Below, in pieces: positions 1 through 64,000 of a stretch of DNA of 64,000 nt; within the stretch, counting starts at the first letter, position 1, and the number at the start of each line of letters is the position of its first letter. The stretch is from the NCBI GenBank assembly GCA_030390025.1, contig CM059446.1, positions 38,316,001 through 38,380,000 of the forward strand, in the 5' to 3' direction. The stretch comes from Squalus acanthias. Taxonomy: Eukaryota. The notes beneath the pieces are model-generated. The model did not search any database. It was not told where the DNA came from and worked only from the letters and a program-made list of their open reading frames with translations. The position numbers were made by a program, and so were the translations under genes.

Positions 1-803
1 GCTGAAAAGTGCTTTTCATAATGCAAATTTCATTTCTAAAAACATTATAATGTGGCAAGAGCTTCAAAAGAACTTGTCCAAAAAATAACTCTGTAGCGAG
101 TGTGTGTGGAGGGGACGGGGGTTGGGGGGGGAGGGGAACGACTTTGAGACTGGGGCAAATTGTTGGTTTCTATGACTTTTCTTCAGCAGTTGCACTGGAT
201 AAAGCGTTCCAAATGAGGGATGGAATCAGCCAGCCCGGCCCAGGGAGCAATCCTGGAAACAGGGGGAATCAGTTAAAATCAGGCTTGAAGAACAGTATTA
301 CAACACGTAGCATCAACAAAACCAGCCCAGAAGAATCAACAAGATCGGCCTAATGAAATGATAAGAAAGTAGGTACAATTAGTAAGAGAGAGGAGGAAGG
401 TGGTGGATTCACAACAATTGGCCAAGGGGAGTGAGAGTAGGTGAATGATGAAGAAGTGGGAGGAATCAGTGATATTGGTCCACATGAATGAAGAGAAAAG
501 AGGTTTAATGCCTGGATGAGTGCAGCTCCAACAACACTCAAGAAGCTCAACACCATCCAGGACAAAGCAGGCCGCTTGATTGGCACCCCATCCACCACTT
601 TAAACATTCACTCCCTCCACCACCGGCGTACCGTGGCTGCAGTGTGCACCATCTACAAGATGCACTGCAGCAACTCGCCAAGGCTTCTTCGACAGCACCT
701 CCAAAACCCGCGACCTCTACCACCTAGAAGGACAAGGGCAGCAGGCGCATGGGAACACCATCACCTCCAAGTTCCCCTCCAAGTCACACACCATTCTGAC
801 TTA

Positions 804-915
804 AATGAGAAGTCGCAAAACACCAGGTTATAGTCCAACAGTTTTATTTAAAATTACGAGCTTTCGGAGCTGCTGCCCCTTCGTCAGGTAGAGGTACCGT
901 CAGGCATCTCCGCAT
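804..915. mobile_element. Miniature Penelope-like insertion (family 1): inverted 3' end plus forward tail fragment
   Basis: 12-bp TSD CATTCTGACTTA at 792-803 and 916-927. 804-890 matches 20266-20352. GGCATCTCCGCAT (903-915) matches the tail GGCATCTCCACAT at 23137-23149. Confidence 0.85.
854..890 (-). ncRNA. Minimal hammerhead ribozyme (PLE-type)
   Basis: Minus strand reads UAC-CUGACGA-A-GGGGC-AGCA-GCUCC-GAAA-GC-UC-GUAA: core CUGANGA/GAAA, 5-bp stem II, AGCU palindromic stem III. Confidence 0.75.
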
Positions 916-3115
916 CATTCTGACTTAGAAATATATCGCTGTTCCTTCATCATCACTGGGTCAAAATCCTGGAACTCCCTCCCTAACAACACCTTGGGAG
1001 TACCTTCACCACAAGGACTGCAGCGGTTCAAGAAGGCAACTCACCACCACCTTCTCAAGGGTAATTCGGGATGGGCAATAAATGCTGGCCTTGCCAGCAA
1101 CGCCCACATCCCAGGAACGAATAAAAAAAAATGGAAATTGCTCCAGGGAAGAGATATAGAAACATATGGGATCAGAGGGATCCAAGGGATTGAAAATGGA
1201 CTAAATCAACACGATTACCCAGATGAATGAGCAGAAACTGGGTGGAATCAGTAACACTGACTTGTATGAGTGATGAAGGACTGGGTGGCATCAGAACCAA
1301 CAAAGACAAATGGAACCGGGTGGAATCAGCAAGACTGCCCAGGAAAACAATGTGGAAGTTAGTCAAGTCACTGAGATTAGCCCAGATCAGTAATGTGGAA
1401 CCAACTGAAATCACAGAGACCGGCCAAGAGGAATAGATGTACAAGTGGGTCATCTTGCTAATTTCACCTACTTTCACACTCACATGGGCCAAATTCCACC
1501 TTCTTTCATATCATTCTCTCTCAATCAGAGGGACTGTTCCAGGAGAATATTTAGAAGCGGATAGGCCAGAAAGATTTTTATGCAAATAGATGGAATCAGT
1601 GAACATGTTTCTTATTAAAGAAAACCTCAAATATGCAAGCAGCTCATTATTAATCTTCCTCAGCCATGAGCTCCTAGCTCACACCCTACACTGAACATTT
1701 AATTGCACTCAAATTGTGCTATGAAATATTTGCAACAATACATTAATTCCTTTGTTAAAATAGAAGACAGGGGAGTTTCCTATGAACACATTGTGCATGT
1801 TATTACTATTAACAGTATGATTTCAACATTCAAGTGTGAATTAACATCCTGGATGTACCCATCACAACACATGGTATGGGTATTCATTAGTACATTATAT
1901 CCCCTCTATTCTTCAAGGTGTTAAAGGTATCTGCTCAGCTAACTCGAACTGGTGTATTGTTATTATTTATTCACAACCCGCTAATAATAGACTCTGTTAG
2001 ACACTTCCCTTGATGGTATCCTTCAGACCTTCTGATTTATATTTCCTCCCTGATGCTTTCTGTACACTATGGAACTGTTTCCAGTGTGTGCACAATTGTT
2101 CAGGAGTCACTTTCATGACTTTTAACAACCTGGCAAGGACCGTCTCCGATCTCAGAGGAAGAGCTGTACAAGTCAACAATGGTGAAGTGCCTTTCTGTCC
2201 TGAAAGGATGGGCTGTGTTTTACGGTTTCACAAATGTTTGTCGAGTTGCTGGTTTCTGCGACTTTCTCTCGGCCGTTGCACTGGATAAAGCTTTCCCCGC
2301 TGTTTGAATCAACACTTTACTTCAAGCATTGACCTCAGGCCAATAAATTGTGTTTTTTTTTGCTATGTCTGTCTGAAACCAAAGGCTTCATATTCATAAT
2401 ACGACAATTTAATAATGATCTATTTTCCCTTTCATCACAAAGAATGTTGCATATACTTTTTTTTGTTTTTAGATCCAATGGCAGTACTGAACTCTTCGAT
2501 AACTGGGAGTTGTGCGGTCATTCAGTGTGCTAAAGGCATTCATATTCATTAGGTTTATACTTGCACAGAGCTTAGCATTATTTTTACAGCAGTATTCAGG
2601 GTGGTTTATTGCGCTATCATTTATTTAGAGTAAGTTACACAGCAAATATATTCACAATATAAGTGCTGGATGAATTGGAGTCATATAAATTGATTGATCA
2701 GTAGTGTTCTCTGGCTGCACTTACTCATTCCATTCTGATGTGTGTACCATCCTTTAGAGACTTGGTCTGTGCTCCATCCTGTAGTACATAGTGGTTTAGA
2801 CCAATAGCACCTTGAAAAGTGGTTTTGTCTGCACAGTTTACCTAGGCAGGGCAGTGTGCTTGCTTCATTCTGTGCGGATAATTGTAACAATTATTACTTG
2901 TGCTGTTCCCGATTGTTCCCTTTGGTGCTTAGTTTGTTATGTGTATGCTGTTTATTGGTGAAATGTGACTTTTCTGATTTAAGGCTTGCTCTCTGTGCCT
3001 GTACCTGGAATGCTGCTGTTTTGAAAGTTCAATCTACAATCGGCAAGTTTTCCAGGATTATGTCTGATTCACCTTAGCTGCAGTTCAGGATGTCGTTGTT
3101 TTTGTATCCTCAGTC

Positions 3116-3549
3116 TGTCAGCTGTGGCTCAGTGGGTAGCACTCCTGCCTCTGGGTCAGAAGGTTGTGGGTTCAAAGTCCCACTCCAGTGACTTGAGCAC
3201 AAAAATCTGGGCTGACACTCCCAGTGAGGGAGTGCTGCACTGTTGTTGGTACCGTCTTTTGGATGAAATATTAAACCGAGGCCCCGTCTGCTCTCTCAGG
3301 TGGATGTAAAAGATCCCATGGCACTATTTCGAAGAAGAGCAGGGGAATTATCCCCGGTGTCCTGGCCAATATTTATCCCTCAACCAACATCACTAAAACC
3401 GATTACCTGGTCATTATCACATTGCTGTTTGTGGGAGCTTGCTGTGCGCAAATTGGCTGCCGTGTTTCCTACATTACAACAGTGACTACACTTCAAAAAT
3501 ACTTCATTGACTGTAAATTGCTTTGGGACATCCTGAGGTCGTGAAAAGG
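3116..3549 (+). mobile_element. tRNA-derived DeuSINE (SacSINE1-like)
   Basis: A-box TGGCTCAGTGGG and B-box-like GGTTCAAAGTCCC, Deu-like core (TAAAAGATCCCATGGCACT...CCCCGGTGTCCTGGCCAA), LINE-like tail. Near-identical copies at 6477, 7990 and 20015. Confidence 0.85.
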
Positions 3550-3552
3550 TAA

Positions 3553-3878
3553 TAGAGGTAGTGGAAGGATTTGCAGGCTGATTAACAATCTGACAGGCCG
3601 CAACGTGAATGCTCCTTCCATGGCCATAACCAGCTTTTATGTACCAGCCAGACAGGGTGGTTAGTCTATATGGCGGGAGGGGTTTATGAGCTCCCACAAC
3701 TCATTCAATGAGGGGATGGGCACCCACGCCCAGCCAAAGTGAGTATCTTGCTGGATGTCAACCCACAATTAAGAGCTGGAGCTCCGGTCTCCATTCACCA
3801 GGACTGTCTGAAGCGAGGTTCGAACCCTGCACCTCCTGACTCAGGGGCGGGGCGGCTACCTACTAATCCAAAGGCTCG
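3553..3878 (-). mobile_element. Probable degraded tRNA-headed SINE
   Basis: 3815-3878 reads on the minus strand as a tRNA-like head (GAGTCAGGAGGTGCAGGGTTCGAACC). The extent of the body is uncertain. Confidence 0.35.
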
Positions 3879-3970
3879 CTCTCAATTCAGGATAATTTGT
3901 ACAATGATCTCTTTACCCACATCTGTGAATTCACATGTAGCTGGTAATTCTCAAAGCGGTGTAGCATATA

Positions 3971-4572
3971 GGGTAGATTTCACGATTCATGCTTCCGGCA
4001 CAGAGCATTGCATGCTGGGAGTGTATAGCAGAAATTTTCCCAAGGAAGTGAGCGGGCCCCACATGGACAGAGAATCCTGTGGGGTCCACATGGACCAAGA
4101 ATCCTGTGGGCCCACATGGACCAAGAATCCTGTGGGGTCCACATGGACCAAGAATCCTGTGGGCCCCACATGGACCAAGAATCCTGTGGGGTCCACATGG
4201 ACAGAGAATCCTGTGGGGTCCACATGGACCAAGAATCCTGTGGGGTCCACATGGACAGAGAATCCTGTGGGGTCCACATGGACCAAGAATCCTGTGGGGT
4301 CCACATGGACAGAGAATCCTGTGTGTCCCAAATGGACAGAGAATCCCGTGGGCCCCAAATGGACAGAGAATCCCGTGGGCCCCAAATGGACAGAGAATCC
4401 TGTGGGCCCCAAATGGACAGAGAATCCTGTGTGTCCCACATGGACAGAGAATCCTGTGGGTCCCACATGGACAGAGAATCCCGTGGGTCCACTGACCTCC
4501 GCTCCCAAAATCTTGATACGTGCACCCAACATGCAAAGCTCCAGCCAGGGTGTAAATTTGTAAAATCTATCC
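3971..4572. mobile_element. Fold-back MITE-like element enclosing a minisatellite
   Basis: ~90-bp imperfect inverted arms: GGGTAGATTTCACGATT...GCATGCTGGG (3971-4058) versus CCCAACATGC...TTTGTAAAATCTATCC (4490-4572). Confidence 0.65.
4057..4492. repeat. 27-bp minisatellite, 16 units
   Basis: Unit CCACATGGAC(AG/CA)AGAATCCTGTGGGGT. One unit is 26 bp. It produces the 9-aa repeat ORFs in several frames. Confidence 0.95.
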
Positions 4573-6072
4573 GCATGTGTCGAATAAGACTAAACTATAC
4601 AGGGAAAAAAAGGACAATGGGGAGAAAAAAAGGTAAAGAATAAGGTAAAATGGGGAAAACATGAGAAAAGAAAAAAAATCCTAAATGATACCTCTGTAAT
4701 CTTCAGAACATTCTGCTACTGCCTAATAATTACCATTTGATATTAGTGGTCAAACGTTTAATGCGTTTGATTGACATGTCTTTGTCCACTGTTTTAACGG
4801 AGGCCCTAATCCTTTCATTTTAAAGCTTCTTTTGTTCGCATGTTTAATGCATTTTGGACGGTGGACATGTGACAACATGCCACTTCATTCAGGTTTCTAG
4901 AACATTTGATAAGGCGCCTAACGAGTAATTCTTTTAGTAATGTTGACTTTGTAATATCATAAGGACTGTGCCATTTTGAGCTACATGGTTGCCTGTTTGC
5001 GAAATTGACGGTGTTGTGAGCTGGTCCAGAAAGAACAGGCAGTCACACAGACAGAAAATGATCAGGTTTAAAATGTATATAAACTGGTTATAGCATGACG
5101 AGCGCACGTTTCTTGCAACGTTTTCATCTTGTCTTTACTCCTATCCCTTCTGCACCCTCCCTCTGGATAAAATGCGACTCAGAGAAGGAGATTTCTGTGA
5201 AGTTCTGCAGATTGCCTGCAAATTCCTACCCAGAAAAAAATGTTTCTGTATGGAAAGAACAATAACATCTTAATGCCCCAGAGTCTGACTCCTTGAATCC
5301 AAGCTGGTGAAATGAATGAAGGATTTGCTCAGGGTCAAATACCTCACCTACTGACCCAAGAGCCGGGGAGAATCATCACACGTAGAGGCAAGTGGGAACA
5401 TCCAGCACATTGTGGATTTCAACCTGCAGATGTGTGAAGCCCACACTTGTCTATGCATAATATATTCACACATTTCCCTTCTGCGATTATGCATAAAACT
5501 AAATTCGTTCAAAAGTTCAAAATGGGACCACAGGAATGTGAAGCAAAAGCAAAAAAATAAAATAAAATTTGGAGGCTGGAAATCCAAAACAAAATCAGAA
5601 AATGCCAGAAACACTGAGCAGGTATATGAAGGTTTGACTAAGAAAAGCCAGTTGAAGAAATTGTCGCAACAGGAGGTTCATGCAAAAGTGACTCCTGTGA
5701 ATATAATGCAAGTGAGAGTCACATGCACAATCATACAGAATGCAACCCTATTTTTCACAGCAAAACGCAATCACTTTCAGGGACAGTAGTTTATTTAATG
5801 TTACCATTTATGGGGCAGATTTCTTCAGTGCATTATGCATAACAAAATCATAAACCCAGTTATAAGGTTTACCGTTTGTTATACAAACTGTCGGGATTGG
5901 ATAGCTGAACCTGGAAAGCAGACTGGCTAACTTTCAAGATATTCTTATAAGCTTGCAACCACTTTTAAATGTATGTCGACTGATTGGCGAATTCAAACCA
6001 GTATTGTCGGTCAGAGTTGTTTTTATTGAAGTTTATCACAGCAGACATGGCAACACTTTTGAGTGTCACACT

Positions 6073-6216
6073 GGCCGGGAATTTCTTCAGAGCTGCTCTC
6101 CCTCCACCGTAACTCACCGGACGTGCGGTGGAAACTCCGATTATGCACGGTTTCTGCTGGCCTTCCGTCAAAGTTACGGCAGTGGAGCAGGAGCAGCTCC
6201 GAGGAAACAGGCGGCC
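6073..6216. mobile_element. Fold-back MITE with 3-bp TSD (PIF/Harbinger-like)
   Basis: Arms GGCC...TTTCTTCAGAGCTGCTC...CCGTAACT and AGTTACGG...GAGCAGCTCCGAGGAAA...GGCC. ACT lies at 6070-6072 and 6217-6219. Confidence 0.65.
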
Positions 6217-6476
6217 ACTGACACTTTTATGGCTCACACTGTGCCGACACTTGCAAAGTTTATTCCAGTTTAAAGAGCGACAAGTATTGCCTTGATGTCC
6301 AGGAAGTTCTGGGGAGGGGGAAATTAATCCAAAGGGACAAATTTGTATTACGGTAGGTTTTGTAACTTAGATTTATGACAGAAAAAGAAACTTAAATGTA
6401 TATGTAAAAGATGCATCGCTGTATTTGTACAAAATTCCTCTGTGTTCTATTTCAATACATTTATTAACTCATTTAA

Positions 6477-6921
6477 GCACACTTGCCTCTGAGTCAGAAG
6501 GTTGTGGGTTCAAGTCCCACTCCAGGTTCTTGAGCACATAAAGCTAGGCTGACACTCCAGTGCCGTGCTGAGGGAGTGCTGCACTGTCGGAGGTGCCATC
6601 TTTCGGATGAGACGTCAAACCGGGGCCCCGTCTGCTCTCTCAGGCGGACGCAAAAGATCCCATGGCACTATTTCGAAGAAGAACAGGGGAGTTATCCGCG
6701 GTGTCCTGGCCAATATTTATCCCTCAACCAACATAACCAAAACAGATTATCTGGTCATTATCTCATTGCTGTTTGTGGGAGCTTGCTGTGCGCAAATTGG
6801 CTGCCGTGTTTCCCACATTACAACAGTGACTACACTCCAATAAAGTACTTAATTGGCTGTAAAGCGCTTTGAGACATCCGGTGGTCGTGAAAGGCGCTAT
6901 ATAAATGCAAGTCTTTTTTTT
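6477..6921 (+). mobile_element. DeuSINE copy, slightly 5'-truncated
   Basis: B-box GGTTCAAGTCCC, Deu core, tail GTAAAGCGCTTTG...GGCGCTATATAAATGCAAGTC followed by a T run. Confidence 0.88.
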
Positions 6922-7989
6922 AAAGCAAACATGGTAATGAAAATATTAAATAGTGCGCGGAGGAATTTCATATGAATGGGTGGAATTTTCCAAAGCTCAA
7001 TGCCACCTTTGCGAGTCCTCACTAGGGGCACTGGACATTTGAAAGCTCCATCCACATTGGGCATAAACAATGGTGAGAGAGATGTCACCCTCATTGACCC
7101 AAGCCACTTTACAGATTCTTATTCTTAAAGCTACGTGATCCTTTTTAACTTCTAGATCCTGAGAAAGCATTCAATAACCCACGTTGGGTAATCTCACAAA
7201 GTCTGATCGCGAGCCTTAGATTGTGGTTTTTAACTGTAGTTCTGCTGTTCTGGTTCCAATTCTAGTTCTAGTGCCATTCCAGTGTATATACTCCTGACTG
7301 ATTTAAAACTAGCCTGAATGCACAGCCACATCAATGTCACTTGTGGTTGATGCTGGTAATGTTCCTGGATGTAGGATATCCATTAGCTGCTAAACTGCCA
7401 GATTGATTGTCATAAAATCATTCAAAGAGAAGCTGAAAGTTCAAAGTAATTTCAGGAGTGTGGGAGAAGGTTTGCATTTTTTCTCTTTAAGCACAGACTG
7501 CAGTCTTGGTTTCTTCACCGCAAAGTCCAGTCCCTTGGTTCCCGAGCTGGATCTGGCACCTGGTGTTGTTAGATCTAAAGTGCGTGGAGCGGCCTAGCAG
7601 CCTTAAAGGGACCGCTGCAGACTGCTCAAAAACAGGGAAGTTTCAGGTGCAACAGTGTTTTTTGAGGGATCAGGAGGAGTCCTCTCAAAAATCGACCCCC
7701 GCGACACCCGATCCTCGGTGGCCCTGCCTCGTGACTGTCTCCCCCTCCGCCTTTCCCCTGATGGCTGGGCTGCACGCTGGATTTTCAGCCCCCTCCAAAC
7801 AGTGAGCAGCTCAAAATGCGCAAGCCGCCCACTGGTGGTATGGAAATGAGCCTCGGACAGGAAAATGGGTCGAGCCTCTCGCTACAGCGATCGGGCAAGC
7901 ACGGCGGGTGCCCCACTCACTGCCTGCTTGCTTTGGGCAAATGTTTCAAATCGACGCCCAACTTGTCTAGTGCTTCCTTCTTTGTTATA

Positions 7990-8426
7990 AAGAAAGAGAG
8001 AACTTGCATTTATATAGCGCCTTTCATGCCATCCCAAAGCGCTTTACAGGCAATGAAGTACTTTTTGAAGTGTAGTCACTGTTGCAATGTAGGAAACACG
8101 GCAGCCAATTTGCACACAGCAAGCTCCCACAAACAGCAATAAGAGCATCTGTTTTAGTGATGTTGGTTAAGGGATAAATATTGGGAGAACTCGCCTGTGC
8201 TTCTTCGAAAAGTGCCATGGGATCTTTTATGTACAACTGAGTGGGAAGACGGGGCCTCAGTTTAACGTGTCATCCAAAAGTCGGCACCTCTGACAGTGCA
8301 GCACTCCTTCAGCACTGCACTGGACTGTCAGCCTAGATTATGTGCTCAGGTCTCAGGAGTGGAGCTTGAACCCACAACCTTCTGACTCAAAGGTGGGAGC
8401 GCTACCAACTAAGCCATGGCTGACAC
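7990..8426 (-). mobile_element. DeuSINE copy
   Basis: Reverse complement of the 3116/6477 family, from the head (GTGTCAGCCATGGCTTAGTTGGTAGC) to the tail. Confidence 0.85.
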
Positions 8427-10311
8427 GTTATGGACGAAAAGGTTGGTCTAATGGTGACCATGTAAATCTTGTAGGCTTGTGGAACATGAATAGCTGACTA
8501 AATAGTCAGTTTTGAAGCCAATATGAGTCAATATGGGCTCCATCGCCAACATGAACAGTGGGACTAAAGAGGAAAACAAGTCAGCAAAGTGTTTTAAATT
8601 TAAACTAAAACTTAGAAAAAAATGCTGCAAAAGTGTTGGAATATGTATATCATTTATAAATAAAGTAAAAGTCAAGTTAAAAAGAGAGGGAGGCTGAAGA
8701 AGAAATAGTGGCAAAAGGGAAAACAGGGTGAGCAGAATACACTTCAATACATTTTAAAAAGTTTACTTTCATTAAAAAAGTTTTAAGCATTTACTTTAGC
8801 TGTAGCTAAATTTGACCTCACCTTTGAATATTATTACTGTAATATTAGGGTTTTTTTCAGTATCACAGTATGTGAGCTGAAAACTGTTTCAAAATGACAG
8901 GTCGGAAATGAAGTCGGAATTCCCTGGGCCTGTCAGCGCACAAAGGGTTAAGAAACAAGAAGCATGCACACGCTTCCTCTCCTCCTGTTTTGGTTTTTAA
9001 AGTAGCTCTTCAGCTTAAGACTATGCAGTTTTCTTTCTTTACGACCAATACAGATATGGATCAAAAATTTTATTTTGCACCGATCGGCACCTCAGTTCAA
9101 TTGTTTTTAATCATTCATGAATCATTGCTTTTTCATGCTTCTATGGATTTAAAATCCCTCAAGTAATACAAATATTGGTTACAATTCTCAAACATCGTAG
9201 CAAGGTCAAAACATGGAGCCCTTTGTATACATGGAAGTTGGGTGTGGGTTTCAACTTTAGGTGCAGAGAGTGTCAAAAGTTAATGCAGCCTTAAACTGTC
9301 TCTATATCTCCTTAGCATGTCTAAAAGGGAAAGCAAAGTCAACAAGCAAACAGAATAGGGACAGTAGGTTAACGCTGTCATTGTATTTCAATAAGGGCAA
9401 GCTTCACCTTTGACCCTCCAATCAGCTGTAATGGAGACTTTGTTTACTCACTTGTTCCTCTTAGCAGTCAGTGAGCACCTAGACTATTTAGTTGATGTGG
9501 TTTCAATGTGTTATAAAGCTTGTTTCAGAAGCTGACTTTTAGACCCCCAGACATTAGCCTACAGAAGCCAGCTCCTTGAATTGTATCTACACTTGTGGAA
9601 GATGTGTCTATAGCACATTAAAGTTTCTCAGTGTTCAGGAGACACTGAGGTCTAACATACCATTGGCCCATCGAGGCCTAGAAATAAATGGGTTAACGTC
9701 TCCGCTAAAGTGGCAAAGTCATTTTGTACAAATGCGTTAAACATTTATATACTAACATTTCCACAGGGTAATTTCGATAACCAAGAGTGTGTTAAACAAG
9801 AGTGAAATGTAGCTACTGGGTTTTTTTTGGTCAACTAGTGGATCAGTGGCTCTTTAGTCCAGGGCCTCATTTTGAGCTTGCTCGGTTCAGCATTATCCTA
9901 GAACCCAGCATGCAATGTAATCACACCTGCTTCATCATTCAGTAACAATAGCATTTGGCATGTAAGTGTTAGAAATAACCGATAAGGAGTTAATGTAGCT
10001 GTGTGGGGTGAGCAATTTTGCATAGTTATGATTTAAGAGTGAAGTTCAGCAGATCATAAGAGATCGAGCCAGACAGAAACACACGCTCTTTGAGGGTCTC
10101 CAGAGCACCCAAACATCAAGCAGAGGAACCAGCAGCCACTGGAGTCCCTGGCTCTTGGGTCAATGAGATGCATCACATCTGATATACATGGGGGTATGTG
10201 AGGAAGAAAGTATCTAATTTTAAAGAAATCTGCCAAAGTAAGTATGAAGGATGATTGTGAATTATTTTGTACATTTGTACGTATGTCACAATCATCTTGG
10301 CTGCAATATAT

Positions 10312-10836
10312 GGGGTAGAGAATGGATCCCACTGTGCCCATATTTCGGACACAGAACGAGGCCCAAAAGCACCAATTTGACCGTGCTGTTTCCTACGCCC
10401 CAAGGGCACCTGAAAACCATCTGACCCAGTTTTTCAAGTGTCCCTGGCGGCCGCCTAACACAGGCATTAGGCCCCTTGTATATGGGCCCTAACACCTGTT
10501 TTAGATCCCCTCCGAGAAATTGGGATGCTCTGACTGGAGCAGGCAACCGGCCTACTCTGCGCAGGTTTATACCGGCGTGGATGCAGCCTAGCAAGTGGTC
10601 GCCACCAAAAAAGGTAGGTACATTTTGTTGTTAAGGTTGACGTGGAGCCAGGAGAAGCAGGAGTGCTCCTCCGAACTCCACAGCAATCGCAAGGGCCACT
10701 GCCGACCTGTGATCAGCCCCCACTCCCATTGTCCTCTCCCCTCACCCCCACCCACGGGTCTTCAATGAGTCTGGCTATTGGGCGGGGCGTATAACAGGTA
10801 GCCGATGCGATACCGCCCAAGACAAATTTCTATCCC
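10312..10836. mobile_element. Non-autonomous DNA transposon remnant (GGGGTAG-type termini)
   Basis: Begins GGGGTAGAGAAT and ends AAATTTCTATCCC. GC-rich interior in AT-rich flanks. No clean TSD. Confidence 0.45.
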
Positions 10837-11132
10837 ATTGTTTACAACTGGCTAAGTGCTATTTTTTTTCCTTTACAGCAAGGCAAGAAGATCCACAAGG
10901 TCATCCTAATCCCTCAGGACTACAATCTGTACCACAGCATACTCCGTCACCCACTTTACTAGAAACAAACAGCAGTCAAGCAATAAATATGCTGGCGGAC
11001 AATAGTGAGTTTAAGGAGGGTAAGTTACTGATCATGAGGAATGGGCAAAAGTGATGGGATGATGGGCTGACTTCTGCTGAATGGTTCGGGGCCCTCCTGG
11101 GTTGCTTCATGATTCTAACCTCACAGAGCCAC

Positions 11133-11324
11133 TGACGTAAGAAAACTACTAGGCACTTGGTCTAAGCGTTAAACAAAGCTTTAATCAACTGTTTTACAAC
11201 ATGGAGATCTAGTTGTGTCCTTCACTAGTTCCTGTTAAGAATGTCCTGCGCAAGCTGGGCCCGTGCCCGAGTATTTATACTCTCCCTGGACAGCGCCACC
11301 CGCAGGCCACTCAGTATTATTTCA
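11133..11324 (-). mobile_element. Possible ~190-bp solo LTR
   Basis: TG...CA ends. On the minus strand a TATAAATA is followed ~90 nt later by ATTAAA. No TSD found. Confidence 0.25.
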
Positions 11325-12299
11325 TAAGTCTTTCTTTCATGAATGACAGATTCATGTCAGCCACCATGAACCGTAGGTTACTTCTTGAATAAGAGTAGCT
11401 GAGCCAGTCTCTTGCTTCAAAGCAAGCTGGGATGGCCACCGTTGCCGATTCGACCACGCAGTTTGCCACTTTCGTGGAGCAAGAGTTGTCTGCTCTACAC
11501 ACTGCCATTGAGCAACATGACCCATCAATGGTTTCAGGCATGGTGAGTGAGAAGGCAGTAGCAGCATTCCTCTTACTGATGTTGACAAGGCGCTGAGGTT
11601 AACATTTCTATGATGTGATCACTGCTGGCTTCAGCACACATAAAGGCAGATAACAGGTAATCATGACTGAGGGATTCAGAGCCCTCAGTTTATGATCGCA
11701 TAGACCAGTGGATGAACCTAAAATTCAGCTTCCAATAATGGCATGCATGTTGAAGCACCAGAACAGGCATGTGGGTCTCAAATCGCAGCCAGTCCCTAAC
11801 AAGTGACCGGGGAAGCTGAAGCAATCATATAGGCCCCTACGGCTGAAATAAGACAGGCTATTCCTGGCTCACTGGCAGGACAATCTGCATCCTCATTACG
11901 CTGAGGTAGGTAGGCAGTTGAATCACAAGCAAGTCTTCGGGGTTGGGGGTCGTTCAGGAATCCACCACCTCTACCTCTTCTGCTAGGTGAGTAGGAGGCA
12001 GAGCGCAATGAAGCACAAGGGGCAAGCACAGCGGTGCATCACAACCATGGCATCCACTCATCGTAAATATACTATCGCTGAAAGAAATCAAAACTATGAA
12101 TGTTGTAAACATTGCATTCATGTGTTATTTATTTCTGTTGATAAGGTGCACCCTTATTGTATTGCAGAGCAGCCTGCGAAATGGAGGTCGCAAGTATTAA
12201 TAACTGAATGATTTATGTGCCTCTGCTTGCAGACAGAAACATTTGTCTATGCAATCTCCCTCATTTGAGACGCTTGAACCAAACCTTGGTTCGGAGGGT

Positions 12300-13190
12300 G
12301 AATGTCACCCTAACCCTTACCCTTACCCTTATCCTCGCCCTCTTCTTATGGCCTGCCTTGCAGCTGTTCATCTCTTCCAAGTACGTTGCTATGACAATCT
12401 GTGCATTGTGCTACATACCACTATTATTCTGGTTCAGGCCTGTGTGTTAAGGCACTCCCAGAACAGTCAAAACATCTAAAATGTTTTAATAGTCCAAAGG
12501 TGTGCTCTATTATACTTCTTCTCCTACACTGAAAATGATCAAAATCTCTTTCCGGAGGGGTTAGAGGTTTCCTCAAGGGTCCCAACAGTCAAGTTTTGGG
12601 AGTCTATCATACAATCAATTTTCATTCCAGAATAGGTGTGGAACTCATGATCCCATTAAAAATGCATGTGTCATGGGCATTGCCGAGAAAGGGCGCATTT
12701 ACATGCATCATTTCATACCTCTGCTCACATACCCTCTGTACCTTAAGCAAACAGCAACCCTCTCTATTCACAAAAGACATGAATTGCAGTCAAGTGCAGA
12801 GATAGCTGCATGAGTACAATTAACACGACCACACATCTGAAAAATTGTGCCTGTTTCTGCAACTGTTGTTGCATGTTGCTTCTGAACTACCACCATATGA
12901 AGTGGCATGCTAAAATAGGGCATCCATTGCCTCTTTGATGCTGTGGTGAGCTGCGTATTAAAGAATTCTATTGATGTCTCCATCTGGTGCCTGGACGAAC
13001 CCAGGTTCACAGGTGTTTAGTGCAGTGGTAACTTAAGAGTGCCATTTGTATAATGTTTGTTGGCTGCAGATCTGCCTGCCAAAAGCTGACATACGCCAAA
13101 GATAGCATTCTTTCTGAGGCACAGCCGCCTCATAACTTGACCCCTGGTGAGGTCAAGGTAGCCGTCACGTGTGTGGTACTTTTGGTGTCT
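12300..13190 (-). pseudogene. Decayed PIF/Harbinger (HARBI1-family, DDE_Tnp_4) transposase
   Basis: Collinear minus-strand motifs across frameshifts: YLDLTRGQVMRRLCL, VTTALN, GRVNCTHAAI (cf. GAIDCTHV), FVNREG...VCEQ...FLGNAHDTCI (12661-12773), PLRKP...IIEHTFGLLK, FRCFDCSGSAL, IIVVCSTMH. Confidence 0.8.
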
Positions 13191-16100
13191 GCAGAGCTCC
13201 TTGTCCTGAGGGTCCACTTTATCTGCCGTTGGACCTCCCTGGCTATGGTCTCCTGGTATCCTCATCCGTCATCACGCCCTGCGACACCCATGTTACTGAA
13301 AGCCTCGTGTTGTCAATGTGTTCTTACGGGAAAGTTCAAACATCACAATACTTTTACGCAAACTCACAGATTTACTCCTTCTCAACACAGGTTTAGCCCA
13401 TGAGCTGTCGCTGACTCACAGAGTAAATTAAACCCTTAGTTGCTAAGCCTTAAACCATGCTGACTAGATGCAATGAGTCCCCAGCAAAACCAATTATGAG
13501 GTCTGGTTTTTTTTCAACTGTTGATTTATGGCTTTTTCCAAAGCTTCACATACAGAAAGAAACAAAAGTTATGAAGGTCTGATTAGCACATACATGAGTT
13601 ATTACACCATATCTGGCCTCTTTAAATAGAATTTTTATGCAATGGATACTTTGAGCAGAAACGTTTGAACACATTAACTGAGCATAAACATATGGATTGA
13701 ACAAAATGTTGGGGCCTAATTGGTCGGTGTTTAGTTATTAAACACAATACTTGCTAAATACACAATGCGTTCTTAATGCAATTCAGTGGTTAAGTCATAA
13801 TGGATTGAATTTACATTCCCTGTAATGTCCCAAATAAGTACTAATATTTAGAGATGACACAATTTTTTTTAGATCTAGAAACACAGGAATATTTCATTAA
13901 AATCTAATCCTTTAAGTGGAGTAATAAAGTATGTTCAGATAAGGGGCATGTCCCTCTCCTGTCTGTGCTCCAAACCTTCTGTCTGTTTTTCTATTTAGCC
14001 ATTGTAAGTAGCTGCATCAAACAGATGTTTGGAAATGGACACAGTTATCTTATATGTCTTTCAGCTGTAGTCCCACCACCCAAACTGGGCACTGGGGATT
14101 AGGACCACCACCATTACCAAAGTCTGAAAAACGATTATGGCACCGTACTCCTTCCTCTTCTCATAAATCTAATTAACAATTACAGCAATTATGTAGAACC
14201 CTTATGCATTTTAGGTTAAAAATGTCAATACCCTTAATAACGTGTTAATGAAATGACACCAGCAAGGCACCCCGAGACGTAAGCACGAAATATTAAAATA
14301 TCCTGCTGTGGTTGCCAGCGATAAGTCCCTGGCAGATCTTAACTAGTAAATCTCTGTTGAATTTTCCAGCATCTTCTGGCAATATCAGCTTCAAAGCGCT
14401 GTAAAGATTCACTGCGAGAAATATTGTTGCCATTATGAGTGCATCAAAGTGCCAATCACCGTGTTTATATGCATTGGATATGCTGATGCATTCCTCAATT
14501 CTCTGTACCTTTACTGCACTAAAATTCCATATAAACAAACACTCAACAGTTCTGCTCAGATTTTACTGCTGCTAGTTGACGTGCTGTATAATATTGGAGC
14601 GCTATCTGCAGCACATACAAGCACTCTCACAGGCCACTGACAATGTGTCTTATACATGCGTGTGTGCACACTCTCACTCGCACATACTCACACATACAAG
14701 CACACCCAGTCATTTCAAAACTGCTGCTTCCTTCAGTGAAGTTCAACGGTACTTAAAATGGGCGCATATATTATAATGAAGAAGCATTTGGTTTATAAAC
14801 TAAATATAAATAGGATAAATTAAATCATGTTTGTTCTTGAACTGCAAATATGATGCCTGGGTCCTTAATGAAATTTTGGTATCACGTCCAAAAATATACA
14901 ATATGCTTAACAAAAAATAGAATCCTGTGCCTTGTACTTCTAATTAGTCTACACAACCTGTAATTTTTTAGTGCCTTACTTTTGAATAATTTAAGCAGTG
15001 TTTGCATTTCTCATGTGTAAAGCTAAATCTGCTTCACACGTTTCATGCCAACCTGATTGATTATTGACTTACTAATCAATCACCGTTTATTAATGCTGCA
15101 CTGTAATAGTATGAAGGCATTCGATACAACAACCCAAAATACATTACATTTGCCAACGCTAGATAGTGGTCATGGAAAAATGAGTGTTTTGTGAGTGGCA
15201 CAGTCTGATAAAACTGGTGAAGAGCTCCTGCATAAATCCATCAGGGAAAGAAAAATGAAAGCCCTGCTAGAGATGAGAGGGTGAAGGGTCCATTGAAAAT
15301 CAGAGAGATTACCAGCTCATCACATTATTTGTGGGTTATCAGGAGACAGTGGTAATGAAAGTGAAAGCTATCTTCTGATCAATAAGAGTTTGACTGTGTT
15401 TGGAGTTCATTTTCCCCTGCCGAGAAAGGCAGCAAGGAGCTATTGATCATTTTGTTAATCCATAACTGGTCTCAGCCTCCCCTCGTGGACAAGGAGGAAA
15501 AAATAACATAATAGCCAGATGCACTTGATCTTTTATTTTTTGCTGTGAGAATGTGGTCTGATGAGACTCGGTGGCAAAGGTGGAGTCCTGAATTTAAAGG
15601 CGGGGAGGTGACTGTTTGGCCTTCTCTGAAGTGCTTTTGTAGTAAGGGTTAGAATCTCTTCATCAGGATGTCTATAGTGGTGTTAGTGGATAACGCCATT
15701 ATTAATTGTGCCTGCTTGTACAATGTCAGCTGGCAGCAGAGATTGAGACAGATGAGGTCTTAGGAGTCAGTGACTCAGGCTGGCGAGTGCAGGCTTCTAA
15801 CCTCCCATCACTTAACAGTGCAGGTGCACTATTTCACATCCATCAGCATTTAATGTTTTAAGATTTAATCAGTGGTGCTTGAAGGAAAACACGGCATTAG
15901 AATAGCCCTCAACTGTAAATCAAAATTGAGGGTTTTCATAAATTCTTCTGACTAGAATGGAACATTTAAAGAACACTGCTTTTACATAACCCATGTATAT
16001 TTATTACAGAATAATAAAACTGTCAGTTAAAACGCTGAAGTAGATAGTAAAAATATATTTTTCTCTAGTAGCAATCCATCTCTTCATGATTATGTATTTA

Positions 16101-16686
16101 TTCATCACTCTGTTCCTTCATCTGATTCATAAATTTCAATCATTTCTTTTCTGTCCTTTCTTTATTACTTTACTCCTTTATTTTTATCCAGTCCTTCCAA
16201 TTAATTAGACTTTTTTTTTTAACTCCTGGATGCAGCATATTGTACCTAAATACATTCAAAAGGTAAAGGCATAGAAAGAGAAAAAAATTAAAAAATAACA
16301 GTGCTGTATTGCTACCCATTAATGGAAAACTCTCAGCCGTTAGTAAATGGTAATGCCTGCCTTATATTGGAAGTTTATTCAGTATTCTATGATTCATCAC
16401 TACAATCAGACGGCAAGCGTTTATAAAGAGCAGCATACAGGTTGTATATCTGCTATTGTTGAAATTGTTTTTAAAGGCCTCACAAACAGTGCTGCCCTCT
16501 ATCACTGTTCCTGTTTATTCCTACCCTATAACCCTTGATGATTATGATCAGCAACTGCATCATCTCAAAGGATCGTAAAATCTCCCTGGATTATATTTTA
16601 CTGTCCTTGTCCAACGTGGAGAAACCACACAGCATATATTAACTGCAATGGAAGATTTTAACATTTGTTTGGCTTTAAAACACACT

Positions 16687-17007
16687 GGTGTAGATCTTGA
16701 CTTTGTGCTATAGTGTAACATAGAAACATAGAAAAATAGGAGCAGGAGTAGGCCATTCGGCCCTTCGAGCCTGCTCCACCAATCAATATGATCATGGCTG
16801 ATCCTCTATCTCAATACCATATTCCCGCTCTCTCCCCATACTCCTTGACGCTGGGTGATAGCGAGTCGGCAGCCCATTTTATATCTCTCCCAATTTTTAT
16901 TTCCGCTGAAGTCAACGGAAATAAAAATCGGGCCAGATGTAAAACGGGCTGCCAACTCGCTGTTGCCCGTTTTACACTATCTATCGCACAAAGTCAAGAT
17001 CTAGCCC
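16687..17007. mobile_element. Fold-back MITE (3-bp TSD ACT) interrupted by a CR1 fragment
   Basis: TAGATCTTGACTTTGTGC pairs with GCACAAAGTCAAGATCTA. Inner arms CCAATTTTTATTTCCG and CGGAAATAAAAATCGG. ACT at 16684-16686 and 17008-17010. Confidence 0.8.
16717..16848 (-). mobile_element. CR1/HER1-type LINE 3' end
   Basis: (AACATAGA)n tail, then GGAGCAGGAGTAGGCCATTCGGCCCTTCGAGCCTGCTCC and ATCATGGCTGATC. Matches the 33090-33180 terminus in reverse. Confidence 0.85.
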
Positions 17008-17011
17008 ACTT

Positions 17012-17490
17012 CAACAACAGTTTGCACTTACGGGACATTTCCTGTATCAAAACATCCCACGGCACTTTACAGAAGGAGCAATGGGCACCATGCAGGAAGT
17101 AGGAGTGAAGTTAGGGGAAGGGACTGAAGGTACAGTCAAAGAGGTACATTTTCTGGAGGCTTTTGAAGGTTGCAAGGCAGAGAGGTTTAGGGAGATAGTT
17201 CCAGAGTGCCAGGCTGTGGTGACTGAAGCCTGTAGAAGATGGGGAGATGTACACCAGAGTGAAAAGCGTGCTGGAACATTGGGCTAGACAGACTGCAGTC
17301 TTTAGTACAACAAGGGCATGGAGGGATTTATAGGCGAGGATAAGGATTTTGAAATCAATGTGCTGATGAACAGTGAGTCACTGGAGGTCCATAGGGTCAG
17401 GGATGATGTGTGTACAGTACATTGTGAGGGATAGGATGCAAACCACAGAGTTCTGGATGAGTTGGAGTTGCATTAGAGCAAGTCAGCAAC
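17012..17490 (-). mobile_element. Old L2-like LINE 3' fragment
   Basis: Degenerate tail (ACATCCCACGGCACTTTACA) related to the DeuSINE tail, followed by purine-rich GGGAGATAGTTCCAGAG sequence typical of reversed L2 ORF2 ends. Confidence 0.5.
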
Positions 17491-19739
17491 CGTATTAATG
17501 TCTGAGGATGTTTTCCCTCCAGCCAGTATCTTTCTCTATCCTCCATTAACCAGTAGGAAATCTGAGATATTTGGGCATGTTGATTAGTGCAGACCTGGGA
17601 CAAGTAGTGTGCAGGATCTTCCATAACTGATCTGACCAATTAATATTTGCTTGATAGTTCCAGAAAATTAATTGATTAGAGGTTTTATTTGAGATTGAAA
17701 GAGGTTTCATACTAAATCCAGCAGTGGATTGGCGCTGCCTAATTCCAGTATTTATTTTGCACTATATTAAATAAGGCCTCTTATTCAGTGGTTCCATCCT
17801 AGCTGTCTGCTAACCAAATGAAATTTGCTTAGAAATGTGAAATTATAGGGCTGGTTTTCTTCTCAGGACATAGTGGCGATGGACCTTGAAGTGCACATGT
17901 GCACCTTGTCAAAAGCACAAGATTCCGTGGCTCTCTGGTGCAGGAGCAGATTTAAAGGGCAGCCGCTCTGCCTTAAAGGGGCAGTGTCAATTCCAGCAGT
18001 GCAAGAGGCTGCATCTGCTGCCAGAGGCTGGGATGGACTGCCCCTTTTACCAAGCGAATCCTGAAGGTAATGCTGAGGCAGTTGCTCCACTTTCTGCCTC
18101 AACTTCACCTTCTGGAGTCTCTTGGTAAAAGGGACAGTTCTACCAAGCCTCTGGCAGCTGGCAACTGCTGACACCAGAATTGCCGGGGCCTGGCCTCTTT
18201 CTGAGCCCCTGCATTATGCATTTGAGTCGGAGTGGCTGAGTGGCATGGAGAGTCACCCTGAGAGCCAGCTGCCTGACCTCTGCTGACTCCGGTCATGCCC
18301 TGCTGCTGGCCAATATCTCTGCATATGCTGTGATCCATGTGGGAGCAGACCACAGGACTGCAATGAGGTAACTGAAGCTCCACATCAGCGTGTTGTCCAA
18401 CCATTTGCCCAGCATGGTGTGTCCAGACAGGACTGATTTATGGACATTGGAGCATCTCTACAGCATCAGTAAGCACATCCCCAAGAGAACATACAGCTGT
18501 GCCGAGGACCTTTTTGAAGGGGGCAGATGGTCCAGGAGATGCCCCGTGCACTCTCTCAAATGTCTCCATGAATTCATGGTGATCAAAAAGCAGCATTCTT
18601 TTGTTAGCCAGTACTGTATGGCACCAATGCCAAACCCCTATAACTGAGAATGGCCTGGAGCAGTCCTTTTGATCAACTCCATTCTGCTCCTTTGCTGCCA
18701 GTGGCACTTACTCCTCGTCACTCATGCTGTGTGTTTCACCTGGTACTCCTTGCTCTCGATCTAACTCTAAATCTGAATCCCCATAGTGTGGATGTTCCTG
18801 TGTTGATGTTTGTTGCTCTGTGTTCTGAGGTGGTAGGATCAGCACCCTTGAGCATGCAGAATTCCATTCCTTGGGGACATTTAGCATAGTAACAACAGGA
18901 ACAAACCTTAAACTTACATCGGTAACACACTCCTTGAAATAAATGTCAAGACGTGTTAAATCTGTGATTGATGGAGTGCCCGAGTGTGTGAAAGATTAGG
19001 GAGGGGAAGAAAAAAATCTGCAATGATTGGTACTAGACTGGAGATGTATAAGGCATCTTGTATGACCCCCTCCAATGGCTCCACTGATTTTAGGCCAATG
19101 ATTTGAAGGTTAAAAGGGCATCAGATTGGGAAGGTAGACCATTGGTGGTTGCTCACCTCTCCCTTCTATTATAGGCTTCTTTTTCCTGCAAGTAGGACCA
19201 GATTGCTAAAGTGCTGCATGTTTGAAGAGTCCTGACACTGTTATGCAAGCGGTCACCATGTAGCCAACAACCTGATTCTGTGAGATACAACCTTCTAGTT
19301 GCCTGTTGGTGGAAACATTATCATGCCTGTTTCCTTGGAATCTGGAAGGTGTGCATTACAGGAATATGGACAGCCTTGCGATTATGAGAAAAAGACAAAA
19401 TAAAATGACTCCACAAACTAATGCGAACAGACAGAAAAAGGGTTATTAAAGTTACCAGCAATTCTTTTAACTGTTTCTTCTTTGAAGGGCACGGATGGTG
19501 AGTCTTTCATTAGGTTAGTACAGGAGAAAGGGCATATAAACTTGACCTGATCAGAAAGACTAGCTGTTAATGTTGAGGAAACAATTGTGCTTCATTTAAA
19601 CTACATATGGATGTGGAGAGGTTAAGTTTCTAAATATAGATAAACCGAGATTAGAGGGTGAAGATAGCAAAACAGAAAGTAATTATGGGATAAGCACAGA
19701 GAGTTAACTACCTAAGAAAAGACAAAGATTAGAATGAAC

Positions 19740-19900
19740 TACCTATATCCAAGTACTAGAAACATTCAATAATACTTGTGTCAGAGGCAAATCTAGCAGC
19801 AGACAATTATAATAACATACGGGAATATGGTTCACCCTGGAAGATGGGAATGAATTCAGTATGCAAGGATACAACATTTCCAGAAAATTAGAAAAAGCAA
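19740..19900 (+). mobile_element. Highly decayed CR1 endonuclease-region fragment
   Basis: GAATTCAGTATGCAAGGATACAACATTTCCAGA gives EFSMQGYNISR, resembling the CR1 ELNIQGY.IFR motif. Collinear with later CR1 pieces. Confidence 0.4.
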
Positions 19901-20014
19901 GTTTTACATATCAAAGGAGAGTTAGAGATTAAGAAACCAAAGTGATAACCTTGGGGAAGTCACAAAATCTGTCTTGAGTTAATAAACAGGGTAGAGAACG
20001 AGATCGGGGCAGGT

Positions 20015-20266
20015 AGAAAGAAAGAGCTTGCATTTATATAGCTCCTTTCATGACCTCAGGATGTCCCAAAGCGCTTTACAGCCAATTAAGTACTTTTGAA
20101 GTGTAATCATTGTTTAATGTACGAAATGCGGCAACCAATTTGCACACAGCAAGATCCCACAAACAGCAATGTGATAATGACCAGATCATTTGTTTTTAGT
20201 GATGTTGATTGAGGGATAAATATTGGCCAGGACACTGGGGATAACTCCTCTGCTCTTCTTCAAATA
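20015..20266 (-). mobile_element. DeuSINE, 3' part (split by the Penelope insertion)
   Basis: Reverse-complement SINE tail and core up to CTTCTTCAAATA. Continues in register at 23155. Confidence 0.88.
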
Positions 20267-20314
20267 TGAGAAGTCGCACAACACCAGGTTATAGTCCAAC
20301 AGATTTATTTAATT

Positions 20315-20353
20315 TTACAAGCTTTCGGAGCAGTTCGCTCCTTCGTCAGGTAA
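20315..20353 (-). ncRNA. Minimal hammerhead ribozyme (left arm copy)
   Basis: Reverse complement of 23025-23063. Confidence 0.78.
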
Positions 20354-20574
20354 GTTAGCAGTGAGAGAATCTCCCAGAATTCACAATTTGAACACAGACA
20401 AAATCTATTCACATCTTTCCCTACATCAAAGAGCACAGCCAAGACAATGAGATGTGTCCCAGGGGGTCCAACGTGTCAAACCACCTGCTGGCTGCATATC
20501 CTGTCAATTTGTGTAGGTTCTTGTGTTAGTCTTTTTAAAAAAAAACACCTGGGAAGACCGGCCATGATGTCAAG

Positions 20575-21609
20575 TCACGTTCTGTATCGTGACATGAACC
20601 CGATATCGCGATTGAGGCCATCCTCATGAGTGCGGAACTTGGCTATCAGTTTCTGCTCTATGATTTTGCGCTGTCGTGTATCTCGAAGGCTGCCTTGGAG
20701 AACGCTTACCCGCAGATCCGAGGCTGAATGCCCCTGGCTGCTGAAGTGTTCCCCGACTGGGAGGCAACCCTCCTGCCTGGCGATTGTTGCGCGGTGTCCG
20801 TTCATACGTTGTCTCAGTGTCTGCATGGTCTCGCCGATGTACCATGCTCTGGAGCATCCTTTACTGCAACGTATCAGGTAGACAACGTTGGCCGAGTCAC
20901 ATGAGTATGTACCGTGTACCTGGTGGGTAGTGTCCTCACGTGTGATGATGGTATCTCTGTCCATGATTTGGCATGTCTTGCAGAGGTTGCCATGGCAGGG
21001 TTGTGTGGTGTCTTGGTTGCTGTTCTCCTGAAAGATGGGTAATCTGCTGCGAACGATGGTACTTTTGAGGTTAGGCGGCTGCTTGAAGGCGAGTAGTGGA
21101 GGCGTGGGGATGGCCTTAGCAAGGTGTTCGTCATCATCGATGACATGTTGAAGGCTGCGAAGAACATGGCATAGTTTTTCCGCTCCGGGGAAGTACTGGA
21201 CGACGTAGGGTACTCTGTTGGTTGTGTCCCGTGTTCGTCTTCTGAGGAGGTCTATGCGGTTTTTCGCTGTGGCCCGTCGGAACTGTCGATCGACGAGTCG
21301 AGCGTCATATCCCGTTCTTACGAGGGCGTCTTTCAGTGTCCGTAGGTGTCCATCGCGTTCCACCTCGTCTGAACAGATCCTGTGTATTCGCAGGGCTTGT
21401 CCATAGGGGATGGCTTCTTTAACGTGGTTAGGGTGGAAGCTGGAGAAGTGGAGCATCGTGAGGTTGTCCGTGGGCTTGCGGTAGAGTGAAGTGCTGAGGC
21501 GTCCGTCTTTGATGGAGATTCGTGTGTCCAAGAATGAAACCGATTCTGAGGAGTAGTCCATGGTGAATTTGATGGTGGGATGGAACCTGTTGATGCTATC
21601 GTGTAGTCC
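20575..21609 (-). CDS. Inverted, 5'-truncated PLE ORF: RT C-terminal part + GIY-YIG endonuclease
   Basis: Open frame (within ORF 20575-21633) identical to the plus copy except KFT/KLT and EVE/EEE. Lacks the YIDD motif. Confidence 0.85.
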   Translation of the reverse strand, partial: GLHDSINRFHPTIKFTMDYSSESVSFLDTRISIKDGRLSTSLYRKPTDNLTMLHFSSFHPNHVKEAIPYGQALRIHRICSDEVERDGHLRTLKDALVRTGYDARLVDRQFRRATAKNRIDLLRRRTRDTTNRVPYVVQYFPGAEKLCHVLRSLQHVIDDDEHLAKAIPTPPLLAFKQPPNLKSTIVRSRLPIFQENSNQDTTQPCHGNLCKTCQIMDRDTIITREDTTHQVHGTYSCDSANVVYLIRCSKGCSRAWYIGETMQTLRQRMNGHRATIARQEGCLPVGEHFSSQGHSASDLRVSVLQGSLRDTRQRKIIEQKLIAKFRTHEDGLNRDIGFMSRYRT

Positions 21610-21614
21610 AAATC

Positions 21615-22802
21615 GTGGGGACCAAATTCGCACCCCAATACGCCAACATCTTCATGCACAAGTTCGAGCAAGACTTCTTCGCTGCACAGGACCTCCAACC
21701 AACGCTATACACCAGATACATCGACGACATCTTCTTCCTTTGGACCCACGGCGAAGGATCACTGAAAGGACTACACGATAGCATCAACAGGTTCCATCCC
21801 ACCATCAAACTCACCATGGACTACTCCTCAGAATCGGTTTCATTCTTGGACACACGAATCTCCATCAAAGACGGACGCCTCAGCACTTCACTCTACCGCA
21901 AGCCCACGGACAACCTCACGATGCTCCACTTCTCCAGCTTCCACCCTAACCACGTTAAAGAAGCCATCCCCTATGGACAAGCCCTGCGAATACACAGGAT
22001 CTGCTCAGACGAGGAGGAACGTGATGGACACCTACGGACACTGAAAGACGCCCTCGTAAGAACGGGATATGACGCTCGACTCGTCGATCGACAGTTCCGA
22101 CGGGCCACAGCAAAAAACCGCATAGACCTCCTCAGAAGACGAACACGGGACACAACCAACAGAGTACCCTACGTCGTCCAGTACTTCCCCGGAGCGGAAA
22201 AACTATGCCATGTTCTTCGCAGCCTTCAACATGTCATCGATGATGACGAACACCTTGCTAAGGCCATCCCCACGCCTCCACTACTCGCCTTCAAGCAGCC
22301 GCCTAACCTCAAAAGTACCATCGTTCGCAGCAGATTACCCATCTTTCAGGAGAACAGCAACCAAGACACCACACAACCCTGCCATGGCAACCTCTGCAAG
22401 ACATGCCAAATCATGGACAGAGATACCATCATCACACGTGAGGACACTACCCACCAGGTACACGGTACATACTCATGTGACTCGGCCAACGTTGTCTACC
22501 TGATACGTTGCAGTAAAGGATGCTCCAGAGCATGGTACATCGGCGAGACCATGCAGACACTGAGACAACGTATGAACGGACACCGCGCAACAATCGCCAG
22601 GCAGGAGGGTTGCCTCCCAGTCGGGGAACACTTCAGCAGCCAGGGGCATTCAGCCTCGGATCTGCGGGTAAGCGTTCTCCAAGGCAGCCTTCGAGATACA
22701 CGACAGCGCAAAATCATAGAGCAGAAACTGATAGCCAAGTTCCGCACTCATGAGGATGGCCTCAATCGCGATATCGGGTTCATGTCACGATACAGAACGT
22801 GA
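21615..22802 (+). CDS. 5'-truncated PLE ORF: RT (motifs B-E, thumb) + Cys linker + GIY-YIG endonuclease
   Basis: 395 aa: GTKFAPQYANIFM, RYIDDIF, FLD, YRKPT, linker CHGNLCKTC (Neptune-type), VVYLIRC...WYIGET...LRQRMNGH, IEQKLI, GLN. No stops, but the N-terminal RT motifs are absent. Confidence 0.92.
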   Translation: MGTKFAPQYANIFMHKFEQDFFAAQDLQPTLYTRYIDDIFFLWTHGEGSLKGLHDSINRFHPTIKLTMDYSSESVSFLDTRISIKDGRLSTSLYRKPTDNLTMLHFSSFHPNHVKEAIPYGQALRIHRICSDEEERDGHLRTLKDALVRTGYDARLVDRQFRRATAKNRIDLLRRRTRDTTNRVPYVVQYFPGAEKLCHVLRSLQHVIDDDEHLAKAIPTPPLLAFKQPPNLKSTIVRSRLPIFQENSNQDTTQPCHGNLCKTCQIMDRDTIITREDTTHQVHGTYSCDSANVVYLIRCSKGCSRAWYIGETMQTLRQRMNGHRATIARQEGCLPVGEHFSSQGHSASDLRVSVLQGSLRDTRQRKIIEQKLIAKFRTHEDGLNRDIGFMSRYRT

Positions 22803-23024
22803 CTTGACATCATGGCCGGTCTTCCCAGGTGTTTTTTTTTTAAAAAGACTAACACAAGAACCTACACAAATTGACAGGATATGCAGCCAGCAGGTCGTTT
22901 GACACGTTGGACCCCCTGGGACACATCTCATTGTCTTGGCTGTGCTCTTTGATGTAGGGAAAGATGTGAATAGATTTTGTCTGTGTTCAAATTGTGAATT
23001 CTGGGAGATTCTCTCACTGCTAAC

Positions 23025-23063
23025 TTACCTGACGAAGGAGCGAACTGCTCCGAAAGCTTGTAA
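23025..23063 (+). ncRNA. Minimal hammerhead ribozyme in the PLE 3' region
   Basis: UUAC-CUGACGA-A-GGAGC-GAACU-GCUCC-GAAA-GC-UU-GUAA: stem I UUAC/GUAA, perfect 5-bp stem II, AGCU palindrome. Predicted cut after 23059. AATAAA follows at 23069-23074. Confidence 0.8.
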
Positions 23064-23154
23064 AATTAAATAAATCTGTTGGACTATAACCTGGTGTTGT
23101 GCGACTTCTCATTTTTGTCCACCCCAGTCCAACGCCGGCATCTCCACATCATGA

Positions 23155-23348
23155 CTTCTTCAAATAGTGCTACGGTATCTTTTACGTCCACCTGACAGGG
23201 CAAACAGGGACTCGGTTCAACGTATCATCTGAAAGACGGCACCTCCAGCAGTGCAGCACTCCCTCAGTACTGCACTGCAGTGTCAGCCTGAAATTTGTGC
23301 TCAAGTCTTTGGAGTGGGACTTGAACCCACAACCTTCTGACTCAGAGG
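23155..23348 (-). mobile_element. DeuSINE, 5' part (continuation of 20015-20266)
   Basis: CAAATAGTGC...GGGACTTGAACCCACAACCTTCTGACTCAGAGG, the reverse-complement core and tRNA head. Confidence 0.88.
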
Positions 23349-24559
23349 AATTACAAAACAAAAATAATTCAAAGTCCCCGAAGCAAAGGGGGAGAGAGGA
23401 AAATCTGGGAGAAGTATATGAATTTGCTAAAATAGGGTTTGAATGATATTTTAGATGCAAGAACGATTCTAGAAATATGAAAAATATTCTTCAATATCAC
23501 AATAGTTAAGGCACAGTTAGAGAGCAATTCAGAGTTCTAAAAGTGATGGTAAAATTAAAGAATAAAAAATAGCTTACATATTAAATAAAGATGCTATAAT
23601 CATATTCATTAGAAAGGACATTGGTAACTTTGTGCACTAATATTCGAACTGTCTATTTTCAAGGCAGAGATAGCAGAGTTATGTGATATGTTTCTGGGCA
23701 TGGCTCAGATGCCATACATTTGAGGGTGCTGAAGAAGAACGGGGAAGAAATTTATGGGGTACTATTTCAGTAGATAATTCAATGGACACTGCTGAAGTCC
23801 TGAGGAAATGGACGCAAACATAGTGGAGCTGATTTATTCCGATGGGAATCCAGAGGAACATCTTGGAAAAAGGCCAAGAGCAGGATATACCAGCTCCTAA
23901 CCTAACCTGGGAATTCCTGCTCAACCTTGTAAGGGGCAGAGCCTCTGCCCACCCTTTATAATGCTGAGGGGGCAATGGCAGGAATGTGATCTCTCTACAC
24001 TGGGAGTTCCCACTTATCTGCCCATATGGGACCCTGTGTATGCCTGGAGGTTGGTACGTCCTGGGAGATGAGGCATACCATCCTTCAGAAGTCCACAACT
24101 CGGGATGGGGGTGGGGGGTGGTGAGGAAGCAGTCGGGGGTGGGGGGGGGGTGTCAGCGAAGCAGCCTGGACCCCTGAAATTGAGAAATTTTAAGCAAAAA
24201 GTTTTAGTATCAACCCTCTTTGTAAGGGGGTCATAGAGGGGTAAAAATGGTGCCTTCGGTGTAGGGTACAGGGTATCCCCTTCAGATGGCAGCAGCGTGG
24301 GGTAGGTGGGAATCTGACATGAACTCATGGGGTCACAGGTATCCTCTAGATCCTATGCTTATCAGGCTTCCTCCCACTGACCCCGCACAATCCAGCTGGA
24401 TCAGCACAGTCGGGCACCAGCGGGCACTATCCCAGCATAATAGCCAGAATCTCATCGCATACATTTTCGGGACAAAAGGACAACAAAACAAAACCAGGAA
24501 ACTACAGGCCCACTTCACTAATGGGTAAAATTGAATCCTCTCTGAGGGCTAAGCTGGAG

Positions 24560-24650
24560 AAGTTTCCGTATAGCAATAACTTGATAAGAAACAGAAAACA
24601 TGGATTTAGAAGGGAAAGATCATACATGATCAACCTCCTTGCTACAAATG
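24560..24650 (+). mobile_element. Decayed CR1 RT fragment
   Basis: LIRNRKHGFRRERSYMINLL resembles the CR1 motif LIxxSQHGFxKGRSCLTNL. Confidence 0.55.
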
Positions 24651-24677
24651 AAGCATTTAGTGGAGCTCTCTATGGTG

Positions 24678-25181
24678 AGGACCTCACTGTCCTCGGCCTC
24701 GTGCATTGTTCCACGGAAGCTCAGCGTAAGCTCGAGGAACAGCACCTCATCTTTCGTTTAGGCACTTTACAGCCTTCCGGACTCAATATCGAGTTCAACA
24801 ATTTCAGATCATAACCCCGGCCCCCACCATATATATATACATTTTATCCACCATTTTGGTTCGTGCCTTTTTCCTTTTTTTCTCTCTCTCCCCCTACGAC
24901 AGCCGTCTCTCATTCTGCCAGCATTTCACACTTCAACTTTTGTTTCTTAACCTGTCCCATTACCATCTCGTCTTGCCTTGAGCATCTCTTAATGTCTCTA
25001 CTTACCATAGTTATCTCCCCCACCCCGCCTCCCCCCAGCCTCCCCCTTGCATTTTTATCTGTTTCATTTCCTGCTCTTTTCTCAGTTCTGACGAAGGGTT
25101 TCGACCTGAAACGTTAACTCTGTTTCTCTCTCCACGGATGTTGCCTGGCCTGCTGAGTTTTTCCAGCGTTTTCTGTTGTTG
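24678..25181 (+). mobile_element. Penelope-like fragment (family 2), 5'-truncated, tail-less
   Basis: VLGLVHCSTEAQRKLEEQHLIFRLGTLQPSGLNIEFNNF is near-identical to the C-termini at 28325 and 30410. Ends at TTCTGTTGTT. Candidate 11-bp TSD TCTC(T/C)ATGGTG at 24667-24677 and 25182-25192. Confidence 0.85.
25084..25119 (+). ncRNA. Minimal hammerhead ribozyme
   Basis: AGUU-CUGACGA-A-GGGU-UUCG-ACCU-GAAA-CG-UU-AACU: UUCG-capped stem II, ACGU palindrome. Confidence 0.78.
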
Positions 25182-25699
25182 TCTCCATGGTGTAGTTCAG
25201 TGGTCCTCAACCATATGAGTTGTGACCCTCCAGGGGGTTCATGGGCACCCGTCAAGGGTTTACCACCACTCTACTGCCTGATGCACCCGTCATGCCAGTC
25301 CTGGCTCCACCTTGTGCCTAACTCTGTTGCTTCACATCAGGAGTTGAGTGCTGTAGACAGGAATTCCTGACGTTATGATCGTTTTTGCAATATCAGGTCA
25401 ATTCTTCCACAGGTGGCAGAAGGCTCCTTCTTGGAGCAAAGCAACAGCACTGGGTAGTAGCTGGAATCAGGACCGGCAAGATGCAGTGAATGAGGGAGGG
25501 ACAGTGCCTGCGTGAACATGGGACAGGGCAAGAAAAAGTGCCTCCGTGAATAAGGAATGGGTCAAAGAAAATAGTATCTCTGTGAAAGGGGAAGGACTTT
25601 TAGTATTTAGTTAGTCATGGATACATTAAGGTTCTGAGGTAAGGCAATTGCCAAAATTCTAATTTCACAAAAAGAGGGTCCTAACATGCAAACAGGTTA

Positions 25700-26260
25700 A
25701 AAATACTGTTGTAGTTTATCGGAACTTTCAAAAACTTTTGATGAATTCCACATTCTAATTTATCTAAAAGCCACAGGAATGCAGAGTAGAATGGGGGAAT
25801 AGGATAAGTGGTTAGTAGAAGAAGAGGAAACCAAGATGGTTTGTGACAATGTGATGTCAGTCTGGGAGAAGGTATTGCGAAGAATTCCGTGGAGTTGGAG
25901 TTCTATTGCTTCTAATCTAATGTACATGAATGGTCTGGATACCGAAACTGAATGTAAGCTTGTAAAATTTCTGGTGACATTGTAATGGTGAGAGGAGTAG
26001 AACAAAGGATGCAGCTAAGATTTGCGCAAAGCTTTAGAATGGTTATGTCACTGGACAGGCAAAGGGAAAATGAAATGGAACACTGTTAAATGTAAAGCAT
26101 TTCACACAAGCTGAAAAATTGTGCGTGATATTTATACAGTGAATGCAACGGAATTAGCACAGGGAGACTTGGAAAAGGACTTGGGAAAAGGACTTGGGAA
26201 TGAGCAGGCATTGTGCTAAAGCTACTGGAATGCTGGGATATACAAACATACGAAAATGTT
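25700..26260 (+). mobile_element. Decayed CR1 RT fragment
   Basis: GTAGTTTATCGGAACTTTCAAAAACTTTTGATGAATTCCAC resembles VVYxDFQKAFDKVPH. Later EKDLG-like and A.GMLG.-like segments. Confidence 0.5.
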
Positions 26261-26299
26261 GGATGGAAAAACAGCTTTTGGTTGCACATAGTTGTGATG

Positions 26300-26860
26300 C
26301 CTTATGCGTCACAATACAAACACTCCCCACCCACCTGGAGCCATGTAATCTACTAGGAGAGGCAAAAAAACAGATAGAAACCCAAGTCAATTAGGGAAAA
26401 CAATGGACAATTCCTCTCCGATTGAAATTAGTCCAGGAGATCACATTGGGCCTGATTTATGTTACAGGATACCTACAGCTTGTACGAGATGATCTCAGCC
26501 AGAAAGAGGTCCAGCTCTGTGTTGACGGAATACCGTGAATCAGCATTCACCACACAAGACGGCAGCTTATTTCACAGGTCCACTATTCTCTGCAAAAGGA
26601 ATAACTACCTAACATCCAACCTAGTTCTGCCCTTACATAACTTGTAAGCATGACCCCTGGTCCTCCCTAACCCATTCAGTTGAAATAATTGGTCTATATA
26701 AACACAATCCAGTTCATTATTTTATAAACCTCAATCAAATCATCCCCAAGTCTACACTTCTCTAAAGTATAGAGACACAACTCGTTGAGCCTATCTGGGT
26801 AACTAAGGCTTTTTAAACTGGGAAACAATCTTGTGTCCCTCCTCTGCACCCTTTCCAATG
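26300..26860 (-). mobile_element. CR1-type LINE 3' fragment
   Basis: Reversed ORF2 end (ACCAGGGGTCATGCTTACAAGTTATGTAAGGGCAGAACTAGGTTGGATGTTAGG). Similar to 32115-32170. Confidence 0.65.
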
Positions 26861-27379
26861 CGTAAATATAATAGTAGGATAAAAGTCTTGAAAGTTGATA
26901 CTAATGCTGTCAATATGTCTCAGCTATCAGTCTGAGAACAATAGCAGCAGAATCAGTTCCAGTCATGCACCACTGTTTATACTGCCTGGCTGGAACTGAA
27001 ATTCTCCTGCCCAGGAGAGAGCTCTTTACAGGTATGGTTGCACACACTAGCTCTTCCAACCGCTAAAATGTAAATACTTAGAGAGTGTGGATGTCAGCGT
27101 TTACACTCACTAAACATTTAAATCGACTCCAGGTGGGTTTAAAGAGTTCTCAGGCCCAAAGGACCACGCCCCACGCAGACTTTTTAAATCCAGATCGACA
27201 TCGCACTGGAATTTGATTCCATACAATGTCAAACTCAAGAGATGTGAGACTACTTCCTACCGAGGATCTCACACTGACGCTCTCTGGAATGTGGTTGGAC
27301 CCTACTTCAGATTTATACTGCAACCTTAGCGTTGATGCAAAGTGAAAAGCACTTTGCAGTGACACGAAAGGTGCAGTAT

Positions 27380-27890
27380 AAATATGCTCTACGGCTTTAC
27401 AATGAACTGGTCAGTGCACATTTGAAGTGCTGTGTTCAGTTCTGGATACCATGCCACAGAAAAGGTATTTAGTGCATGCATTGGAAAGAGCACAGAGGAG
27501 AGCAACAAGACTAATTCAAATTGTAACTGGAATGAACTATGAGAAAAGGTGAGAGAAGCTCAAGTTCTATAGTCGAGTATGAAGGCATTTATTGGGGACC
27601 TTGAAATTAAATACAATATTAAATGGTAGAAATTAAATCCAGAATATTGCTCAAAGTAAGCCATGAAAATAAGAGTGGAGGACAGAAATGTAATTAGTGA
27701 AAAGTAAATTTAAAACACATATTAGAAAGAACATATTTACTGAAAGAGTGATGTTTTGAATAATGCATCAGCTGAGTAGTAAACATGAAAAACATTCAGG
27801 TAATTCCAAAGTTAGTTAGATTATAATTAAGAGAGTTAAGGTATAAGAGGGACAAGCTTCAGTGAAGTAAAAGGCATTTTCTTATATATT
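27380..27890 (+). mobile_element. Decayed CR1 ORF2 3' part
   Basis: LVSAHLKCCVQFWIP and LERAQRRATRLI-like segments, homologous to the ORF at 32559. Confidence 0.65.
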
Positions 27891-28009
27891 CTTAATGTGA
27901 CCAGTTTATGCTGTATCTCAATAACATCATAAATATAATCAAAGGACCATGCCCCACACTCATTAGTATAATTAATGTATAGTATTTATTTTATTGAGAT
28001 AGTTACCAT

Positions 28010-28064
28010 GCTGGATGCTTGGTCAATTGAAATTCAAGACTGAAATCGACAGATTTTTATTAGG
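28010..28064 (+). mobile_element. CR1/HER1 3' fragment, left of the Penelope insertion
   Basis: TTCAAGACTGAAATCGACAGATTTTT (FKTEIDRF). Continues at 30709. Confidence 0.7.
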
Positions 28065-28128
28065 AATAACAACAGAAAATGCTGGAAACACTCTGCAGGC
28101 CAGGCAGCATCCGTGGAGAGAGAAACAG

Positions 28129-28165
28129 AGTTAACGTTTCAGGTCTGGGACCCTTCATCAGAACT
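28129..28165 (-). ncRNA. Minimal hammerhead ribozyme (left arm)
   Basis: Minus strand AGUU-CUGAUGA-A-GGGUC-CCA-GACCU-GAAA-CG-UU-AACU. Confidence 0.78.
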
Positions 28166-28324
28166 GGAAAAAGCTGGAGATGTAACAGATATTAAGCAGG
28201 TGCAGAGACAGGGAGGGGAGGAAGGAATTGAAGGAACATACTGTGCTTAGATAAGAGGCAGGAAAGATAAAATGTTGCAAATGGGGATGGCAAAATCATA
28301 CAGCATGAAAAATAGGGGCAGGGG

Positions 28325-29874
28325 TTATAGTTTGAAATTGTTGAACTCAATGTTGAGTCCAGAAGGCTGTAAAGTGCCTAATCGAAAGATGAGGTGCTGT
28401 TCCTCGAGCTTACGTTGAGCTTCATTGGAACAATGTAAGAGGCCGAGGACAGAGATCAGAGTGGGAGTGAGGTGGAGAATTAAAGTGACAGGCGACCGGA
28501 AGCTCAGGGTCACCCTTATAGACTGAACGGAGGTGTTCCGCAAAGCGGTCGCCCAATCTGCGTTTGGTCTCCCCAATGTAGAGGAGACCGCATCGTGAGC
28601 AGCGAATACAGTATACTAAATTACAAGAAGTACAAGTAAATCGCTGTTTCACCTGGAAGGGGTGTTTGGGGCCCTGGACAGTGGGAAGGGAGGAGGTAAA
28701 AGGGCAGGTGTTGCATCTCCTGCGCTTGCACGGGAAGCTGCCGGGCGAAGGGGAAGGGCTGATTGAGGAGTGGACCAGTGTGTCGTGGAGGTAGCGGTCC
28801 CTTCGGAATGCTGAAAGGGGAGATGAGGGGAAGATGCGTTTGGTGGTGGGATCACGTTGGAGGTGGCGGAAATGGCGGAGGATGATCCGTTGAATGTGGA
28901 GGCTGGTGGGGTGAAAGGTGAGGACAAGGGGAACCCTATCGTGGTTCTAGGAGAGAGGAGAAGGGGTGAGAGCAGAAGTGCGGGAAATGGAACGGACACG
29001 GTCAAGGGCCGTGTCAACCACAGTAGATGGGAATCCTCGGTTGAGGAAAAAGGAAGACATGTCAGAAGCACTGGTATGGAAGGTGGCATCGTCAGAACAG
29101 ACGCGGTGGAGACAGAGAAACTGGGAGAATGGAATAGAGTCCTTACAGGAGGCGGGGTTGGAGGAAGTGTAGTCCAGGTAGCTGTGGGAGTCAGTAGGCT
29201 TGGAGTGGACGTTTGTCGAAAACCGATCGCCAGAAATGGAGACGGAGAAGTCAAGGAAGGGAAGAGAAGAGTCGAATATGGACCATGTGAAGGTGAGGGA
29301 AGGGTGGAAATTAGAAGTAAAGTGAATGAACTTATCTAGTTCAGGGCGAGAGCAGGAAACGGCACCGATACAGTCATCGATGTACCGGAAAAAGAGGTGA
29401 GGGAGGGGACCTGAGTAGGACTGGAACAAAGAATGTTCCACATATCCCATGAAAAGGCAGGCACAGCTAGGGCCCATGCAGGTTCCCATAGCAACACCTT
29501 TAATTTGGAGGAAGTGAGTGGAGTCAGAGGTGAAGTTCTTCAATGTGAGAACAAGTTCAGCCAGGTTGACGAGGCTCGTGGTGGATTGGAACTTGTTGGG
29601 CCTCTGTTCAAAGAAGAAGCGGAGCGCCCTCAGGCCGTCCTGGTGGGGGATGGAGGTGTAGAGGGATTGGACATCCATAGTTAAAAGGAGACAGTTGGGG
29701 CCAGGAAACTGGAAACTGTTAAAGTGGCGGAGGGTGTCGGAAGAGCCGCGAATGTAGGTGGGAATAGACTGGACAAGGGGAGAAAAAATAGAGTCGAGAT
29801 AGGAAGAGATAAGTTCCGTGGGGCAAGAACAGACTGAAACGATGGGTCTACCAGGGCAGTCCTGTTTCTGGATC
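28325..29874 (-). pseudogene. Frameshifted PLE RT + GIY-YIG ORF
   Basis: MDVQSLYTSIP, KGVAMG, RYIDDC, FLD (ORF 28947-29678), LVYCIRCSRCGLLYIGETKRRLGDRFAEH (28422-28652) and the GLN C-terminus (28325-28576) lie in different frames. Confidence 0.9.
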
Positions 29875-30410
29875 CCACCACCAAACGCATCTTCCCCTCA
29901 CCTCCCCTTTCAGCATTCTGAAGGGACCGCTCTCTCCGCGACACCCTGGTCCACTCCTCAATCACCCCTAACAGCCCTTCCCCTTTGCCCGGCACCTTCC
30001 CGTGCAAGCGCAGGAGATGCAACACCTGCCCTTTTACCTCCTCCCTTCCCACTGTCCAGGGCTCCAAAGACCCCTTCCAGGTGAAACAATGATTTACTTG
30101 TACTTCTTGTAATTTAGTAAACTGTATTCGCTGCTCACGATGCGGTCTCCTCTACATTGGGGAGACCAAATGCAGATTGGGCGACCGCTTTGCGGAACAC
30201 CTCCATTCAGTCCGTAAGGGTGACCCTGAGCTTCCGGTCGCCTGTTACTTAAATTCTCCACCTCACTCCCACTCTGATTTCTCTGTCCTCGGCCTCTTAC
30301 ATTGTTCCAATGAAGCTCAACGTAAGCTCGAGGAACAGCACCTCATCTTTCGATTAGGCACTTTACAGCCTTCTGGACTCAACATTGAGTTCAACAATTT
30401 CAAACTATAA
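29871..30410 (+). pseudogene. Inverted-arm PLE GIY-YIG fragment with premature stops
   Basis: GTFPCKRRRCNTCP linker and YIGET are present. TGA (~30090) and TAA (~30118) replace CGA and TAC of the other arm. Confidence 0.85.
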
Positions 30411-30569
30411 CCCCTGCCCCTATTTTTCATGCTGTATGATTTTGCCATTCCCATTTGCAACATTTTATCTTTCCTGCCTCTTATCTAAGCACAGTATATT
30501 CCTTCAATTCTTTCCTCCCCTCCCTGTCTCTGCACCTGTTTAATATCTGTTACATCTCCAGCTTTTTCC

Positions 30570-30606
30570 AGTTCTGATGAAGGGTCCCAGACCTGAAACG
30601 TTAGCT
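30570..30606 (+). ncRNA. Minimal hammerhead ribozyme (right arm)
   Basis: AGUU-CUGAUGA-A-GGGUC-CCA-GACCU-GAAA-CG-UU-AGCU. Predicted cut after 30602. Confidence 0.78.
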
Positions 30607-30708
30607 CTGTTTCTCTCTCCACGGATGCTGCCTGGCCTGCTGAGTGTTTCCAGCGTTTTCTGTTGTTATTTCAGATTTCCAGCATCTGCAGTATTTTGCT
30701 ATTGTATT

Positions 30709-30848
30709 AGATTTTTATTAGGTATGTGTATCAAGGGATATGGATCAAAGGCGGGTAAATAAAGTGGAGTTACAAATCAGCCATGATCTAATTGACTGGA
30801 GGAACAGGCTCGAGGGGCTGAATGTCCTACTCCTGTTCCTATGTTTCT
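30709..30848 (+). mobile_element. CR1/HER1 3' terminus, right of the Penelope insertion
   Basis: ATCAGCCATGATCT...GGCTCGAGGGGCTGAATG...CCTACTCCTGTTCCTATGTT. Confidence 0.8.
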
Positions 30849-31984
30849 AAGTGCTAGAAATTTATATTTTTTCCCCCCATACAGCTTATAATCCTGAGCG
30901 ATTTCTCTTTACACTTTACCTCAGTTAACTCATCTTTCTAAAATCTGCCCCAGAATGGAATAAATGTGGGGGCCCTTGATTTTGTGCTAACTTTTTCCCT
31001 TTCTATGTGTCCCTTAAACCCTATCATGTTATGGTGGCTATCCCCGAGGTGCTCGCCCACATTTAGCTCATCTACCTGATCTAAAACATTATTCATAACT
31101 AGATGCAGAAGCTCTTCTCCCCTTTAAGATATACAAACATATGACTTGAGAAGGGAGTCCTGCAAGATCAGGGTCTTCTGGCGAGAAGGTTCTAATCATC
31201 TGCAAATTTCTTTGGGGGAGGATCTTTGGTTTGCTTCCAGGTCCCTCACTGACTGTCCAGTTGGAGGAAGACCATAGCACCATGTTTCACTGGGTGTCCC
31301 TGTTCTAGGCTGCCCAGTGAACGTCCTCCCAGGAAAATGAGGCGAAAGGCCAGGAGTGCTTCCTCTCATCTGATCAGCATACCTGCGATGGACTACTGCA
31401 GCTCCATGCCCAGCTCTGCTCTGCTCCTCCAACACGAGAATCCCTCGAAATTGCCAGGAAATGTAAAAGGTTACAGAGAACTGGCAAAACAGGTCCTGCA
31501 ATCCTTTTTCCTGACCTTTGTGACTGGGAAAATTGTTGCCCTCCAGGGGCAAGGGTGATGAAAAGGAAGGGAATGTACCATTTAAAAACAAGAACAAAAG
31601 CTGCCAATTAGGAATCAACAATAAAAATGTAGCTAACAATGAAACAAGTAGCAAGGAAATCAGAAACTAATTAAATCACTTAAAATATATTTTAATAATA
31701 TTTTCAGTTGTCCTGTTTTATCAGTAACCTTTGGAAAACAGTACTAAAATAAGGTATAAAACTTAATAAAATGGGTGAGATGCCTATGGAAATGTGATCT
31801 GCACCAGCAGCTCACCCAAATAATATTAGTGAGGCTTGAGGCCCAATTTCAGGCTGGCCATGGCCTCCTGGTTGGGGCATTCGCTCCTTGTGCAGTGCTC
31901 ATTTTGGGCTCGAAAATAGACTTATTGGAATTTCCACCACTTAAGCTGTCAGAATGCCCCAGTGCCATTCTGCGCAAGATAGGC

Positions 31985-33300
31985 TAAAAGAGTTGGGTCT
32001 CTACACTTTAGAGAAGCGTAGACTTGGGGTGATCTGATTGAGGTTTATAAGATGATGAAGGGAATAGATTGTGTTCCAGTTGACAGTTTGTTCCAATTAA
32101 ATAGGTTAGGGGGGACCAGGGGTCATAATTTTAAGTTGTGTAAGGTCAGATCTAGGTTAGATGTCAGGAGGTGGTTCTTTTCTCAGAGAATAGAGGACCT
32201 CTGGATCAGGCGGCCGTCTCGTATGGTGAATGTTGATTCGCTGAGTTCCTTCCAGCGAGAGTTGGACCTGTTTCTGGTTGGGCTTACAAAAGGTAGGTAC
32301 TGCAGGGAATTCAGGGCCAGAGTGATGTCCTGGACTAGTTTTGATCAACTAGGTGGGTCGGAGAGGAATTTCCCAGATTTTTTTCCCCTAAATTGGCCTG
32401 GGTTTTTTTTTACCTGGTATTTCGCCTCTCCCAGGAGATCAAAATGCTACAGTTCAGAGGGACCTGGGGGTCCTTGTGTATGAAACACAAAAAGTTAGCA
32501 TGCAGGTACAGCAAGTAATCAAAAAGGCAAATGGAATGTTGGCCTTTATTGCAAGGGGTTGGAGTATAAAAGCAGGGAAGTCCTGCTACAACTGTACAGG
32601 GTATTGGTGAGACCACACCTTGAGTACTGCGTACAGTTTTGGTCTCCTTATTTAAGGAAGGATATACTTGCATTGGAGGCAGCTCAGAGACGATTCACTA
32701 AGTTAATTCCAGAGATGAGGGGGTTGACTTATGAGGAAAGGTTGAGCAGGTTGGGCCTATACTCATTGGAATTTAGAAGAATGAGAGGTGATCTTATTGA
32801 AACATATAAGATACTGAGGGGGCTCGATAAGGTAGATGCAGAGAGAATGTTCCCCTCAGGGGGAAATCTAGAACTCGGGGGCATAGTTTCAGAATAAAGG
32901 GTTGCCCTTTTAGAACTAAGATGAGGAGGAATTTCTTCTCTCAGAGGGTCGTAAATCTGTGGAATTCTCTGCCCCAGAGAGCTGTGGAGGCTGGGTCATT
33001 AAATACATTTAAGGTGGAGATAGACAGATTTTTGCAAGATAAGGGAGTGAAGGGTTATGGGGTGCGGGTAGGGAAGTGGCTTTGAACCCAAGATCAGCCA
33101 TGATCTTATTGAATGGCATTGCAGGCTCAAGGGGCCAAGTGGCCTATTCCTGCTCCTATTTCTTATGTTCTTGTGTTCTTACCACATGGTTTTGAATGGG
33201 GTGGAGAGTGTATATTGTGATACACAGGTATCACAATTGTGTGGGGCAGGCTGAATGGACCAAAGGGTCTTTATCTGTCTGTTATTGTTCGTATGTTCAT
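31985..33300 (+). mobile_element. Older CR1 3' fragment (31985-32440 and 33181-33300) hosting a younger CR1
   Basis: ORF 32052 (TRGHNFKLCKVRSRLDVRRWFFSQR). The 3' UTR resumes at 33181 and ends TGTTCGTATGTTC. Confidence 0.7.
32441..33180 (+). mobile_element. Younger CR1/HER1-type LINE 3' fragment
   Basis: ORF 32559-32897 LVRPHLEYCVQFWSPYLRKDILALE...RGDLIETYKI. Terminus CCTGCTCCTATTTCTTATGTTCTTGTGTTCTT. Confidence 0.9.
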
Positions 33301-36300
33301 AAGTACTGTATGGTCAATAATCCAAGCATGCATTAATGTCTACCTCACTTCTGAGTCTAATGAACAGCACAATATCTTGGAGCTGGGGATGCATTACACA
33401 TGAAGGTTTTTGTATGAATGATAGCAAGAGTAGCCATTCATAGAATGTGCCAGGTCTTGCTGCTTATAAACCCAACTCCTCCTCCCTCGCACCCCTCCCG
33501 CACTGAAGATGCTTGAGAACTTACAAGCACCAAAAGTCAGAGAAACCATTATTAAGTACTAGTGCACCTCCTTTGAAGGTAGCTGTGATTTATTTTGCAT
33601 TAAAACATCAAAACAAAGTAAAGTATGAACTTTTGAACTCTATCTGAGATAACTTTGATAATAAAAGCAATGTCATTAACTATATGCAATGGTTTGTTAT
33701 TGCTGCAGCTGCAGCACATCACCTGCACTGACTTAACTATTTAAATAACGTTAGTATATCAGGGCAACAGGTTTATCTGACTGCAGTGTGTGAGGAAAAT
33801 ACTATTCATTTAGGTACTCATTTTTATCCCTGATTAGTATGTTAAATAAACTATCAGACTTATGTAGGATTAATTGCAATATACTCAATAGGCTAAATTT
33901 TTGTTGATTTGCCAAATAGTTATTTACTTCGAACTGAATGTTTAATAAGTACGCTGAGAAATGTGTGCAATAGAATCCTCTCATAAATAATATCAGCAAA
34001 GCAGACATTCCTTTGAAAGTAAGTTTGAAAGTGGTCTGCCACAGTCAAAACCAAAGGTTAATGACATTTATAGAAAACCCAGCAGATTCCAGCTCAGTTT
34101 CTGTCTCTGTCTCTTCGCTTATGTTATCCTTCTCCACATTTCCTGGGGCTCATTTGGTGGTCTTGTTTACTGACAAATCTGGACTTATGATACATTTTTT
34201 TTGAGATATGTCTTCCTAAATCTTAAGTGAACTTTGCCTTTGAGGGAGGTTTTAATGTCTTCCTTTGGCAATCAGTAGATAAGTAACTCAATGCTTGGGA
34301 TACTTTTAACCACTTAAATTAATCTGCAATGGCAGTTTCTGGTCTCTTGGCAGGGGGCCTTTCAAGACTAAGTTAAGTTTTGGAAGCTGCCCATCAGTTC
34401 TTATTAGAAATTATGTTCTCCGTAGCTGATGCTTGTGGAGCAGATGTAACTATTACAAGCAGACATGGGTGAACAAATGGTGAGGGCACATAACCACTTT
34501 ACTGGTTGAATCTCAAATTTCCTTTAAGCATCATGTAACAAATACATACCTTTTGCCTTTTGCGCTTTCCATTGTCATAAATAATATTCTGTCAACGACA
34601 CCTGTATTGCCAGTGATCGCCAACATTGCTGTGCTATTGTTCACAGGTGTCATCCGCAGTAACACTATACACAACATGAAAGGTAAACTATCCAACTACA
34701 TCTTTGGTTTAACTGGCCTATTCATAGGATGTGTGATTTACAGTTACGTGTTTGTATGTACGTACGTGTATGTATATATGTAAAAACTCAATTGTATTCA
34801 AAAAACAATTAAACTATTATGTTATTAAACCCTGCAGAATGATTTTACCTAAAGAAGATTTCTATATCCTTCATGCTATGTTTCTGTGCCGCTTTAACTG
34901 ACAGATAACCATGCCCATGCCCTTGCCCTCACATACCCCCGCTGACCTTGTTTGTTTTTAACAGTCTATGTTATCGACCAAATACAGTACCTTGATTCAT
35001 ATTGTGCAAATGTAAACACAAAGCCAGCCAGCAAATAGGGCCAGAACCTCATTAAAACCATTCCTACCTTTCTTAAGGTGGATAAAGTGCTGATTAGGTT
35101 TGTTGTTCCTTCTCTTTATCTCCTAATTATTATCAAAAATATTAATAGCGAATGTTATCATTGTATCTATCAACATTTTTGACCTATTTGTCTGTGTCAG
35201 ATCTATACCTGCCCCTTTGTTCACCTTGGTACGACTTTGCACCCTGTCTACACTGAGTCATACGTCAATATTATATATGCCTTGACGCCCTCTCTGAGCT
35301 TTGTGTACTTATGCTGATAGATACGTTTTCCCAGTGAACTGATGGACCTCCTGGAGCCTTTCAAACATTTTTTTGTCATTAAAAACATCGAAAGACAAAC
35401 ATCAGATCTGTGTGTGAATTGCTGTACCTAGATGGCTGTACACAGTGTTATCAGCCAAAGGACGTGTCACAGTGAGTACCGAGAATGCAAGAGGTGCATT
35501 GGCTTCTGATAACAGCTGACCTATCGGATAAGTTGGCGAGAGAGAAAAAACATCCATCAGTAAAATACAACACTTACTGATTATTATTGTCTAGAGTGCA
35601 TTGACTATTACTCATTGTATCAAGAAGTTTCCTGCGTCTTCCTTATTTTGCTTAGGGGTGGGGTTCAGAACAGCACCCACTTCGATCAAGTGACTCCAAT
35701 CGAAGTGAACTGAGGATCAATGGACACAGCTGATCTTATTTCGCTTTCAGCCGGGTTCTGGAAGTAACATGAGGTCGCACGGTGCTGTTAACGTGCCTTA
35801 CTTCTGTAGTTCATCCATCAGCCCTGCAGGAATGAATGTGACTCATAGAAAATGCATTTTGTCTCAGTAATCACTCGACTGAGGCAGCTCCATATATATA
35901 TATATATATTTAGAAAATGGGTCGTGATCATGTAACTTATCTGAGAGGAACATTTAAGTGACGTGGGAGTAAATTTGTTATCCTCTGATGTTTTGCCCCT
36001 TGACTTTTCGCAACCAAGGTTGGACAGAATCAGTTCCATACCGATTCAAGACTTAAGTTGCGTGGAATGGGCAACACAATTAATTGTAATCGCGGAAAGA
36101 GTGTTCAATTGTTTACCAATTGTTTACACCACAGTCCGCATTGTAGCAATTCATTCTGCCTTTCGCTCTTAAAAGTCTAACAGACTTTAGGCCACTATAA
36201 TTATCACCAGGGCAGAGTTTTAGAAGTAATCACATCCACAGTAGTTACACTTTGTATTAACCGGAAATCTGAATGGAATATAATTTAACTGTACTTAAGT

Positions 36301-39300
36301 CCTGTCATTAATATAAAACCATAAAATGGTATGTGGTGCTTAGCCCTGTCTTTACTCAATGAAGTCATGACATCAGTTTGATTTATGCTCCCATTCCAGA
36401 TCTAAATCAGCAATGACACTGGTTATATTGTTTTAACCTTAGGAGATTGTCTTATTTCTTTATTAATATTTAATTCATAGTCTATGCGTTTTACTGTTAC
36501 AGTTAAATATATGAATGAAATATTTTGCTACGAAATCAATAGATATACATTAAAATTCTATCCTTGTGATGAATATATTAATTACAGAAGGGTAAGAGTA
36601 TTTTGGCACGGATCAGTGCACATTACTTGCCTGGCCTCACAACGATTCTCTATCCAGTACCCCAAATGCATTAGCATTTTTATATGTTTGCTGTTAAAAA
36701 ATGTATTTTAATTATGCAATAATAAAGGAAGAAATCTAGAACTATACAAAAGGCGTGGAATAATAGCTTTACCCCACCATTGCAACCTTTTCATCAGACC
36801 GACCCCAGCCTTAATGGAGATGGAAAGGGCTATTGCATTATTCTATAGATGGATCGTCTTGGACACTGTGCTGGTGAGGCAACCTGTGAATGTTTTTGCT
36901 GCGTGAGTTCTCTGCTCTGACGGACTCAGGGCTGGCGATCGCGTGTTGCAGGTATAGGTAAACCCAATCAACGGTCCTGGATTATTCCCTCGAGCCTTCG
37001 TATGGGACGCGAGTTGTTGATGGGCTTTTGTGCCACATTTACATTTGAAATGTAGTTAATAATAGTTCAATCAGCGAGTCTATGAAACAGACAATCATAT
37101 CTGTATCCGTCTTTAAACTCGTGATTATGCGGAAATGCTCTATTTTGTTAGTCTCGATAAGAAGTGGCGCCCTGTAAAATATAATTACAGCAGCCTCAAT
37201 GCATTATGCAAACTAACTGCAAAAAGCAATTCGAGTGCACACTGTTGAGAAGGATTTCCATTTGGTCCCTTCTGCCCTATTGCCATCTAAGTAGTGCACA
37301 ATCTATTCGTTTGGTTTAACGAACACTGGTGAAGTCTTCAATTTTCCCGACACTGTTCGAAAAAGGAGCTTATCTGTGTGCATTTAACAATAAGACATCT
37401 TGGAGAGAAAGGGGCGCTGAGGGCGATAAATTAATATATTTCCCTATTCTAAAATAGATGGAAATCTGGCTCTGAATAAAACAGATTGTACCATTTTTGC
37501 AAGCATTTTTCTTGTGTGTAAAACAAATGCATTTTGTTGCGCTGCTCCATATATTGGTATTTGGGTTCGAAATTCTCGAATACTGCTGGGTTGATTTTGA
37601 ATTGGTAACATTGACCTTAAATTGACAGGTAGTTAGTTAAGAAAAATGTACCTAACGATTGTTCGCTTTCAAGTTATTGCTAGGTTCCATGCTGTTAGGA
37701 ACAACTTTAACCGTAGGAAGCTCCGGTTATTATGACCTAGGATTAGCTTCCAAAACCCCTTGCTGTGTTAAATTATGGGGCAAACTCTCATGGTGGAATC
37801 AATGGATGTGCATTCCTGGGGACGGCGGTAATGTGTCTGACTTCGGTAGTCACTGCCCCTGACCACAGTCACCCAGCGGGTTAAATACATATGATAGTGG
37901 AGGGGACAGGCAAACATATTTGGTTCCATGGTTAGTGTTTGGGAGTCTTCCGATGAGATCTACCTGTAAACGAGACCCTAAAGGACTCTCGAGGGGGGCC
38001 TGTTGAACATATATAATGGTGGGACCATGGGTGGGTCTTGTTTGGCCAGACACGGGGACATTTATCATGGCTGACCCGTGAACTTTATTTCCTGAACTAA
38101 ACTGTACTGAAGTACTTGGAATCATGTAATGAAGTGGGAAAGACAAGAGCACGGACCATCCTGCCCCAGGGCCGCCGCATGTTCAGTATGTATTACTGTC
38201 AGCTGTTACATGCGCGACTATCAGAAACCGAGTCATTTCAAATCCCATTAATATTTACAGCATCTATTGAATTTCCCATTAAAACCCTTACTGAACATAC
38301 GCAGTGGTTGCTTAAATATCCATCTTATTATACACGTTATGAAAATTGGTTGCTATTTGGAAATCTCGCCACCATTTCAGTTGCAATTTCAAGGTAATTT
38401 AACTGCTGGTCTCAGATAGTATTGTAAAACAAAGTGGGGCAATTCCTATTTTATTCTCCAGGTATTTTGCAATATTGGAAATATAATGGTTCCCCTTTTA
38501 CCCCTAGATAACTTCTACAGTACAATTTCCACTTGCTAGTTATCCAAATCTAGTACCTGATTTAACTTTTACAATCACCACGGAGCAGATTAGTATCCTT
38601 GCGGGATTTAGAGAGTTTCACGCGGTCAGAGATAAATAACTTCGTTTTTTTCCCCCAAACTCTAAGCACACGAAGCCCAAATATCTTTTACAAAGCCATG
38701 CAAACATTTTTGTTTAAAATCTATATGTAGGGGAACGTGCTGGAAATGTTGAAGTCATTTTCTTTGCAGGTTTCAATATACGATCGTTCGAAAATAACAT
38801 GCACAAACAAACTTGTGGGTCCTTCTAAAGTCGATTGATGTAAAATAGAATAAAAACAAAATCACCCCTTGCAAATTCTAAAACCAATAGCATTCCCTTT
38901 AATCAAAAATATGTCATAATGGTTATTATTACTAGAGCAGAAAGCGGTACCGCAGCCGCTGATAGCTGCAGGAACACTCAAGTTTTCAATTTTTTAAACA
39001 ATTAGATAGGATTCTTTGAACATTTATTCCGATTTATTAATGCACGTGCACTTTCCCGTGATGTCTTACTTTGGTCCTATGAAGTTGAGCGCGCTGAACA
39101 ACTTAGTTCTTAACGGGTTCAATCTAGAATAACAACAGAGCCTGCAGCGATGCAATCTTTAACGGTTTCATTTATTTTACAGTTTGTTCATTGTGCGAAA
39201 ACAAATTTATTGGGGGGGGGGTGGGGGGGCAGTCATTTATTTTCTTTGAAAGCGCGTCTATTGGGAGAAGGTAATGCGCGCTAAATTGGAAAAATGCGGT

Positions 39301-41552
39301 TTAAGGATATTAATTTGATTAACTTGATAAAATGTTCTCAACGAACATATTTATTGGACGTGACATTGAGTAAATCTTCAAGTAGTTTCATTCCCTTCAT
39401 TATTTCTTTTGACTATCTGGATACCATGGAAATGTAACTAAATACTAATGCAACACACTGACCACTCTTTACAAACCTTCCGAGATATATGGTTGCATAT
39501 ATCTTTTGTGCACTTAAAATGAAATTTTTAACTTTTAAAACAGAATGAAAACTCATTTTTTTCTAGTTCTTTGTGTATGTGTAGGAGCCTTTCCGCTACT
39601 TCTAACATGTATACAAAACATCAGTTTCAATATTTCATCTTTATGGAATCATATTACATTTTAATAAAATATTTGGGTCAATTATCTGACGGGTACAGAG
39701 CTGTTCTGATATTCTAGCCTATATATATATAAAAACAATTCTTGGCCTGTGTGTATAATTTGCAATTAAATTTAGATGTTGCTTTCTTCACAGTATTAAA
39801 CTATGTAGAACCTCTTTTTTTAAACAAATAATAATCAAAAAAATATGTATGCAGTCACTAACCGCCAGATTTTATAAAATAAATCAATTGTTACGGTACT
39901 GTTTCTTGAGAGAATGAAATGCTTAATGATACATGTTATTTATATGAATGAATGGACAAACAAAATCCGTTAATTTATTATTATTATTATTTAATCCCAG
40001 CACATCCTTAAATAGATGACATTTTTGAACTCCATTTGCTTGCAATTTCAAATGTAGCAATAGTCCATCTCTTAATGGTTTATAACCTCCTTAAATTGTA
40101 TATTTCTACTTCATTTGTGTTACTGAGGTTACTTTGATTTTTTTTTCTTTCCGTCTAGATAATTTCAGGAGCACATTGGAGTGATATGATCTAACCATTC
40201 CTCAGATTCCTTCCCCCTAGCCTTAGTGTGCATTGCTGGTAGATTGCTTAGCTACATTAATGTGCCTTAATAGTCCTTTTAGAGATGTAAAGAGAAGCAC
40301 TTTAGTATTTTGGACCAATCTTCTCTGAGGCTGAAGGGGGGAAAAATGACAGCTCCGAACGTTGGATTGATGGCATTTCGGATGGTGAGCTTTTTCTCTC
40401 TCTTCTTTCTCTCTCTCTCTCTCTCCACAGTGCTGAATGTGTCATGCTTTGTCACATCTTGTGTGTTTTTACTGAACATTTGAATAAAAGCCTCTGCCAG
40501 GTATTCCTGACATAGTGGGTGGAATTCGCTGCCATCCACAAAGAGTTTGCAGCTCTATTTGCATAAGGTCGGAGCAAAGCTTCTGATGGAAGTTCAGCGG
40601 CATCCCTGTCTCTTAGCAACAATATGCACTTTTGGTCCTTGCATTAAATTGACGGGTCCCTTTTTATTTCTTTCACATGGTGCTACACAATGAAATGTCA
40701 CCCTCAAACCTGTGTCTGTCACTAGTAGGTCAACTTTTTTCTTCCTTTAAGTCCAATTAGAAGATGAAGCTATTCACTGAGCCCCAAAATGGTTCGTTTT
40801 ATTTGTTAATTAATATTAATAACATTTCCAGTATTAATGGACGGAGCTGCATAAACATTTTAGAGATAAGGACCAAATTACCGGCACCTGCACAACAATG
40901 CATTTTGGAGACGGTAATAGGCTGCTCAGATTGGAGAGCAGTTTTGGGTCATATTCTCCACCCATTTAGTTGAGATAGGATTGAGCGCTGCACCGAGGAC
41001 TGAATGTGCTGAGAAAATTAGTGACAACCTCTGTATGTCGATGGGAATTTCTGACATAATACAGCTGCTGAGAACTGGTGTTAATGGAGGGTCAAATTAG
41101 GACAATAGTATCCATCACTTGCCTCATAGCTCCCCTGTCACCGCGGCCACTGTTGACTGCTCTATCACCCAGATTTTGGTTTATTCAATTACTCGGGATT
41201 TTCCCCTCTGTTGAGCGCCTAGTCGCTAATTTTGTCTTTTCGCATCAATAACACAGTTAAACTGTCTCTGCTTTTTTTTATTGTTATTAATATTACGGAA
41301 GAATTTATCTCACTCGCGTATTCGGGATAAATAAGAATAACGTTAAGCAGGTTCAGAATGCAGAGATCCTGATGACTGATGCACCTGTCCAACAAGTAGC
41401 TGATATTTTTTTTGCAGACAACAGTATTTAAATCAAACTGTTGGGTAACAAGTATTCCTAAAAGTGAATTTAAATAGAAATATTACAATACCCGTAAATA
41501 ATAGTTGACTACAGTTTGGGAAACTTATTTTGTGAATATACCTGTGTAGGTA

Positions 41553-41841
41553 NNNNNNNNNNNNNNNNNNNNNNNNNNNNNNNNNNNNNNNNNNNNNNNN
41601 NNNNNNNNNNNNNNNNNNNNNNNNNNNNNNNNNNNNNNNNNNNNNNNNNNNNNNNNNNNNNNNNNNNNNNNNNNNNNNNNNNNNNNNNNNNNNNNNNNNN
41701 NNNNNNNNNNNNNNNNNNNNNNNNNNNNNNNNNNNNNNNNNNNNNNNNNNNNNNNNNNNNNNNNNNNNNNNNNNNNNNNNNNNNNNNNNNNNNNNNNNNN
41801 NNNNNNNNNNNNNNNNNNNNNNNNNNNNNNNNNNNNNNNNN
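41553..41841. other. Assembly gap (289 N)
   Basis: Run of N. Confidence 1.
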
Positions 41842-44800
41842 TTAGCAATAACATTGTATTTATCTATATTATAGAGCAAACTTATCTTTAAATTATGCAG
41901 CTTCTGCCTATCTATGTTTTGGTAATACAAATTGTAACCAATGAGGTGGAATTCATTTTTTAAACATTTTAATCAGCACTTACACATTATTTTTTCATTC
42001 CAAGGAAAAAATCGCATTGTGATGACTGATATAAAGAACTAAAGCAATTTTGATTATTAATTTAGATGGTGACATGTGTTCCACTTATTTTATGCTTATT
42101 CTAGACATTCATTAGTTGCGGTTAGATAACATCATTTCGCAAAGTATACAATACTGATCATTTTAAAGATATTATAAGTAGACATGATATCGTTATAAAC
42201 AGAATAGTTTTTTTTAAATCAGTATCACTATATGTCATTAGTAAAGAAAGTTGCTAAATTATTTTTGTGTAATACTCAGAGTTGAAACCATATTACATGT
42301 CATAGCACCTGTTAGACGGTATAACTGCCCCCAGTGTTCTTGCACAGTTAACAGGGCCATTCCGGACTGAAAGCGTTAGTTGCCTGTTGCGCCGGTTTTA
42401 CTCAGCCATACCCCGCTCGCTGTCTGCTGTCCCTCGCATCCATTTGCGGCCTTTTTATCTATCATTCTATCTAATTTATCGACGTTTTTTTTTCTGTGAC
42501 AAATGACCCGTTTCTCATGCAGACCTTCGTTCGAGCCCTGGCACTTCGCTCTGCCTCTGAATTTTTCAACTCAATAGCCCGCAGCCCTTGTAATGTGTAT
42601 CAAGATAAATATACCGGAAATTTAGCTTCCTGAAAACAGCAGGGTTAAAAGTCAAATGGGCTCTGTTTAATAATTCACATGTCATATTTCTTCTATTTTG
42701 TCAAGTTTGCTAAAGAAGATGAAACGATTTGATGGCGATGCAGTGGAGTTGGTCAGATGGTCAGCACCTTACCCCTGTTTGGGTTCCATAATGGATTTTA
42801 CAGACACAACATGCTAATGTACTATTTAAAATAAATTCATATTTCTTTGATCTATGTATAGGGCCGAAAGATGGACATTCTCATTGATTCTCTGTGCTCT
42901 GGTATTTGAGATTTGCGTTAGCAGTTCCTATTCAAAGACGTTTTATATAACTATAAGCAAAGCCGTTAATGTTTCCGGATATATTTTTCATCACTATCAC
43001 ATAAGATAAATAGAAAGCATAACTCGTACTTTAGAACAGTGTAAAATGTTTCCAAAGACTTGAAGAGAGTGCGTGTTGTGTTTCCTCTTGTAATTGTTTT
43101 TTTTTAAGATATAATTTCTGATGCAAAGTCTTCTTTCTGACTTTAATAACTTAGTGAGTGTAGAACATGGATAACAATAGATTTCAGGCTGCAAATGCTC
43201 TCATTATCCCTCTGGATTTGTGTCGGAAACATCCATTTATTACATGCGACTTTCATTATTGGTCATTACAATAATCGGCGTGAGCTCAATTTCTCAGTAC
43301 TGCATTAGAGTATATTTCGAAATGACCTTCAAATGGTGTGAAAATGACTAGACTTTGTGCAGATTTGGGTAGAAGGCTCGGATCTATAATTCAACTTTTG
43401 TCCTCCAGAACTTCCTCTGAGGCTTCGTAGTGAACGTTACCTTTCGCCTCCATGCTAACAAGTCGCCGCAATAAATCTCGACCAGAATAAACGTCATCAA
43501 TCACCTTGAACTACTTCTATTTGTACGAGAAAGGGTTGTCTGCTAAACCGTGAATTAGACAACAAATTCTCCTTCGATTCTGTAATAAACCATGCCTGAT
43601 AAACCTTAAAAATCAAGGGAAATGTTTGAAATTGTTAGAATACAAAAATATGCACTGAATACGTGCAGTGGAGTGTGAGAGTCGGTGAGAGTGTAATCTG
43701 CAACATATAATTTTACAGTTAGACCATTGGAAAGGGGTTTAATATTCATCTCTCGCACTTTAAAAGACGAAGGTTATCGTCTCCCAGAAGGTAACCAAAA
43801 TAAAGCAATTCTAACCTGAAAGTTATCACAGGTCCACTTATTCGGAAAAATACAGTCATTTGTTTTCATGCTTGACTGCATTCCCGCACAGGTAATGCAG
43901 AAGGCGCGGCATTTCTTTATTACACAAAAACCTTATACAATCGACTGGTTTATGTTATATTTTATACTATCATTGAATGTTCAATTGAACACAAGAGAAT
44001 GGGATTAAAATAAAATAACAAGCATTGAAACCAGTCTTCTCTGCAAGTAAAGGAAAGCGGTGCAAAAAGCAGTCACGCGTTCTAACCATTTCTTGTACAC
44101 TTATATGACATTTTTATTGTCATCAGATCTAAATAAATATAAATTAATATATTTTCTAAAGCTGTGATTCGTGTAATAGTCTAACAGATAACGATTAACA
44201 ATGTTTGGGAATGCTGTGTGAGTAATTAATAGAAAGTACAAAGAAGTTCCGCCTTTTCTCAGCACCTGGCGAGAAACGTTCCACACGGGTAACAACTGAC
44301 CGAGTTAGTTCCTGAAAACAGGTTGTATTTTATTGGGGAAAGGAAGCAAACCTGGAGAGAAACAAAGTTTTCTGGAGAAAGAAAAATAACTGCCCTGGAT
44401 CATTGAACGAGGAATTCACCTAAAGTACTTCATTAGATACACGCACGTTTGTGTACTTCTAGAGCAAAGTTGTCCTATTGTAGTTTAAACACAAGGCTGC
44501 AGCTGAATTGAACTTTCGAGTTAACTCATATTTTTATTCTTGCAACTTGTTTTAATCGCTTAGCAGGAGCATCTACAGCACCTCTGACCCAAAGAGCTCA
44601 AAGTCTAATGGAAAAGGAGAGGACCAAACTTTGTGTTACCCAAAGGGTTTGTCACCTTCGTGTTGACTGAGCAAAACCCCTTTACTTTTGCTCGATTCAA
44701 GGCACAGGCACAGAGAGTGTTCGGTCTCCCAGATCATACATTAGAATGCAGAAAAGGGTCAGTGTGTTTAGCCAACCATTCCTGCGTTGTCCACCCTTCA

Positions 44801-46209
44801 GTCAAGCAGATTTTAGTTGCGTGTGTCTCTGCGGTTGCTCTTTTATTCCCCGCAGGGAATATTCATAAGAGTAAAGCCAGAAAGTTATTGTGACTGTATA
44901 TTATGGAGGGGTTACCTAACTGCAATGCCCGTTAAATGTGAGGCACTAATTTCATTTCTATTTTTTGTAATATTGCTTGTGATGAATCATCGCTCAGACA
45001 GCAGAAATATTTTTTAAAGCCCATGAGCCACTTTCTGTGGATTCCGTTCTACTGATTTGGTGACAGTTTAAGGAAAAGGGATAATATAAATCTCAAGGTG
45101 TTGTACTTAACAAGCCTCAGAAATTCCCCTTTGTTGTAAAGTTGTTTTTAACATCTGCAGGAGAGCAGTATTGCTTTAATCCCGATGATTGTGAATTCTT
45201 TGCAATTACTTCTCTTTTTCTACAGCACGGCCATGGGATTACACCTTTAAACACCCTTAGCAATTTTTGATTAATACAATTTACAGAAATGACAGAAGCC
45301 AGTCCGCAGTAAACCGTTTCTTTCTGAATTATTTAGGCGTGTGCATTTAAACATCCTATATAACTCATTCTACATGCTCTGAATAAACTTTGCAACTATA
45401 ATATTAAATAATAGGCAAGACATGATGTTGCACTACAAAAGCATATTTTTTTATTTAGGTATCAATGTTGCCACAGAAAGCCTGTTGGAGGATCGCACCG
45501 GTCGACATAAATAAAGTTATTTGATTACATTGAATTTGTAGCCTTTGAAGTATCTGTCTCTCCATCTTAGTAACACCTATAATGCAGCACATTACAATCT
45601 CATTGTACCAGTATTCCATTTGGAAAGGAAACATTTTATCATTTTGACGAATGTGTATAGGAGGAAAAAGGCATTAGACCAACTCAAGTATCCCACGGTC
45701 ATAAACTGCACATGGTAATATCCGTATTAATTTCAAGATTGATTAGAAGTGAACAGCTTGCCTAATATTGGGAGAGGGGATTGGGGGGCGCGGGGACGGG
45801 ACTAATGCATTGTATGTCCCTTCACCGCCACAAATATTTATATGTGATACTCACCTTCATCTAGTTCGTTTTAACTAGGGGTGGACACAATGAAACTGTG
45901 TTTTACTGACAAGGAGGGTGCTCTGATTCCCTTATCCCCTGGACTGTTCCATCGGATGGAGTGATTTATCGGAATAGCTGCAGGATCCACTTGTGAAGTT
46001 TACTAATGCGAAATATACCGGACAGGTACACTGAGTGACAGGAAGCCCTACCTTTGGGTACAAGCCTCAGCAGCGTGCAAGATCACATCAAATTTGTATT
46101 TTTTTATCAGCTGCCGTGGAGATATACAGTTGAGAGAGGCAGAAAGGGGCGAGAGTCCATCATTCCCCTTAAAACAGCATAATAAAGTACGGTATGCTTT
46201 AGGTCGGAG

Positions 46210-46460
46210 TAATGGTGGATAAGGGGAAGAGAAAGGTGGGATGGGGTGGAGGAGAGGGGATGGGATAGAAAGCGACCAGCTGATCCGGAAAAAAAATAGA
46301 GACAAGGAGGAAAAGAGGATTAAAGAGGAAGAAGGAGAAGTGGAATCTGGTGAAGGGGAAAAAAGATAAAGGAAATAGATGAAATGTGAAGAGAAGGGAG
46401 GAAGAGACTGACAGGGAAAGATGAACGACGTAGGGGGTGAGAGTAGAGCAGGAGAACTAA
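46210..46460. repeat. Purine-rich low-complexity tract
   Basis: GA-dominated sequence with no fixed unit. Confidence 0.7.
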
Positions 46461-49409
46461 CCTTCTCTCCCGTAATCAGTCCTCATTAATTTGTTTTGAG
46501 GATATCGTATTAGTCATGGAGCGTGCTTAGAGTGTGTGAGCTGATTAGAGCAGGGTAGTATTTAGAGTTTGTTTAGGGATGGGAGAGACTGCGTGATTGA
46601 GTGGAGAAAAGCTGATTACATCAAGGAATTCTATTTACCTATAATTTTAGATCATCGGTAAAGCTTTAGTCTACTCGCTGAACTGACCGTTCAAAGCATG
46701 TGATTCCACTTGCTGCTTTCTTTGAGTTCTTCCTGACTCTCTATAGCCTGTCGTAACCTGTAATAGAATGCTCCTTGACAGGAGTTAAACTCTATCGACC
46801 ATCAGATTCATTTCCAACTGAGAGGCGAGAGATAATATATAATATTTTACATGCCTGGGGCTTTTTAAATGAATGTAATAAACTAATAACATACATAAAA
46901 AAGCAGCTTTCTCAGAGCAATGGCAACAGAGATTCAAGTTATGTGTATTGATCACTTTTTAATGTTAAGCTGCAACTTAACGTTAGATTTGTGCCATTCT
47001 CGCTGATTATTGTCCTTTCTATTGGTAGACGAGGCTTCTCACTCGTATATTTTCTTCATGCAGATATCAAAGGTCTTCTGGTCAAGCCGATGGGAGGTCA
47101 TTCTAATAATACCCAAGGTCACTTCTGGGAGCCAGTGAGTCTCACAGTCATTTTTCATTTGCTTGCAGCATTAACTGACAGTTGCAGGGAACTGGATGTT
47201 GCCGGCAATGGACATCATGTGATGTCATCAGCACATGCCACAGGATTATAGGACAAGCAGGAGCACGGGTCTGTGGATTAAAAAGGGAGAAATAATTAAA
47301 AAAAGAGACATATGATGGCAGCAAACGCATATCTTGCAGATCATATTCAGTGTGTACAACGCTGGAAGACACGATGGTGTTTACTTTGGTGTGAGCCCAA
47401 ACCTTTCCTTGGCGCTGCTCCAGAATATCTAACGTTTGGCCATTGGTGCCACGGTGAAAAGTCAACACAGTTCAGTGACTGGGTCTCGAGGGAAAAAACA
47501 AACGCCGGGAGTGTTGCTTGAACATTTATCTAATAAAGCGTTTCAGCAGACATCCTGCAGAACATCCCTGGGACTCCCTATTCCTTCCTGCCCTGCCCAA
47601 ACCCCCAAAAAGACAATGGCAAGACTTCAGGCTCCATTGCCCTCCTCGGTGTTTGATTTACATTTCGACTGTAATTAAACAGTTGAAGAACAACAATGTA
47701 GACAAATTCCAGCTGAACTTAAGTCTGCTTCTCCCCTGCCTTCGTGGCCCTTCATTAGATACTTTCCTCTTGGAGCAGGAGGTCAGGGAGTATAAATATA
47801 AATTGCATTTTGCATTACTTCTAGATGAGTGAAGCTGTCAAAGCAATAATACTAGCTTTCAGTCCCACTTTCTGCCACTTCTATCCCATTTTTCGGCCAG
47901 CAGGTCATGCACAAATTAAAAGTGACAGCCCAGCCGGCATGTCCAACAGACTTATATTGTTATAGCTTTCTGTCGTGGCACAGATCTCAGATCACAGCCT
48001 TAGCCTGTCTCCATGTCCCCGGTGCCTGCTGGAGATACTGCCAGCCTTAAGGAAGCGCTGAAGAAAAGAAACTGAAAACGTGCTTGAACATGTGGCCATT
48101 AATGGTGACGTGGAGAGGGGGAGACGTTTGTTGACAAATTAAATGGATCTCATTTGTTGCCCTGCATTTCTCAACTGCCCCACACTCATATGCCCAACAG
48201 TATTGTCCACCCTGTTACAACTGGATGCTGTTTCTTCAAAGTGAACTTTCAACATTTTGACTGGAAAGATGAAATGGATGGCAAATATTTTCATTTACAA
48301 GTTGATCAATTTTATTGACCTTTGAAAGGACCTTATGCATGATATAAAAATCAAATTGTACTGCAGCGAATTCTGCAATTTTTTTTATCTCTCATATGTT
48401 CGTCGAATTGTTTTATTTCAGTTTGATTGCTCACAGATGAACGGTTGCTTATTAAAAGGAGAAAATGCGCTCCGCCATTGCATAGTATTATTTATATATG
48501 GGTTCTAATTTGCCAGTCTCCTTAACTTACTGGATCCGTTCACGCCGTCAATGTTGTCGCCGCACGCTTTGAACGACTGTAGAGAGACATCCCAGGACAT
48601 TCATTGATGGACAGATTTCCTTTCACTCCAGACGTGTTGTTTTGCCAAAAGAAACAAACTGGAAGAGTGTGGCAACACGAGTTGTGGGCTACCCTTTCCA
48701 TAGCCTCAAGGTCTGATGCAACAAACAGCAGAAAACAAGTTTATCATCGAGAGTTACCTGAAATGGACGTGTCGGTGACATTTCTATATTAAATTAATAC
48801 CGACTTTCTATTTTATTGAGGGATTTGTGCTCTTAAAACTCTAGCACAACTTTCATTGCATTCTTTAGCGATCAAGTTTCTATAAAACAAACTTTAAACT
48901 TATTCACAAATATTCCCCAAAATATTGAAGCGTTTATTTCAATTTTCAAAAGTTATTTTTTGGTTGCAGAATTACAATCTCTAGCAGTCAGCTTGTAAAT
49001 GTTCCCAAAGAAAATTAATCGATGAAATGTGCTTGTGGAAAAGGCTATCACAATGTAACAGTAAGCTGTTGCATAATACTGTCACTGTTTTTTAATCTGA
49101 CAAGTTTGTACAAGAGGTAGTTACTGCTAAATAAATCATGTGAAAAATGTACATATTTTAATTGAATGAGAGGTGATTACCCCTAAACTGTCAATCATCC
49201 TCTTGCCATTTTTTGCATAAATTATCTTGCAGCTTCAGTTATCTATTCGGAGCTACAGTGCTCACATACTAACCCTATAAGTGATGTTCTACACTTTTCA
49301 GAGGACTGTGCTTAAGAGACACGCATATGAAGTGTGTTGCAGTGCGAACATTAATTGTTTTGGGACGAAAAACAGTGATATATATATTTTGTTTTTCCCT
49401 TTCTCGCTA

Positions 49410-49790
49410 ATTGTCTCCATTCATGAAGGCATTGGCTTCTTTTGGGGGATGTGGTTCCATGAGCATCACGTTGCCCTCGTTACCTCACCCAAGTGGCCGC
49501 TATTCAAATGTGAGCCTTAAAGGTGATTGTTGGTTGGCATGCTACACAACCTCAGGGGCTATCGCACCAGATCACTCAACCCTCACCCGGCGTCTAAGCA
49601 TGCGCACATCGTGCAGGGAACTGGATTGCGATCAGTAATGGGAACCCTGGCCAATTCCCCCCTGCTTTATCCAGGAGCACTTAGACCAAGTGTAGCACCC
49701 TCATCACTACCATAGCGGAGAGCCAGCTAATGCAGTGCACCTTCCTGGTCCGTATGTTTCAGGTATACCCTTCTCCTGAGTATGCCATCT
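49410..49790 (-). mobile_element. Old SINE-like interspersed repeat (unclassified)
   Basis: GC-richer island. Minus-strand blocks GACCAGGAAGG, GCCAGGGTTCCC, CTGATCGC.ATCCAG and GGCCACTTGGGTGAGGT resemble a shark repeat recalled from memory, not verified. Confidence 0.4.
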
Positions 49791-51529
49791 ACACCACGAG
49801 GACTGTGGTGGATGGATAAATGGTTAGGTCAATACATTTAGTAACCTCAGAAATAATGATATACAAGCTTAAAAGAGCACGAGTTATTTTCAAGGCTACT
49901 AGTTTACAACGACTGAATAAGTCAAATTCTGCTTTTAATACATGGGACTTCGAGATTTTTTATCAGTGACTTAGGGATTGCGCTATCATTTGTAATTGGG
50001 GACCGTGATTTACTATGACTCAATAAATCAAATTGCACTTTTATAATATGGGATTCCTGTATTTATTCCCATGTTTTGGGGAAATCTCATTCCACGATTC
50101 TCTTGCATTTTTCCAGTCTCCAGTCATACAGTCTCCATATCAGCTTGAGAATTCTTTTTATAACAGCCATAAAAGTAGAGATGTATATTTATAAATTATG
50201 CAACGCTGGCTTTTGTGATTCAGATCTCTTTGACAATTAAATTAGCTTGGTTTTTGATTAGCTTTGGTTCTGTTCTTTTCTGTTGTATTCTTGGCACCTT
50301 GTTGTTGACATCATTGGAACAACAGTCTTGGAGGAGATACTGAACTTTCAGAGTTAATCAACGTGAAGGGATATATATCTTCCTTCATTCGATCATGGTA
50401 GAGAAAAGTCAACAAGTGTGGAGTGCGGAAACGTGCTTAATACTGACATTAACATTAGAAAATACACCCCAAAGAGTTCACGTTTCTAATTTCCAAAAGC
50501 AACCCTGGGCTATGAAAGTTTTGACACATTCACGTTCCGCTCATTGAACCCGGAGCGAATGACTTCTCAATTCTCCGCAGGTTTGGTGGGCCACTTCTTA
50601 CCGGCACCTCCAAAACCCAGATAGTGATTCATTACTGTTATGGCATCATAATGTTTGTGCGGTGACGCCAAGTGGTCTCGATGCATACACACAAAATAGT
50701 TTGGCTAATTTTGTAACCATATATTTCTAATATTACCCCAAAATTGGGCAAACAGTTAAGGAACGATCTTGCACATTATTTTCCTCCCCTACCCTTTGGG
50801 GGCAAAGTGCAGAAAGCGGCTTTTACAATGCAATCTGGGATCTGCAGTTTAGGTCTGAAACTATAAGATGCTGGGGTTCTATAATTGAGTTTGGAGATTG
50901 ATTCAATCTGCTACTTAGCCTATTTTACGCACCGACTTTAGCAGTGTGTGAAGCGAGAACCGCCTTGCAGCAACACTACAGCTGGTATGTGAATGTACCC
51001 TTACACTCCTTGTGATCCGTGCTACTGTGGGGCTCAGTAACTCGCCCACCAAATCTCATAAGCAATGTGCCTTTTAATAAAAATTGACAAAAAAAGATGG
51101 AAAGCGCACGAAATTAAATCTTAATTACCATCATACAACGACTTTCCGATCAATGCGGAGCTTTTTTGGGTGTGCATCGATATGAAATCAGTGTTATAAC
51201 TTGGGATTAAGCATTGATCTGACTCAAGTGCAGTAAAGTGAAATATATGTACCCACTTCTAGTGGGTAGTCTCACACTCTTTGGAGTTCACACAGGATGT
51301 AGTATAACTCCAATCTAGTGTAAAGCTAGTTTTAAAACCTGGTCCATTGGCCCTCAATGGAATTTCTATCTCCAATGTGGAATATGTTTTTCTTTTCTTC
51401 CAAACACTTTAAGAACAAAAACAAAAAAAAGGAAAACAAAAAGATTGCTAGCTGAGAAAGAAAAACTGGCAAAAGTTTAACACTTCATGGCAAAGCATTA
51501 AGAACATTTTTTCTACAACACAAACACAG

Positions 51530-51688
51530 TAATACAAAAGCAAAATACTGCGGATGCTGGAAATCTGAAATAAAAACAGAAAATGCTGGAAATACTCAGC
51601 AGGCCAGGCAGCATCTGTGAAGAGAGAAGCAGAGTTAACGTTTCTGAAACGTTAACTTGGTTTTTATCTCCACAGAAACTGTCTGACT
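51530..51688. mobile_element. Miniature fold-back Penelope remnant (family 2 terminus)
   Basis: 51530-51644 is the reverse complement of ~30595-30708, including the tail. Centre AGTTAACGTTTC-T-GAAACGTTAACT (51633-51657). A diverged forward arm continues to ~51688. Confidence 0.8.
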
Positions 51689-52269
51689 TAATAGAATAAA
51701 GCGTATTGGTTTTCACGCCAGTATAGTAAAGGTGTGTATTGTTAATATGGTGCATTGATGGATAAATTGTGTATATTTTACATACTTAAGATCTGAGGTG
51801 GACTGGAGGCAACACAGTTAGATAGGTACACACAGGGTCTATTCCGTGCCTCAATACATGGGGGCTATCCCACCCCTTGATACACAGGGGTTATCCCACC
51901 TTTGATACACAGGGGATTCCCTGCCGCCTCCGAGGGAATATAGCAACTCTCGGCCACGCTGTCGCATTAAAAATAATTACCCAACATGCACACGATCTCT
52001 CTGCTAGTTGAAGAGAGTGTAGTGTGCTACAATGCACAGCCCACAGTACAATTTAGTTCTGCCGCTGAACACCGGACTGTACAGGTACTGGCTAAAGCAG
52101 GTATCTGTAGTAGAATGGCAGCCATCATTCTTTGACTGTGGAAAAAGTTGTGCTAGCGAGCTTTATTATTTTATTTGAACCAGTAATTTGCGAAATGTTG
52201 TTACTAGATTCCATACGGCCCAATAAAAAGTTAGCTCAAATAAAACTAAGAAAGAAAAAATAAATAACT

Positions 52270-52680
52270 TGTGTTCATATTCTTCGTATGTCCCAAAGTG
52301 CTTCATAGTCAATTAATTGTAAGTGTAAGCTCTGTTGTTAAGGAGACAACTGCCACAGCCAATTTGTGCACAGCAATATCCCAGAAACAGCAAATAAGAC
52401 AAATTACCAGTTAATCCGTTTTGGTTGAGGGCTGAATGTTGGTCAGGTGACCAGGAAAACTCTGCTCTTCTTCAAATAGTGAATGGGATCTTTCACATCC
52501 ACCCGAATAGCCAGACAGGGCCTCAGTTTAATGTCTAATTTGAAAGACTGCTCCGCCAACAAAATTGCGTTCCTCAGTACTGCATCGGATTATCAGCCTA
52601 AATTACCTGCACAAGTCCGGGAGTAGGGCTTGGACCCATAATTCTGACTCAGAGGCAAGAATGTTACCACTGAGTCAAGC
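52270..52680 (-). mobile_element. Degraded DeuSINE
   Basis: CAGCCAATTTGTGCACAGCAA, CTGCTCTTCTTCAAATAGTG and TTCTGACTCAGAGGCAAG match the family in reverse. Confidence 0.75.
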
Positions 52681-53679
52681 TTCATGGGATGAAGAGTGTA
52701 AAGCAACCATCTAAAAGTGTTGAATTGTCAACCCAATAACAATCTAAAAACACTTTAGAGATGCTTAACTAAAGCTCATAACTGACATTTTCTCATGGAT
52801 TGTTACTTCTTCCGATCTATGTAACTAAACATTTTTGTGTCCGTTCAAGAACTTATCAGCTCTACACTACATTTCCAACTTGATAAGTGATTTCCACTCA
52901 TACTTCTCTATCATATTCAGTAAACACAAAATGCATCCTTGAATATTAATTTGTCTCTTCGATAACTTATAAAGGTGTCGTGAGATTTTCAGCATAAATA
53001 AATAGCAAATACCACGTTTGTATCCAGAATATAATTGTCACCTCAGCAGCTTAGCGTGCAGTTACACTGCCACTTTTGCATCGCACCCAAACGCTTTGAA
53101 GGTGCGGTATAAGTCAAGTGTGAGGTCAGTGGTCTGACTCCCCGGCACACTAATACTGGGGGGGGGGGGGGGGGGGGGTTCAGAGGAGCAACTCAGACTG
53201 CTTGGATGTTGCACTGGATGCAGTATAACTTCGTCCCAGTGCAAAATTGCATCTTTGAAGGGCTTGGCAGTCTGTTAGATCTTTTGGATACTTTATAGAC
53301 GTATTCTTCAGAATGTTTAATGTTAGGGGTAAGTAGATGCACTCCCCTAACATTACAAAATAAACTATTTAGGAAGCAGAGTTCCGGCTGTCCAAGAAGA
53401 CGTGCACAGAACTCCTTTATAGCGGACCTCAGTGCAGCCTGCAGTTGCACAGTCGGCAATATAACTCCAGCGTGCCAGTTGTTCATCGCACTCTACAGAT
53501 CTCTGTCTGAGACCGGTAGCTGCATTATGACTGCAGCGTTAGCGTACAGTTATACAGCCACTTGCATCGATCTGAAGCTACTTTGGATGTGCATTGTGTG
53601 CAAAAGTGGCCGCATCATTCTGGAGTCACGTCCCTATCTGTCTTTCTAGTGTACTGAGGCTTATATGTTTTCATACATA

Positions 53680-53766
53680 ACAACAGTCACTACACTTCAG
53701 AAGTAATTCTTCGCGTGAAGTGCTTCGAGATGTTGGCATGCAACAATTAGCTATAGAAATTTAAGT
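53680..53766 (+). mobile_element. DeuSINE tail fragment
   Basis: ACAACAGTCACTACACTTCAGAAGTA...GCTATAGAAAT. Confidence 0.55.
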
Positions 53767-56700
53767 GCTCTTATTATATAAAGCCAGAAGATGAGCGATC
53801 CCCTCCAGCAACCTGTCGCAGTTCCCAGGAATTGCAATATAACTTTCACCAAGAAAGATGCCGCATTTTAAATCTGCTCTGTCAGCCCCGCGGATCTCTG
53901 GAAACGTGATGTTTTCAAAGTTATAAAGGCTCAGAGACAGCAAACTCGCCCACAATAAAATATCCCTCCCAGGGCGAGGCTATGCACAGGCACACCGTTC
54001 CTTCGCTATTGACCTCGGGTATAACTCCAATCTGCTAGCTGCACCTGTTCCATCCCAGATAGTACTTCTGAATAGAAATCCAGCCTTAAAACCCCTTTGT
54101 TCTTTGTTATATCTTCACCAAAAATGTTCTGTGTTTTATTTTATGAAATGTTTGTTAAAACTACTTCTTGTACATCAGGTAACATCATGAAATCGGCACA
54201 GGAAGACTGGAGGAGTTACGCTGTGGTGCCGACACCTATGCGATTTCGCATCGCGGTTGTCGAACCCCGCTCACCTGTGTAGGTGTGTCAAATGTCACTG
54301 GCAATTTGGAACTTCGCCAAGTACACAAAATTAGCCATTTCTAGCTCTCCGGCAGTTCTACATTAGCATTTCCTTTCTAATCAAATTACCAACTGAACCT
54401 TAAGGGCCGGGGTAACAGAACCTTGTCCGCTCTCAGAGGTATTCCCGGCGACCAGTTTCAAAACATTAAACGGGTTTAACAAATAATATATGGCGCCCAG
54501 TGATTCTACATGTCACATCTTCGATAATCAACTGCATTTTTATCTTGTGCATTTTTATTCTTTCTAGTTTCTAGTTTCATCTCTGCCAAAGTACGCCTTG
54601 TTTCTGTGACTGTGGAGGAGGGATGTCGCCCACTTCCCCGCTTTAATTTGTATTTGAATCAACCATTGCATGAAACTTTGTTGCAAACTAGAATTGGACC
54701 ATCGTTGTCTTTAACCTTACAAACTCTTGACAATAGCCAAACTCGCTTCAGCCTTGGGTGGATGTCAGTTGACTGCACTGACATTTCAATCAAAGTCCTG
54801 CAACTCGTGAATATTCATATATTTAAGGCGGGTTTTTAGCTTGCGTTGGCGTTACCGTGCAAACCTTCTGAATTCTTACCTAACAACTCGCACAGAAGTG
54901 AAGTAACACACTTATAATTAATATGTTACGGTTGGTAGGCTGATCATGATTTAGTTAATGAAAGTGTTACAACTATTGACAGCTGAAATCTTCATGCTGA
55001 GCCTGATGCATCTGGTATTGGTAAGAATGGCAGGTTGCCTGGCCATATATAACTTCCATACGGCATACATTATGAATTATGTATAATAGATACAATCAAA
55101 TTACAGGGGCTACACCATAATTTGTGAGTGTGGGATCTCCAATCCTCCAGCGCAATTACTCTCGAAATGTGTGACATTATATGATGCCTTTTGCGACAAT
55201 GTTGTTCATTTCCCCCAGATGTCATGTTCATCGACTGTCGACAAACTGGGCTGAACATGGTCAAACTGCTCCAGTAAAACAAACTGAAACTGTGGGGAGG
55301 GGACACGACCAATATACCACCAAAAACCTGCCTTCATTCTAGTTCAAAACAAAAGTTGAGCCAGATATGACAGCCTGCTACTAATCGGGATCAGTAGGGA
55401 TGCTAACCTACCAATAAAGTGTCGGACTACAGGTTTGAATGGATAGGTTTAATTTTAAGACTAAAAATGACTCACTTTTCAGGGAATTTTGGAGTATACA
55501 CATTTGATGCCTTTCAATTTTATCGGATAACACTAGGTGACATTTTTTTCTGTCAGCTGGTTGGTTTGGGGTTAATTGTGTTAAATAACCAAATAAGCCA
55601 GGGATGTAATGAAGTAGAAACATCAAGGTGTATGTTACACTTTTGATTGGACGGGTCCTATTAAGCTCGCTGTCTGCTGTGGTGAGGCATTTACTTTTCA
55701 TTTGTTGTGCTGGGGGCGAATAAATGTATACATTGTTGCCCTTATTTCTTGTTGTTGTTGGAGATATGTTAATTCTCCTTTTCTGCTCCTTCTCATCTTC
55801 TCGCCTTGATCTCTCCCTGTGGCATTTATTGCGCTTTTAATTATTTTACCTCGATTTATATCTCTTAGATTTATTGGACTATGTGCCACACTCCCTGTTA
55901 TCCCTCCCTTTATTTTTTTTTTTTTTTTTTTCCCCCCCGTTTAGGAAATATTAACCCGCCGCAGACTTTCTGCTCATTTCAGAGAAAGATATTCGTATTG
56001 CTTGCTAATCAAATAAATTTTAATATGACCGAAGTGTAGATGATAAAGGCCGTGTCTTCATTTACGGTGGAAGTTACACTGCAGCCGGTACAAAGTCCAA
56101 TTAGTGCAATGCCAGGTCCTCGAGATGGTCTAGTACCTCTTCTGTTAAAACCAAATCGCTCTCAAATCCCAGTATACTGTATATTCTGTGTCCAATCGAT
56201 GCAAAATCGGCAGTTAACTGGTCCAACACTGGAGTTAAGCGAATCTGAAAAAATGCTATTATATCTAACTGTGATGCAACCCTGGCACTGTAAGGTTGGA
56301 AATATGACATCTGAATAAACAGAAAAATACGGAATCCTAAAACCAATCTCCTTATAATTTGTTGTCTTCTTTAACACTTTAATGAACTACCATTTAAGTG
56401 GAGAGTTCATTCTCCGCTCCCTGAGAAATCCCAACTTTATTACCGTTGGAACAAATCGAATTCAAAGAATACAAAATATTCGCTAAAAAAATTACATTAA
56501 TGATCAATTCTGACATTTGCGTCGTAGACTGGCAACTTCCAAAAGAGTTGTCACTTAAGAACATGACTGAGTCCATATTTGGGGGCTCTTAGGGATGTAA
56601 TTAGCACAGTAAAAGTTATCATCTGATTCACCTGAAAAGGGAATGTCAATCCCACTGGGCCATTTCAGGGTAATTCAACAGCACTGATCTGAAACACAGA

Positions 56701-57449
56701 CACAGGAACAAATAAAAGGGTGGATTTCAAAAAAGGCGCCATGTCTCGATTGGAGAACATTTCAATTAATATTTAACTCTTGCCATCCATGAGAGGGTAT
56801 ATGCTGCTGGTATACACCGTGAAATAGTATGCACCCTGCAAAAAATACCTTTGCAATTACTCCTTTGAATATGCTAGCCGTGTGGACAATTCAATAGAAA
56901 ATTAGAAGGGTTAAAGTACTGTAAAAAACACAGAGCGTGCCAGTCTGAGAGTAGCGAGCACTTTCTATTCGAGGTGAATTCAAGTGAACTAATATCTCCG
57001 AGGTTACATTAGATAAATACGCCCCGTTTGCTTCAGACTCGGGGCTTTGGTTGGCTATAATTTTTTATATAAAAACGAGACAGACAGACCGATTTGTGTT
57101 TCCCCCCTCTGATCACGCTGTTTATTCTTTGAACTCCAAAGCAACATGTTTTGCGCGTGAAGTTTAGTTGAAATATAAAGTGTAGCTGATAAGAATAATT
57201 TGTTGTATAAATGGTTGAGTGCAGGCTACCCTGCACTGTCAAACACGTGCAGGGGAAATGCGTTTCTTTCTGAATGTGTAGCCTCTTGCTGATTAATAGC
57301 GAACCGCTAAAGGCAGCCAGGCGTGAGACTATTAGAAAAAAATTAAACAGCTTGTGGTAGAGGTTCGCCACAGACAACACAACTAGGATACTGGGCAATA
57401 ATTTAATGGTGATGTCAGCTACAAAAACTGGTCATCAATCAGAGCAGGG

Positions 57450-57860
57450 CTTTATCTCTATCCCTTCTATCTTACTTTTCTCGGATTCGCACTTTCTCTC
57501 CTCTGCCAAGTATTCCCCTCCCCTCCATTTTTGCTTATTGGGTAAATTCTTTGTCCCTCCTGTTTCTATTCTTCTTGGTTATTGTGCTACACTTTCTAGC
57601 ACATTTTTCTCGTTCAGCTGGTTTCATTTCCCCGGTTTTCAATAGTTTCTCTCTCTGTTCTTACAGTTTACACTCATTTTAATATCCAATGTTCATTGGT
57701 CTCACTTTCTTATCCTTGGTTTATCTCTATCTCAAATTGCCTTATTTTATTTTACCTTTATTGTTCCACTCCCTTTTCATTATCTGATCCTTTTTCTTCA
57801 ACTTTCAAATTTCATTTGTATTTCTTTTATTTAAAAATCTGTCTATTTCAACTAAGTTTC
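57450..57860. repeat. Pyrimidine-rich low-complexity tract
   Basis: CT-dominated sequence with no fixed unit. Confidence 0.6.
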
Positions 57861-60800
57861 TCTTGCAACACAAGGGTGGGGTGTAAATCTATTCGCAGTT
57901 TTATTGATTTGCAAAAGTACAAACAATACAACTAATAAACCAACTGAAAAGGGGTTTATACTGAGGTCCTCACTCTTGTACCTACCTACCGCACCTCAGG
58001 TACAGTATCATCAAACCACACGAAATGTCACAAAAAGAGACTTTGGTGTAAATCGACATTTTTCCAACTTATTTGACTTGTGACCTAGTGCTAATTAAGA
58101 AAATGAATCTCGATTTTTATTCATTTCCCCAAAACGCATCGTTAGTTTATTTCGTGAAGAAAACGCCCACATATATTCTGTGAAGCGTGATTAAATCCTT
58201 CATATCTGTAAACACGCCCCATAGATTTTTTTTAACGTTAACTCATTATAATTGTAATAACAATATTCTAGATGCCCATCACAAAGAGTGATTTACAGGA
58301 GATTAACTAATGCCCCAAAATTGCATAACTTTAAAATGATAATTTTATATGAAACTTGTATTTGCAGAATGGTGAATGATAAAACAAATGGCAAACGCTT
58401 GCAACGTCTCAATGCAATCTTCCTTTTGTATAAGTAAGCCATTTCAGATTCTGCAGTTTTAAACTTTGCCTTTATTGGTAAAAATATTGCCGACTATTAT
58501 TATATAAGCAACTATTATCGATAAAATTGGCAAATGATAGTATCTGGCATCGTAGATTTGCATAATTTTAATGATCTTTGCTTTCATTATAATGTAATAT
58601 TAATATTTTAACTTGGCAGAGGACATTCACTTTTAATATTCCTGGTATAATTATTTGGGACTTTGACTGTTGTATCAAACTTTTCTTGGAACTGATGCCT
58701 ACAGGTGACGTCATTGATTTAGCCTGCTTAAAGCCATGTTGAAAACAAACATGTTTCTCTAAACGTCACTGGCCACCGACTTGTTTGGAACGGCACTGGA
58801 TTCCCGTGTTGTGACTTTCGCTGCATGCATTCCTTTTTCTCAGTGTGTAAACCAGTGGAAATTTAAAAAAAAAGAAAGGGAAAATCACGCGACCACTCTC
58901 ATAAGCAACACGTGCTTAAAAGAAAACTTTGATATGGCTTTTTTTATTTTGGTCCGCCACTTAATTTGATTCACAATTTCCGCTAACTCGGGCTTTGAAG
59001 GCAGAGAGGCAACAAGACAGACAGCAATCTCCTCTTTTCTCAGAGAGACCCGTCATCCCAGCGATCAGAGACGAGTCAGAACAGTGCTTTCCAAATTCAC
59101 TCACCCTGCAAGACATCTCTGTGCATCAAAATGCAGCCCAGTTACAGACCTCAATTTTTTGATTATGAATCCACTGATCTTGTTTTGAAATGCGAATCAG
59201 TAAGCCCATAAGCCTTCAAACGTGTGAAATTTGAAAGATCTCAAGAAGCAATCTCCGGCTGCCTGACCCCTGACAGCCTGTCTCTCTCTCTCTCCCCCCT
59301 CTCTCTCTGTCCCTGGCAGTATTTCATTCGCTACAAACTATCTTTTAGATTTGCGCCTATATTGAATATCCATAGAGCGCCGTTCCTGTGTGGGGCAAGC
59401 CTTTAGCATGTCGCAACTCTAGGATTTGTGTGAAAAATCATTATCTGAAATACAGATTGAAATTAGAGGAGACGTCACCACGCAATCGAAAGAAGACAAG
59501 ACCTGGGAAATGACGTATTATCCATTGGATTTCACTTTAATCGTGTTTGGTTAAATAAGATGCGACTAAATCATTTGATAGAAGGGAAGTTTCGTAAGAC
59601 AGGTTAAAAGTTTCAGTCGCAGAGTGTGCATCCATCAATGTTACACAGTAACAAGTGATGTTTCAAACAGAATTCTCACATGCTAACTATATATATATAT
59701 AATATAAACACACGATATAGAATCGTAAATAATCCTATATATATGATTGAATGAAAGAAAACGATTAAACGTTTTTAATAAAAGTTAAATATTTACTTAA
59801 TATAACCTACTGAGCTAAAAGTTTGGCTAACTTTCCCTCATCATTAAATGCTGCAGAGCCGCTTCCTCTGATATCTGAATTCCAAAACCTGCGTTATAAC
59901 AACCTGATCATTTTTGATCAATAAATCCCTGCACCAAACGCTGCAGAAGCCGTGTAATTCCTTCCTTAAGGGGAGAAAGACGATGAAACAGTAAAATAGA
60001 AAATCGATCGCAAAGTACTGAAAGTAAGACCATGCCTGTGTTTATTTGTCACTGTTTGGATAATTATAATAAGACCTTTTAAAATGCTGGAATGTTTTTT
60101 TCTGTATTGCCGATCAGCTATACTCGGTTTCTCAATGTGTCAGCTAACAATTTAGCATTGGGTTTTTGCCTTGATGATGAAATAAAGTTCTTCTAAGTAA
60201 TCAGTGATTTCCAGTTTTGTTTCTGTTGCTTGTCATAGCTCCCCTTTGATTTCCTGATTATTGCTTCCTCAAATGTTGTACAAGTGCATTTCTTCAACTC
60301 ATTCAATCCCAACTATTCGCTCCCTTTCACAATGCACTTGTCTATTTCCCGTCAGTCTAGAGAGATGCATGCAACTCACTGGATCTCTTATAGCTATCAA
60401 TAAATGTCATTAAATCAAGATAAGTAGCGATTGCTCTGAGATACATATTTCTACAGACTGTGTGTACAACATGCACTTTTAAAAAACCAGCAGGAAAACT
60501 GAGTGTTGGCATCTTCGCTGTGGTTTGTAACTTTTTGGGTAAAGTTGGTTTGTGCCTGTATAGTATTTGGGTGCAATTACCAACCCCCCCCCCCCCCCCC
60601 CCCCAACACACACACATAGTTTTGGACCGTAGACTATGTCATTAGATCCAATGGCAAGTCTTTATGGAAAGTGTTTTGCATAATTACATGCCATAGCCAG
60701 AATACTAACCCCGAAATTTTATGGGTCACAAAACTTTAACAATTGCCACATTATTGTCCAAGGCACGAAGTACGCCACTATCGGCTCGAGGAGAAAGTAA

Positions 60801-63800
60801 ATCTAAGAATGTGAGGCCGAATTTTTCTCAGAACCCAAAGAAGAGAGATTATTCCAATCTGACAACTTGTTTACTTATAGCTACCGAGTTCAGCGAACTT
60901 CAGGGTTCCCTGATTGAGAACTTCATCGTGATCCGATCTAGAAATCCATCAAAGAAATAGACCGAAAGGCTCCCTTTTCAAATCTATTTTTTTTTACAAT
61001 CGTTACCTTTGTGTCGCAGTAATTAAGATATTCTTATCTGGGGAGACAGTTTCTCTGGTAACTGAATAATGTTGTGTCTTTGATGCGAACTTTTGACAGT
61101 TATCGCATCAAGGTTGGACAATTTGCACAAATACCCGCTTTTCAAATTCGATGAAAATTATTATAAGTGTGAATCGTGCAGCGCAATGACTCAAATCTTA
61201 GTGGACACTGATCTTTGGTATAAATTACTCTTAGTTTTAAGTGTTTTTTGGTGTAGCATTATAAATCGTATGAATTGCTTGACATTTAGACAATTATTTC
61301 GATTTTTGAAATCCTATGATATTTCCATACATGTTCTATTCTGAAGGGCTGGGGAATTAGCATTATAATGTAACACGTAATTTGTGTTAGATCTACTATA
61401 AACTATAGAGCCCTGTCGGGTTCAGAAAATATATTGATATATATATCTATTTATGTTAGAATTACTACGATAGTTTTATTGTTGCAATACGGAGCAATCC
61501 TGTATGATATAAATTACAAGAACTAGTTTTCTTAAGGCTGAGGTGGTCATCTCACATTATATGTACTTTTCCTGTTTTAATCCCCGTTTCTAGTCATTGA
61601 GGTCTTGAGAATATGATGAACTTTTGGTAAAGTCTAAATGGATCTGCACATCTCGTCTCAATTCACTTGAACGCGAGATTTTCCGTGAAAAAAATCTCCC
61701 AAATTCATTGCCTGTCGGCTCGCCTATTGGGGGAAGGAGGTGAAGGAAGAGAGACTGCAGAGTAAATCAATGCCACAATAAATCCGTTACATTTCTGTTT
61801 ATTCCTGACACAACGATGTTAGAATGAAATCATTCTGATCGACGTGGGGTTTTTTTTCGGTTTGGAAAGGCCCTGGCGAAATAATTCCTCCACGCTCACC
61901 TTAAATGTCATTTAGTTTTCGGGGGATTCATTGTATCTGCTCCATTTGAAACTGTCCCTCTCCAGCGGAGTACGCTGAGTCTCCAGCACCTGTAGCACTG
62001 CCATCTGTGGAGGGCTATTGCAAAAATGTTTGAACTGATAACAAGGTGAATTTTGATCAGGTTCGAATTTCGCCTAAAATCAGCAGGATGTGTTTGTAGG
62101 GTCTATCTTGACAGCTATGCCACAATGTTGACATTTAAAAGTGGCTGGTATATTTTTTGGACCATTGGAGAGGGAAGCGGGTAGGGGACGTAAACGATAG
62201 TCTGTCAAATAAATGCCAGGAGCGTCATAAGTGGCTTAAATATTTGGTTCGATTGCATTGCAGATATACATTCGTTTGTTTAATGCTTTCTAAAGATATG
62301 GCACGCCTTTTGCTACACATGTGCTTTGCGTTAGTTCGAAATGAATGGAGTTATTAAGTAGCACCAAATACAAAAAATATGCGATCAACTAGTGGGAAAA
62401 TTTAGATTCGTAACCAATTAGTTGTGAAATAAACAATAAAAAAAACTTTATTTTTTTACATGCACCGCTGTGGAATCATTGAAAAGGCTTAATACATATA
62501 AGTGGAAACGGTGCATGGAGCTCCAGTAATAATACATTCACAAGTGGAACTTGTCTAACATGCTGTTCAACAGGTGCTTTGCAGAAACTCGTCATGTTCT
62601 GAGCACCTCTGACGTACCCCAGCTGCATGCTTCGAAGACAGTTGAAGTCTCTTTTAAACGAAGAATTTCTATTATATTGCAGCCGCCGATTGTGTTAAAA
62701 TAAACTTCAACGTCTATTAATGAAACATAATTTCAAAGTTATGCTCTTTGATAAAGCCAATTTCATCGCCTTAGCACAACATTAAAATATAGATGACAAT
62801 AAGCCGTTTGGTGGGGACACTGACTATTTCACAGCGTCGCCTCTTTTGTGAATACTATTTTACTGGACTCCAAAGTAATACGTTTGTGTAGCGCGTAACA
62901 ATACAAGGACAAGTTATCATACTGTGTTCAGAAACTTCATGCAATAAATCAAAGAACACAGCGCATATAGGTTGGTAGAGTGTAATTCGGCTGTATATAG
63001 GAGTTTATGGGAGAGTATTTTAAATAGGAGAGTATTTTAATAATAGTCAACATCATAAATATTCCAAATAACATGGTTGCATTCATTGTAGAGATTTTAG
63101 TGTGAACATTATATCAGTTGACCATAAAATATATAGAGAAACCCCTCCCCTGACCTGCATGATAACTTTCGTGTTTTAATCATCAGTGTGCAAAATGATT
63201 TCCCATGCCGTCATCCAATTGACCTTACCGTCAAGGATTTTTTGAAAGATATATCAATAGGACAAATGACTTAAGAAAACTTCAAGAAAAAAAACGTACT
63301 AAGCTCCCATAATCATAATCGCATACTTATCATCTACAAATGAAATAAAAGGCACCAAAAGTTGCGAATTAGTTCTCGAAAGACTTTATTCCATTATAAG
63401 TAGCGGAAGACTGTACAGTTCACGTGAAACGTACATCATTTGACAAGATAACAATTATATAATAAATACAATTATTGTGTTACACTGCTGAATTATTTTC
63501 AAGCATTTGGTCAAAGCATTCCCTTTATTTTAATGAAAAACATTATATTTATATATATTTGATTTTTGCTTTTAAACCTTGTAACGATTCATTTAAATAT
63601 AGCGCCAGTATTGAATTATAATACTTAAAATAAGTACGCAATAAAATGATCAAATATATTTTCTCAGCACGTTACCTTTTTGCACATTAATGAGGTAAAA
63701 TTATCGAGAATGAGACATAATTTCACGGAGAAAATATGTAACACCCCGTTTGTCCATTTTCTTGAAATCTGTAAAGAAAACAACGTGTTTTATAACCTGA

Positions 63801-64000
63801 AATCACCTTTGAAAAAGAAGCAAAACGCAAAGAACAAATTGATTTGCTCTGGACGTTATTATATTGATGCAGCGACGGTGACAACCTGACAATTGTAAAG
63901 ATTATAAGGAAACAGGAAATTAGAAAATTCAGAGAGAGCTATAAGCGTCAATGAAATTTACGTTCAGAACACAGACCATAAAGGATCACAAGTAGATGGA

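Follow-up and report, generated by a model that had tools for sequence, protein, structure and literature searches.

The insertion at positions 792-927 of the window (the whole stretch of 64,000 nucleotides analysed here) derives, judging from its sequence, from a Penelope-like element (PLE) of Neptune type, most of which is missing from this copy. We propose, with a probability of roughly 65%, that this insertion arose by twin priming, with reverse transcription starting at two sites defined by the element itself. Its parts, in the order in which they lie on the forward strand, are as follows.

792-803, + strand: left TSD, CATTCTGACTTA, 12 bp, in the 3' part of a host repeat that we take to be old and LINE-like
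804-890, - strand: inverted arm, 87 nt of PLE terminal repeat, extending from the inner start of RT through the hammerhead
855-890, - strand: minimal type I hammerhead, found by a pattern scan with stem pairing
891-902: linker, 12 nt, between the inverted arm and the tail stub
903-915, + strand: tail stub, the last 13 nt of a tail of ~40 nt
916-927, + strand: right TSD, CATTCTGACTTA, 12 bp

The initial annotation had described a 112-bp insert with a 12-bp TSD, an inverted hammerhead piece, a 12-nt linker and a 13-nt tail end, and every part of that description was confirmed. The 112 bp at 804-915 are enclosed by perfect TSDs (12/12), which constitute the sole repeat of at least 7 nt between the flanking windows searched; a common 12-mer was found in 0.8% of random window pairs at the same spacing. 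No host paralogue spanning the insertion site was detected within the 64-kb window. The inverted arm is the reverse complement of 23026-23113, in the forward arm of a large insertion, with eight substitutions and one gap (89.9% identity to 23026-23114). There is no ORF in the short insertion, and its link to PLEs is this 90% DNA identity to the large copy. A 20-nt family marker occurs three times in the window, compared with no occurrence in 100 shuffles. The stub matches 23137-23149 at 12 of 13 positions, and the TSD bases 916-918 prolong the match through 23150-23152 to 15/16. A chance match as the source of the stub was rejected on a binomial estimate of 2e-7 over 10 offsets.

A 7-nt copy of 883-889 lies in the linker and runs on into the stub (p ~0.04, post hoc). 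Templated stutter, considered as the origin of the linker, is weakened as an explanation because variants of the family at 23023 and 23025 match linker bases 893 and 891, respectively, so that the first linker bases may be subfamily sequence. The whole is a single TSD-bounded unit in two orientations, without the tandem repeats of a retrozyme. Calling it a miniature of the large palindrome, as had been done from the letters, is apt for the layout only; the short insertion is not itself palindromic, its inverted 87 nt having no forward counterpart, and it is no derivative of the large copy.

That large insertion belongs to the same family, here termed family A, and comprises the following parts.

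20255-23166: two-armed insertion of family A, with 12-bp TSDs at 20255-20266 and 23155-23166
20267-21609, - strand: inverted arm, tail-less
~21615-23154, + strand: forward arm, with the RT thumb, GIY-YIG endonuclease, hammerhead and tail (~23113-23154)

Its TSD sequence is present as a single copy in the host paralogues at 3325-3337 and 6669-6681. The two arms probably come from one source, because only eight of 1,349 positions differ between them, one of these being target-derived. They meet at a short, locally repeated linker, though both arms are long. The forward arm encodes, at 21615-22799, 395 residues without a stop, including YIDD and the thumb, followed by a linker of the form CX4CxxC and an endonuclease of GIY-YIG type with the residues VVYLIRC..C..WYIGET, R...H, and later H, E and N. 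It thereby has the PLE arrangement, namely a single ORF in which RT is followed by a C-terminal GIY-YIG domain with the CCHH motif. A Pfam search of this ORF returned a weak RVT_1 match (E 0.022) and none to GIY-YIG. Among the best 120 of 323 relatives, shark proteins stand at the top (91% for the first), followed by turtle, crocodilian and invertebrate proteins. RVT_1, HTH_animal and GIY-YIG domains are present in these listed homologues and in Atlas clusters.

The zinc-finger linker between RT and endonuclease reads PCHGNLCKTC in family A and PCKRRRCNTC in a second family of the window, family B. A CX2-5CxxC linker in this place marks the Neptune/Nematis clade (PMC8557442), and the element would be of Neptune type by this motif, which is common to Neptune and Nematis. 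The insertions also show the inverted 5'-truncated copy, the TSD (11-14 bp) and the 30-40 bp tail at one end that characterize PLEs, the tail measuring ~40 nt in family A and 38 nt in family B.

The hammerhead of the short insertion consists of stem I (890-888/857-855), the core (887-881), stem II (880-866) and GAAA (865-862), and its cut is predicted, from the motif pattern only, between 858 and 857. Because the inverted arm crosses this predicted cut, the template would not have been cut by its own hammerhead. Six minimal hammerheads were found in the window by the pattern scan, all within PLE arms; the motif lies at 887 (-), 20349 (-) and 23029 (+), and is also present in family B. An Rfam search gave no hammerhead match at the gathering threshold, nor at E up to 10, and the predicted fold was not favoured over shuffles (z ~+1), as expected for minimal motifs. 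The window motifs have in common with the minimal hammerheads of metazoan PLEs (PMC4209133) the type I core, the short stem I, the unpaired base before stem II and a palindromic minimal helix III; at the level of sequence motifs, no difference was found from the minimal motifs in the accessible part of that paper.

A ribozyme match of another kind lies at 3563-3637 (- strand), where Rfam reports a CPEB3/HDV-like ribozyme (49.9 bits; gathering score 35). It adjoins a dispersed repeat at ~3140-3546, of the same family as the repeat that hosts the large PLE insertion, and might represent the ribozyme at the 5' end of a retroelement. A tandem array with a 27-bp period occupies 4027-4539.

The relationship between the two family A insertions was assessed with Logan contigs from four of the 24 SRA runs listed, aligned to 22807-23166 (runs X1 and X3 are one sample). 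Five of the nine differences between the short insertion and the large copy (the gap at 23042 and the changes at 23044, 23064, 23065 and 23075) are variants of many family contigs, the first two dominating in run X22, which is from another organism. As these are widespread family variants, the short insertion stems from a different subfamily than the large one, its derivation from the large copy is rejected, and the proposal that the two insertions are independent is upheld. The inverted-arm start common to both is therefore more telling. It lies, in forward coordinates, at 23113-23114 for the short insertion and at 23111-23112 for the large one. The offset amounts to 1-3 nt, because 1 nt of each is shared with the TSD, in agreement with the near-identical breakpoint claimed at the outset.

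Family B contributes two further TSD-bounded insertions.

28051-30722: two-armed insertion of family B, TSD 14/14
28065 to ~29870, - strand: its inverted arm, 1.8 kb, tail-less, carrying most of the RT
29871-30708, + strand: its forward arm, 0.84 kb, with the tail at 30671-30708
24667-25192, + strand: direct copy of family B, with an 11-bp TSD (10/11), an inner-site end and a tail at neither end

The inverted arm of the two-armed insertion is twice as long as the forward arm, from which ~1 kb of it is absent, and the two differ at 28 of 789 positions, nine of them at CpG. The direct copy ends no more than ~3 nt from the inner site. All four TSD-bounded PLE insertions of the window (two of two in family A and two of two in family B) thus end at their family's inner site within ~3 nt, a count that leaves out the fragments at 51530-51644 and ~5545-5622, which have no clear TSD. 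The suggestion that the start is fixed by the element is supported by these four. The tail end stands at the other TSD in three of them; the accompanying claim, that the tail is attached at the other target end however little else is copied, holds for these three, the short insertion included, and fails for 24667-25192, which is tail-less at both ends. A two-ended, TSD-bounded layout is common to the short insertion and the large insertions of families A and B.

Two tail-bearing stubs of family B were also observed. At 51530-51685, a stub of 115 nt (- strand, 92%) stands head to head with a 42-nt piece on the + strand (79%), the joint falling at the hammerhead GAAAC with a 1-nt spacer; a TSD was not found. 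The other, at ~5545-5622 (- strand), is old, with ~80% identity and no clear TSD.

Loose contig ends with long unlike flanks pile up at 23152-23153 (61+48 contigs in X5, 64 in X3 and 27 in X22), which coincides with the end of the stub match in the short insertion (23152). Among 32 listed contig pieces, selected by length out of ~43,800, right-hand loose ends of at least 5 nt occur in 17, with four at 23116-23121, 13 at 23145-23159 and none between. The four inner-site pieces, which probably stand for three loci, end 2-9 nt past the expected inner site. Ends slightly beyond 23112-23114 are expected if alignments continue into look-alike target bases, and the alignments of the window's own inverted arms continue to 23117-23119. 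One joint, at 23114, is found in each of X1, X3 and X5, with the depth of a single locus. Among the loose ends listed for organism A, a listing that stops 530 rows short, the inner site does not appear. The tail end is well supported and the inner site modestly supported. Contig depth along the repeat, which at 23106-23130 drops in organism A and rises in X22, was set aside because it is not a copy number. Exact-pattern scans of metagenome contigs, prokaryote genomes and viral contigs gave no match.

At the inner site, the target ends agree with the element at 4/6 and 5/6 positions in family A and weakly in family B, a post hoc likeness that is given no weight here. In both families, a short stretch of the tail is repeated in inverted form upstream of the inner site: 8 bp in A (23078-23085/23126-23133; shuffle p 0.012) and 7 bp in B (within 30615-30708; p 0.014). 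Folding of the whole region was not clearly better than that of shuffles (83/500 in A and 17/500 in B). These repeats give a weak hint of a stem-loop that could enclose the inner start site, and they could serve as microhomology for insertions of ~60 bp.

Under twin priming, the endonuclease would make one nick in each target strand, with 12 nt between the nicks and 3' overhangs as the result. The bottom-strand 3' end would prime where the tail of the RNA ends, with 3-nt pairing in the short insertion, and the top-strand 3' end would prime ~40 nt further in, at the inner border of the tail. The two cDNAs would then extend towards each other and be joined head to head via a short linker, while fill-in of the overhangs would yield the TSD. 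Arm lengths would be independent of each other (87 and 13-16 nt in the short insertion), and the template would be uncleaved RNA, read across the predicted hammerhead cut. The stub is explained more simply as an aborted tail-end-primed cDNA than as a separately attached piece. We infer the use of one start site per target strand in a single event, as well as the order of events and the route of joining. The proposal rests on four TSD-bounded insertions, one of which is tail-less, and unequal arms can also be obtained by later deletion. Moreover, the arms of the large insertions cover the same sequence, so that two RNAs, or one that is re-read, would be needed.

If a single RNA were used, the tail-primed RT would reach the second primer after ~40 nt, which would explain a stub of 13-16 nt. 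A programmed form of twin priming can be conceived on this basis, in which a dimeric protein holds one RNA in such a way that priming by one target strand invariably occurs at the tail end, and priming by the other 40 nt upstream, at the inner site; we hold this stricter version only tentatively, at somewhat less than even odds. The tail-primed RT would either displace the second primer, giving a long overlapping palindrome, or abort, leaving a stub of <40 nt, as in the short insertion, or no tail. If true, the programmed version would account at once for the inverted arm, for a tail that is optional and confined to one side, and for the stub-bearing short insertions, and it would be testable from genomes alone. 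In organism A, 11,000-16,000 contigs aligned per run, and with a family this abundant the mechanism behind the inverted arms and one-sided tails could be decided by a census.

The main rival to twin priming is collapse of a longer insertion, which we judge unlikely. The short insertion would be a former long two-armed palindrome that lost its centre by deletion and end-joining, and its short stub would therefore be uninformative on integration. Long inverted repeats are prone to deletion. The linker's 7-nt copy of the adjoining arm end (p ~0.04) resembles end-joining scars, and the short insertion shares variants with the contigs of X22, from another organism, so it may be older. Yet long palindromes survive in the window, with arms at 99.4% (A) and 96% (B), and the TSDs and flanks of the short insertion are intact. 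Nor need linkers imply later deletion, because the large A junction, where the arms are long, has a repeated linker as well; the short arm-end copies at both A junctions are compatible with end-joining either at insertion or after a later deletion.

We consider it improbable, more so than collapse, that only one cDNA was made, with self-priming or fold-back producing the inverted arm and endonuclease resolution of the intermediate leaving the tail on one side. Such a course has been put forward for PLEs, junction palindromes being attributed to self-priming by Arkhipova et al. 2013 (PMC3846280) and EN-mediated resolution being given as the origin of the tail by Craig et al. 2021, and the near-identical arms of the large A insertion are in keeping with it. 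However, extra deletions would be required, both for the inverted 87 nt of the short insertion, which lack a forward template, and for the ~1 kb of family B's inverted arm that is missing from the forward arm, and no hairpin is present at the junction of either the short insertion or the large A insertion. Because the inverted arm of the short insertion has no twin and that of family B is longer than its forward arm, the evidence argues against fold-back and for twin priming; stub insertions of this kind distinguish the two. That the 112-bp unit is a non-autonomous mobile family copied whole is very improbable, for although non-autonomous PLE derivatives (retrozymes) are known (bioRxiv 10.64898/2026.07.22.740005), the window holds one copy, the linker is not among the loose ends listed, each end falls at a start site of the autonomous family itself and there is no tandem array.

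Published accounts of PLEs already include inverted copies truncated at the 5' end, TSDs and a 30-40 bp tail that is optional and one-sided (PMC3846280, PMC8557442), and the formation of such arms and tails is treated as an open question (PMC8557442, PMC11167929). In Pen2a_Av of Adineta vaga (PMC3846280; scheme in PMC8557442), an inverted copy of the terminal repeat lies beside a direct copy with the TSD outside, as here. The published PLE examples in the accessible text keep at least the pLTR on both sides, whereas the direct copy in the short insertion is reduced to 13-16 nt of tail. Neither one start site per target end nor tail-only stubs were found in the literature searched, a scope that takes in few subscription papers and neither the 2004-2006 Penelope papers cited for the tail nor Fig. 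S2 of PMC11167929. As a sequence feature, the short insertion is ordinary, its layout being already known for PLEs.

The inversion point of L1 insertions is variable. In the window elements, a constant distance of ~40 nt separates the two starts, and an overlap of >1 kb between the arms is possible, whereas L1 arms, as far as described, barely overlap. The nearest mechanistic model is nevertheless L1 twin priming (Ostertag and Kazazian 2001, summarised in PMC10760644), to which the likeness extends to the second target priming, the joining of cDNAs by microhomology and the inverted 5' part inside the TSD.

In PAc, the Poseidon element of Anolis carolinensis, both target strands are cut and extended, RT begins at two internal fixed sites that bound the tail downstream of the hammerhead, and uncleaved RNA is the main template, later steps not having been validated (Frangieh et al., PMC11167929). 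The window element differs from this Poseidon element in its Neptune/Nematis zinc-finger linker and in a primer microhomology of 1-3 nt, priming by PAc being described as non-homologous. In the window copies, each target end also has a start site of its own, whereas the in vitro data reported for PAc show no difference in start site between the strands, a point that counts against twin priming. Under the proposed scheme, the window elements share with PAc the uncleaved template and the extension of both target strands, along with the two fixed start sites bounding the tail, downstream of the hammerhead (PMC11167929).

Follow-up and report, generated by a model that had tools for sequence, protein, structure and literature searches.

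The window analysed here, a 64,000-nt stretch of Squalus acanthias contig CM059446.1, carries at positions 20255 to 23166 an insertion (insertion A) that consists, in this order, of a TSD, an inverted arm, a 158-nt gap, a direct arm, a 43-nt tail and a second TSD. The insertion and the two parts of its host SINE comprise the following features.

20017..20266, minus strand: 3' part of the host SINE, including the left TSD; 87-89% identical to the copies at 6486-6920 and 3148-3546
20255..20266, plus strand: left TSD, 12 nt, exact repeat
20267..21609, minus strand: left arm, 1343 nt, inverted, tail-less and 5'-truncated, delimited by arm alignment
20315..20353, minus strand: candidate minimal hammerhead of the left arm, in sense orientation on the minus strand only
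21610..21615, no strand: head-to-head junction insert, 6 nt, from junction analysis
21616..21767, plus strand: unpaired 5' extension of the right arm with RT motifs 4 and 5 (YIDD at 21717)
21768..23111, plus strand: right arm, direct, 1344 nt, pairing with the left arm (ORF stop at 22800-22802)
23025..23063, plus strand: candidate minimal hammerhead of the right arm, from core scan and fold
23112..23154, plus strand: tail, 43 nt, on the right arm only, with the same tail end as the insertion at 792-927
23155..23166, plus strand: right TSD, 12 nt, exact repeat
23167..23348, minus strand: 5' part of the host SINE, tRNA-like head with a B-box-like motif

The coordinates given in the initial annotation for the TSD, the arms of 1343 and 1344 bp, the spacer and the tail hold. 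The length of the 158-bp spacer is likewise correct, whereas its nature is not that of a spacer: 152 of the 158 nt are RT-coding sequence running on into the right arm, and the remaining six form the junction. These six bases, rightly set apart before as belonging to neither arm, are absent from the element on both strands. The first four of them, together with the two preceding nucleotides, form a 6-mer that is repeated 14 nt downstream (P ~0.009, post hoc), possibly the trace of a templated insertion. The left arm contains 344 codons of the RT C-terminus/thumb, the linker and the endonuclease, followed by the 3' UTR/pLTR, and the frames of both arms run open as far as one common stop.

The two 12-nt TSD copies match exactly and permit no further extension. 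The plus strand of the window contains the 12-mer a third time, at 52467 within another SINE copy, and the last six nucleotides of the left TSD match the T tract at the tail-less end of the element at five of six positions. Joined through one TSD copy, the SINE flanks align end to end with all four other SINE copies of the window (71-86% identity), and this join outscores the two-TSD join in each of the four comparisons. The SINE thus rejoins in register, as claimed earlier, and since it does so better through one TSD copy, insertion A is one insertion event with a TSD. The tRNA-like head of the host SINE, with a motif that resembles the B-box consensus, and its length of ~430 nt fit the account of SacSINE1 in PMC5499810, making it SacSINE1-like by description. 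A DeuSINE combines a tRNA head with a Deu central domain and an L2-like tail, and the host repeat, called a DeuSINE in the initial annotation, may belong to this type.

Of 2331 candidates, 433 are homologous to the right frame, which spans 394 codons from 21618; the closest is protein P0001 of Heptranchias perlo, 90% identical across 98% of this frame, and other sharks come next. The right-arm protein combines RT motifs 4-5, a CX4CX2C linker (22380) and a GIY-YIG region (22491-22770) with CCHH cysteines and histidines as well as R, E and N residues, the motifs of this region being conserved in the homologue alignment; a linker pattern similar to CX4CX2C is found in 83 of 120 long homologues. 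Searched against Pfam at E<=0.001, the proteins of both arms gave no match. At E<=10, RVT_1 matched the window protein weakly (E 0.017) and GIY-YIG matched neither this protein nor its endonuclease part alone, and a PDB sequence search with the endonuclease part returned one chance match only (E 1.5). A homologue of 43.5% identity passes the Pfam GIY-YIG cut-off, and P0048, which is homologous to the window protein over its whole length, passes those of both RVT_1 and GIY-YIG. The putative GIY-YIG domain of the arms is assigned from the motifs together with the Pfam-passing, 43.5%-identical homologue.

According to PMC8557442, EN+ Penelope-like elements (PLEs) are defined by CCHH, with two cysteines between GIY and YIG, and by catalytic R, H, E and N residues. 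Insertion A carries the CCHH motif, a candidate hammerhead motif in the pLTR and the inverted structure with a tail at one end and a short TSD, and its motifs identify it as an EN+ PLE, with RT followed by a C-terminal GIY-YIG in one ORF. The initial annotation had named it Penelope, an assignment borne out at this level by the RT motifs, the linker, the GIY-YIG/CCHH residues and the shark homologue at 90%. PMC8557442 also places a CX2-5CxxC finger between RT and EN in Neptune and Nematis and reports none in Penelope/Poseidon; since the window element has a linker zinc finger, Penelope/Poseidon in the strict sense is ruled out, and the finger points to Neptune or Nematis. The vertebrate PLE groups listed in preprint 10.64898/2026.07.22.740005 are Neptune and Poseidon, a range that favours Neptune over Nematis.

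On an 881-aa full-length relative, the arms correspond to residues 489-880 and 540-880. More than half of the ORF is absent from either arm, as is the upstream pLTR with its promoter. An active or autonomous copy, which would have a full ORF of about 880 aa and an upstream pLTR, is rejected on these starting points, and because over half of the ORF is lost from both arms, insertion A is dead; neither arm can make a working RT. The 'intact GIY-YIG frames on both arms' described before are thus open in their endonuclease part and far from intact as a whole ORF. No full-length copy of the element lies within the 64-kb window, and the family, described before as probably recently or still active, may or may not be so. 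Fifteen right-frame positions differ from the majority of close shark homologues, of which 13 are also covered by, and common to, the left arm; most of the changes common to both arms are conservative or fall at variable positions, and these shared deviations presumably mark a distinct subfamily or host lineage.

The arms differ from each other by six substitutions (left/right: 21567/21810, 21373/22004, 21362/22015, 21355/22022, 21265/22112 and 20482/22896) and by a single-nucleotide indel within a run of Ts, in agreement with the earlier count of about seven differences. Polarised against 22 close homologues, counting those with a residue at the position, the left arm is derived at two sites, carrying F in place of the L of 16 of 16 homologues and V in place of the E of 21 of 21; the right arm carries two CpG-type transitions, polarised by mutation type only, and two further differences are unpolarised. 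Two of the five coding differences change an amino acid. When five coding substitutions were drawn 20,000 times in a simulation that assumed CpG and transition weights, both frames were stop-free in 76% of draws (P ~0.76), and two or fewer amino-acid changes arose in 16% (P ~0.16), so that slightly fewer changes were observed than simulated. Open frames being expected by chance, selection on the frames is rejected, and their openness, correctly reported in the initial annotation, adds nothing beyond the low divergence.

This divergence is 0.22% per arm (six substitutions over two arms; 95% interval 0.08-0.49%). The CpG observed/expected ratio is 0.83 in both arms, as opposed to 0.52-0.62 in a neighbouring PLE insertion (B, below) and 0.49 elsewhere in the window, and because CpG is so little decayed, insertion A is young relative to its neighbours. 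An absolute age follows if the arms were identical at birth, if no conversion has occurred and if a shark rate is transferable: with the 7e-10 per base per generation that PMC10587355 gives for the epaulette shark, it comes to 3.2 million generations (1.2-7.0), at the upper rate limit of that source to 1.6 million, and at an illustrative 1e-8 to 0.2 million. The epithet 'very young' is therefore apt in relation to the neighbours and not in absolute terms, where about 1-7 million generations are obtained at the shark rate. The insertion would be younger than computed if RT errors, two source RNAs or CpG hypermutation contributed to the differences.

A possible, if doubtful, alternative keeps the mechanism proposed below and denies that arm identity is a clock: the insertion could be older and homogenised, by gene conversion or assembly polishing, or younger, its arms having differed from the start through RT errors or two slightly different source RNAs. 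Long inverted repeats can convert each other, the assembly contains a 289-N gap, and the slight shortfall of amino-acid changes fits this reading. Against it stand the CpG ratio, high in both arms, the mostly conservative character of the changes common to both arms, which leaves little room for hidden decay, and the presence of derived changes on both arms.

A scan with the hammerhead core consensus found one core at 23029 (plus strand) and one at 20349 (minus strand). The predicted fold has a 4-bp stem I, a 5-bp stem II and a palindromic, vestigial stem III (z -2.5), and the arm motif is a candidate for the minimal, dimer-dependent type with vestigial palindromic stem III described for PLEs in PMC4209133; an Rfam gathering scan of the whole window returned no hammerhead family and one match elsewhere. 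On either strand a 1343-bp duplex is predicted in silico, in whose minimum free-energy fold all 42 tested hammerhead nucleotides pair with the opposite arm. Contrary to the earlier picture of a hairpin with a ribozyme near each end, any read-through RNA would contain one sense ribozyme, located after its own complement. Read-through transcription is itself unsupported, as no host gene was detected: none of 262 ORFs of 58 or more codons outside masked repeats passes a Pfam cut-off, in a search that short exons would escape. Three weak Pfam matches among the window ORFs were discarded as host-gene evidence.

Insertion A is one of three TSD-flanked inverted PLEs in the 64 kb, the other two being the following comparators.

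28051..30722, no strand: insertion B, of a different PLE family, 14-nt TSD, with inverted and tailed arms
792..927, no strand: insertion C, of the family of insertion A, 12-nt TSD (792-803 and 916-927)

Insertion B consists of a 1808-nt inverted, tail-less arm and an 839-nt tailed arm that meet with a 3-nt junction microhomology; its arms differ by 26 substitutions in 788 nt, and its protein has about 30% amino-acid identity to the family of insertion A. Insertion C consists of an inverted arm, about 90 nt long and tail-less, together with 13-19 nt of the tail end (14 of 15 nt match). It is the sole other piece of the family of insertion A in the window, to which it is about 90% identical, and its tail-less end lies at the same T tract. 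One arm is tailed and the other tail-less in 3/3 TSD-flanked cases. Left out of this count are two decayed copies for which no TSD was found (best 5 and 6 nt), an inverted one near 51500-51690 and a remnant in a single orientation at 24684-25185. A further trait by which EN+ PLEs are judged is a retained spliceosomal intron; at the level of sequence, the tails of insertions A and B both contain a pyrimidine tract ending in CAG. Short palindromes occur at the junctions of insertion C and of the decayed inverted copy (near 51645). Two other palindromes, at 16860 and 18017, contain no hammerhead core and do not enter the PLE count, and a pairing of the tail onto the pLTR end in insertion C was dropped, as its bases may be a local templated copy.

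We consider a dead-on-arrival insertion of a Neptune/Nematis-type PLE, primed from both target ends and with its arms joined by end joining, to be the best explanation, with a probability of roughly 0.7. Anatomy, TSD, rejoining of the empty site, family type and recurrence are seen directly for insertion A. The PLE protein would have cut both SINE strands 12 nt apart, and each freed 3' end would have primed reverse transcription on element RNA; cleavage and extension of both strands are taken from work on an anole PLE protein, predicted to be a dimer, in PMC11167929. One reverse transcription would have started at an outer site, giving rise to the 43-nt tail, and the other at an inner site, in keeping with the two start sites of the anole enzyme that, in the same source, bound the genomic tail. 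Both cDNAs would then have ended early, at about 1.54 and 1.34 kb, end joining would have linked their 3' ends head to head with 6 nt inserted between them, and gap filling would have yielded the TSD, each arm acquiring a few changes after insertion. We infer the order of these steps, the end joining and the post-insertion origin of the arm differences.

The proposal of the initial annotation that both halves were synthesised from the two target ends and joined at differently truncated 5' ends is thus the best model, with the support coming from insertions B and C and not from A. Each arm of B and C has a stretch that its partner lacks, in one case the tail and in the other a 5' extension. Neither can therefore be a copy of its partner, and both needed an RNA template; this geometry excludes simple fold-back copying there. 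The tailed arm is the longer one in one case (A) and the shorter one in two (B and C), as independent truncation predicts for these three TSD-flanked cases, in one of which (C) the tailed arm is very short. The junctions, with a 6-nt insert in A and 3 nt of microhomology in B, look like products of end joining.

Insertion A alone would allow fold-back copying, its tailed arm being longer at both ends. In such a scheme, cDNA, or antisense RNA as proposed for rotifer PLEs, snaps back, priming itself, and is copied as the second arm, and resolution by the endonuclease leaves the one-sided tail. PMC3846280 proposes fold-back from palindromes at the inverted junctions of rotifer PLEs, and PMC8557442 ascribes the tail to endonuclease resolution. 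Near-identical arms would be explained, the 3-nt junction overlap of insertion B fits snap-back priming, and the junction palindromes noted above agree with it. We nevertheless regard this origin as improbable, given that the junction of insertion A has no priming homology and no notable hairpin (fold z -0.12), and that in B and C the shorter arm is tailed and the longer arm offers no tail to copy. A fold-back of the tail onto the pLTR end in insertion A is not significant (z -0.84).

That two separate insertions hit one site, or that the locus was retained for a function, as hairpin RNA or as two endonuclease genes, is very improbable: the open frames and the predicted duplex invite such readings, but there is a single TSD pair, the frames are expected to be open by chance, over half of the ORF and the promoter-bearing pLTR are missing and no host gene was detected. 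An artefact of assembly or of chimeric, fold-back reads is scarcely credible, even though such structures trouble assemblers (PMC8557442) and the assembly has the 289-N gap, because the flanks are unmirrored and represent the two parts of a single SINE, with a TSD that matches exactly, the tail is one-sided, the arms differ at seven sites and the layout recurs at two further loci, each with a different TSD.

Priming from both target ends resembles a process known from another class of elements. In LINE-1 twin priming, both target 3' ends prime cDNA and a join at microhomology gives an inversion inside the TSD, the two cDNAs covering different parts of one RNA. Both arms of insertion A, in contrast, cover one 3' region, with the result that sequence is duplicated.

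According to PMC8557442, PLEs often have an inverted, 5'-truncated copy next to their 5' end, and a tail of 30-40 bp is often confined to one end. PMC3846280 shows inverted PLE units with TSDs of 8-10 nt in Adineta vaga; the earlier statement that inverted, 5'-truncated, tailed copies are known from PLE insertions is correct. Insertion A shares with the Neptune/Nematis-type elements of PMC8557442 the RT, the CX2-5CxxC linker, the GIY-YIG with CCHH, the 5' truncation, the inverted 5'-truncated copy at the 5' end, the one-end tail and the candidate pLTR hammerhead. Unlike them, it has no direct upstream pLTR or tandem unit; its inverted copy of 1.3 kb is nearly as long as the direct arm, rather than a pLTR alone, and its tail measures 43 nt as against 30-40. 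With the Anolis carolinensis Poseidon element PAc, as presented in PMC11167929, it has in common a tail between two fixed 3' end positions, a hammerhead upstream of the tail and an A/T-rich junction at the tail-less end, whereas Poseidon has no linker zinc finger and PAc priming proceeds without homology, the ends in the window showing 0-5 nt of chance-level to modest microhomology. With Pen2a/Pen2 of Adineta vaga (PMC3846280) it shares inverted pLTRs, a tail on one of them and a short TSD; the rotifer units have a palindrome or an overlap at the inverted junction, which is only pLTR-sized, and a TSD of 8-10 nt, whereas in insertion A a 6-nt insert lies between ORF-bearing arms and the TSD has 12 nt.

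The layout of insertion A is thus already published in PMC8557442 and PMC3846280, and the locus itself, a non-autonomous copy, is of little consequence. Together with its two neighbours, it argues for two RNA-templated primings over fold-back as the origin of inverted arms, and with three TSD-flanked cases in 64 kb, shark genomes seem rich enough for the mechanism to be tested by counting. Given the very low mutation rate reported for one shark, near-identical arms in sharks need not signal recent activity.

The in vitro data on the anole PLE in PMC11167929 show no strand difference in RT start site and leave the tail asymmetry between arms unexplained. An explanation that we offer as speculative and rather unlikely is that a dimeric PLE complex yields both arms from one RNA: one RT would start at the inner site, and a second, primed from the other target end, would start 43 nt farther out and displace the first cDNA. 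A literature search, with most subscription papers including older work on Penelope structure outside its coverage, did not find this reading. It fits 3/3 TSD-flanked cases (P 0.125 if ends are picked independently at 50:50). If it is true, the asymmetry between tailed and tail-less arms would be obligatory and arms would be identical at birth, and every inverted PLE insertion would carry an LTR-like internal clock.

In addition to A, the head-to-head Penelope-like element (PLE) insertion at 20255-23166, which joins a tail-less inverted arm to a tailed direct arm, the window holds further PLE copies, representing the family of A and a different one, family B:

792-927, miniature head-to-head insertion of the family of A, with a 12-nt target-site duplication (TSD)
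24684-25185, remnant of family B in a single orientation
28051-30722, second head-to-head PLE with a TSD, family B
51496-51690, decayed inverted copy of family B, reduced to the pLTR, the element's terminal repeat region

In the 28051-30722 insertion (B) the tail-less arm is the long one and the arms diverge by 3.3%. The 792-927 insertion retains, on its direct side, only the last 13-19 nt of the tail. The tail of the decayed copy stops at the same position as that of B and its junction is palindromic; no TSD was found around it. The single-orientation remnant, whose coding part is 90% identical to both B arms, carries a hammerhead core at 25088 and ends close to the tail-less site.

In both families the tail can fold back onto the pLTR (23091-23138 in A, 30623-30687 in B), and the tail-less end falls inside the region enclosed by this pairing. 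The arrangement recalls the stem-loop at the RT start sites of PAc, the Poseidon PLE of Anolis carolinensis, the pairing in A being not significant (z -0.84).

At 20347-20355 (+) and 23023-23031 (-), the sequence antisense to the hammerhead 5' flank matches the splice-donor consensus, CAG/GTAAGT. Several matches among the protein homologues of A are host gene models fused to this PLE; either exonisation or faulty annotation could explain such fusions.

An Rfam scan of the whole window returned a CPEB3/HDV-like ribozyme match at 3563-3637 (-; 49.9 bits versus a gathering threshold of 35), directly past a SINE copy; this ribozyme could be the marker of a retroelement's 5' end. Imperfect palindromes at 16860-16961 (84%) and 18017-18158 (77%), in which a core scan detected no hammerhead core, are possibly MITE-like. 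The window also contains a tandem array of 27-nt period (4027-4539), two old repeats in opposite orientation (26335-26796 and 31977-32452; 73% identical) that presumably resemble a LINE 3' end, and an assembly gap of 289 N (41553-41841).

Follow-up and report, generated by a model that had tools for sequence, protein, structure and literature searches.

The Penelope-like elements (PLEs) of two families in the window, a 64,000-nt stretch of Squalus acanthias DNA (contig CM059446.1, positions 38,316,001 to 38,380,000), are of the Neptune/Nematis type, and in both families a minimal hammerhead is followed by a predicted helix of 7-9 bp that the tail closes. The ends of copies fall into two sharp classes, one on either side of the 3' strand of this helix, and inverted insertions with a target duplication showed one end of each kind in 43 of 44 cases. 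On balance, we favour the reading that the predicted helix is a landmark, probably protein-bound, that offers two priming windows, one for each nicked strand.

Each family is represented in the window by an inverted insertion, family 1 at 20267-23154 and family 2 at 28065-30708. The cuts that the earlier note had predicted, after 23059 and 30602, fit the minimal-hammerhead pattern. The breakpoints it had placed in the two loops were confirmed by target duplications of 12 and 14 bp, which set the boundaries of the insertions and leave the short-arm ends at the equivalents of 23111 and 30670. The parts of the insertions, and further 3' ends in the window, are as follows (coordinates, strand, feature).

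20255-20266, no strand: family-1 left target-site duplication, 12 bp (same 12-mer at 23155-23166)
20267-21609, minus: family-1 inverted arm without tail, 3' end at site 1 (equivalent to 23111)
21594-22802, plus: family-1 ORF remnant, 5'-truncated, with the RT C-terminal part, thumb, CxxC linker and GIY-YIG-type end
23025-23063, plus: family-1 hammerhead, minimal, type I, stem III palindromic; cut predicted after 23059
23077-23085, plus: predicted family-1 helix, 5' strand, register a (the one seen in the earlier note)
23091-23099, plus: predicted family-1 competing 5' strand, register b (partner 23130-23138)
23106-23118, plus: family-1 site 1, loop window of tail-less arm ends (+47 to +59 after the cut, 31 ends)
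23126-23134, plus: predicted family-1 helix, 3' strand, mid-tail
23146-23154, plus: family-1 site 2, window of tailed arm ends (+87 to +98, 29 ends)
23155-23166, no strand: family-1 right target-site duplication
28051-28064, no strand: family-2 left target-site duplication, 14 bp
28065-29870, minus: family-2 tail-less arm, the longer arm, with RT and GIY-YIG remnants, ending at site 1 (equivalent to 30670)
29871-30708, plus: family-2 tailed arm
30570-30606, plus: family-2 minimal hammerhead, predicted cut after 30602
30624-30630, plus: predicted family-2 7-bp core helix, 5' strand
30680-30686, plus: predicted family-2 7-bp core helix, 3' strand
30709-30722, no strand: family-2 right target-site duplication
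805-891, minus: further family-1 3' end, tail-less
25084-25185, plus: further family-2 3' end, tail-less
51530-51650, minus: further family-2 3' end with tail

The family-1 insertion lies within a copy of another dispersed repeat (window 8200-8393, 23155-23348 and 52483-52617). Elsewhere in the window, 3563-3637 on the minus strand matches a CPEB3/HDV-like ribozyme (49.9 bits, above the Rfam gathering score), and 4027-4539 is a minisatellite with a 27-nt unit.

Family 2 showed Pfam matches to RVT_1 and, just below the cut-off, to GIY-YIG. The family-1 fragment in the window had no Pfam match; its homologs have RVT_1 and PF26215, and ORFs of about 920 aa are found in other family-1 copies. The closest protein matches come from sharks; turtles and crocodilians also have relatives of family 1 in large numbers, with proteins among the homologs. 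Both families have tandem-unit pseudo-LTRs, an inverted truncated arm and a tail at one end, which agrees with the definition of endonuclease-bearing (EN+) PLEs, including a tail of 30-40 bp at one end (PMC8557442), and the pseudo-LTR carries, by motif, a minimal hammerhead on the sense strand. A CX2-5CxxC-type motif, missing from Penelope and Poseidon elements (PMC8557442), is present in the RT-EN linker of both and places them in the Neptune or Nematis clade. Their proteins share 31% identity and stood far apart in a quick tree built without named references. The modules have no common nucleotide match longer than 7 nt, in line with the earlier statement that the families show no evident nucleotide similarity there. 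In the shark's own genome, at least 35,788 tailed exact pattern matches were found for family 2 and 477 pattern matches for family 1, with a pattern that caught spacer variants only. A search of this genome for other PLE families returned just these two and older family-2 subfamilies, with no Poseidon-type family; the older subfamilies have the same helix letters and a spacer of varying length. No relative was found in the viral contigs searched, and Rfam covariance models gave no match at either module at E up to 1. The genome also holds a further dispersed repeat (L338, L341 and L349) with a CTGATGA...CGAAA core and common downstream sequence, which is not a standard minimal hammerhead.

All coordinates of the pairings first described proved right. 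In family 1, GTTGGACT (23078-23085) is the exact complement of AGTCCAAC (23126-23133), and a U-G pair, A-U in most copies, lengthens the helix to 23077/23134. In family 2, CGGATGCTG (30622-30630) pairs with CAGCATCTG (30680-30688), with one G-U. When each 110-nt window was compared with its dinucleotide shuffles, p was 0.003 for either helix, in a test that also scores control windows. Both pairings are present, with two amendments. Family 1 has a competing second pairing of 9 bp, register b (23091-23099 with 23130-23138), and a single base decides the predicted register: in the window copy, the pair probability was about 0.79 for register b and 0.17 for register a, whereas in a commoner variant register a was favoured (0.8 versus 0.19). 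Register b could cross register a in a pseudoknot-like manner; no covariation was found for it, and the linkers look short. In family 2, the held core is 7 bp (30624-30630 with 30680-30686), not 9, because the second pair is often mismatched: of 61 tailed copies, 11 of the second commonest form have A-C at this pair, with more in rarer forms, and in other organisms it varies without a change of its partner. The predicted pair probability of the family-2 helix in the window copy was only 0.13. Register b resembles the family-2 helix in roughly 6 of the 9 letters on each strand, and the letters that differ do so in pairs; this may be chance.

Within the shark families, the helix is invariant. 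All 9 pairs were kept in 47 of 54 tailed family-1 copies, no double change occurred among the 54, and a pattern written for one compensatory form of this helix had no match anywhere in the genome. We considered the G-C/G-U/A-U/A-C variation in the outer part of the family-2 helix as covariation and rejected it, both positions being CpG and mismatch being common. In four other organisms, loop and spacer were variable and the helix cores unchanged; for family 1, six loop positions varied and no position of either register did, in a comparison of which three runs are contigs, with rare variants lost, and the raw-read run amounts to 18 reads. Family 1 has a CGGC motif 1-20 nt beyond the helix (window 23135-23139), as do 5 of 14 relatives checked (L174, L145, L157, L159 and L179); it may be a second recognition element.

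Copies of both families end in the loop or 10-30 nt past the helix. We mapped ends at loci of the shark's own genome against natural reference copies, with anchors that see ends from about +42 onwards. Among 120 family-1 copies, 63 ended at +46 to +62 after the cut, within the loop (+27 to +66), and 49 at +89 to +104; 2 ended in the 3' strand and 6 continued in tandem. Among 109 family-2 copies, of which 30 loci had been chosen for having the tail, 47 ended in the loop (40 of these at +65 to +74), 60 at +95 to +110 and 1 in the 3' strand; 1 further copy is the reference. Just 3 of 229 copies thus ended in the helix 3' strand and the others mostly in the loop or at site 2, so the ends are not scattered. 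The single breakpoint originally described therefore holds as a cluster of ends in the loop (site 1), to which a second site must be added, 3' of the helix and outside the loop (site 2). In tandem copies the tail continues into the ORF, and there family-1 site 2 coincides with the first AUG (23151-23153); family-2 site 2 lies about 30 nt before the first AUG. Microhomology averaged 1.5 nt among site-1 ends and 1.8 nt among site-2 ends, to be read against a true chance value nearer 1, which the shuffled value of 0.55 understates; its p value is overstated because chance extension of the duplication adds about 0.4. The short microhomology at both ends, as expected of priming sites, supports such a role.

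The two kinds of end are combined in a regular way. Mutually nearest inverted pairs numbered 33 in family 1 and 18 in family 2, with a duplication of at least 10 bp in 30 and 13 of them, respectively. One tailed and one tail-less end were found in 29 of these 30 family-1 pairs and in all 13 family-2 pairs, 6 of which came from tail-selected loci; the window's family-2 insertion has the same arrangement. The 8 pairs left out comprised 6 mixed pairs (one involving a tandem 5' copy), 1 short-short pair and 1 long-long pair (again involving a tandem copy). Independent choice of ends would give about half mixed pairs (binomial p = 3e-8 for family 1). Target duplications of inverted insertions measured 10-16 bp. 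In family-1 pairs, the longer 5' reach belonged to the tail-less arm in 12 cases and to the tailed arm in 7, with no clear difference in 12, some values being blurred by an internal repeat and some loci having been chosen by protein search; in the window's family-2 insertion, the tail-less arm has about 1 kb more 5' sequence than the tailed arm. Since either arm can be longer, the arms were not copied one from the other, and simple fold-back copying is unlikely. The arms of one insertion were more alike than shuffled pairs in both families (p = 2e-4), and the variants common to both arms include private ones, which points to one RNA or identical RNAs as the source, or to later homogenisation. 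In the short inverted insertions L002, L004, L013, L021, L025, L033 and L099, the inner junction often lies in or just upstream of the hammerhead.

We sampled relatives from 80 metagenome loci and 30 genome-contig loci and scored the 28 metagenome loci with a minimal hammerhead and at least 100 nt behind it. Three diverged pairs of relatives showed compensatory changes (p 0.0004-0.014 in anchored tests); with slid anchors as a control, p < 0.05 occurred in 1 of 24. The covariation that the earlier note had asked for is thus present between diverged relatives and missing within the shark families. For L179 and L171, RNAalifold on a structure-blind alignment returned the same 8-bp helix at +20, with 8/8 pairs kept and 3 double changes; L171 gave p = 0.004 in the anchored test, and shuffling of the two-sequence alignment gave just 81/500. 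In the tree, L174 falls next to family 1 on a long branch, with a support of 89; the proteins are 39% identical, and L174 aligns with family 1 over the 3' strand. Its upstream partner matched at 8/8 (anchored p = 0.00035), and a structure-fitted reading against family 1 shows three double changes in register a. L157 and L159 share 7 pairs (p = 0.014), with two double changes by eye. The counts for L174 and L157 are structure-fitted because MAFFT did not register both strands. On two alignments the pair counts were poor: MAFFT shifted one strand in L157/L318 and L146, and one alignment had two tail-less rows. In L145, L146, L156 and L161, a 7-bp helix with one A/G wobble was the sole consensus structure, and in L147 the sequence of two tail-less relatives departs from that of the family within the helix loop.

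The helix was not found clade-wide at a fixed place. Among 8 relatives known to continue into the element, it lay at +20 to +26 in 3 and at +34 in L142; L191, L200 and L165 had a short or late helix only, and L150 had none. A mismatch interrupts the helix in L318, and single-sequence folding gave low pair probabilities for L156, L161 and L170 (0.01). The spacer between cut and helix, previously described as fixed, ranges from 10 to 56 nt across families and is mostly 17-33 nt; it is 17-27 nt in the majority of positive cases, with other values of 10 (L170), 32-35 (L157, L174, L142 and L191) and 56 (L200). The hammerhead is probably a neighbour of the helix and not the ruler. Helix scoring covered minimal hammerheads. 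About twelve EN+ loci (L181, L187, L193, L201, L202, L209-L211, L213, L215, L219 and L220) have a different hammerhead, of a long-stem-III type without the palindromic stem III; these fall mostly on one tree branch, and a long helix III seems present in L209 and L215. Repeats L296-L315, without a hammerhead, were excluded. Two endonuclease-less elements with a minimal hammerhead, L292 and L317, showed no such helix. L292-L295 (contig CBDBJN010000001.1) form a tandem array of endonuclease-less PLE-like units of about 3.9 kb with a minimal hammerhead inside a bacterial MAG, where the array is probably host DNA; in L317 (2546-2728), an endonuclease-less PLE-like ORF precedes a minimal hammerhead and telomere-like CCCTAA repeats.

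A bulk shuffle test was dropped as main evidence, since upstream controls, rich in GC palindromes, score equally: p <= 0.05 was reached by 5/23 post-cut windows versus 8/26 upstream controls. EN+ loci found later scored in 2/6 cases under a narrow rule and 4/6 under a wide rule, and a rule adjusted afterwards gave 11/28 versus 14/130 for controls that overlap one another (p 0.08 by the Mann-Whitney test).

The anole Poseidon element PAc shows a comparable layout. Two internal RT starts flank its tail, both target strands are nicked and extended, and an RT dimer is predicted (Frangieh et al. 2024, PMC11167929). In its printed template we found, by eye, the cut, 20 nt, CAUGGCC, a 37-nt loop and GGCCAUG. 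By the same by-eye count, the main start (ORF 111-118) lies 11-18 nt past this 7-bp helix; by arithmetic, a second start 30-40 nt before it would lie within the loop. Thus in PAc, as in the shark families, a minimal hammerhead is followed by a tail of 30-45 nt with a start or end site on either side, and both strands are used. The PAc AUG is upstream of the helix, which is coding sequence. The hammerhead of PAc is protein-assisted and its catalysis dispensable. The element also needs RNA as far as ORF +172 (+119 to +172), over 50 nt beyond the second site (PMC11167929), so the helix is not the whole signal. That report leaves the later steps of insertion unvalidated. It has an 'AC-rich stem loop' at the main start; its text is without a tail-closed helix, conservation, covariation, helix mutants or the one-of-each rule, and the drawings in its Fig. 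S1B and S2C may include the helix. The layout is accordingly not limited to Neptune-type elements, to which the earlier note had restricted it.

From the observed end classes, pairing of ends, duplications and covariation, we infer the following course of insertion. The tail would pair back to form a short helix within the RNP, and the 3' strand of this helix would be flanked by two single-stranded windows, the loop and the stretch just past the helix. The endonuclease would make two nicks about 12-13 bp apart; the 3' end of one nick would prime in the loop (site 1) and that of the other past the helix (site 2), with the exact register of each primer set by one to three base pairs. Both arms would be first-strand cDNAs from target-primed reverse transcription, made by an RT (a predicted dimer in the anole element) that copies one RNA twice or two identical RNAs. 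Joined head to head, the two cDNAs would yield an inverted insertion with the tail at one end only.

In twin priming of L1, two nicks prime two cDNAs and an inversion results, with the second priming at a variable upstream site and arms that do not overlap. Unlike those of L1, the arms of the PLE insertions both cover one region, copied from two fixed sites that are some 40 nt apart. In R2, structured cis RNA of the 3'UTR directs target-primed reverse transcription, which starts at the RNA 3' end. It is conceivable, as a tentative extension, that Poseidon and Neptune-type EN+ PLEs share a helix-closed RNA core, defined by structure and comparable to the enclosed template of telomerase RNA, from which a bound RT dimer launches two coupled priming events, one on each target strand.

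The end classes and their pairing also bear on other readings of the helix. It is unlikely, though it deserves weight, that the helix is real but serves the translation or stability of the uncapped RNA left by hammerhead cleavage, with the starts set otherwise and lying near the helix because the pseudo-LTR is compact. The module does form the 5' leader of the tandem unit that follows, site 2 is at the first AUG in family 1, an AUG adjoins the helix in L191, L200 and L170, and hammerhead cleavage can drive cap-independent translation in viruses (PMC13725137). However, the distance of the AUG past the helix differs (about 17 nt in family 1 and about 55 nt in family 2, and it is upstream in the anole element), whereas the ends hold their place relative to the helix, and the one-of-each rule would be left unexplained. 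We also think it improbable that the helix serves RNP assembly or protein-assisted folding of the hammerhead while the starts are set by local sequence (U/A/C-rich tracts, microhomology) or a downstream binding site. Other U-rich tracts nearby do not attract ends, and just 3 of 229 copies end in the 3' strand; moreover, the layout is the same although the shark families have a U-rich loop and the anole element an AC-rich one. In favour of such a reading are the microhomology at both ends, loops that are U/A-rich in most families, and the need of the anole element for ORF +119 to +172 and for protein at its hammerhead (PMC11167929).

It is very unlikely that the pairings have no selected role and are chance, or relics that old inverted duplications left at element ends. 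PLE ends readily become inverted, helices of equal strength occur in control UTR windows, the tail of family 1 can pair in two registers and several families are without the helix; but three independent diverged pairs keep the pairing despite changed letters, and the helix cores are invariant and the loops variable across organisms and families. Hardly any credence is left for site 1 as a stop, at which a tailed cDNA that has folded back and copied itself would halt at the DNA form of the helix. Private variants shared by the arms fit such copying, and self-priming has been proposed for PLE inversions (PMC3846280), but the tail-less arm often has much more 5' sequence, which is impossible for a copy and largely refutes this origin, and in vitro both sites are starts (PMC11167929). 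We therefore retain the helix as a landmark for two priming windows as the favoured reading.

The PLE tail, the pseudo-LTR, the minimal hammerhead and the two start sites are already published, and the background given in the earlier note, namely pseudo-LTR hammerheads, short tails and an internal RT start in the Poseidon clade, agrees with the literature. That the tail is often at one end only has also been stated (PMC8557442). The hammerheads described by Cervera and De la Pena (2014, PMC4209133) likewise have a type-I core and a loopless palindromic stem III on the sense strand in the pseudo-LTR; in the parts of that report consulted there is no downstream structure, whereas the present helix lies entirely 3' of the cut. 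In the literature covered, with many subscription papers and the drawings of the PAc supplement outside its scope, we found neither a conserved tail-closed helix nor the one-of-each rule. Telomerase RNA has a core-enclosing helix (Mefford et al. 2020, PMC7685517) that resembles the predicted PLE helix in being short and long-range, in closing a loop with the start of copying and in depending on structure more than on sequence. The PLE module differs in having no template repeat, template-boundary element or shown pseudoknot, and a second start outside the loop; we offer the likeness as an analogy and claim no homology.

The findings bear on how PLEs choose internal starts, why their tail is found at one end and why they are so often inverted. 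With a 7-bp helix in the PAc template and the near-strict rule seen in 44 natural insertions, point mutants could be assayed in an existing system. If Poseidon and Neptune-type elements do share an RNA core, it would account at once for the tail and for the head-to-head inversions. Since PLE RTs are the sister group of TERT (PMC8557442), a helix-enclosed start would bear on the origin of telomerase RNA architecture; it would also bear on the use of PLE proteins in gene writing, and the PLE RNA core would, if real, be the closest counterpart of the telomerase RNA core among mobile elements.

What the first reader, a model, noticed from the sequence alone, without database searches (positions are those of the whole stretch)
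28051..30722. Second palindromic Penelope (different family) with opposite arm asymmetry and a GATC microhomology join
Seen: same layout (14-bp TSD, tail-less inverted copy, tailed forward copy), but here the tail-less copy is the longer one (1.8 kb versus 0.84 kb). At 20267-23154 the tailed copy is the longer one. The copies meet at GATC (29871-29874), which reads as both the minus copy (GATCCAGAAACAGGACTGC) and the plus copy (GATCCCACC, cf. 28850-28853). Inference: the two arms are extended independently to arbitrary lengths and then end-joined by microhomology. This argues against one arm being a snap-back copy of the other.
Basis: partly seen in the sequence, partly recalled or inferred. 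Interest (0 to 1): 0.72.

Follow-up and report, generated by a model that had tools for sequence, protein, structure and literature searches.

The report
Head-to-head Penelope retroelement insertion
Two cut-short copies of a Penelope-type jumping gene sit head to head in one landing site; the layout is known, but which copy carries the short end piece suggests that both were written outward from the two cut DNA ends, not by one copy folding back on itself as proposed in print.

Summary
An exact 14-bp target duplication encloses a tail-less minus arm (1,810 nt) and a tailed plus arm (838 nt) of one Penelope-like element (RT plus GIY-YIG, Neptune-type linker). Contigs of other family copies show that GATC belongs to both arms: a 4-nt microhomology (1.2% by chance). 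The arms share a rare family variant, so they come from one source lineage. The layout itself is published.

Snap-back also leaves microhomology, and 4 of 5 resolved junctions carry filler instead. What argues against snap-back is the tail on the shorter arm. I found a third pair in the window whose short arm is tail only, a solo tail-less copy with a probable duplication, and three pairs in two outside loci. All 6 duplication-bounded pairs have the tail at exactly one end.

Best reading (0.7): twin target-primed reverse transcription from both 3' overhangs, at the two published start sites, then end-joining. I did not find this link in print (7 searches). This scan noted similar two-armed insertions on other DNA. 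The sample is small, and later central deletion is not excluded.

The parts
28051..28064 (.). left target-site duplication, 14 bp, AT-rich
   Evidence: exact match to 30709-30722; only 2 copies in the window
28065..29874 (-). long arm: 5'-truncated Penelope-like copy, tail-less 3' end at 28065
28950..29873 (-). reverse transcriptase part of the ORF, starts inside the conserved P-K-I-H-K motif; in-frame stop at 28947-28949
   Evidence: Pfam RVT_1 E 5.4e-8, above cut-off; 62-63% identical to a Chiloscyllium punctatum protein
28422..28946 (-). linker with C-X4-C-X2-C and GIY-YIG endonuclease part; frameshift near 28455
   Evidence: Pfam GIY-YIG E 2.3e-4, 21.8 bits, just under the 22.6 cut-off; translation
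28850..28853 (-). GATC inside the long arm, the position at which the short arm begins
   Evidence: arm alignment
29871..29874 (.). junction: 4-nt microhomology GATC shared by both arms
   Evidence: loose ends of family contigs on both sides; chance 1.2%
29871..30670 (+). short arm body (endonuclease region and 3' untranslated part), 96.7% identical to 28853-28065
30574..30598 (+). hammerhead-like core (CTGATGA, 5-bp stem II, GAAA); mirror copy at 28161-28137 on the minus strand
   Evidence: pattern scan (core pattern recalled); no Rfam hammerhead hit
30671..30708 (+). 38-nt tail, on the short arm only
   Evidence: many family contigs end near 30700-30706 with AT-rich flanks
30709..30722 (.). 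right target-site duplication
28012..28064 (+). left part of the host repeat that was split by the insertion; it goes on at 30723-30856
   Evidence: flanks align across one copy of the duplication to a related repeat near 32985-33160 (68.6% over 194 columns; left piece score 44, maximum 34 in 988 controls)
20255..23166 (.). comparator E1: 12-bp duplication, tail-less minus arm 20267-21609, about 6 nt filler, tailed plus arm about 21616-23154 (longer; tail 42 nt)
792..927 (.). comparator E3 (new): 12-bp duplication, tail-less minus arm 804-890, 12-nt filler, plus arm 903-918 made only of the tail end
24667..25192 (+). comparator E4: solo tail-less arm of a sister subfamily (about 24681-25181) with a probable 11-bp duplication (10 of 11 match)

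Best explanation
One insertion event of a Penelope-like element, made by twin target-primed reverse transcription. (1) The GIY-YIG endonuclease nicks both strands 14 bp apart and leaves two 3' ends. Inferred from the duplication; nicking and extension of both strands is shown in vitro for a lizard element (PMC11167929). (2) Each 3' end primes its own cDNA. One starts at the outer start site and gives the tailed arm, the other about 38 nt further in and gives the tail-less arm. The two start sites at the tail borders are shown in that paper; their use one per end is my inference. (3) The cDNAs stop at different places. Inferred. (4) Their free 3' ends are joined: here by pairing at GATC, after which each cDNA is the template for the other's second strand; at other loci by end-joining that leaves filler copied from nearby sequence. 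The junction sequences are shown, the pathway is inferred. Both cDNAs probably come from one RNA held by a protein dimer (about 55:45 over two RNAs from one source locus). The product is a dead, 5'-truncated, decaying copy with no sign of a function.
For: One exact duplication bounds both arms, and the flanks rejoin as one host repeat. The short arm holds 38 nt that the long arm lacks, so it cannot be a plain copy of it. In E3 the short arm is tail only and shares nothing with the long arm (15 of 16 match to the E1 tail; 3 of 2,982 random windows reach that, tails not masked). E4 is a solo tail-less arm with a probable duplication, so a tail-less end can be a primary product. The same pattern occurs in two outside loci: L084 435-961 (tailed arm 153 nt, tail-less 321 nt) and L083 181-2260 (tailed 908, tail-less 971), the second from a clade without the cysteine linker. 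All 6 duplication-bounded pairs have the tail at exactly one end (p = 0.016 against independent choice at each end). Both arms carry T at 30484/28251 where 98.7-99.9% of aligned family depth has C, and T at 30421/28314 where 70-98% has C. At 6 of 6 visible mismatch sites the plus arm has a private letter, as expected from decay after insertion.
Against: The sample is 6 pairs, picked by hand from one window and 2 of 85 fetched loci; one pair has a complex middle and was left out of the length count. E1 has the tailed arm longer, which a simple leading-and-trailing picture on one RNA does not predict. Shared rare variants fit snap-back or later gene conversion just as well. Only 6 of the 26 arm mismatches could be set against the family (109 rows cut). 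Real fold-back does occur at junctions: a 105-nt palindrome at L083 1234-1338 and a hairpin at 51633-51657. The arms differ by 3.3%, so there was time for a later deletion. The in vitro work is on a Poseidon element and saw no difference in start site between the strands.
Confidence: 0.7

Rival explanations
1. Self-priming (snap-back). A cDNA or an antisense template folds back and copies itself into a hairpin. The endonuclease then trims the tail from one end as the intermediate is resolved. This joins the self-priming proposal of PMC3846280 with the 'EN-mediated resolution' of the tail in PMC8557442.
For: It gives the same head-to-head layout and the same GATC overlap (geometry). It explains identical arms at birth and the shared rare variants. 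Palindromes at junctions exist (L083 1234-1338; window 51633-51657). It is the published reading.
Against: It needs an extra trimming step, on the long arm in 4 pairs and on the short arm in 1. It must also make a tail-only arm (E3) and a solo tail-less copy (E4). Reverse transcription starts at both tail borders in vitro, so no trimming is needed to make a tail-less end.
Confidence: 0.15
2. The present arm lengths and the GATC join are secondary. The insertion was longer, of either origin, and a later microhomology-mediated deletion removed the centre of the palindrome.
For: Arms are 3.3% diverged, so the locus is not young. Microhomology-mediated deletions in Penelope copies are reported (PMC3846280). 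This is the only one of 5 junctions with clean microhomology.
Against: It does not explain the one-sided tail. About 790 bp of palindrome with a 1-kb spacer survived. E1, with arms 99.5% identical, is already asymmetric. The junction could not be compared in other individuals or species.
Confidence: 0.12
3. Two separate insertions in opposite orientation at one spot, or an assembly artefact.
For: The family is very abundant. No contig bridging the junction was among the rows shown.
Against: One duplication bounds both outer ends and the sequence shows none at the junction. The arms share rare variants. The arms differ at 26 sites and 2 indels, unlike a mis-assembled fold-back. The pattern recurs three times in the window and in outside loci.
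Confidence: 0.03

Closest known systems
Penelope-like element insertions with an inverted 5'-truncated copy, a one-sided 30-40-nt tail and a target duplication (Arkhipova et al. 2013, PMC3846280, passages read; Craig et al. 2021, PMC8557442, passages read)
   Same: Head-to-head layout, inverted terminal repeats, tail at one end only, short target duplication, RT with C-terminal GIY-YIG.
   Different: Here both arms are 5'-truncated with no direct tandem, and the tail sits on the much shorter arm. Those papers explain the inversion by self-priming on an antisense template and the tail by endonuclease resolution.
PAc (Poseidon of Anolis carolinensis) in vitro (Frangieh et al. 2024, PMC11167929; abstract, main text and part of the methods read, 2 of 4 parts)
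   Same: Nicks and extends both strands, prefers AT-rich DNA, starts at two sites that bracket the tail, predicted dimer. These are the ingredients of my model.
   Different: A different clade. In the parts read the paper does not link these results to inverted insertions; the word 'inverted' occurs once, for a blocking nucleotide. Its supplementary figures could not be seen; 3 text files gave no hit.
L1 twin priming and the proposed dual priming (Meyer et al. 2010, PMC2837659, passages read; the original twin-priming paper recalled only)
   Same: Both strand nicks prime cDNA, one duplication bounds two inverted pieces, and the inner junction has microhomology or is end-joined.
   Different: L1 arms cover different parts of the RNA, the inner primer anneals at a variable site, and there is a poly(A) tail. 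Here both arms start at two fixed sites about 40 nt apart and overlap by about 790 nt. E3 (tail-only arm) is the one case that looks like L1 twin priming.

Membership tests
Endonuclease-bearing Penelope-like elements | RT followed by a C-terminal GIY-YIG endonuclease in one ORF | tested here: met
   RVT_1 above cut-off, GIY-YIG E 2.3e-4 just under cut-off; one frame apart from a stop and a frameshift; matches run on through both domains of longer relatives
Endonuclease-bearing Penelope-like elements | [quoted passage not shown] | tested here: met
   V-Y-C-I-R-C-S-R-C-G-L-L-Y-I-G-E-T, then E-H-L and C-H-F, read by eye
Endonuclease-bearing Penelope-like elements | Terminal repeats (pseudo-LTRs), direct or inverted | tested here: met
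   inverted; no direct tandem here
Endonuclease-bearing Penelope-like elements | 30-40-nt tail at one end and a short target duplication | tested here: met
   38-nt tail, 14-bp duplication
Endonuclease-bearing Penelope-like elements | Hammerhead ribozyme motif in the terminal repeat | tested here: inconclusive
   core pattern with stem II found only in the 6 element ends that reach that far; Rfam gave no hammerhead match at E up to 5 in 20000-31200; cutting not testable
Neptune or Nematis clade | C-X2-5-C-x-x-C linker between RT and endonuclease (absent in Penelope/Poseidon) | tested here: met
   C-K-R-R-R-C-N-T-C in both arms; definition
Neptune clade | Placement in an RT tree with named reference families | not tested
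L1-type twin priming product | One duplication around two inverted pieces of the same element | tested here: met
L1-type twin priming product | The two pieces cover different parts of the RNA, with a poly(A) tail | tested here: not met
   arms overlap by about 790 nt and there is no poly(A); it works like twin priming but is not an L1 product
Snap-back (fold-back) product | The shorter arm is wholly contained in the longer arm | tested here: not met
   the short arm has 38 nt absent from the long arm; the same holds for E3, L084 and L083 181-2260; it is met only by E1

The most novel reading that the evidence does not exclude
Penelope-like elements insert by coupled twin priming as a normal step, across clades. 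A protein dimer holds one RNA, and its two subunits start at the two fixed sites that bracket the tail, one on each cut target strand. The tail-less cDNA leads; the tailed cDNA trails and either stops in the tail (E3) or displaces the leader. This one step would explain the one-sided tail, the head-to-head repeats and second-strand synthesis (the cDNAs prime on each other), and would replace the antisense self-priming model.
Probability: 0.4. Interest if true: 0.72.

Novelty: new member of a known kind. Interest (0 to 1): 0.46.

Why it matters
How Penelope-like elements build their inverted repeats and one-sided tail is named as an open question (PMC8557442, and passages). The published guess is self-priming. 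Tail side against arm length is a simple test that needs only an assembly, and this genome appears to hold very many copies. If twin priming holds, these elements would use both cut strands as primers as a rule, where L1 does so only as a variant, and each insertion would end in a join between two cDNA ends. The locus itself is a dead copy of a known layout.

Tried and rejected
No whole genome is held, so the genome-wide table could not be made. A DNA pattern from the element's 3' end found 0 matches in metagenome, genome and viral contigs; the protein alignment found 79, 6 and 0 loci. Of 46 inverted pairs of 30 nt or more in the 85 loci, 11 had a nearby direct repeat of 11 or more. I kept 3 as element pairs with a true duplication and dropped 8 that I read as local tandem or palindromic repeats or as parts of the kept pairs. 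L001, L005 and L009 hold inverted element pieces without a duplication and were not counted. Test for two different templates: no arm difference was seen to be a common family variant, but only 6 of 26 sites were visible, so this is undecided. Mutation bias between arms (13 against 6 C/G-to-T/A changes) is not significant (p = 0.17). Three other head-to-head type joints in family contigs (28911>30152, 29085>30595, 29734>29941) have overlaps of 0, 1 and 0 nt, but their short sides are only 24-28 nt and 15 of 625 joints were shown, so I give them no weight. One contig of run X8 covers tail, duplication and flank (30671-30810, 12 differences); it may be an orthologous insertion or a parallel one in the host repeat, and I cannot tell. 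No RNA holder listed. No paralogue in the window spans the E3 site convincingly. No duplication was found for 51530-51685. A paper on de novo structural mutations in Chlamydomonas (PMC9977147, passages) and a retrozyme preprint (10.64898/2026.07.22.740005, passages) said nothing on inverted insertions in the passages shown. Look-ups of earlier findings by this sequence and by two longer word sets were empty.

Full report
1. The observation. It is real as written. An exact 14-bp direct repeat lies at 28051-28064 and 30709-30722 and occurs nowhere else in the window. Inside are a minus-strand arm (28065-29874, 1,810 nt) and a plus-strand arm (29871-30708, 838 nt). They align at 96.7% over 789 paired bases, with 26 mismatches (19 transitions, 9 at CpG) and indels of 9 and 2 nt. 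The plus arm ends in 38 extra bases (30671-30708) that match the end of another copy at 51531-51568 at 36 of 38. The flanks are two halves of one older repeat: they align across a single copy of the duplication to a related repeat near 33 kb (left piece score 44 against a maximum of 34 in 988 controls). That host repeat looks like the 3' end of a CR1-type LINE (recalled, not tested).

2. What the element is. The long arm encodes a reverse transcriptase (Pfam RVT_1, E 5.4e-8) followed by a GIY-YIG domain (E 2.3e-4, just under the cut-off), broken by one stop and one frameshift. It has the CCHH pattern and a C-X4-C-X2-C linker, which PMC8557442 gives for the Neptune and Nematis clades. The closest named protein is from the shark Chiloscyllium punctatum at 63% (177 hits, 120 listed), so the host is probably a cartilaginous fish (inference). 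A hammerhead-like core sits in both ends, though Rfam did not score it. The element at 20267-23154 is a different family (30% identity over 169 residues).

3. The junction. No genome was held, so I laid contigs of four public runs on 28860-31200. Family copies go on behind 29874 with letters that restore the conserved L-P-K-I motif of the relatives and differ from the window. Before 29871 they go on as the long arm does at 28854, again unlike the window. GATC therefore belongs to both arms and the overlap is exactly 4 nt. Random head-to-head joins of this element give 4 or more in 1.2% of 200,000 trials. The same one search shows that both arms carry T at 30484/28251, where 98.7-99.9% of aligned depth has C, and T at 30421/28314, where 70-98% has C. 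At the 6 mismatch sites that were listed (of 26; 109 rows were cut) the plus arm has the private letter. So the arms come from one source lineage and then decayed.

4. What does and does not tell the models apart. A cDNA end that folds back on its own strand pairs at a short inverted match and leaves the same overlap as two cDNA ends that pair with each other (one search shows the geometry; inference). Microhomology is therefore neutral. In a fold-back the copy is the shorter arm and can hold nothing that the first arm lacks. Here the shorter arm holds the tail. That is the real argument.

5. More cases. E1 (20255-23166): 12-bp duplication, arms 99.5% identical, tailed arm longer, about 6 nt of filler (no family consensus was at hand, so its junction limits are inferred from the reading frame). 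Its empty site aligns across the duplication to 4 of 4 copies of the host repeat in the window. Its short arm shares nothing with its long arm. E4 (about 24681-25181): a solo tail-less arm with a probable duplication (10 of 11). Outside the window, 85 loci were fetched; 3 of 46 inverted pairs were clear duplication-bounded element pairs. L084 435-961: tailed arm 153 nt, tail-less arm 321 nt, 25 nt of filler made of repeats of the arm end. L083 181-2260: tailed arm 908 nt, tail-less arm 971 nt, about 180 nt of filler that includes direct and inverted copies of the plus-arm start; this element lacks the cysteine linker. L083 6055-6982: one tail-less end and one tailed end, complex middle, not used for lengths. 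These are animal-type elements in records filed as bacterial assemblies. Tally: 6 of 6 pairs have the tail at exactly one end (p = 0.016); the tail-less arm is longer in 4 of 5 (p = 0.19); 1 of 5 junctions has clean microhomology and 4 have filler. The fillers of E1 and E3 repeat nearby sequence (p = 0.047 and 0.014), which resembles polymerase-theta end joining (recalled).

6. Mechanism. Best reading, 0.7: a staggered cut leaves two 3' ends; each primes a cDNA, one from the outer and one from the inner start site; the cDNAs stop at different points and are joined. At this locus they pair at GATC and can each serve as template for the other's second strand. Shown here: layout, duplication, overlap, tail side, common source. 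Shown in print for a Poseidon element: both strands nicked and extended, two start sites at the tail borders, a predicted dimer (PMC11167929). Inferred: that one event uses both sites, one per end, probably on one RNA. Against: small hand-picked sample; E1 has the tailed arm longer; shared variants fit snap-back too; true fold-back palindromes occur at some junctions (L083 1234-1338; window 51633-51657). Rivals: self-priming plus tail trimming (0.15), later central deletion that reset lengths and made the GATC join (0.12), separate insertions or artefact (0.03).

7. What is known. The layout is published: an inverted 5'-truncated copy, a one-sided 30-40-nt tail and a duplication (PMC3846280; PMC8557442; passages read). 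The first explains head-to-head repeats by self-priming on an antisense template and says that other models are not excluded. The second ascribes the tail to endonuclease resolution and lists the origin of these repeats as unresolved. Priming from both nicks is known for L1 as twin priming, and dual priming by two RNAs was proposed (PMC2837659, passages). In 7 paper searches I found no paper that applies twin priming to Penelope-like elements or tabulates tail side against arm length. The library lacks most subscription papers, including older reviews of this group, and the supplementary figures of PMC11167929 could not be seen. Earlier notes of this scan describe similar two-armed insertions on other DNA; they are unchecked and are not support.

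8. Verdict. Real, a new member of a known kind. The locus is a dead copy. Its value is as a clean data point, with E3 and E4, against plain snap-back and for a testable twin-priming model. Interest 0.46.

Noticed in passing
window 792-927: Third head-to-head insertion (E1-like family) whose tailed arm is only the last 16 nt of the tail, with a 12-nt filler that repeats the end of the other arm.
   Followed up: yes
window 24667-25192: Solo tail-less copy of a sister subfamily with a different 3' untranslated middle and a probable 11-bp duplication.
   Followed up: partly
window 51530-51685: Tailed minus-strand end (115 nt) that meets a 79%-identical plus-strand piece in a 12-bp perfect hairpin at the hammerhead-like motif; no duplication found.
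   Followed up: partly
joint 29734>29941: A head-to-head type joint with 5 letters between, seen in two organisms' runs at depth 467 and 107 against about 14 for single-copy flank. It may be an inverted junction that was itself amplified; the short side is only 24 nt.
   Followed up: no
run X8 record 31 (30671-30810): A contig from another organism covers tail, duplication and right flank with 12 differences: either the same insertion, older than the species split, or a parallel insertion into the same site of the host repeat.
   Followed up: no
window 20015-20266 and 23155-23348; copies at 3116-3546, 6476-6929, 7981-8425, 52285-52681: E1 sits inside a roughly 430-nt dispersed repeat with a weak tRNA-like part (Rfam tRNA 20 bits, below threshold); probably a SINE.
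   Followed up: partly
window 4027-4539: Tandem repeat with a 27-nt unit.
   Followed up: no
window 16860-16961 and 18017-18158: Two short imperfect palindromes (102 and 142 nt) unrelated to the elements studied.
   Followed up: no
window 26335-26796 and 31977-32452: Old inverted repeat pair at 73% identity on either side of the insertion.
   Followed up: no
window 41553-41841: Run of 289 N (assembly gap or masked stretch).
   Followed up: no
L083 6055-6982: Short non-coding element ends with one tailed and one tail-less end in a 12-bp duplication; about 310 nt of unrelated sequence with an A-rich end lies between two plus-strand pieces.
   Followed up: partly
L084 2721-3217: A 450-nt near-perfect palindrome (97.8%) directly upstream of a truncated element; it does not match the element's 3' end.
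   Followed up: no
L080-L085: Six contigs filed under bacterial genome assemblies carry animal-type Penelope-like elements, probably host DNA in the bins.
   Followed up: no
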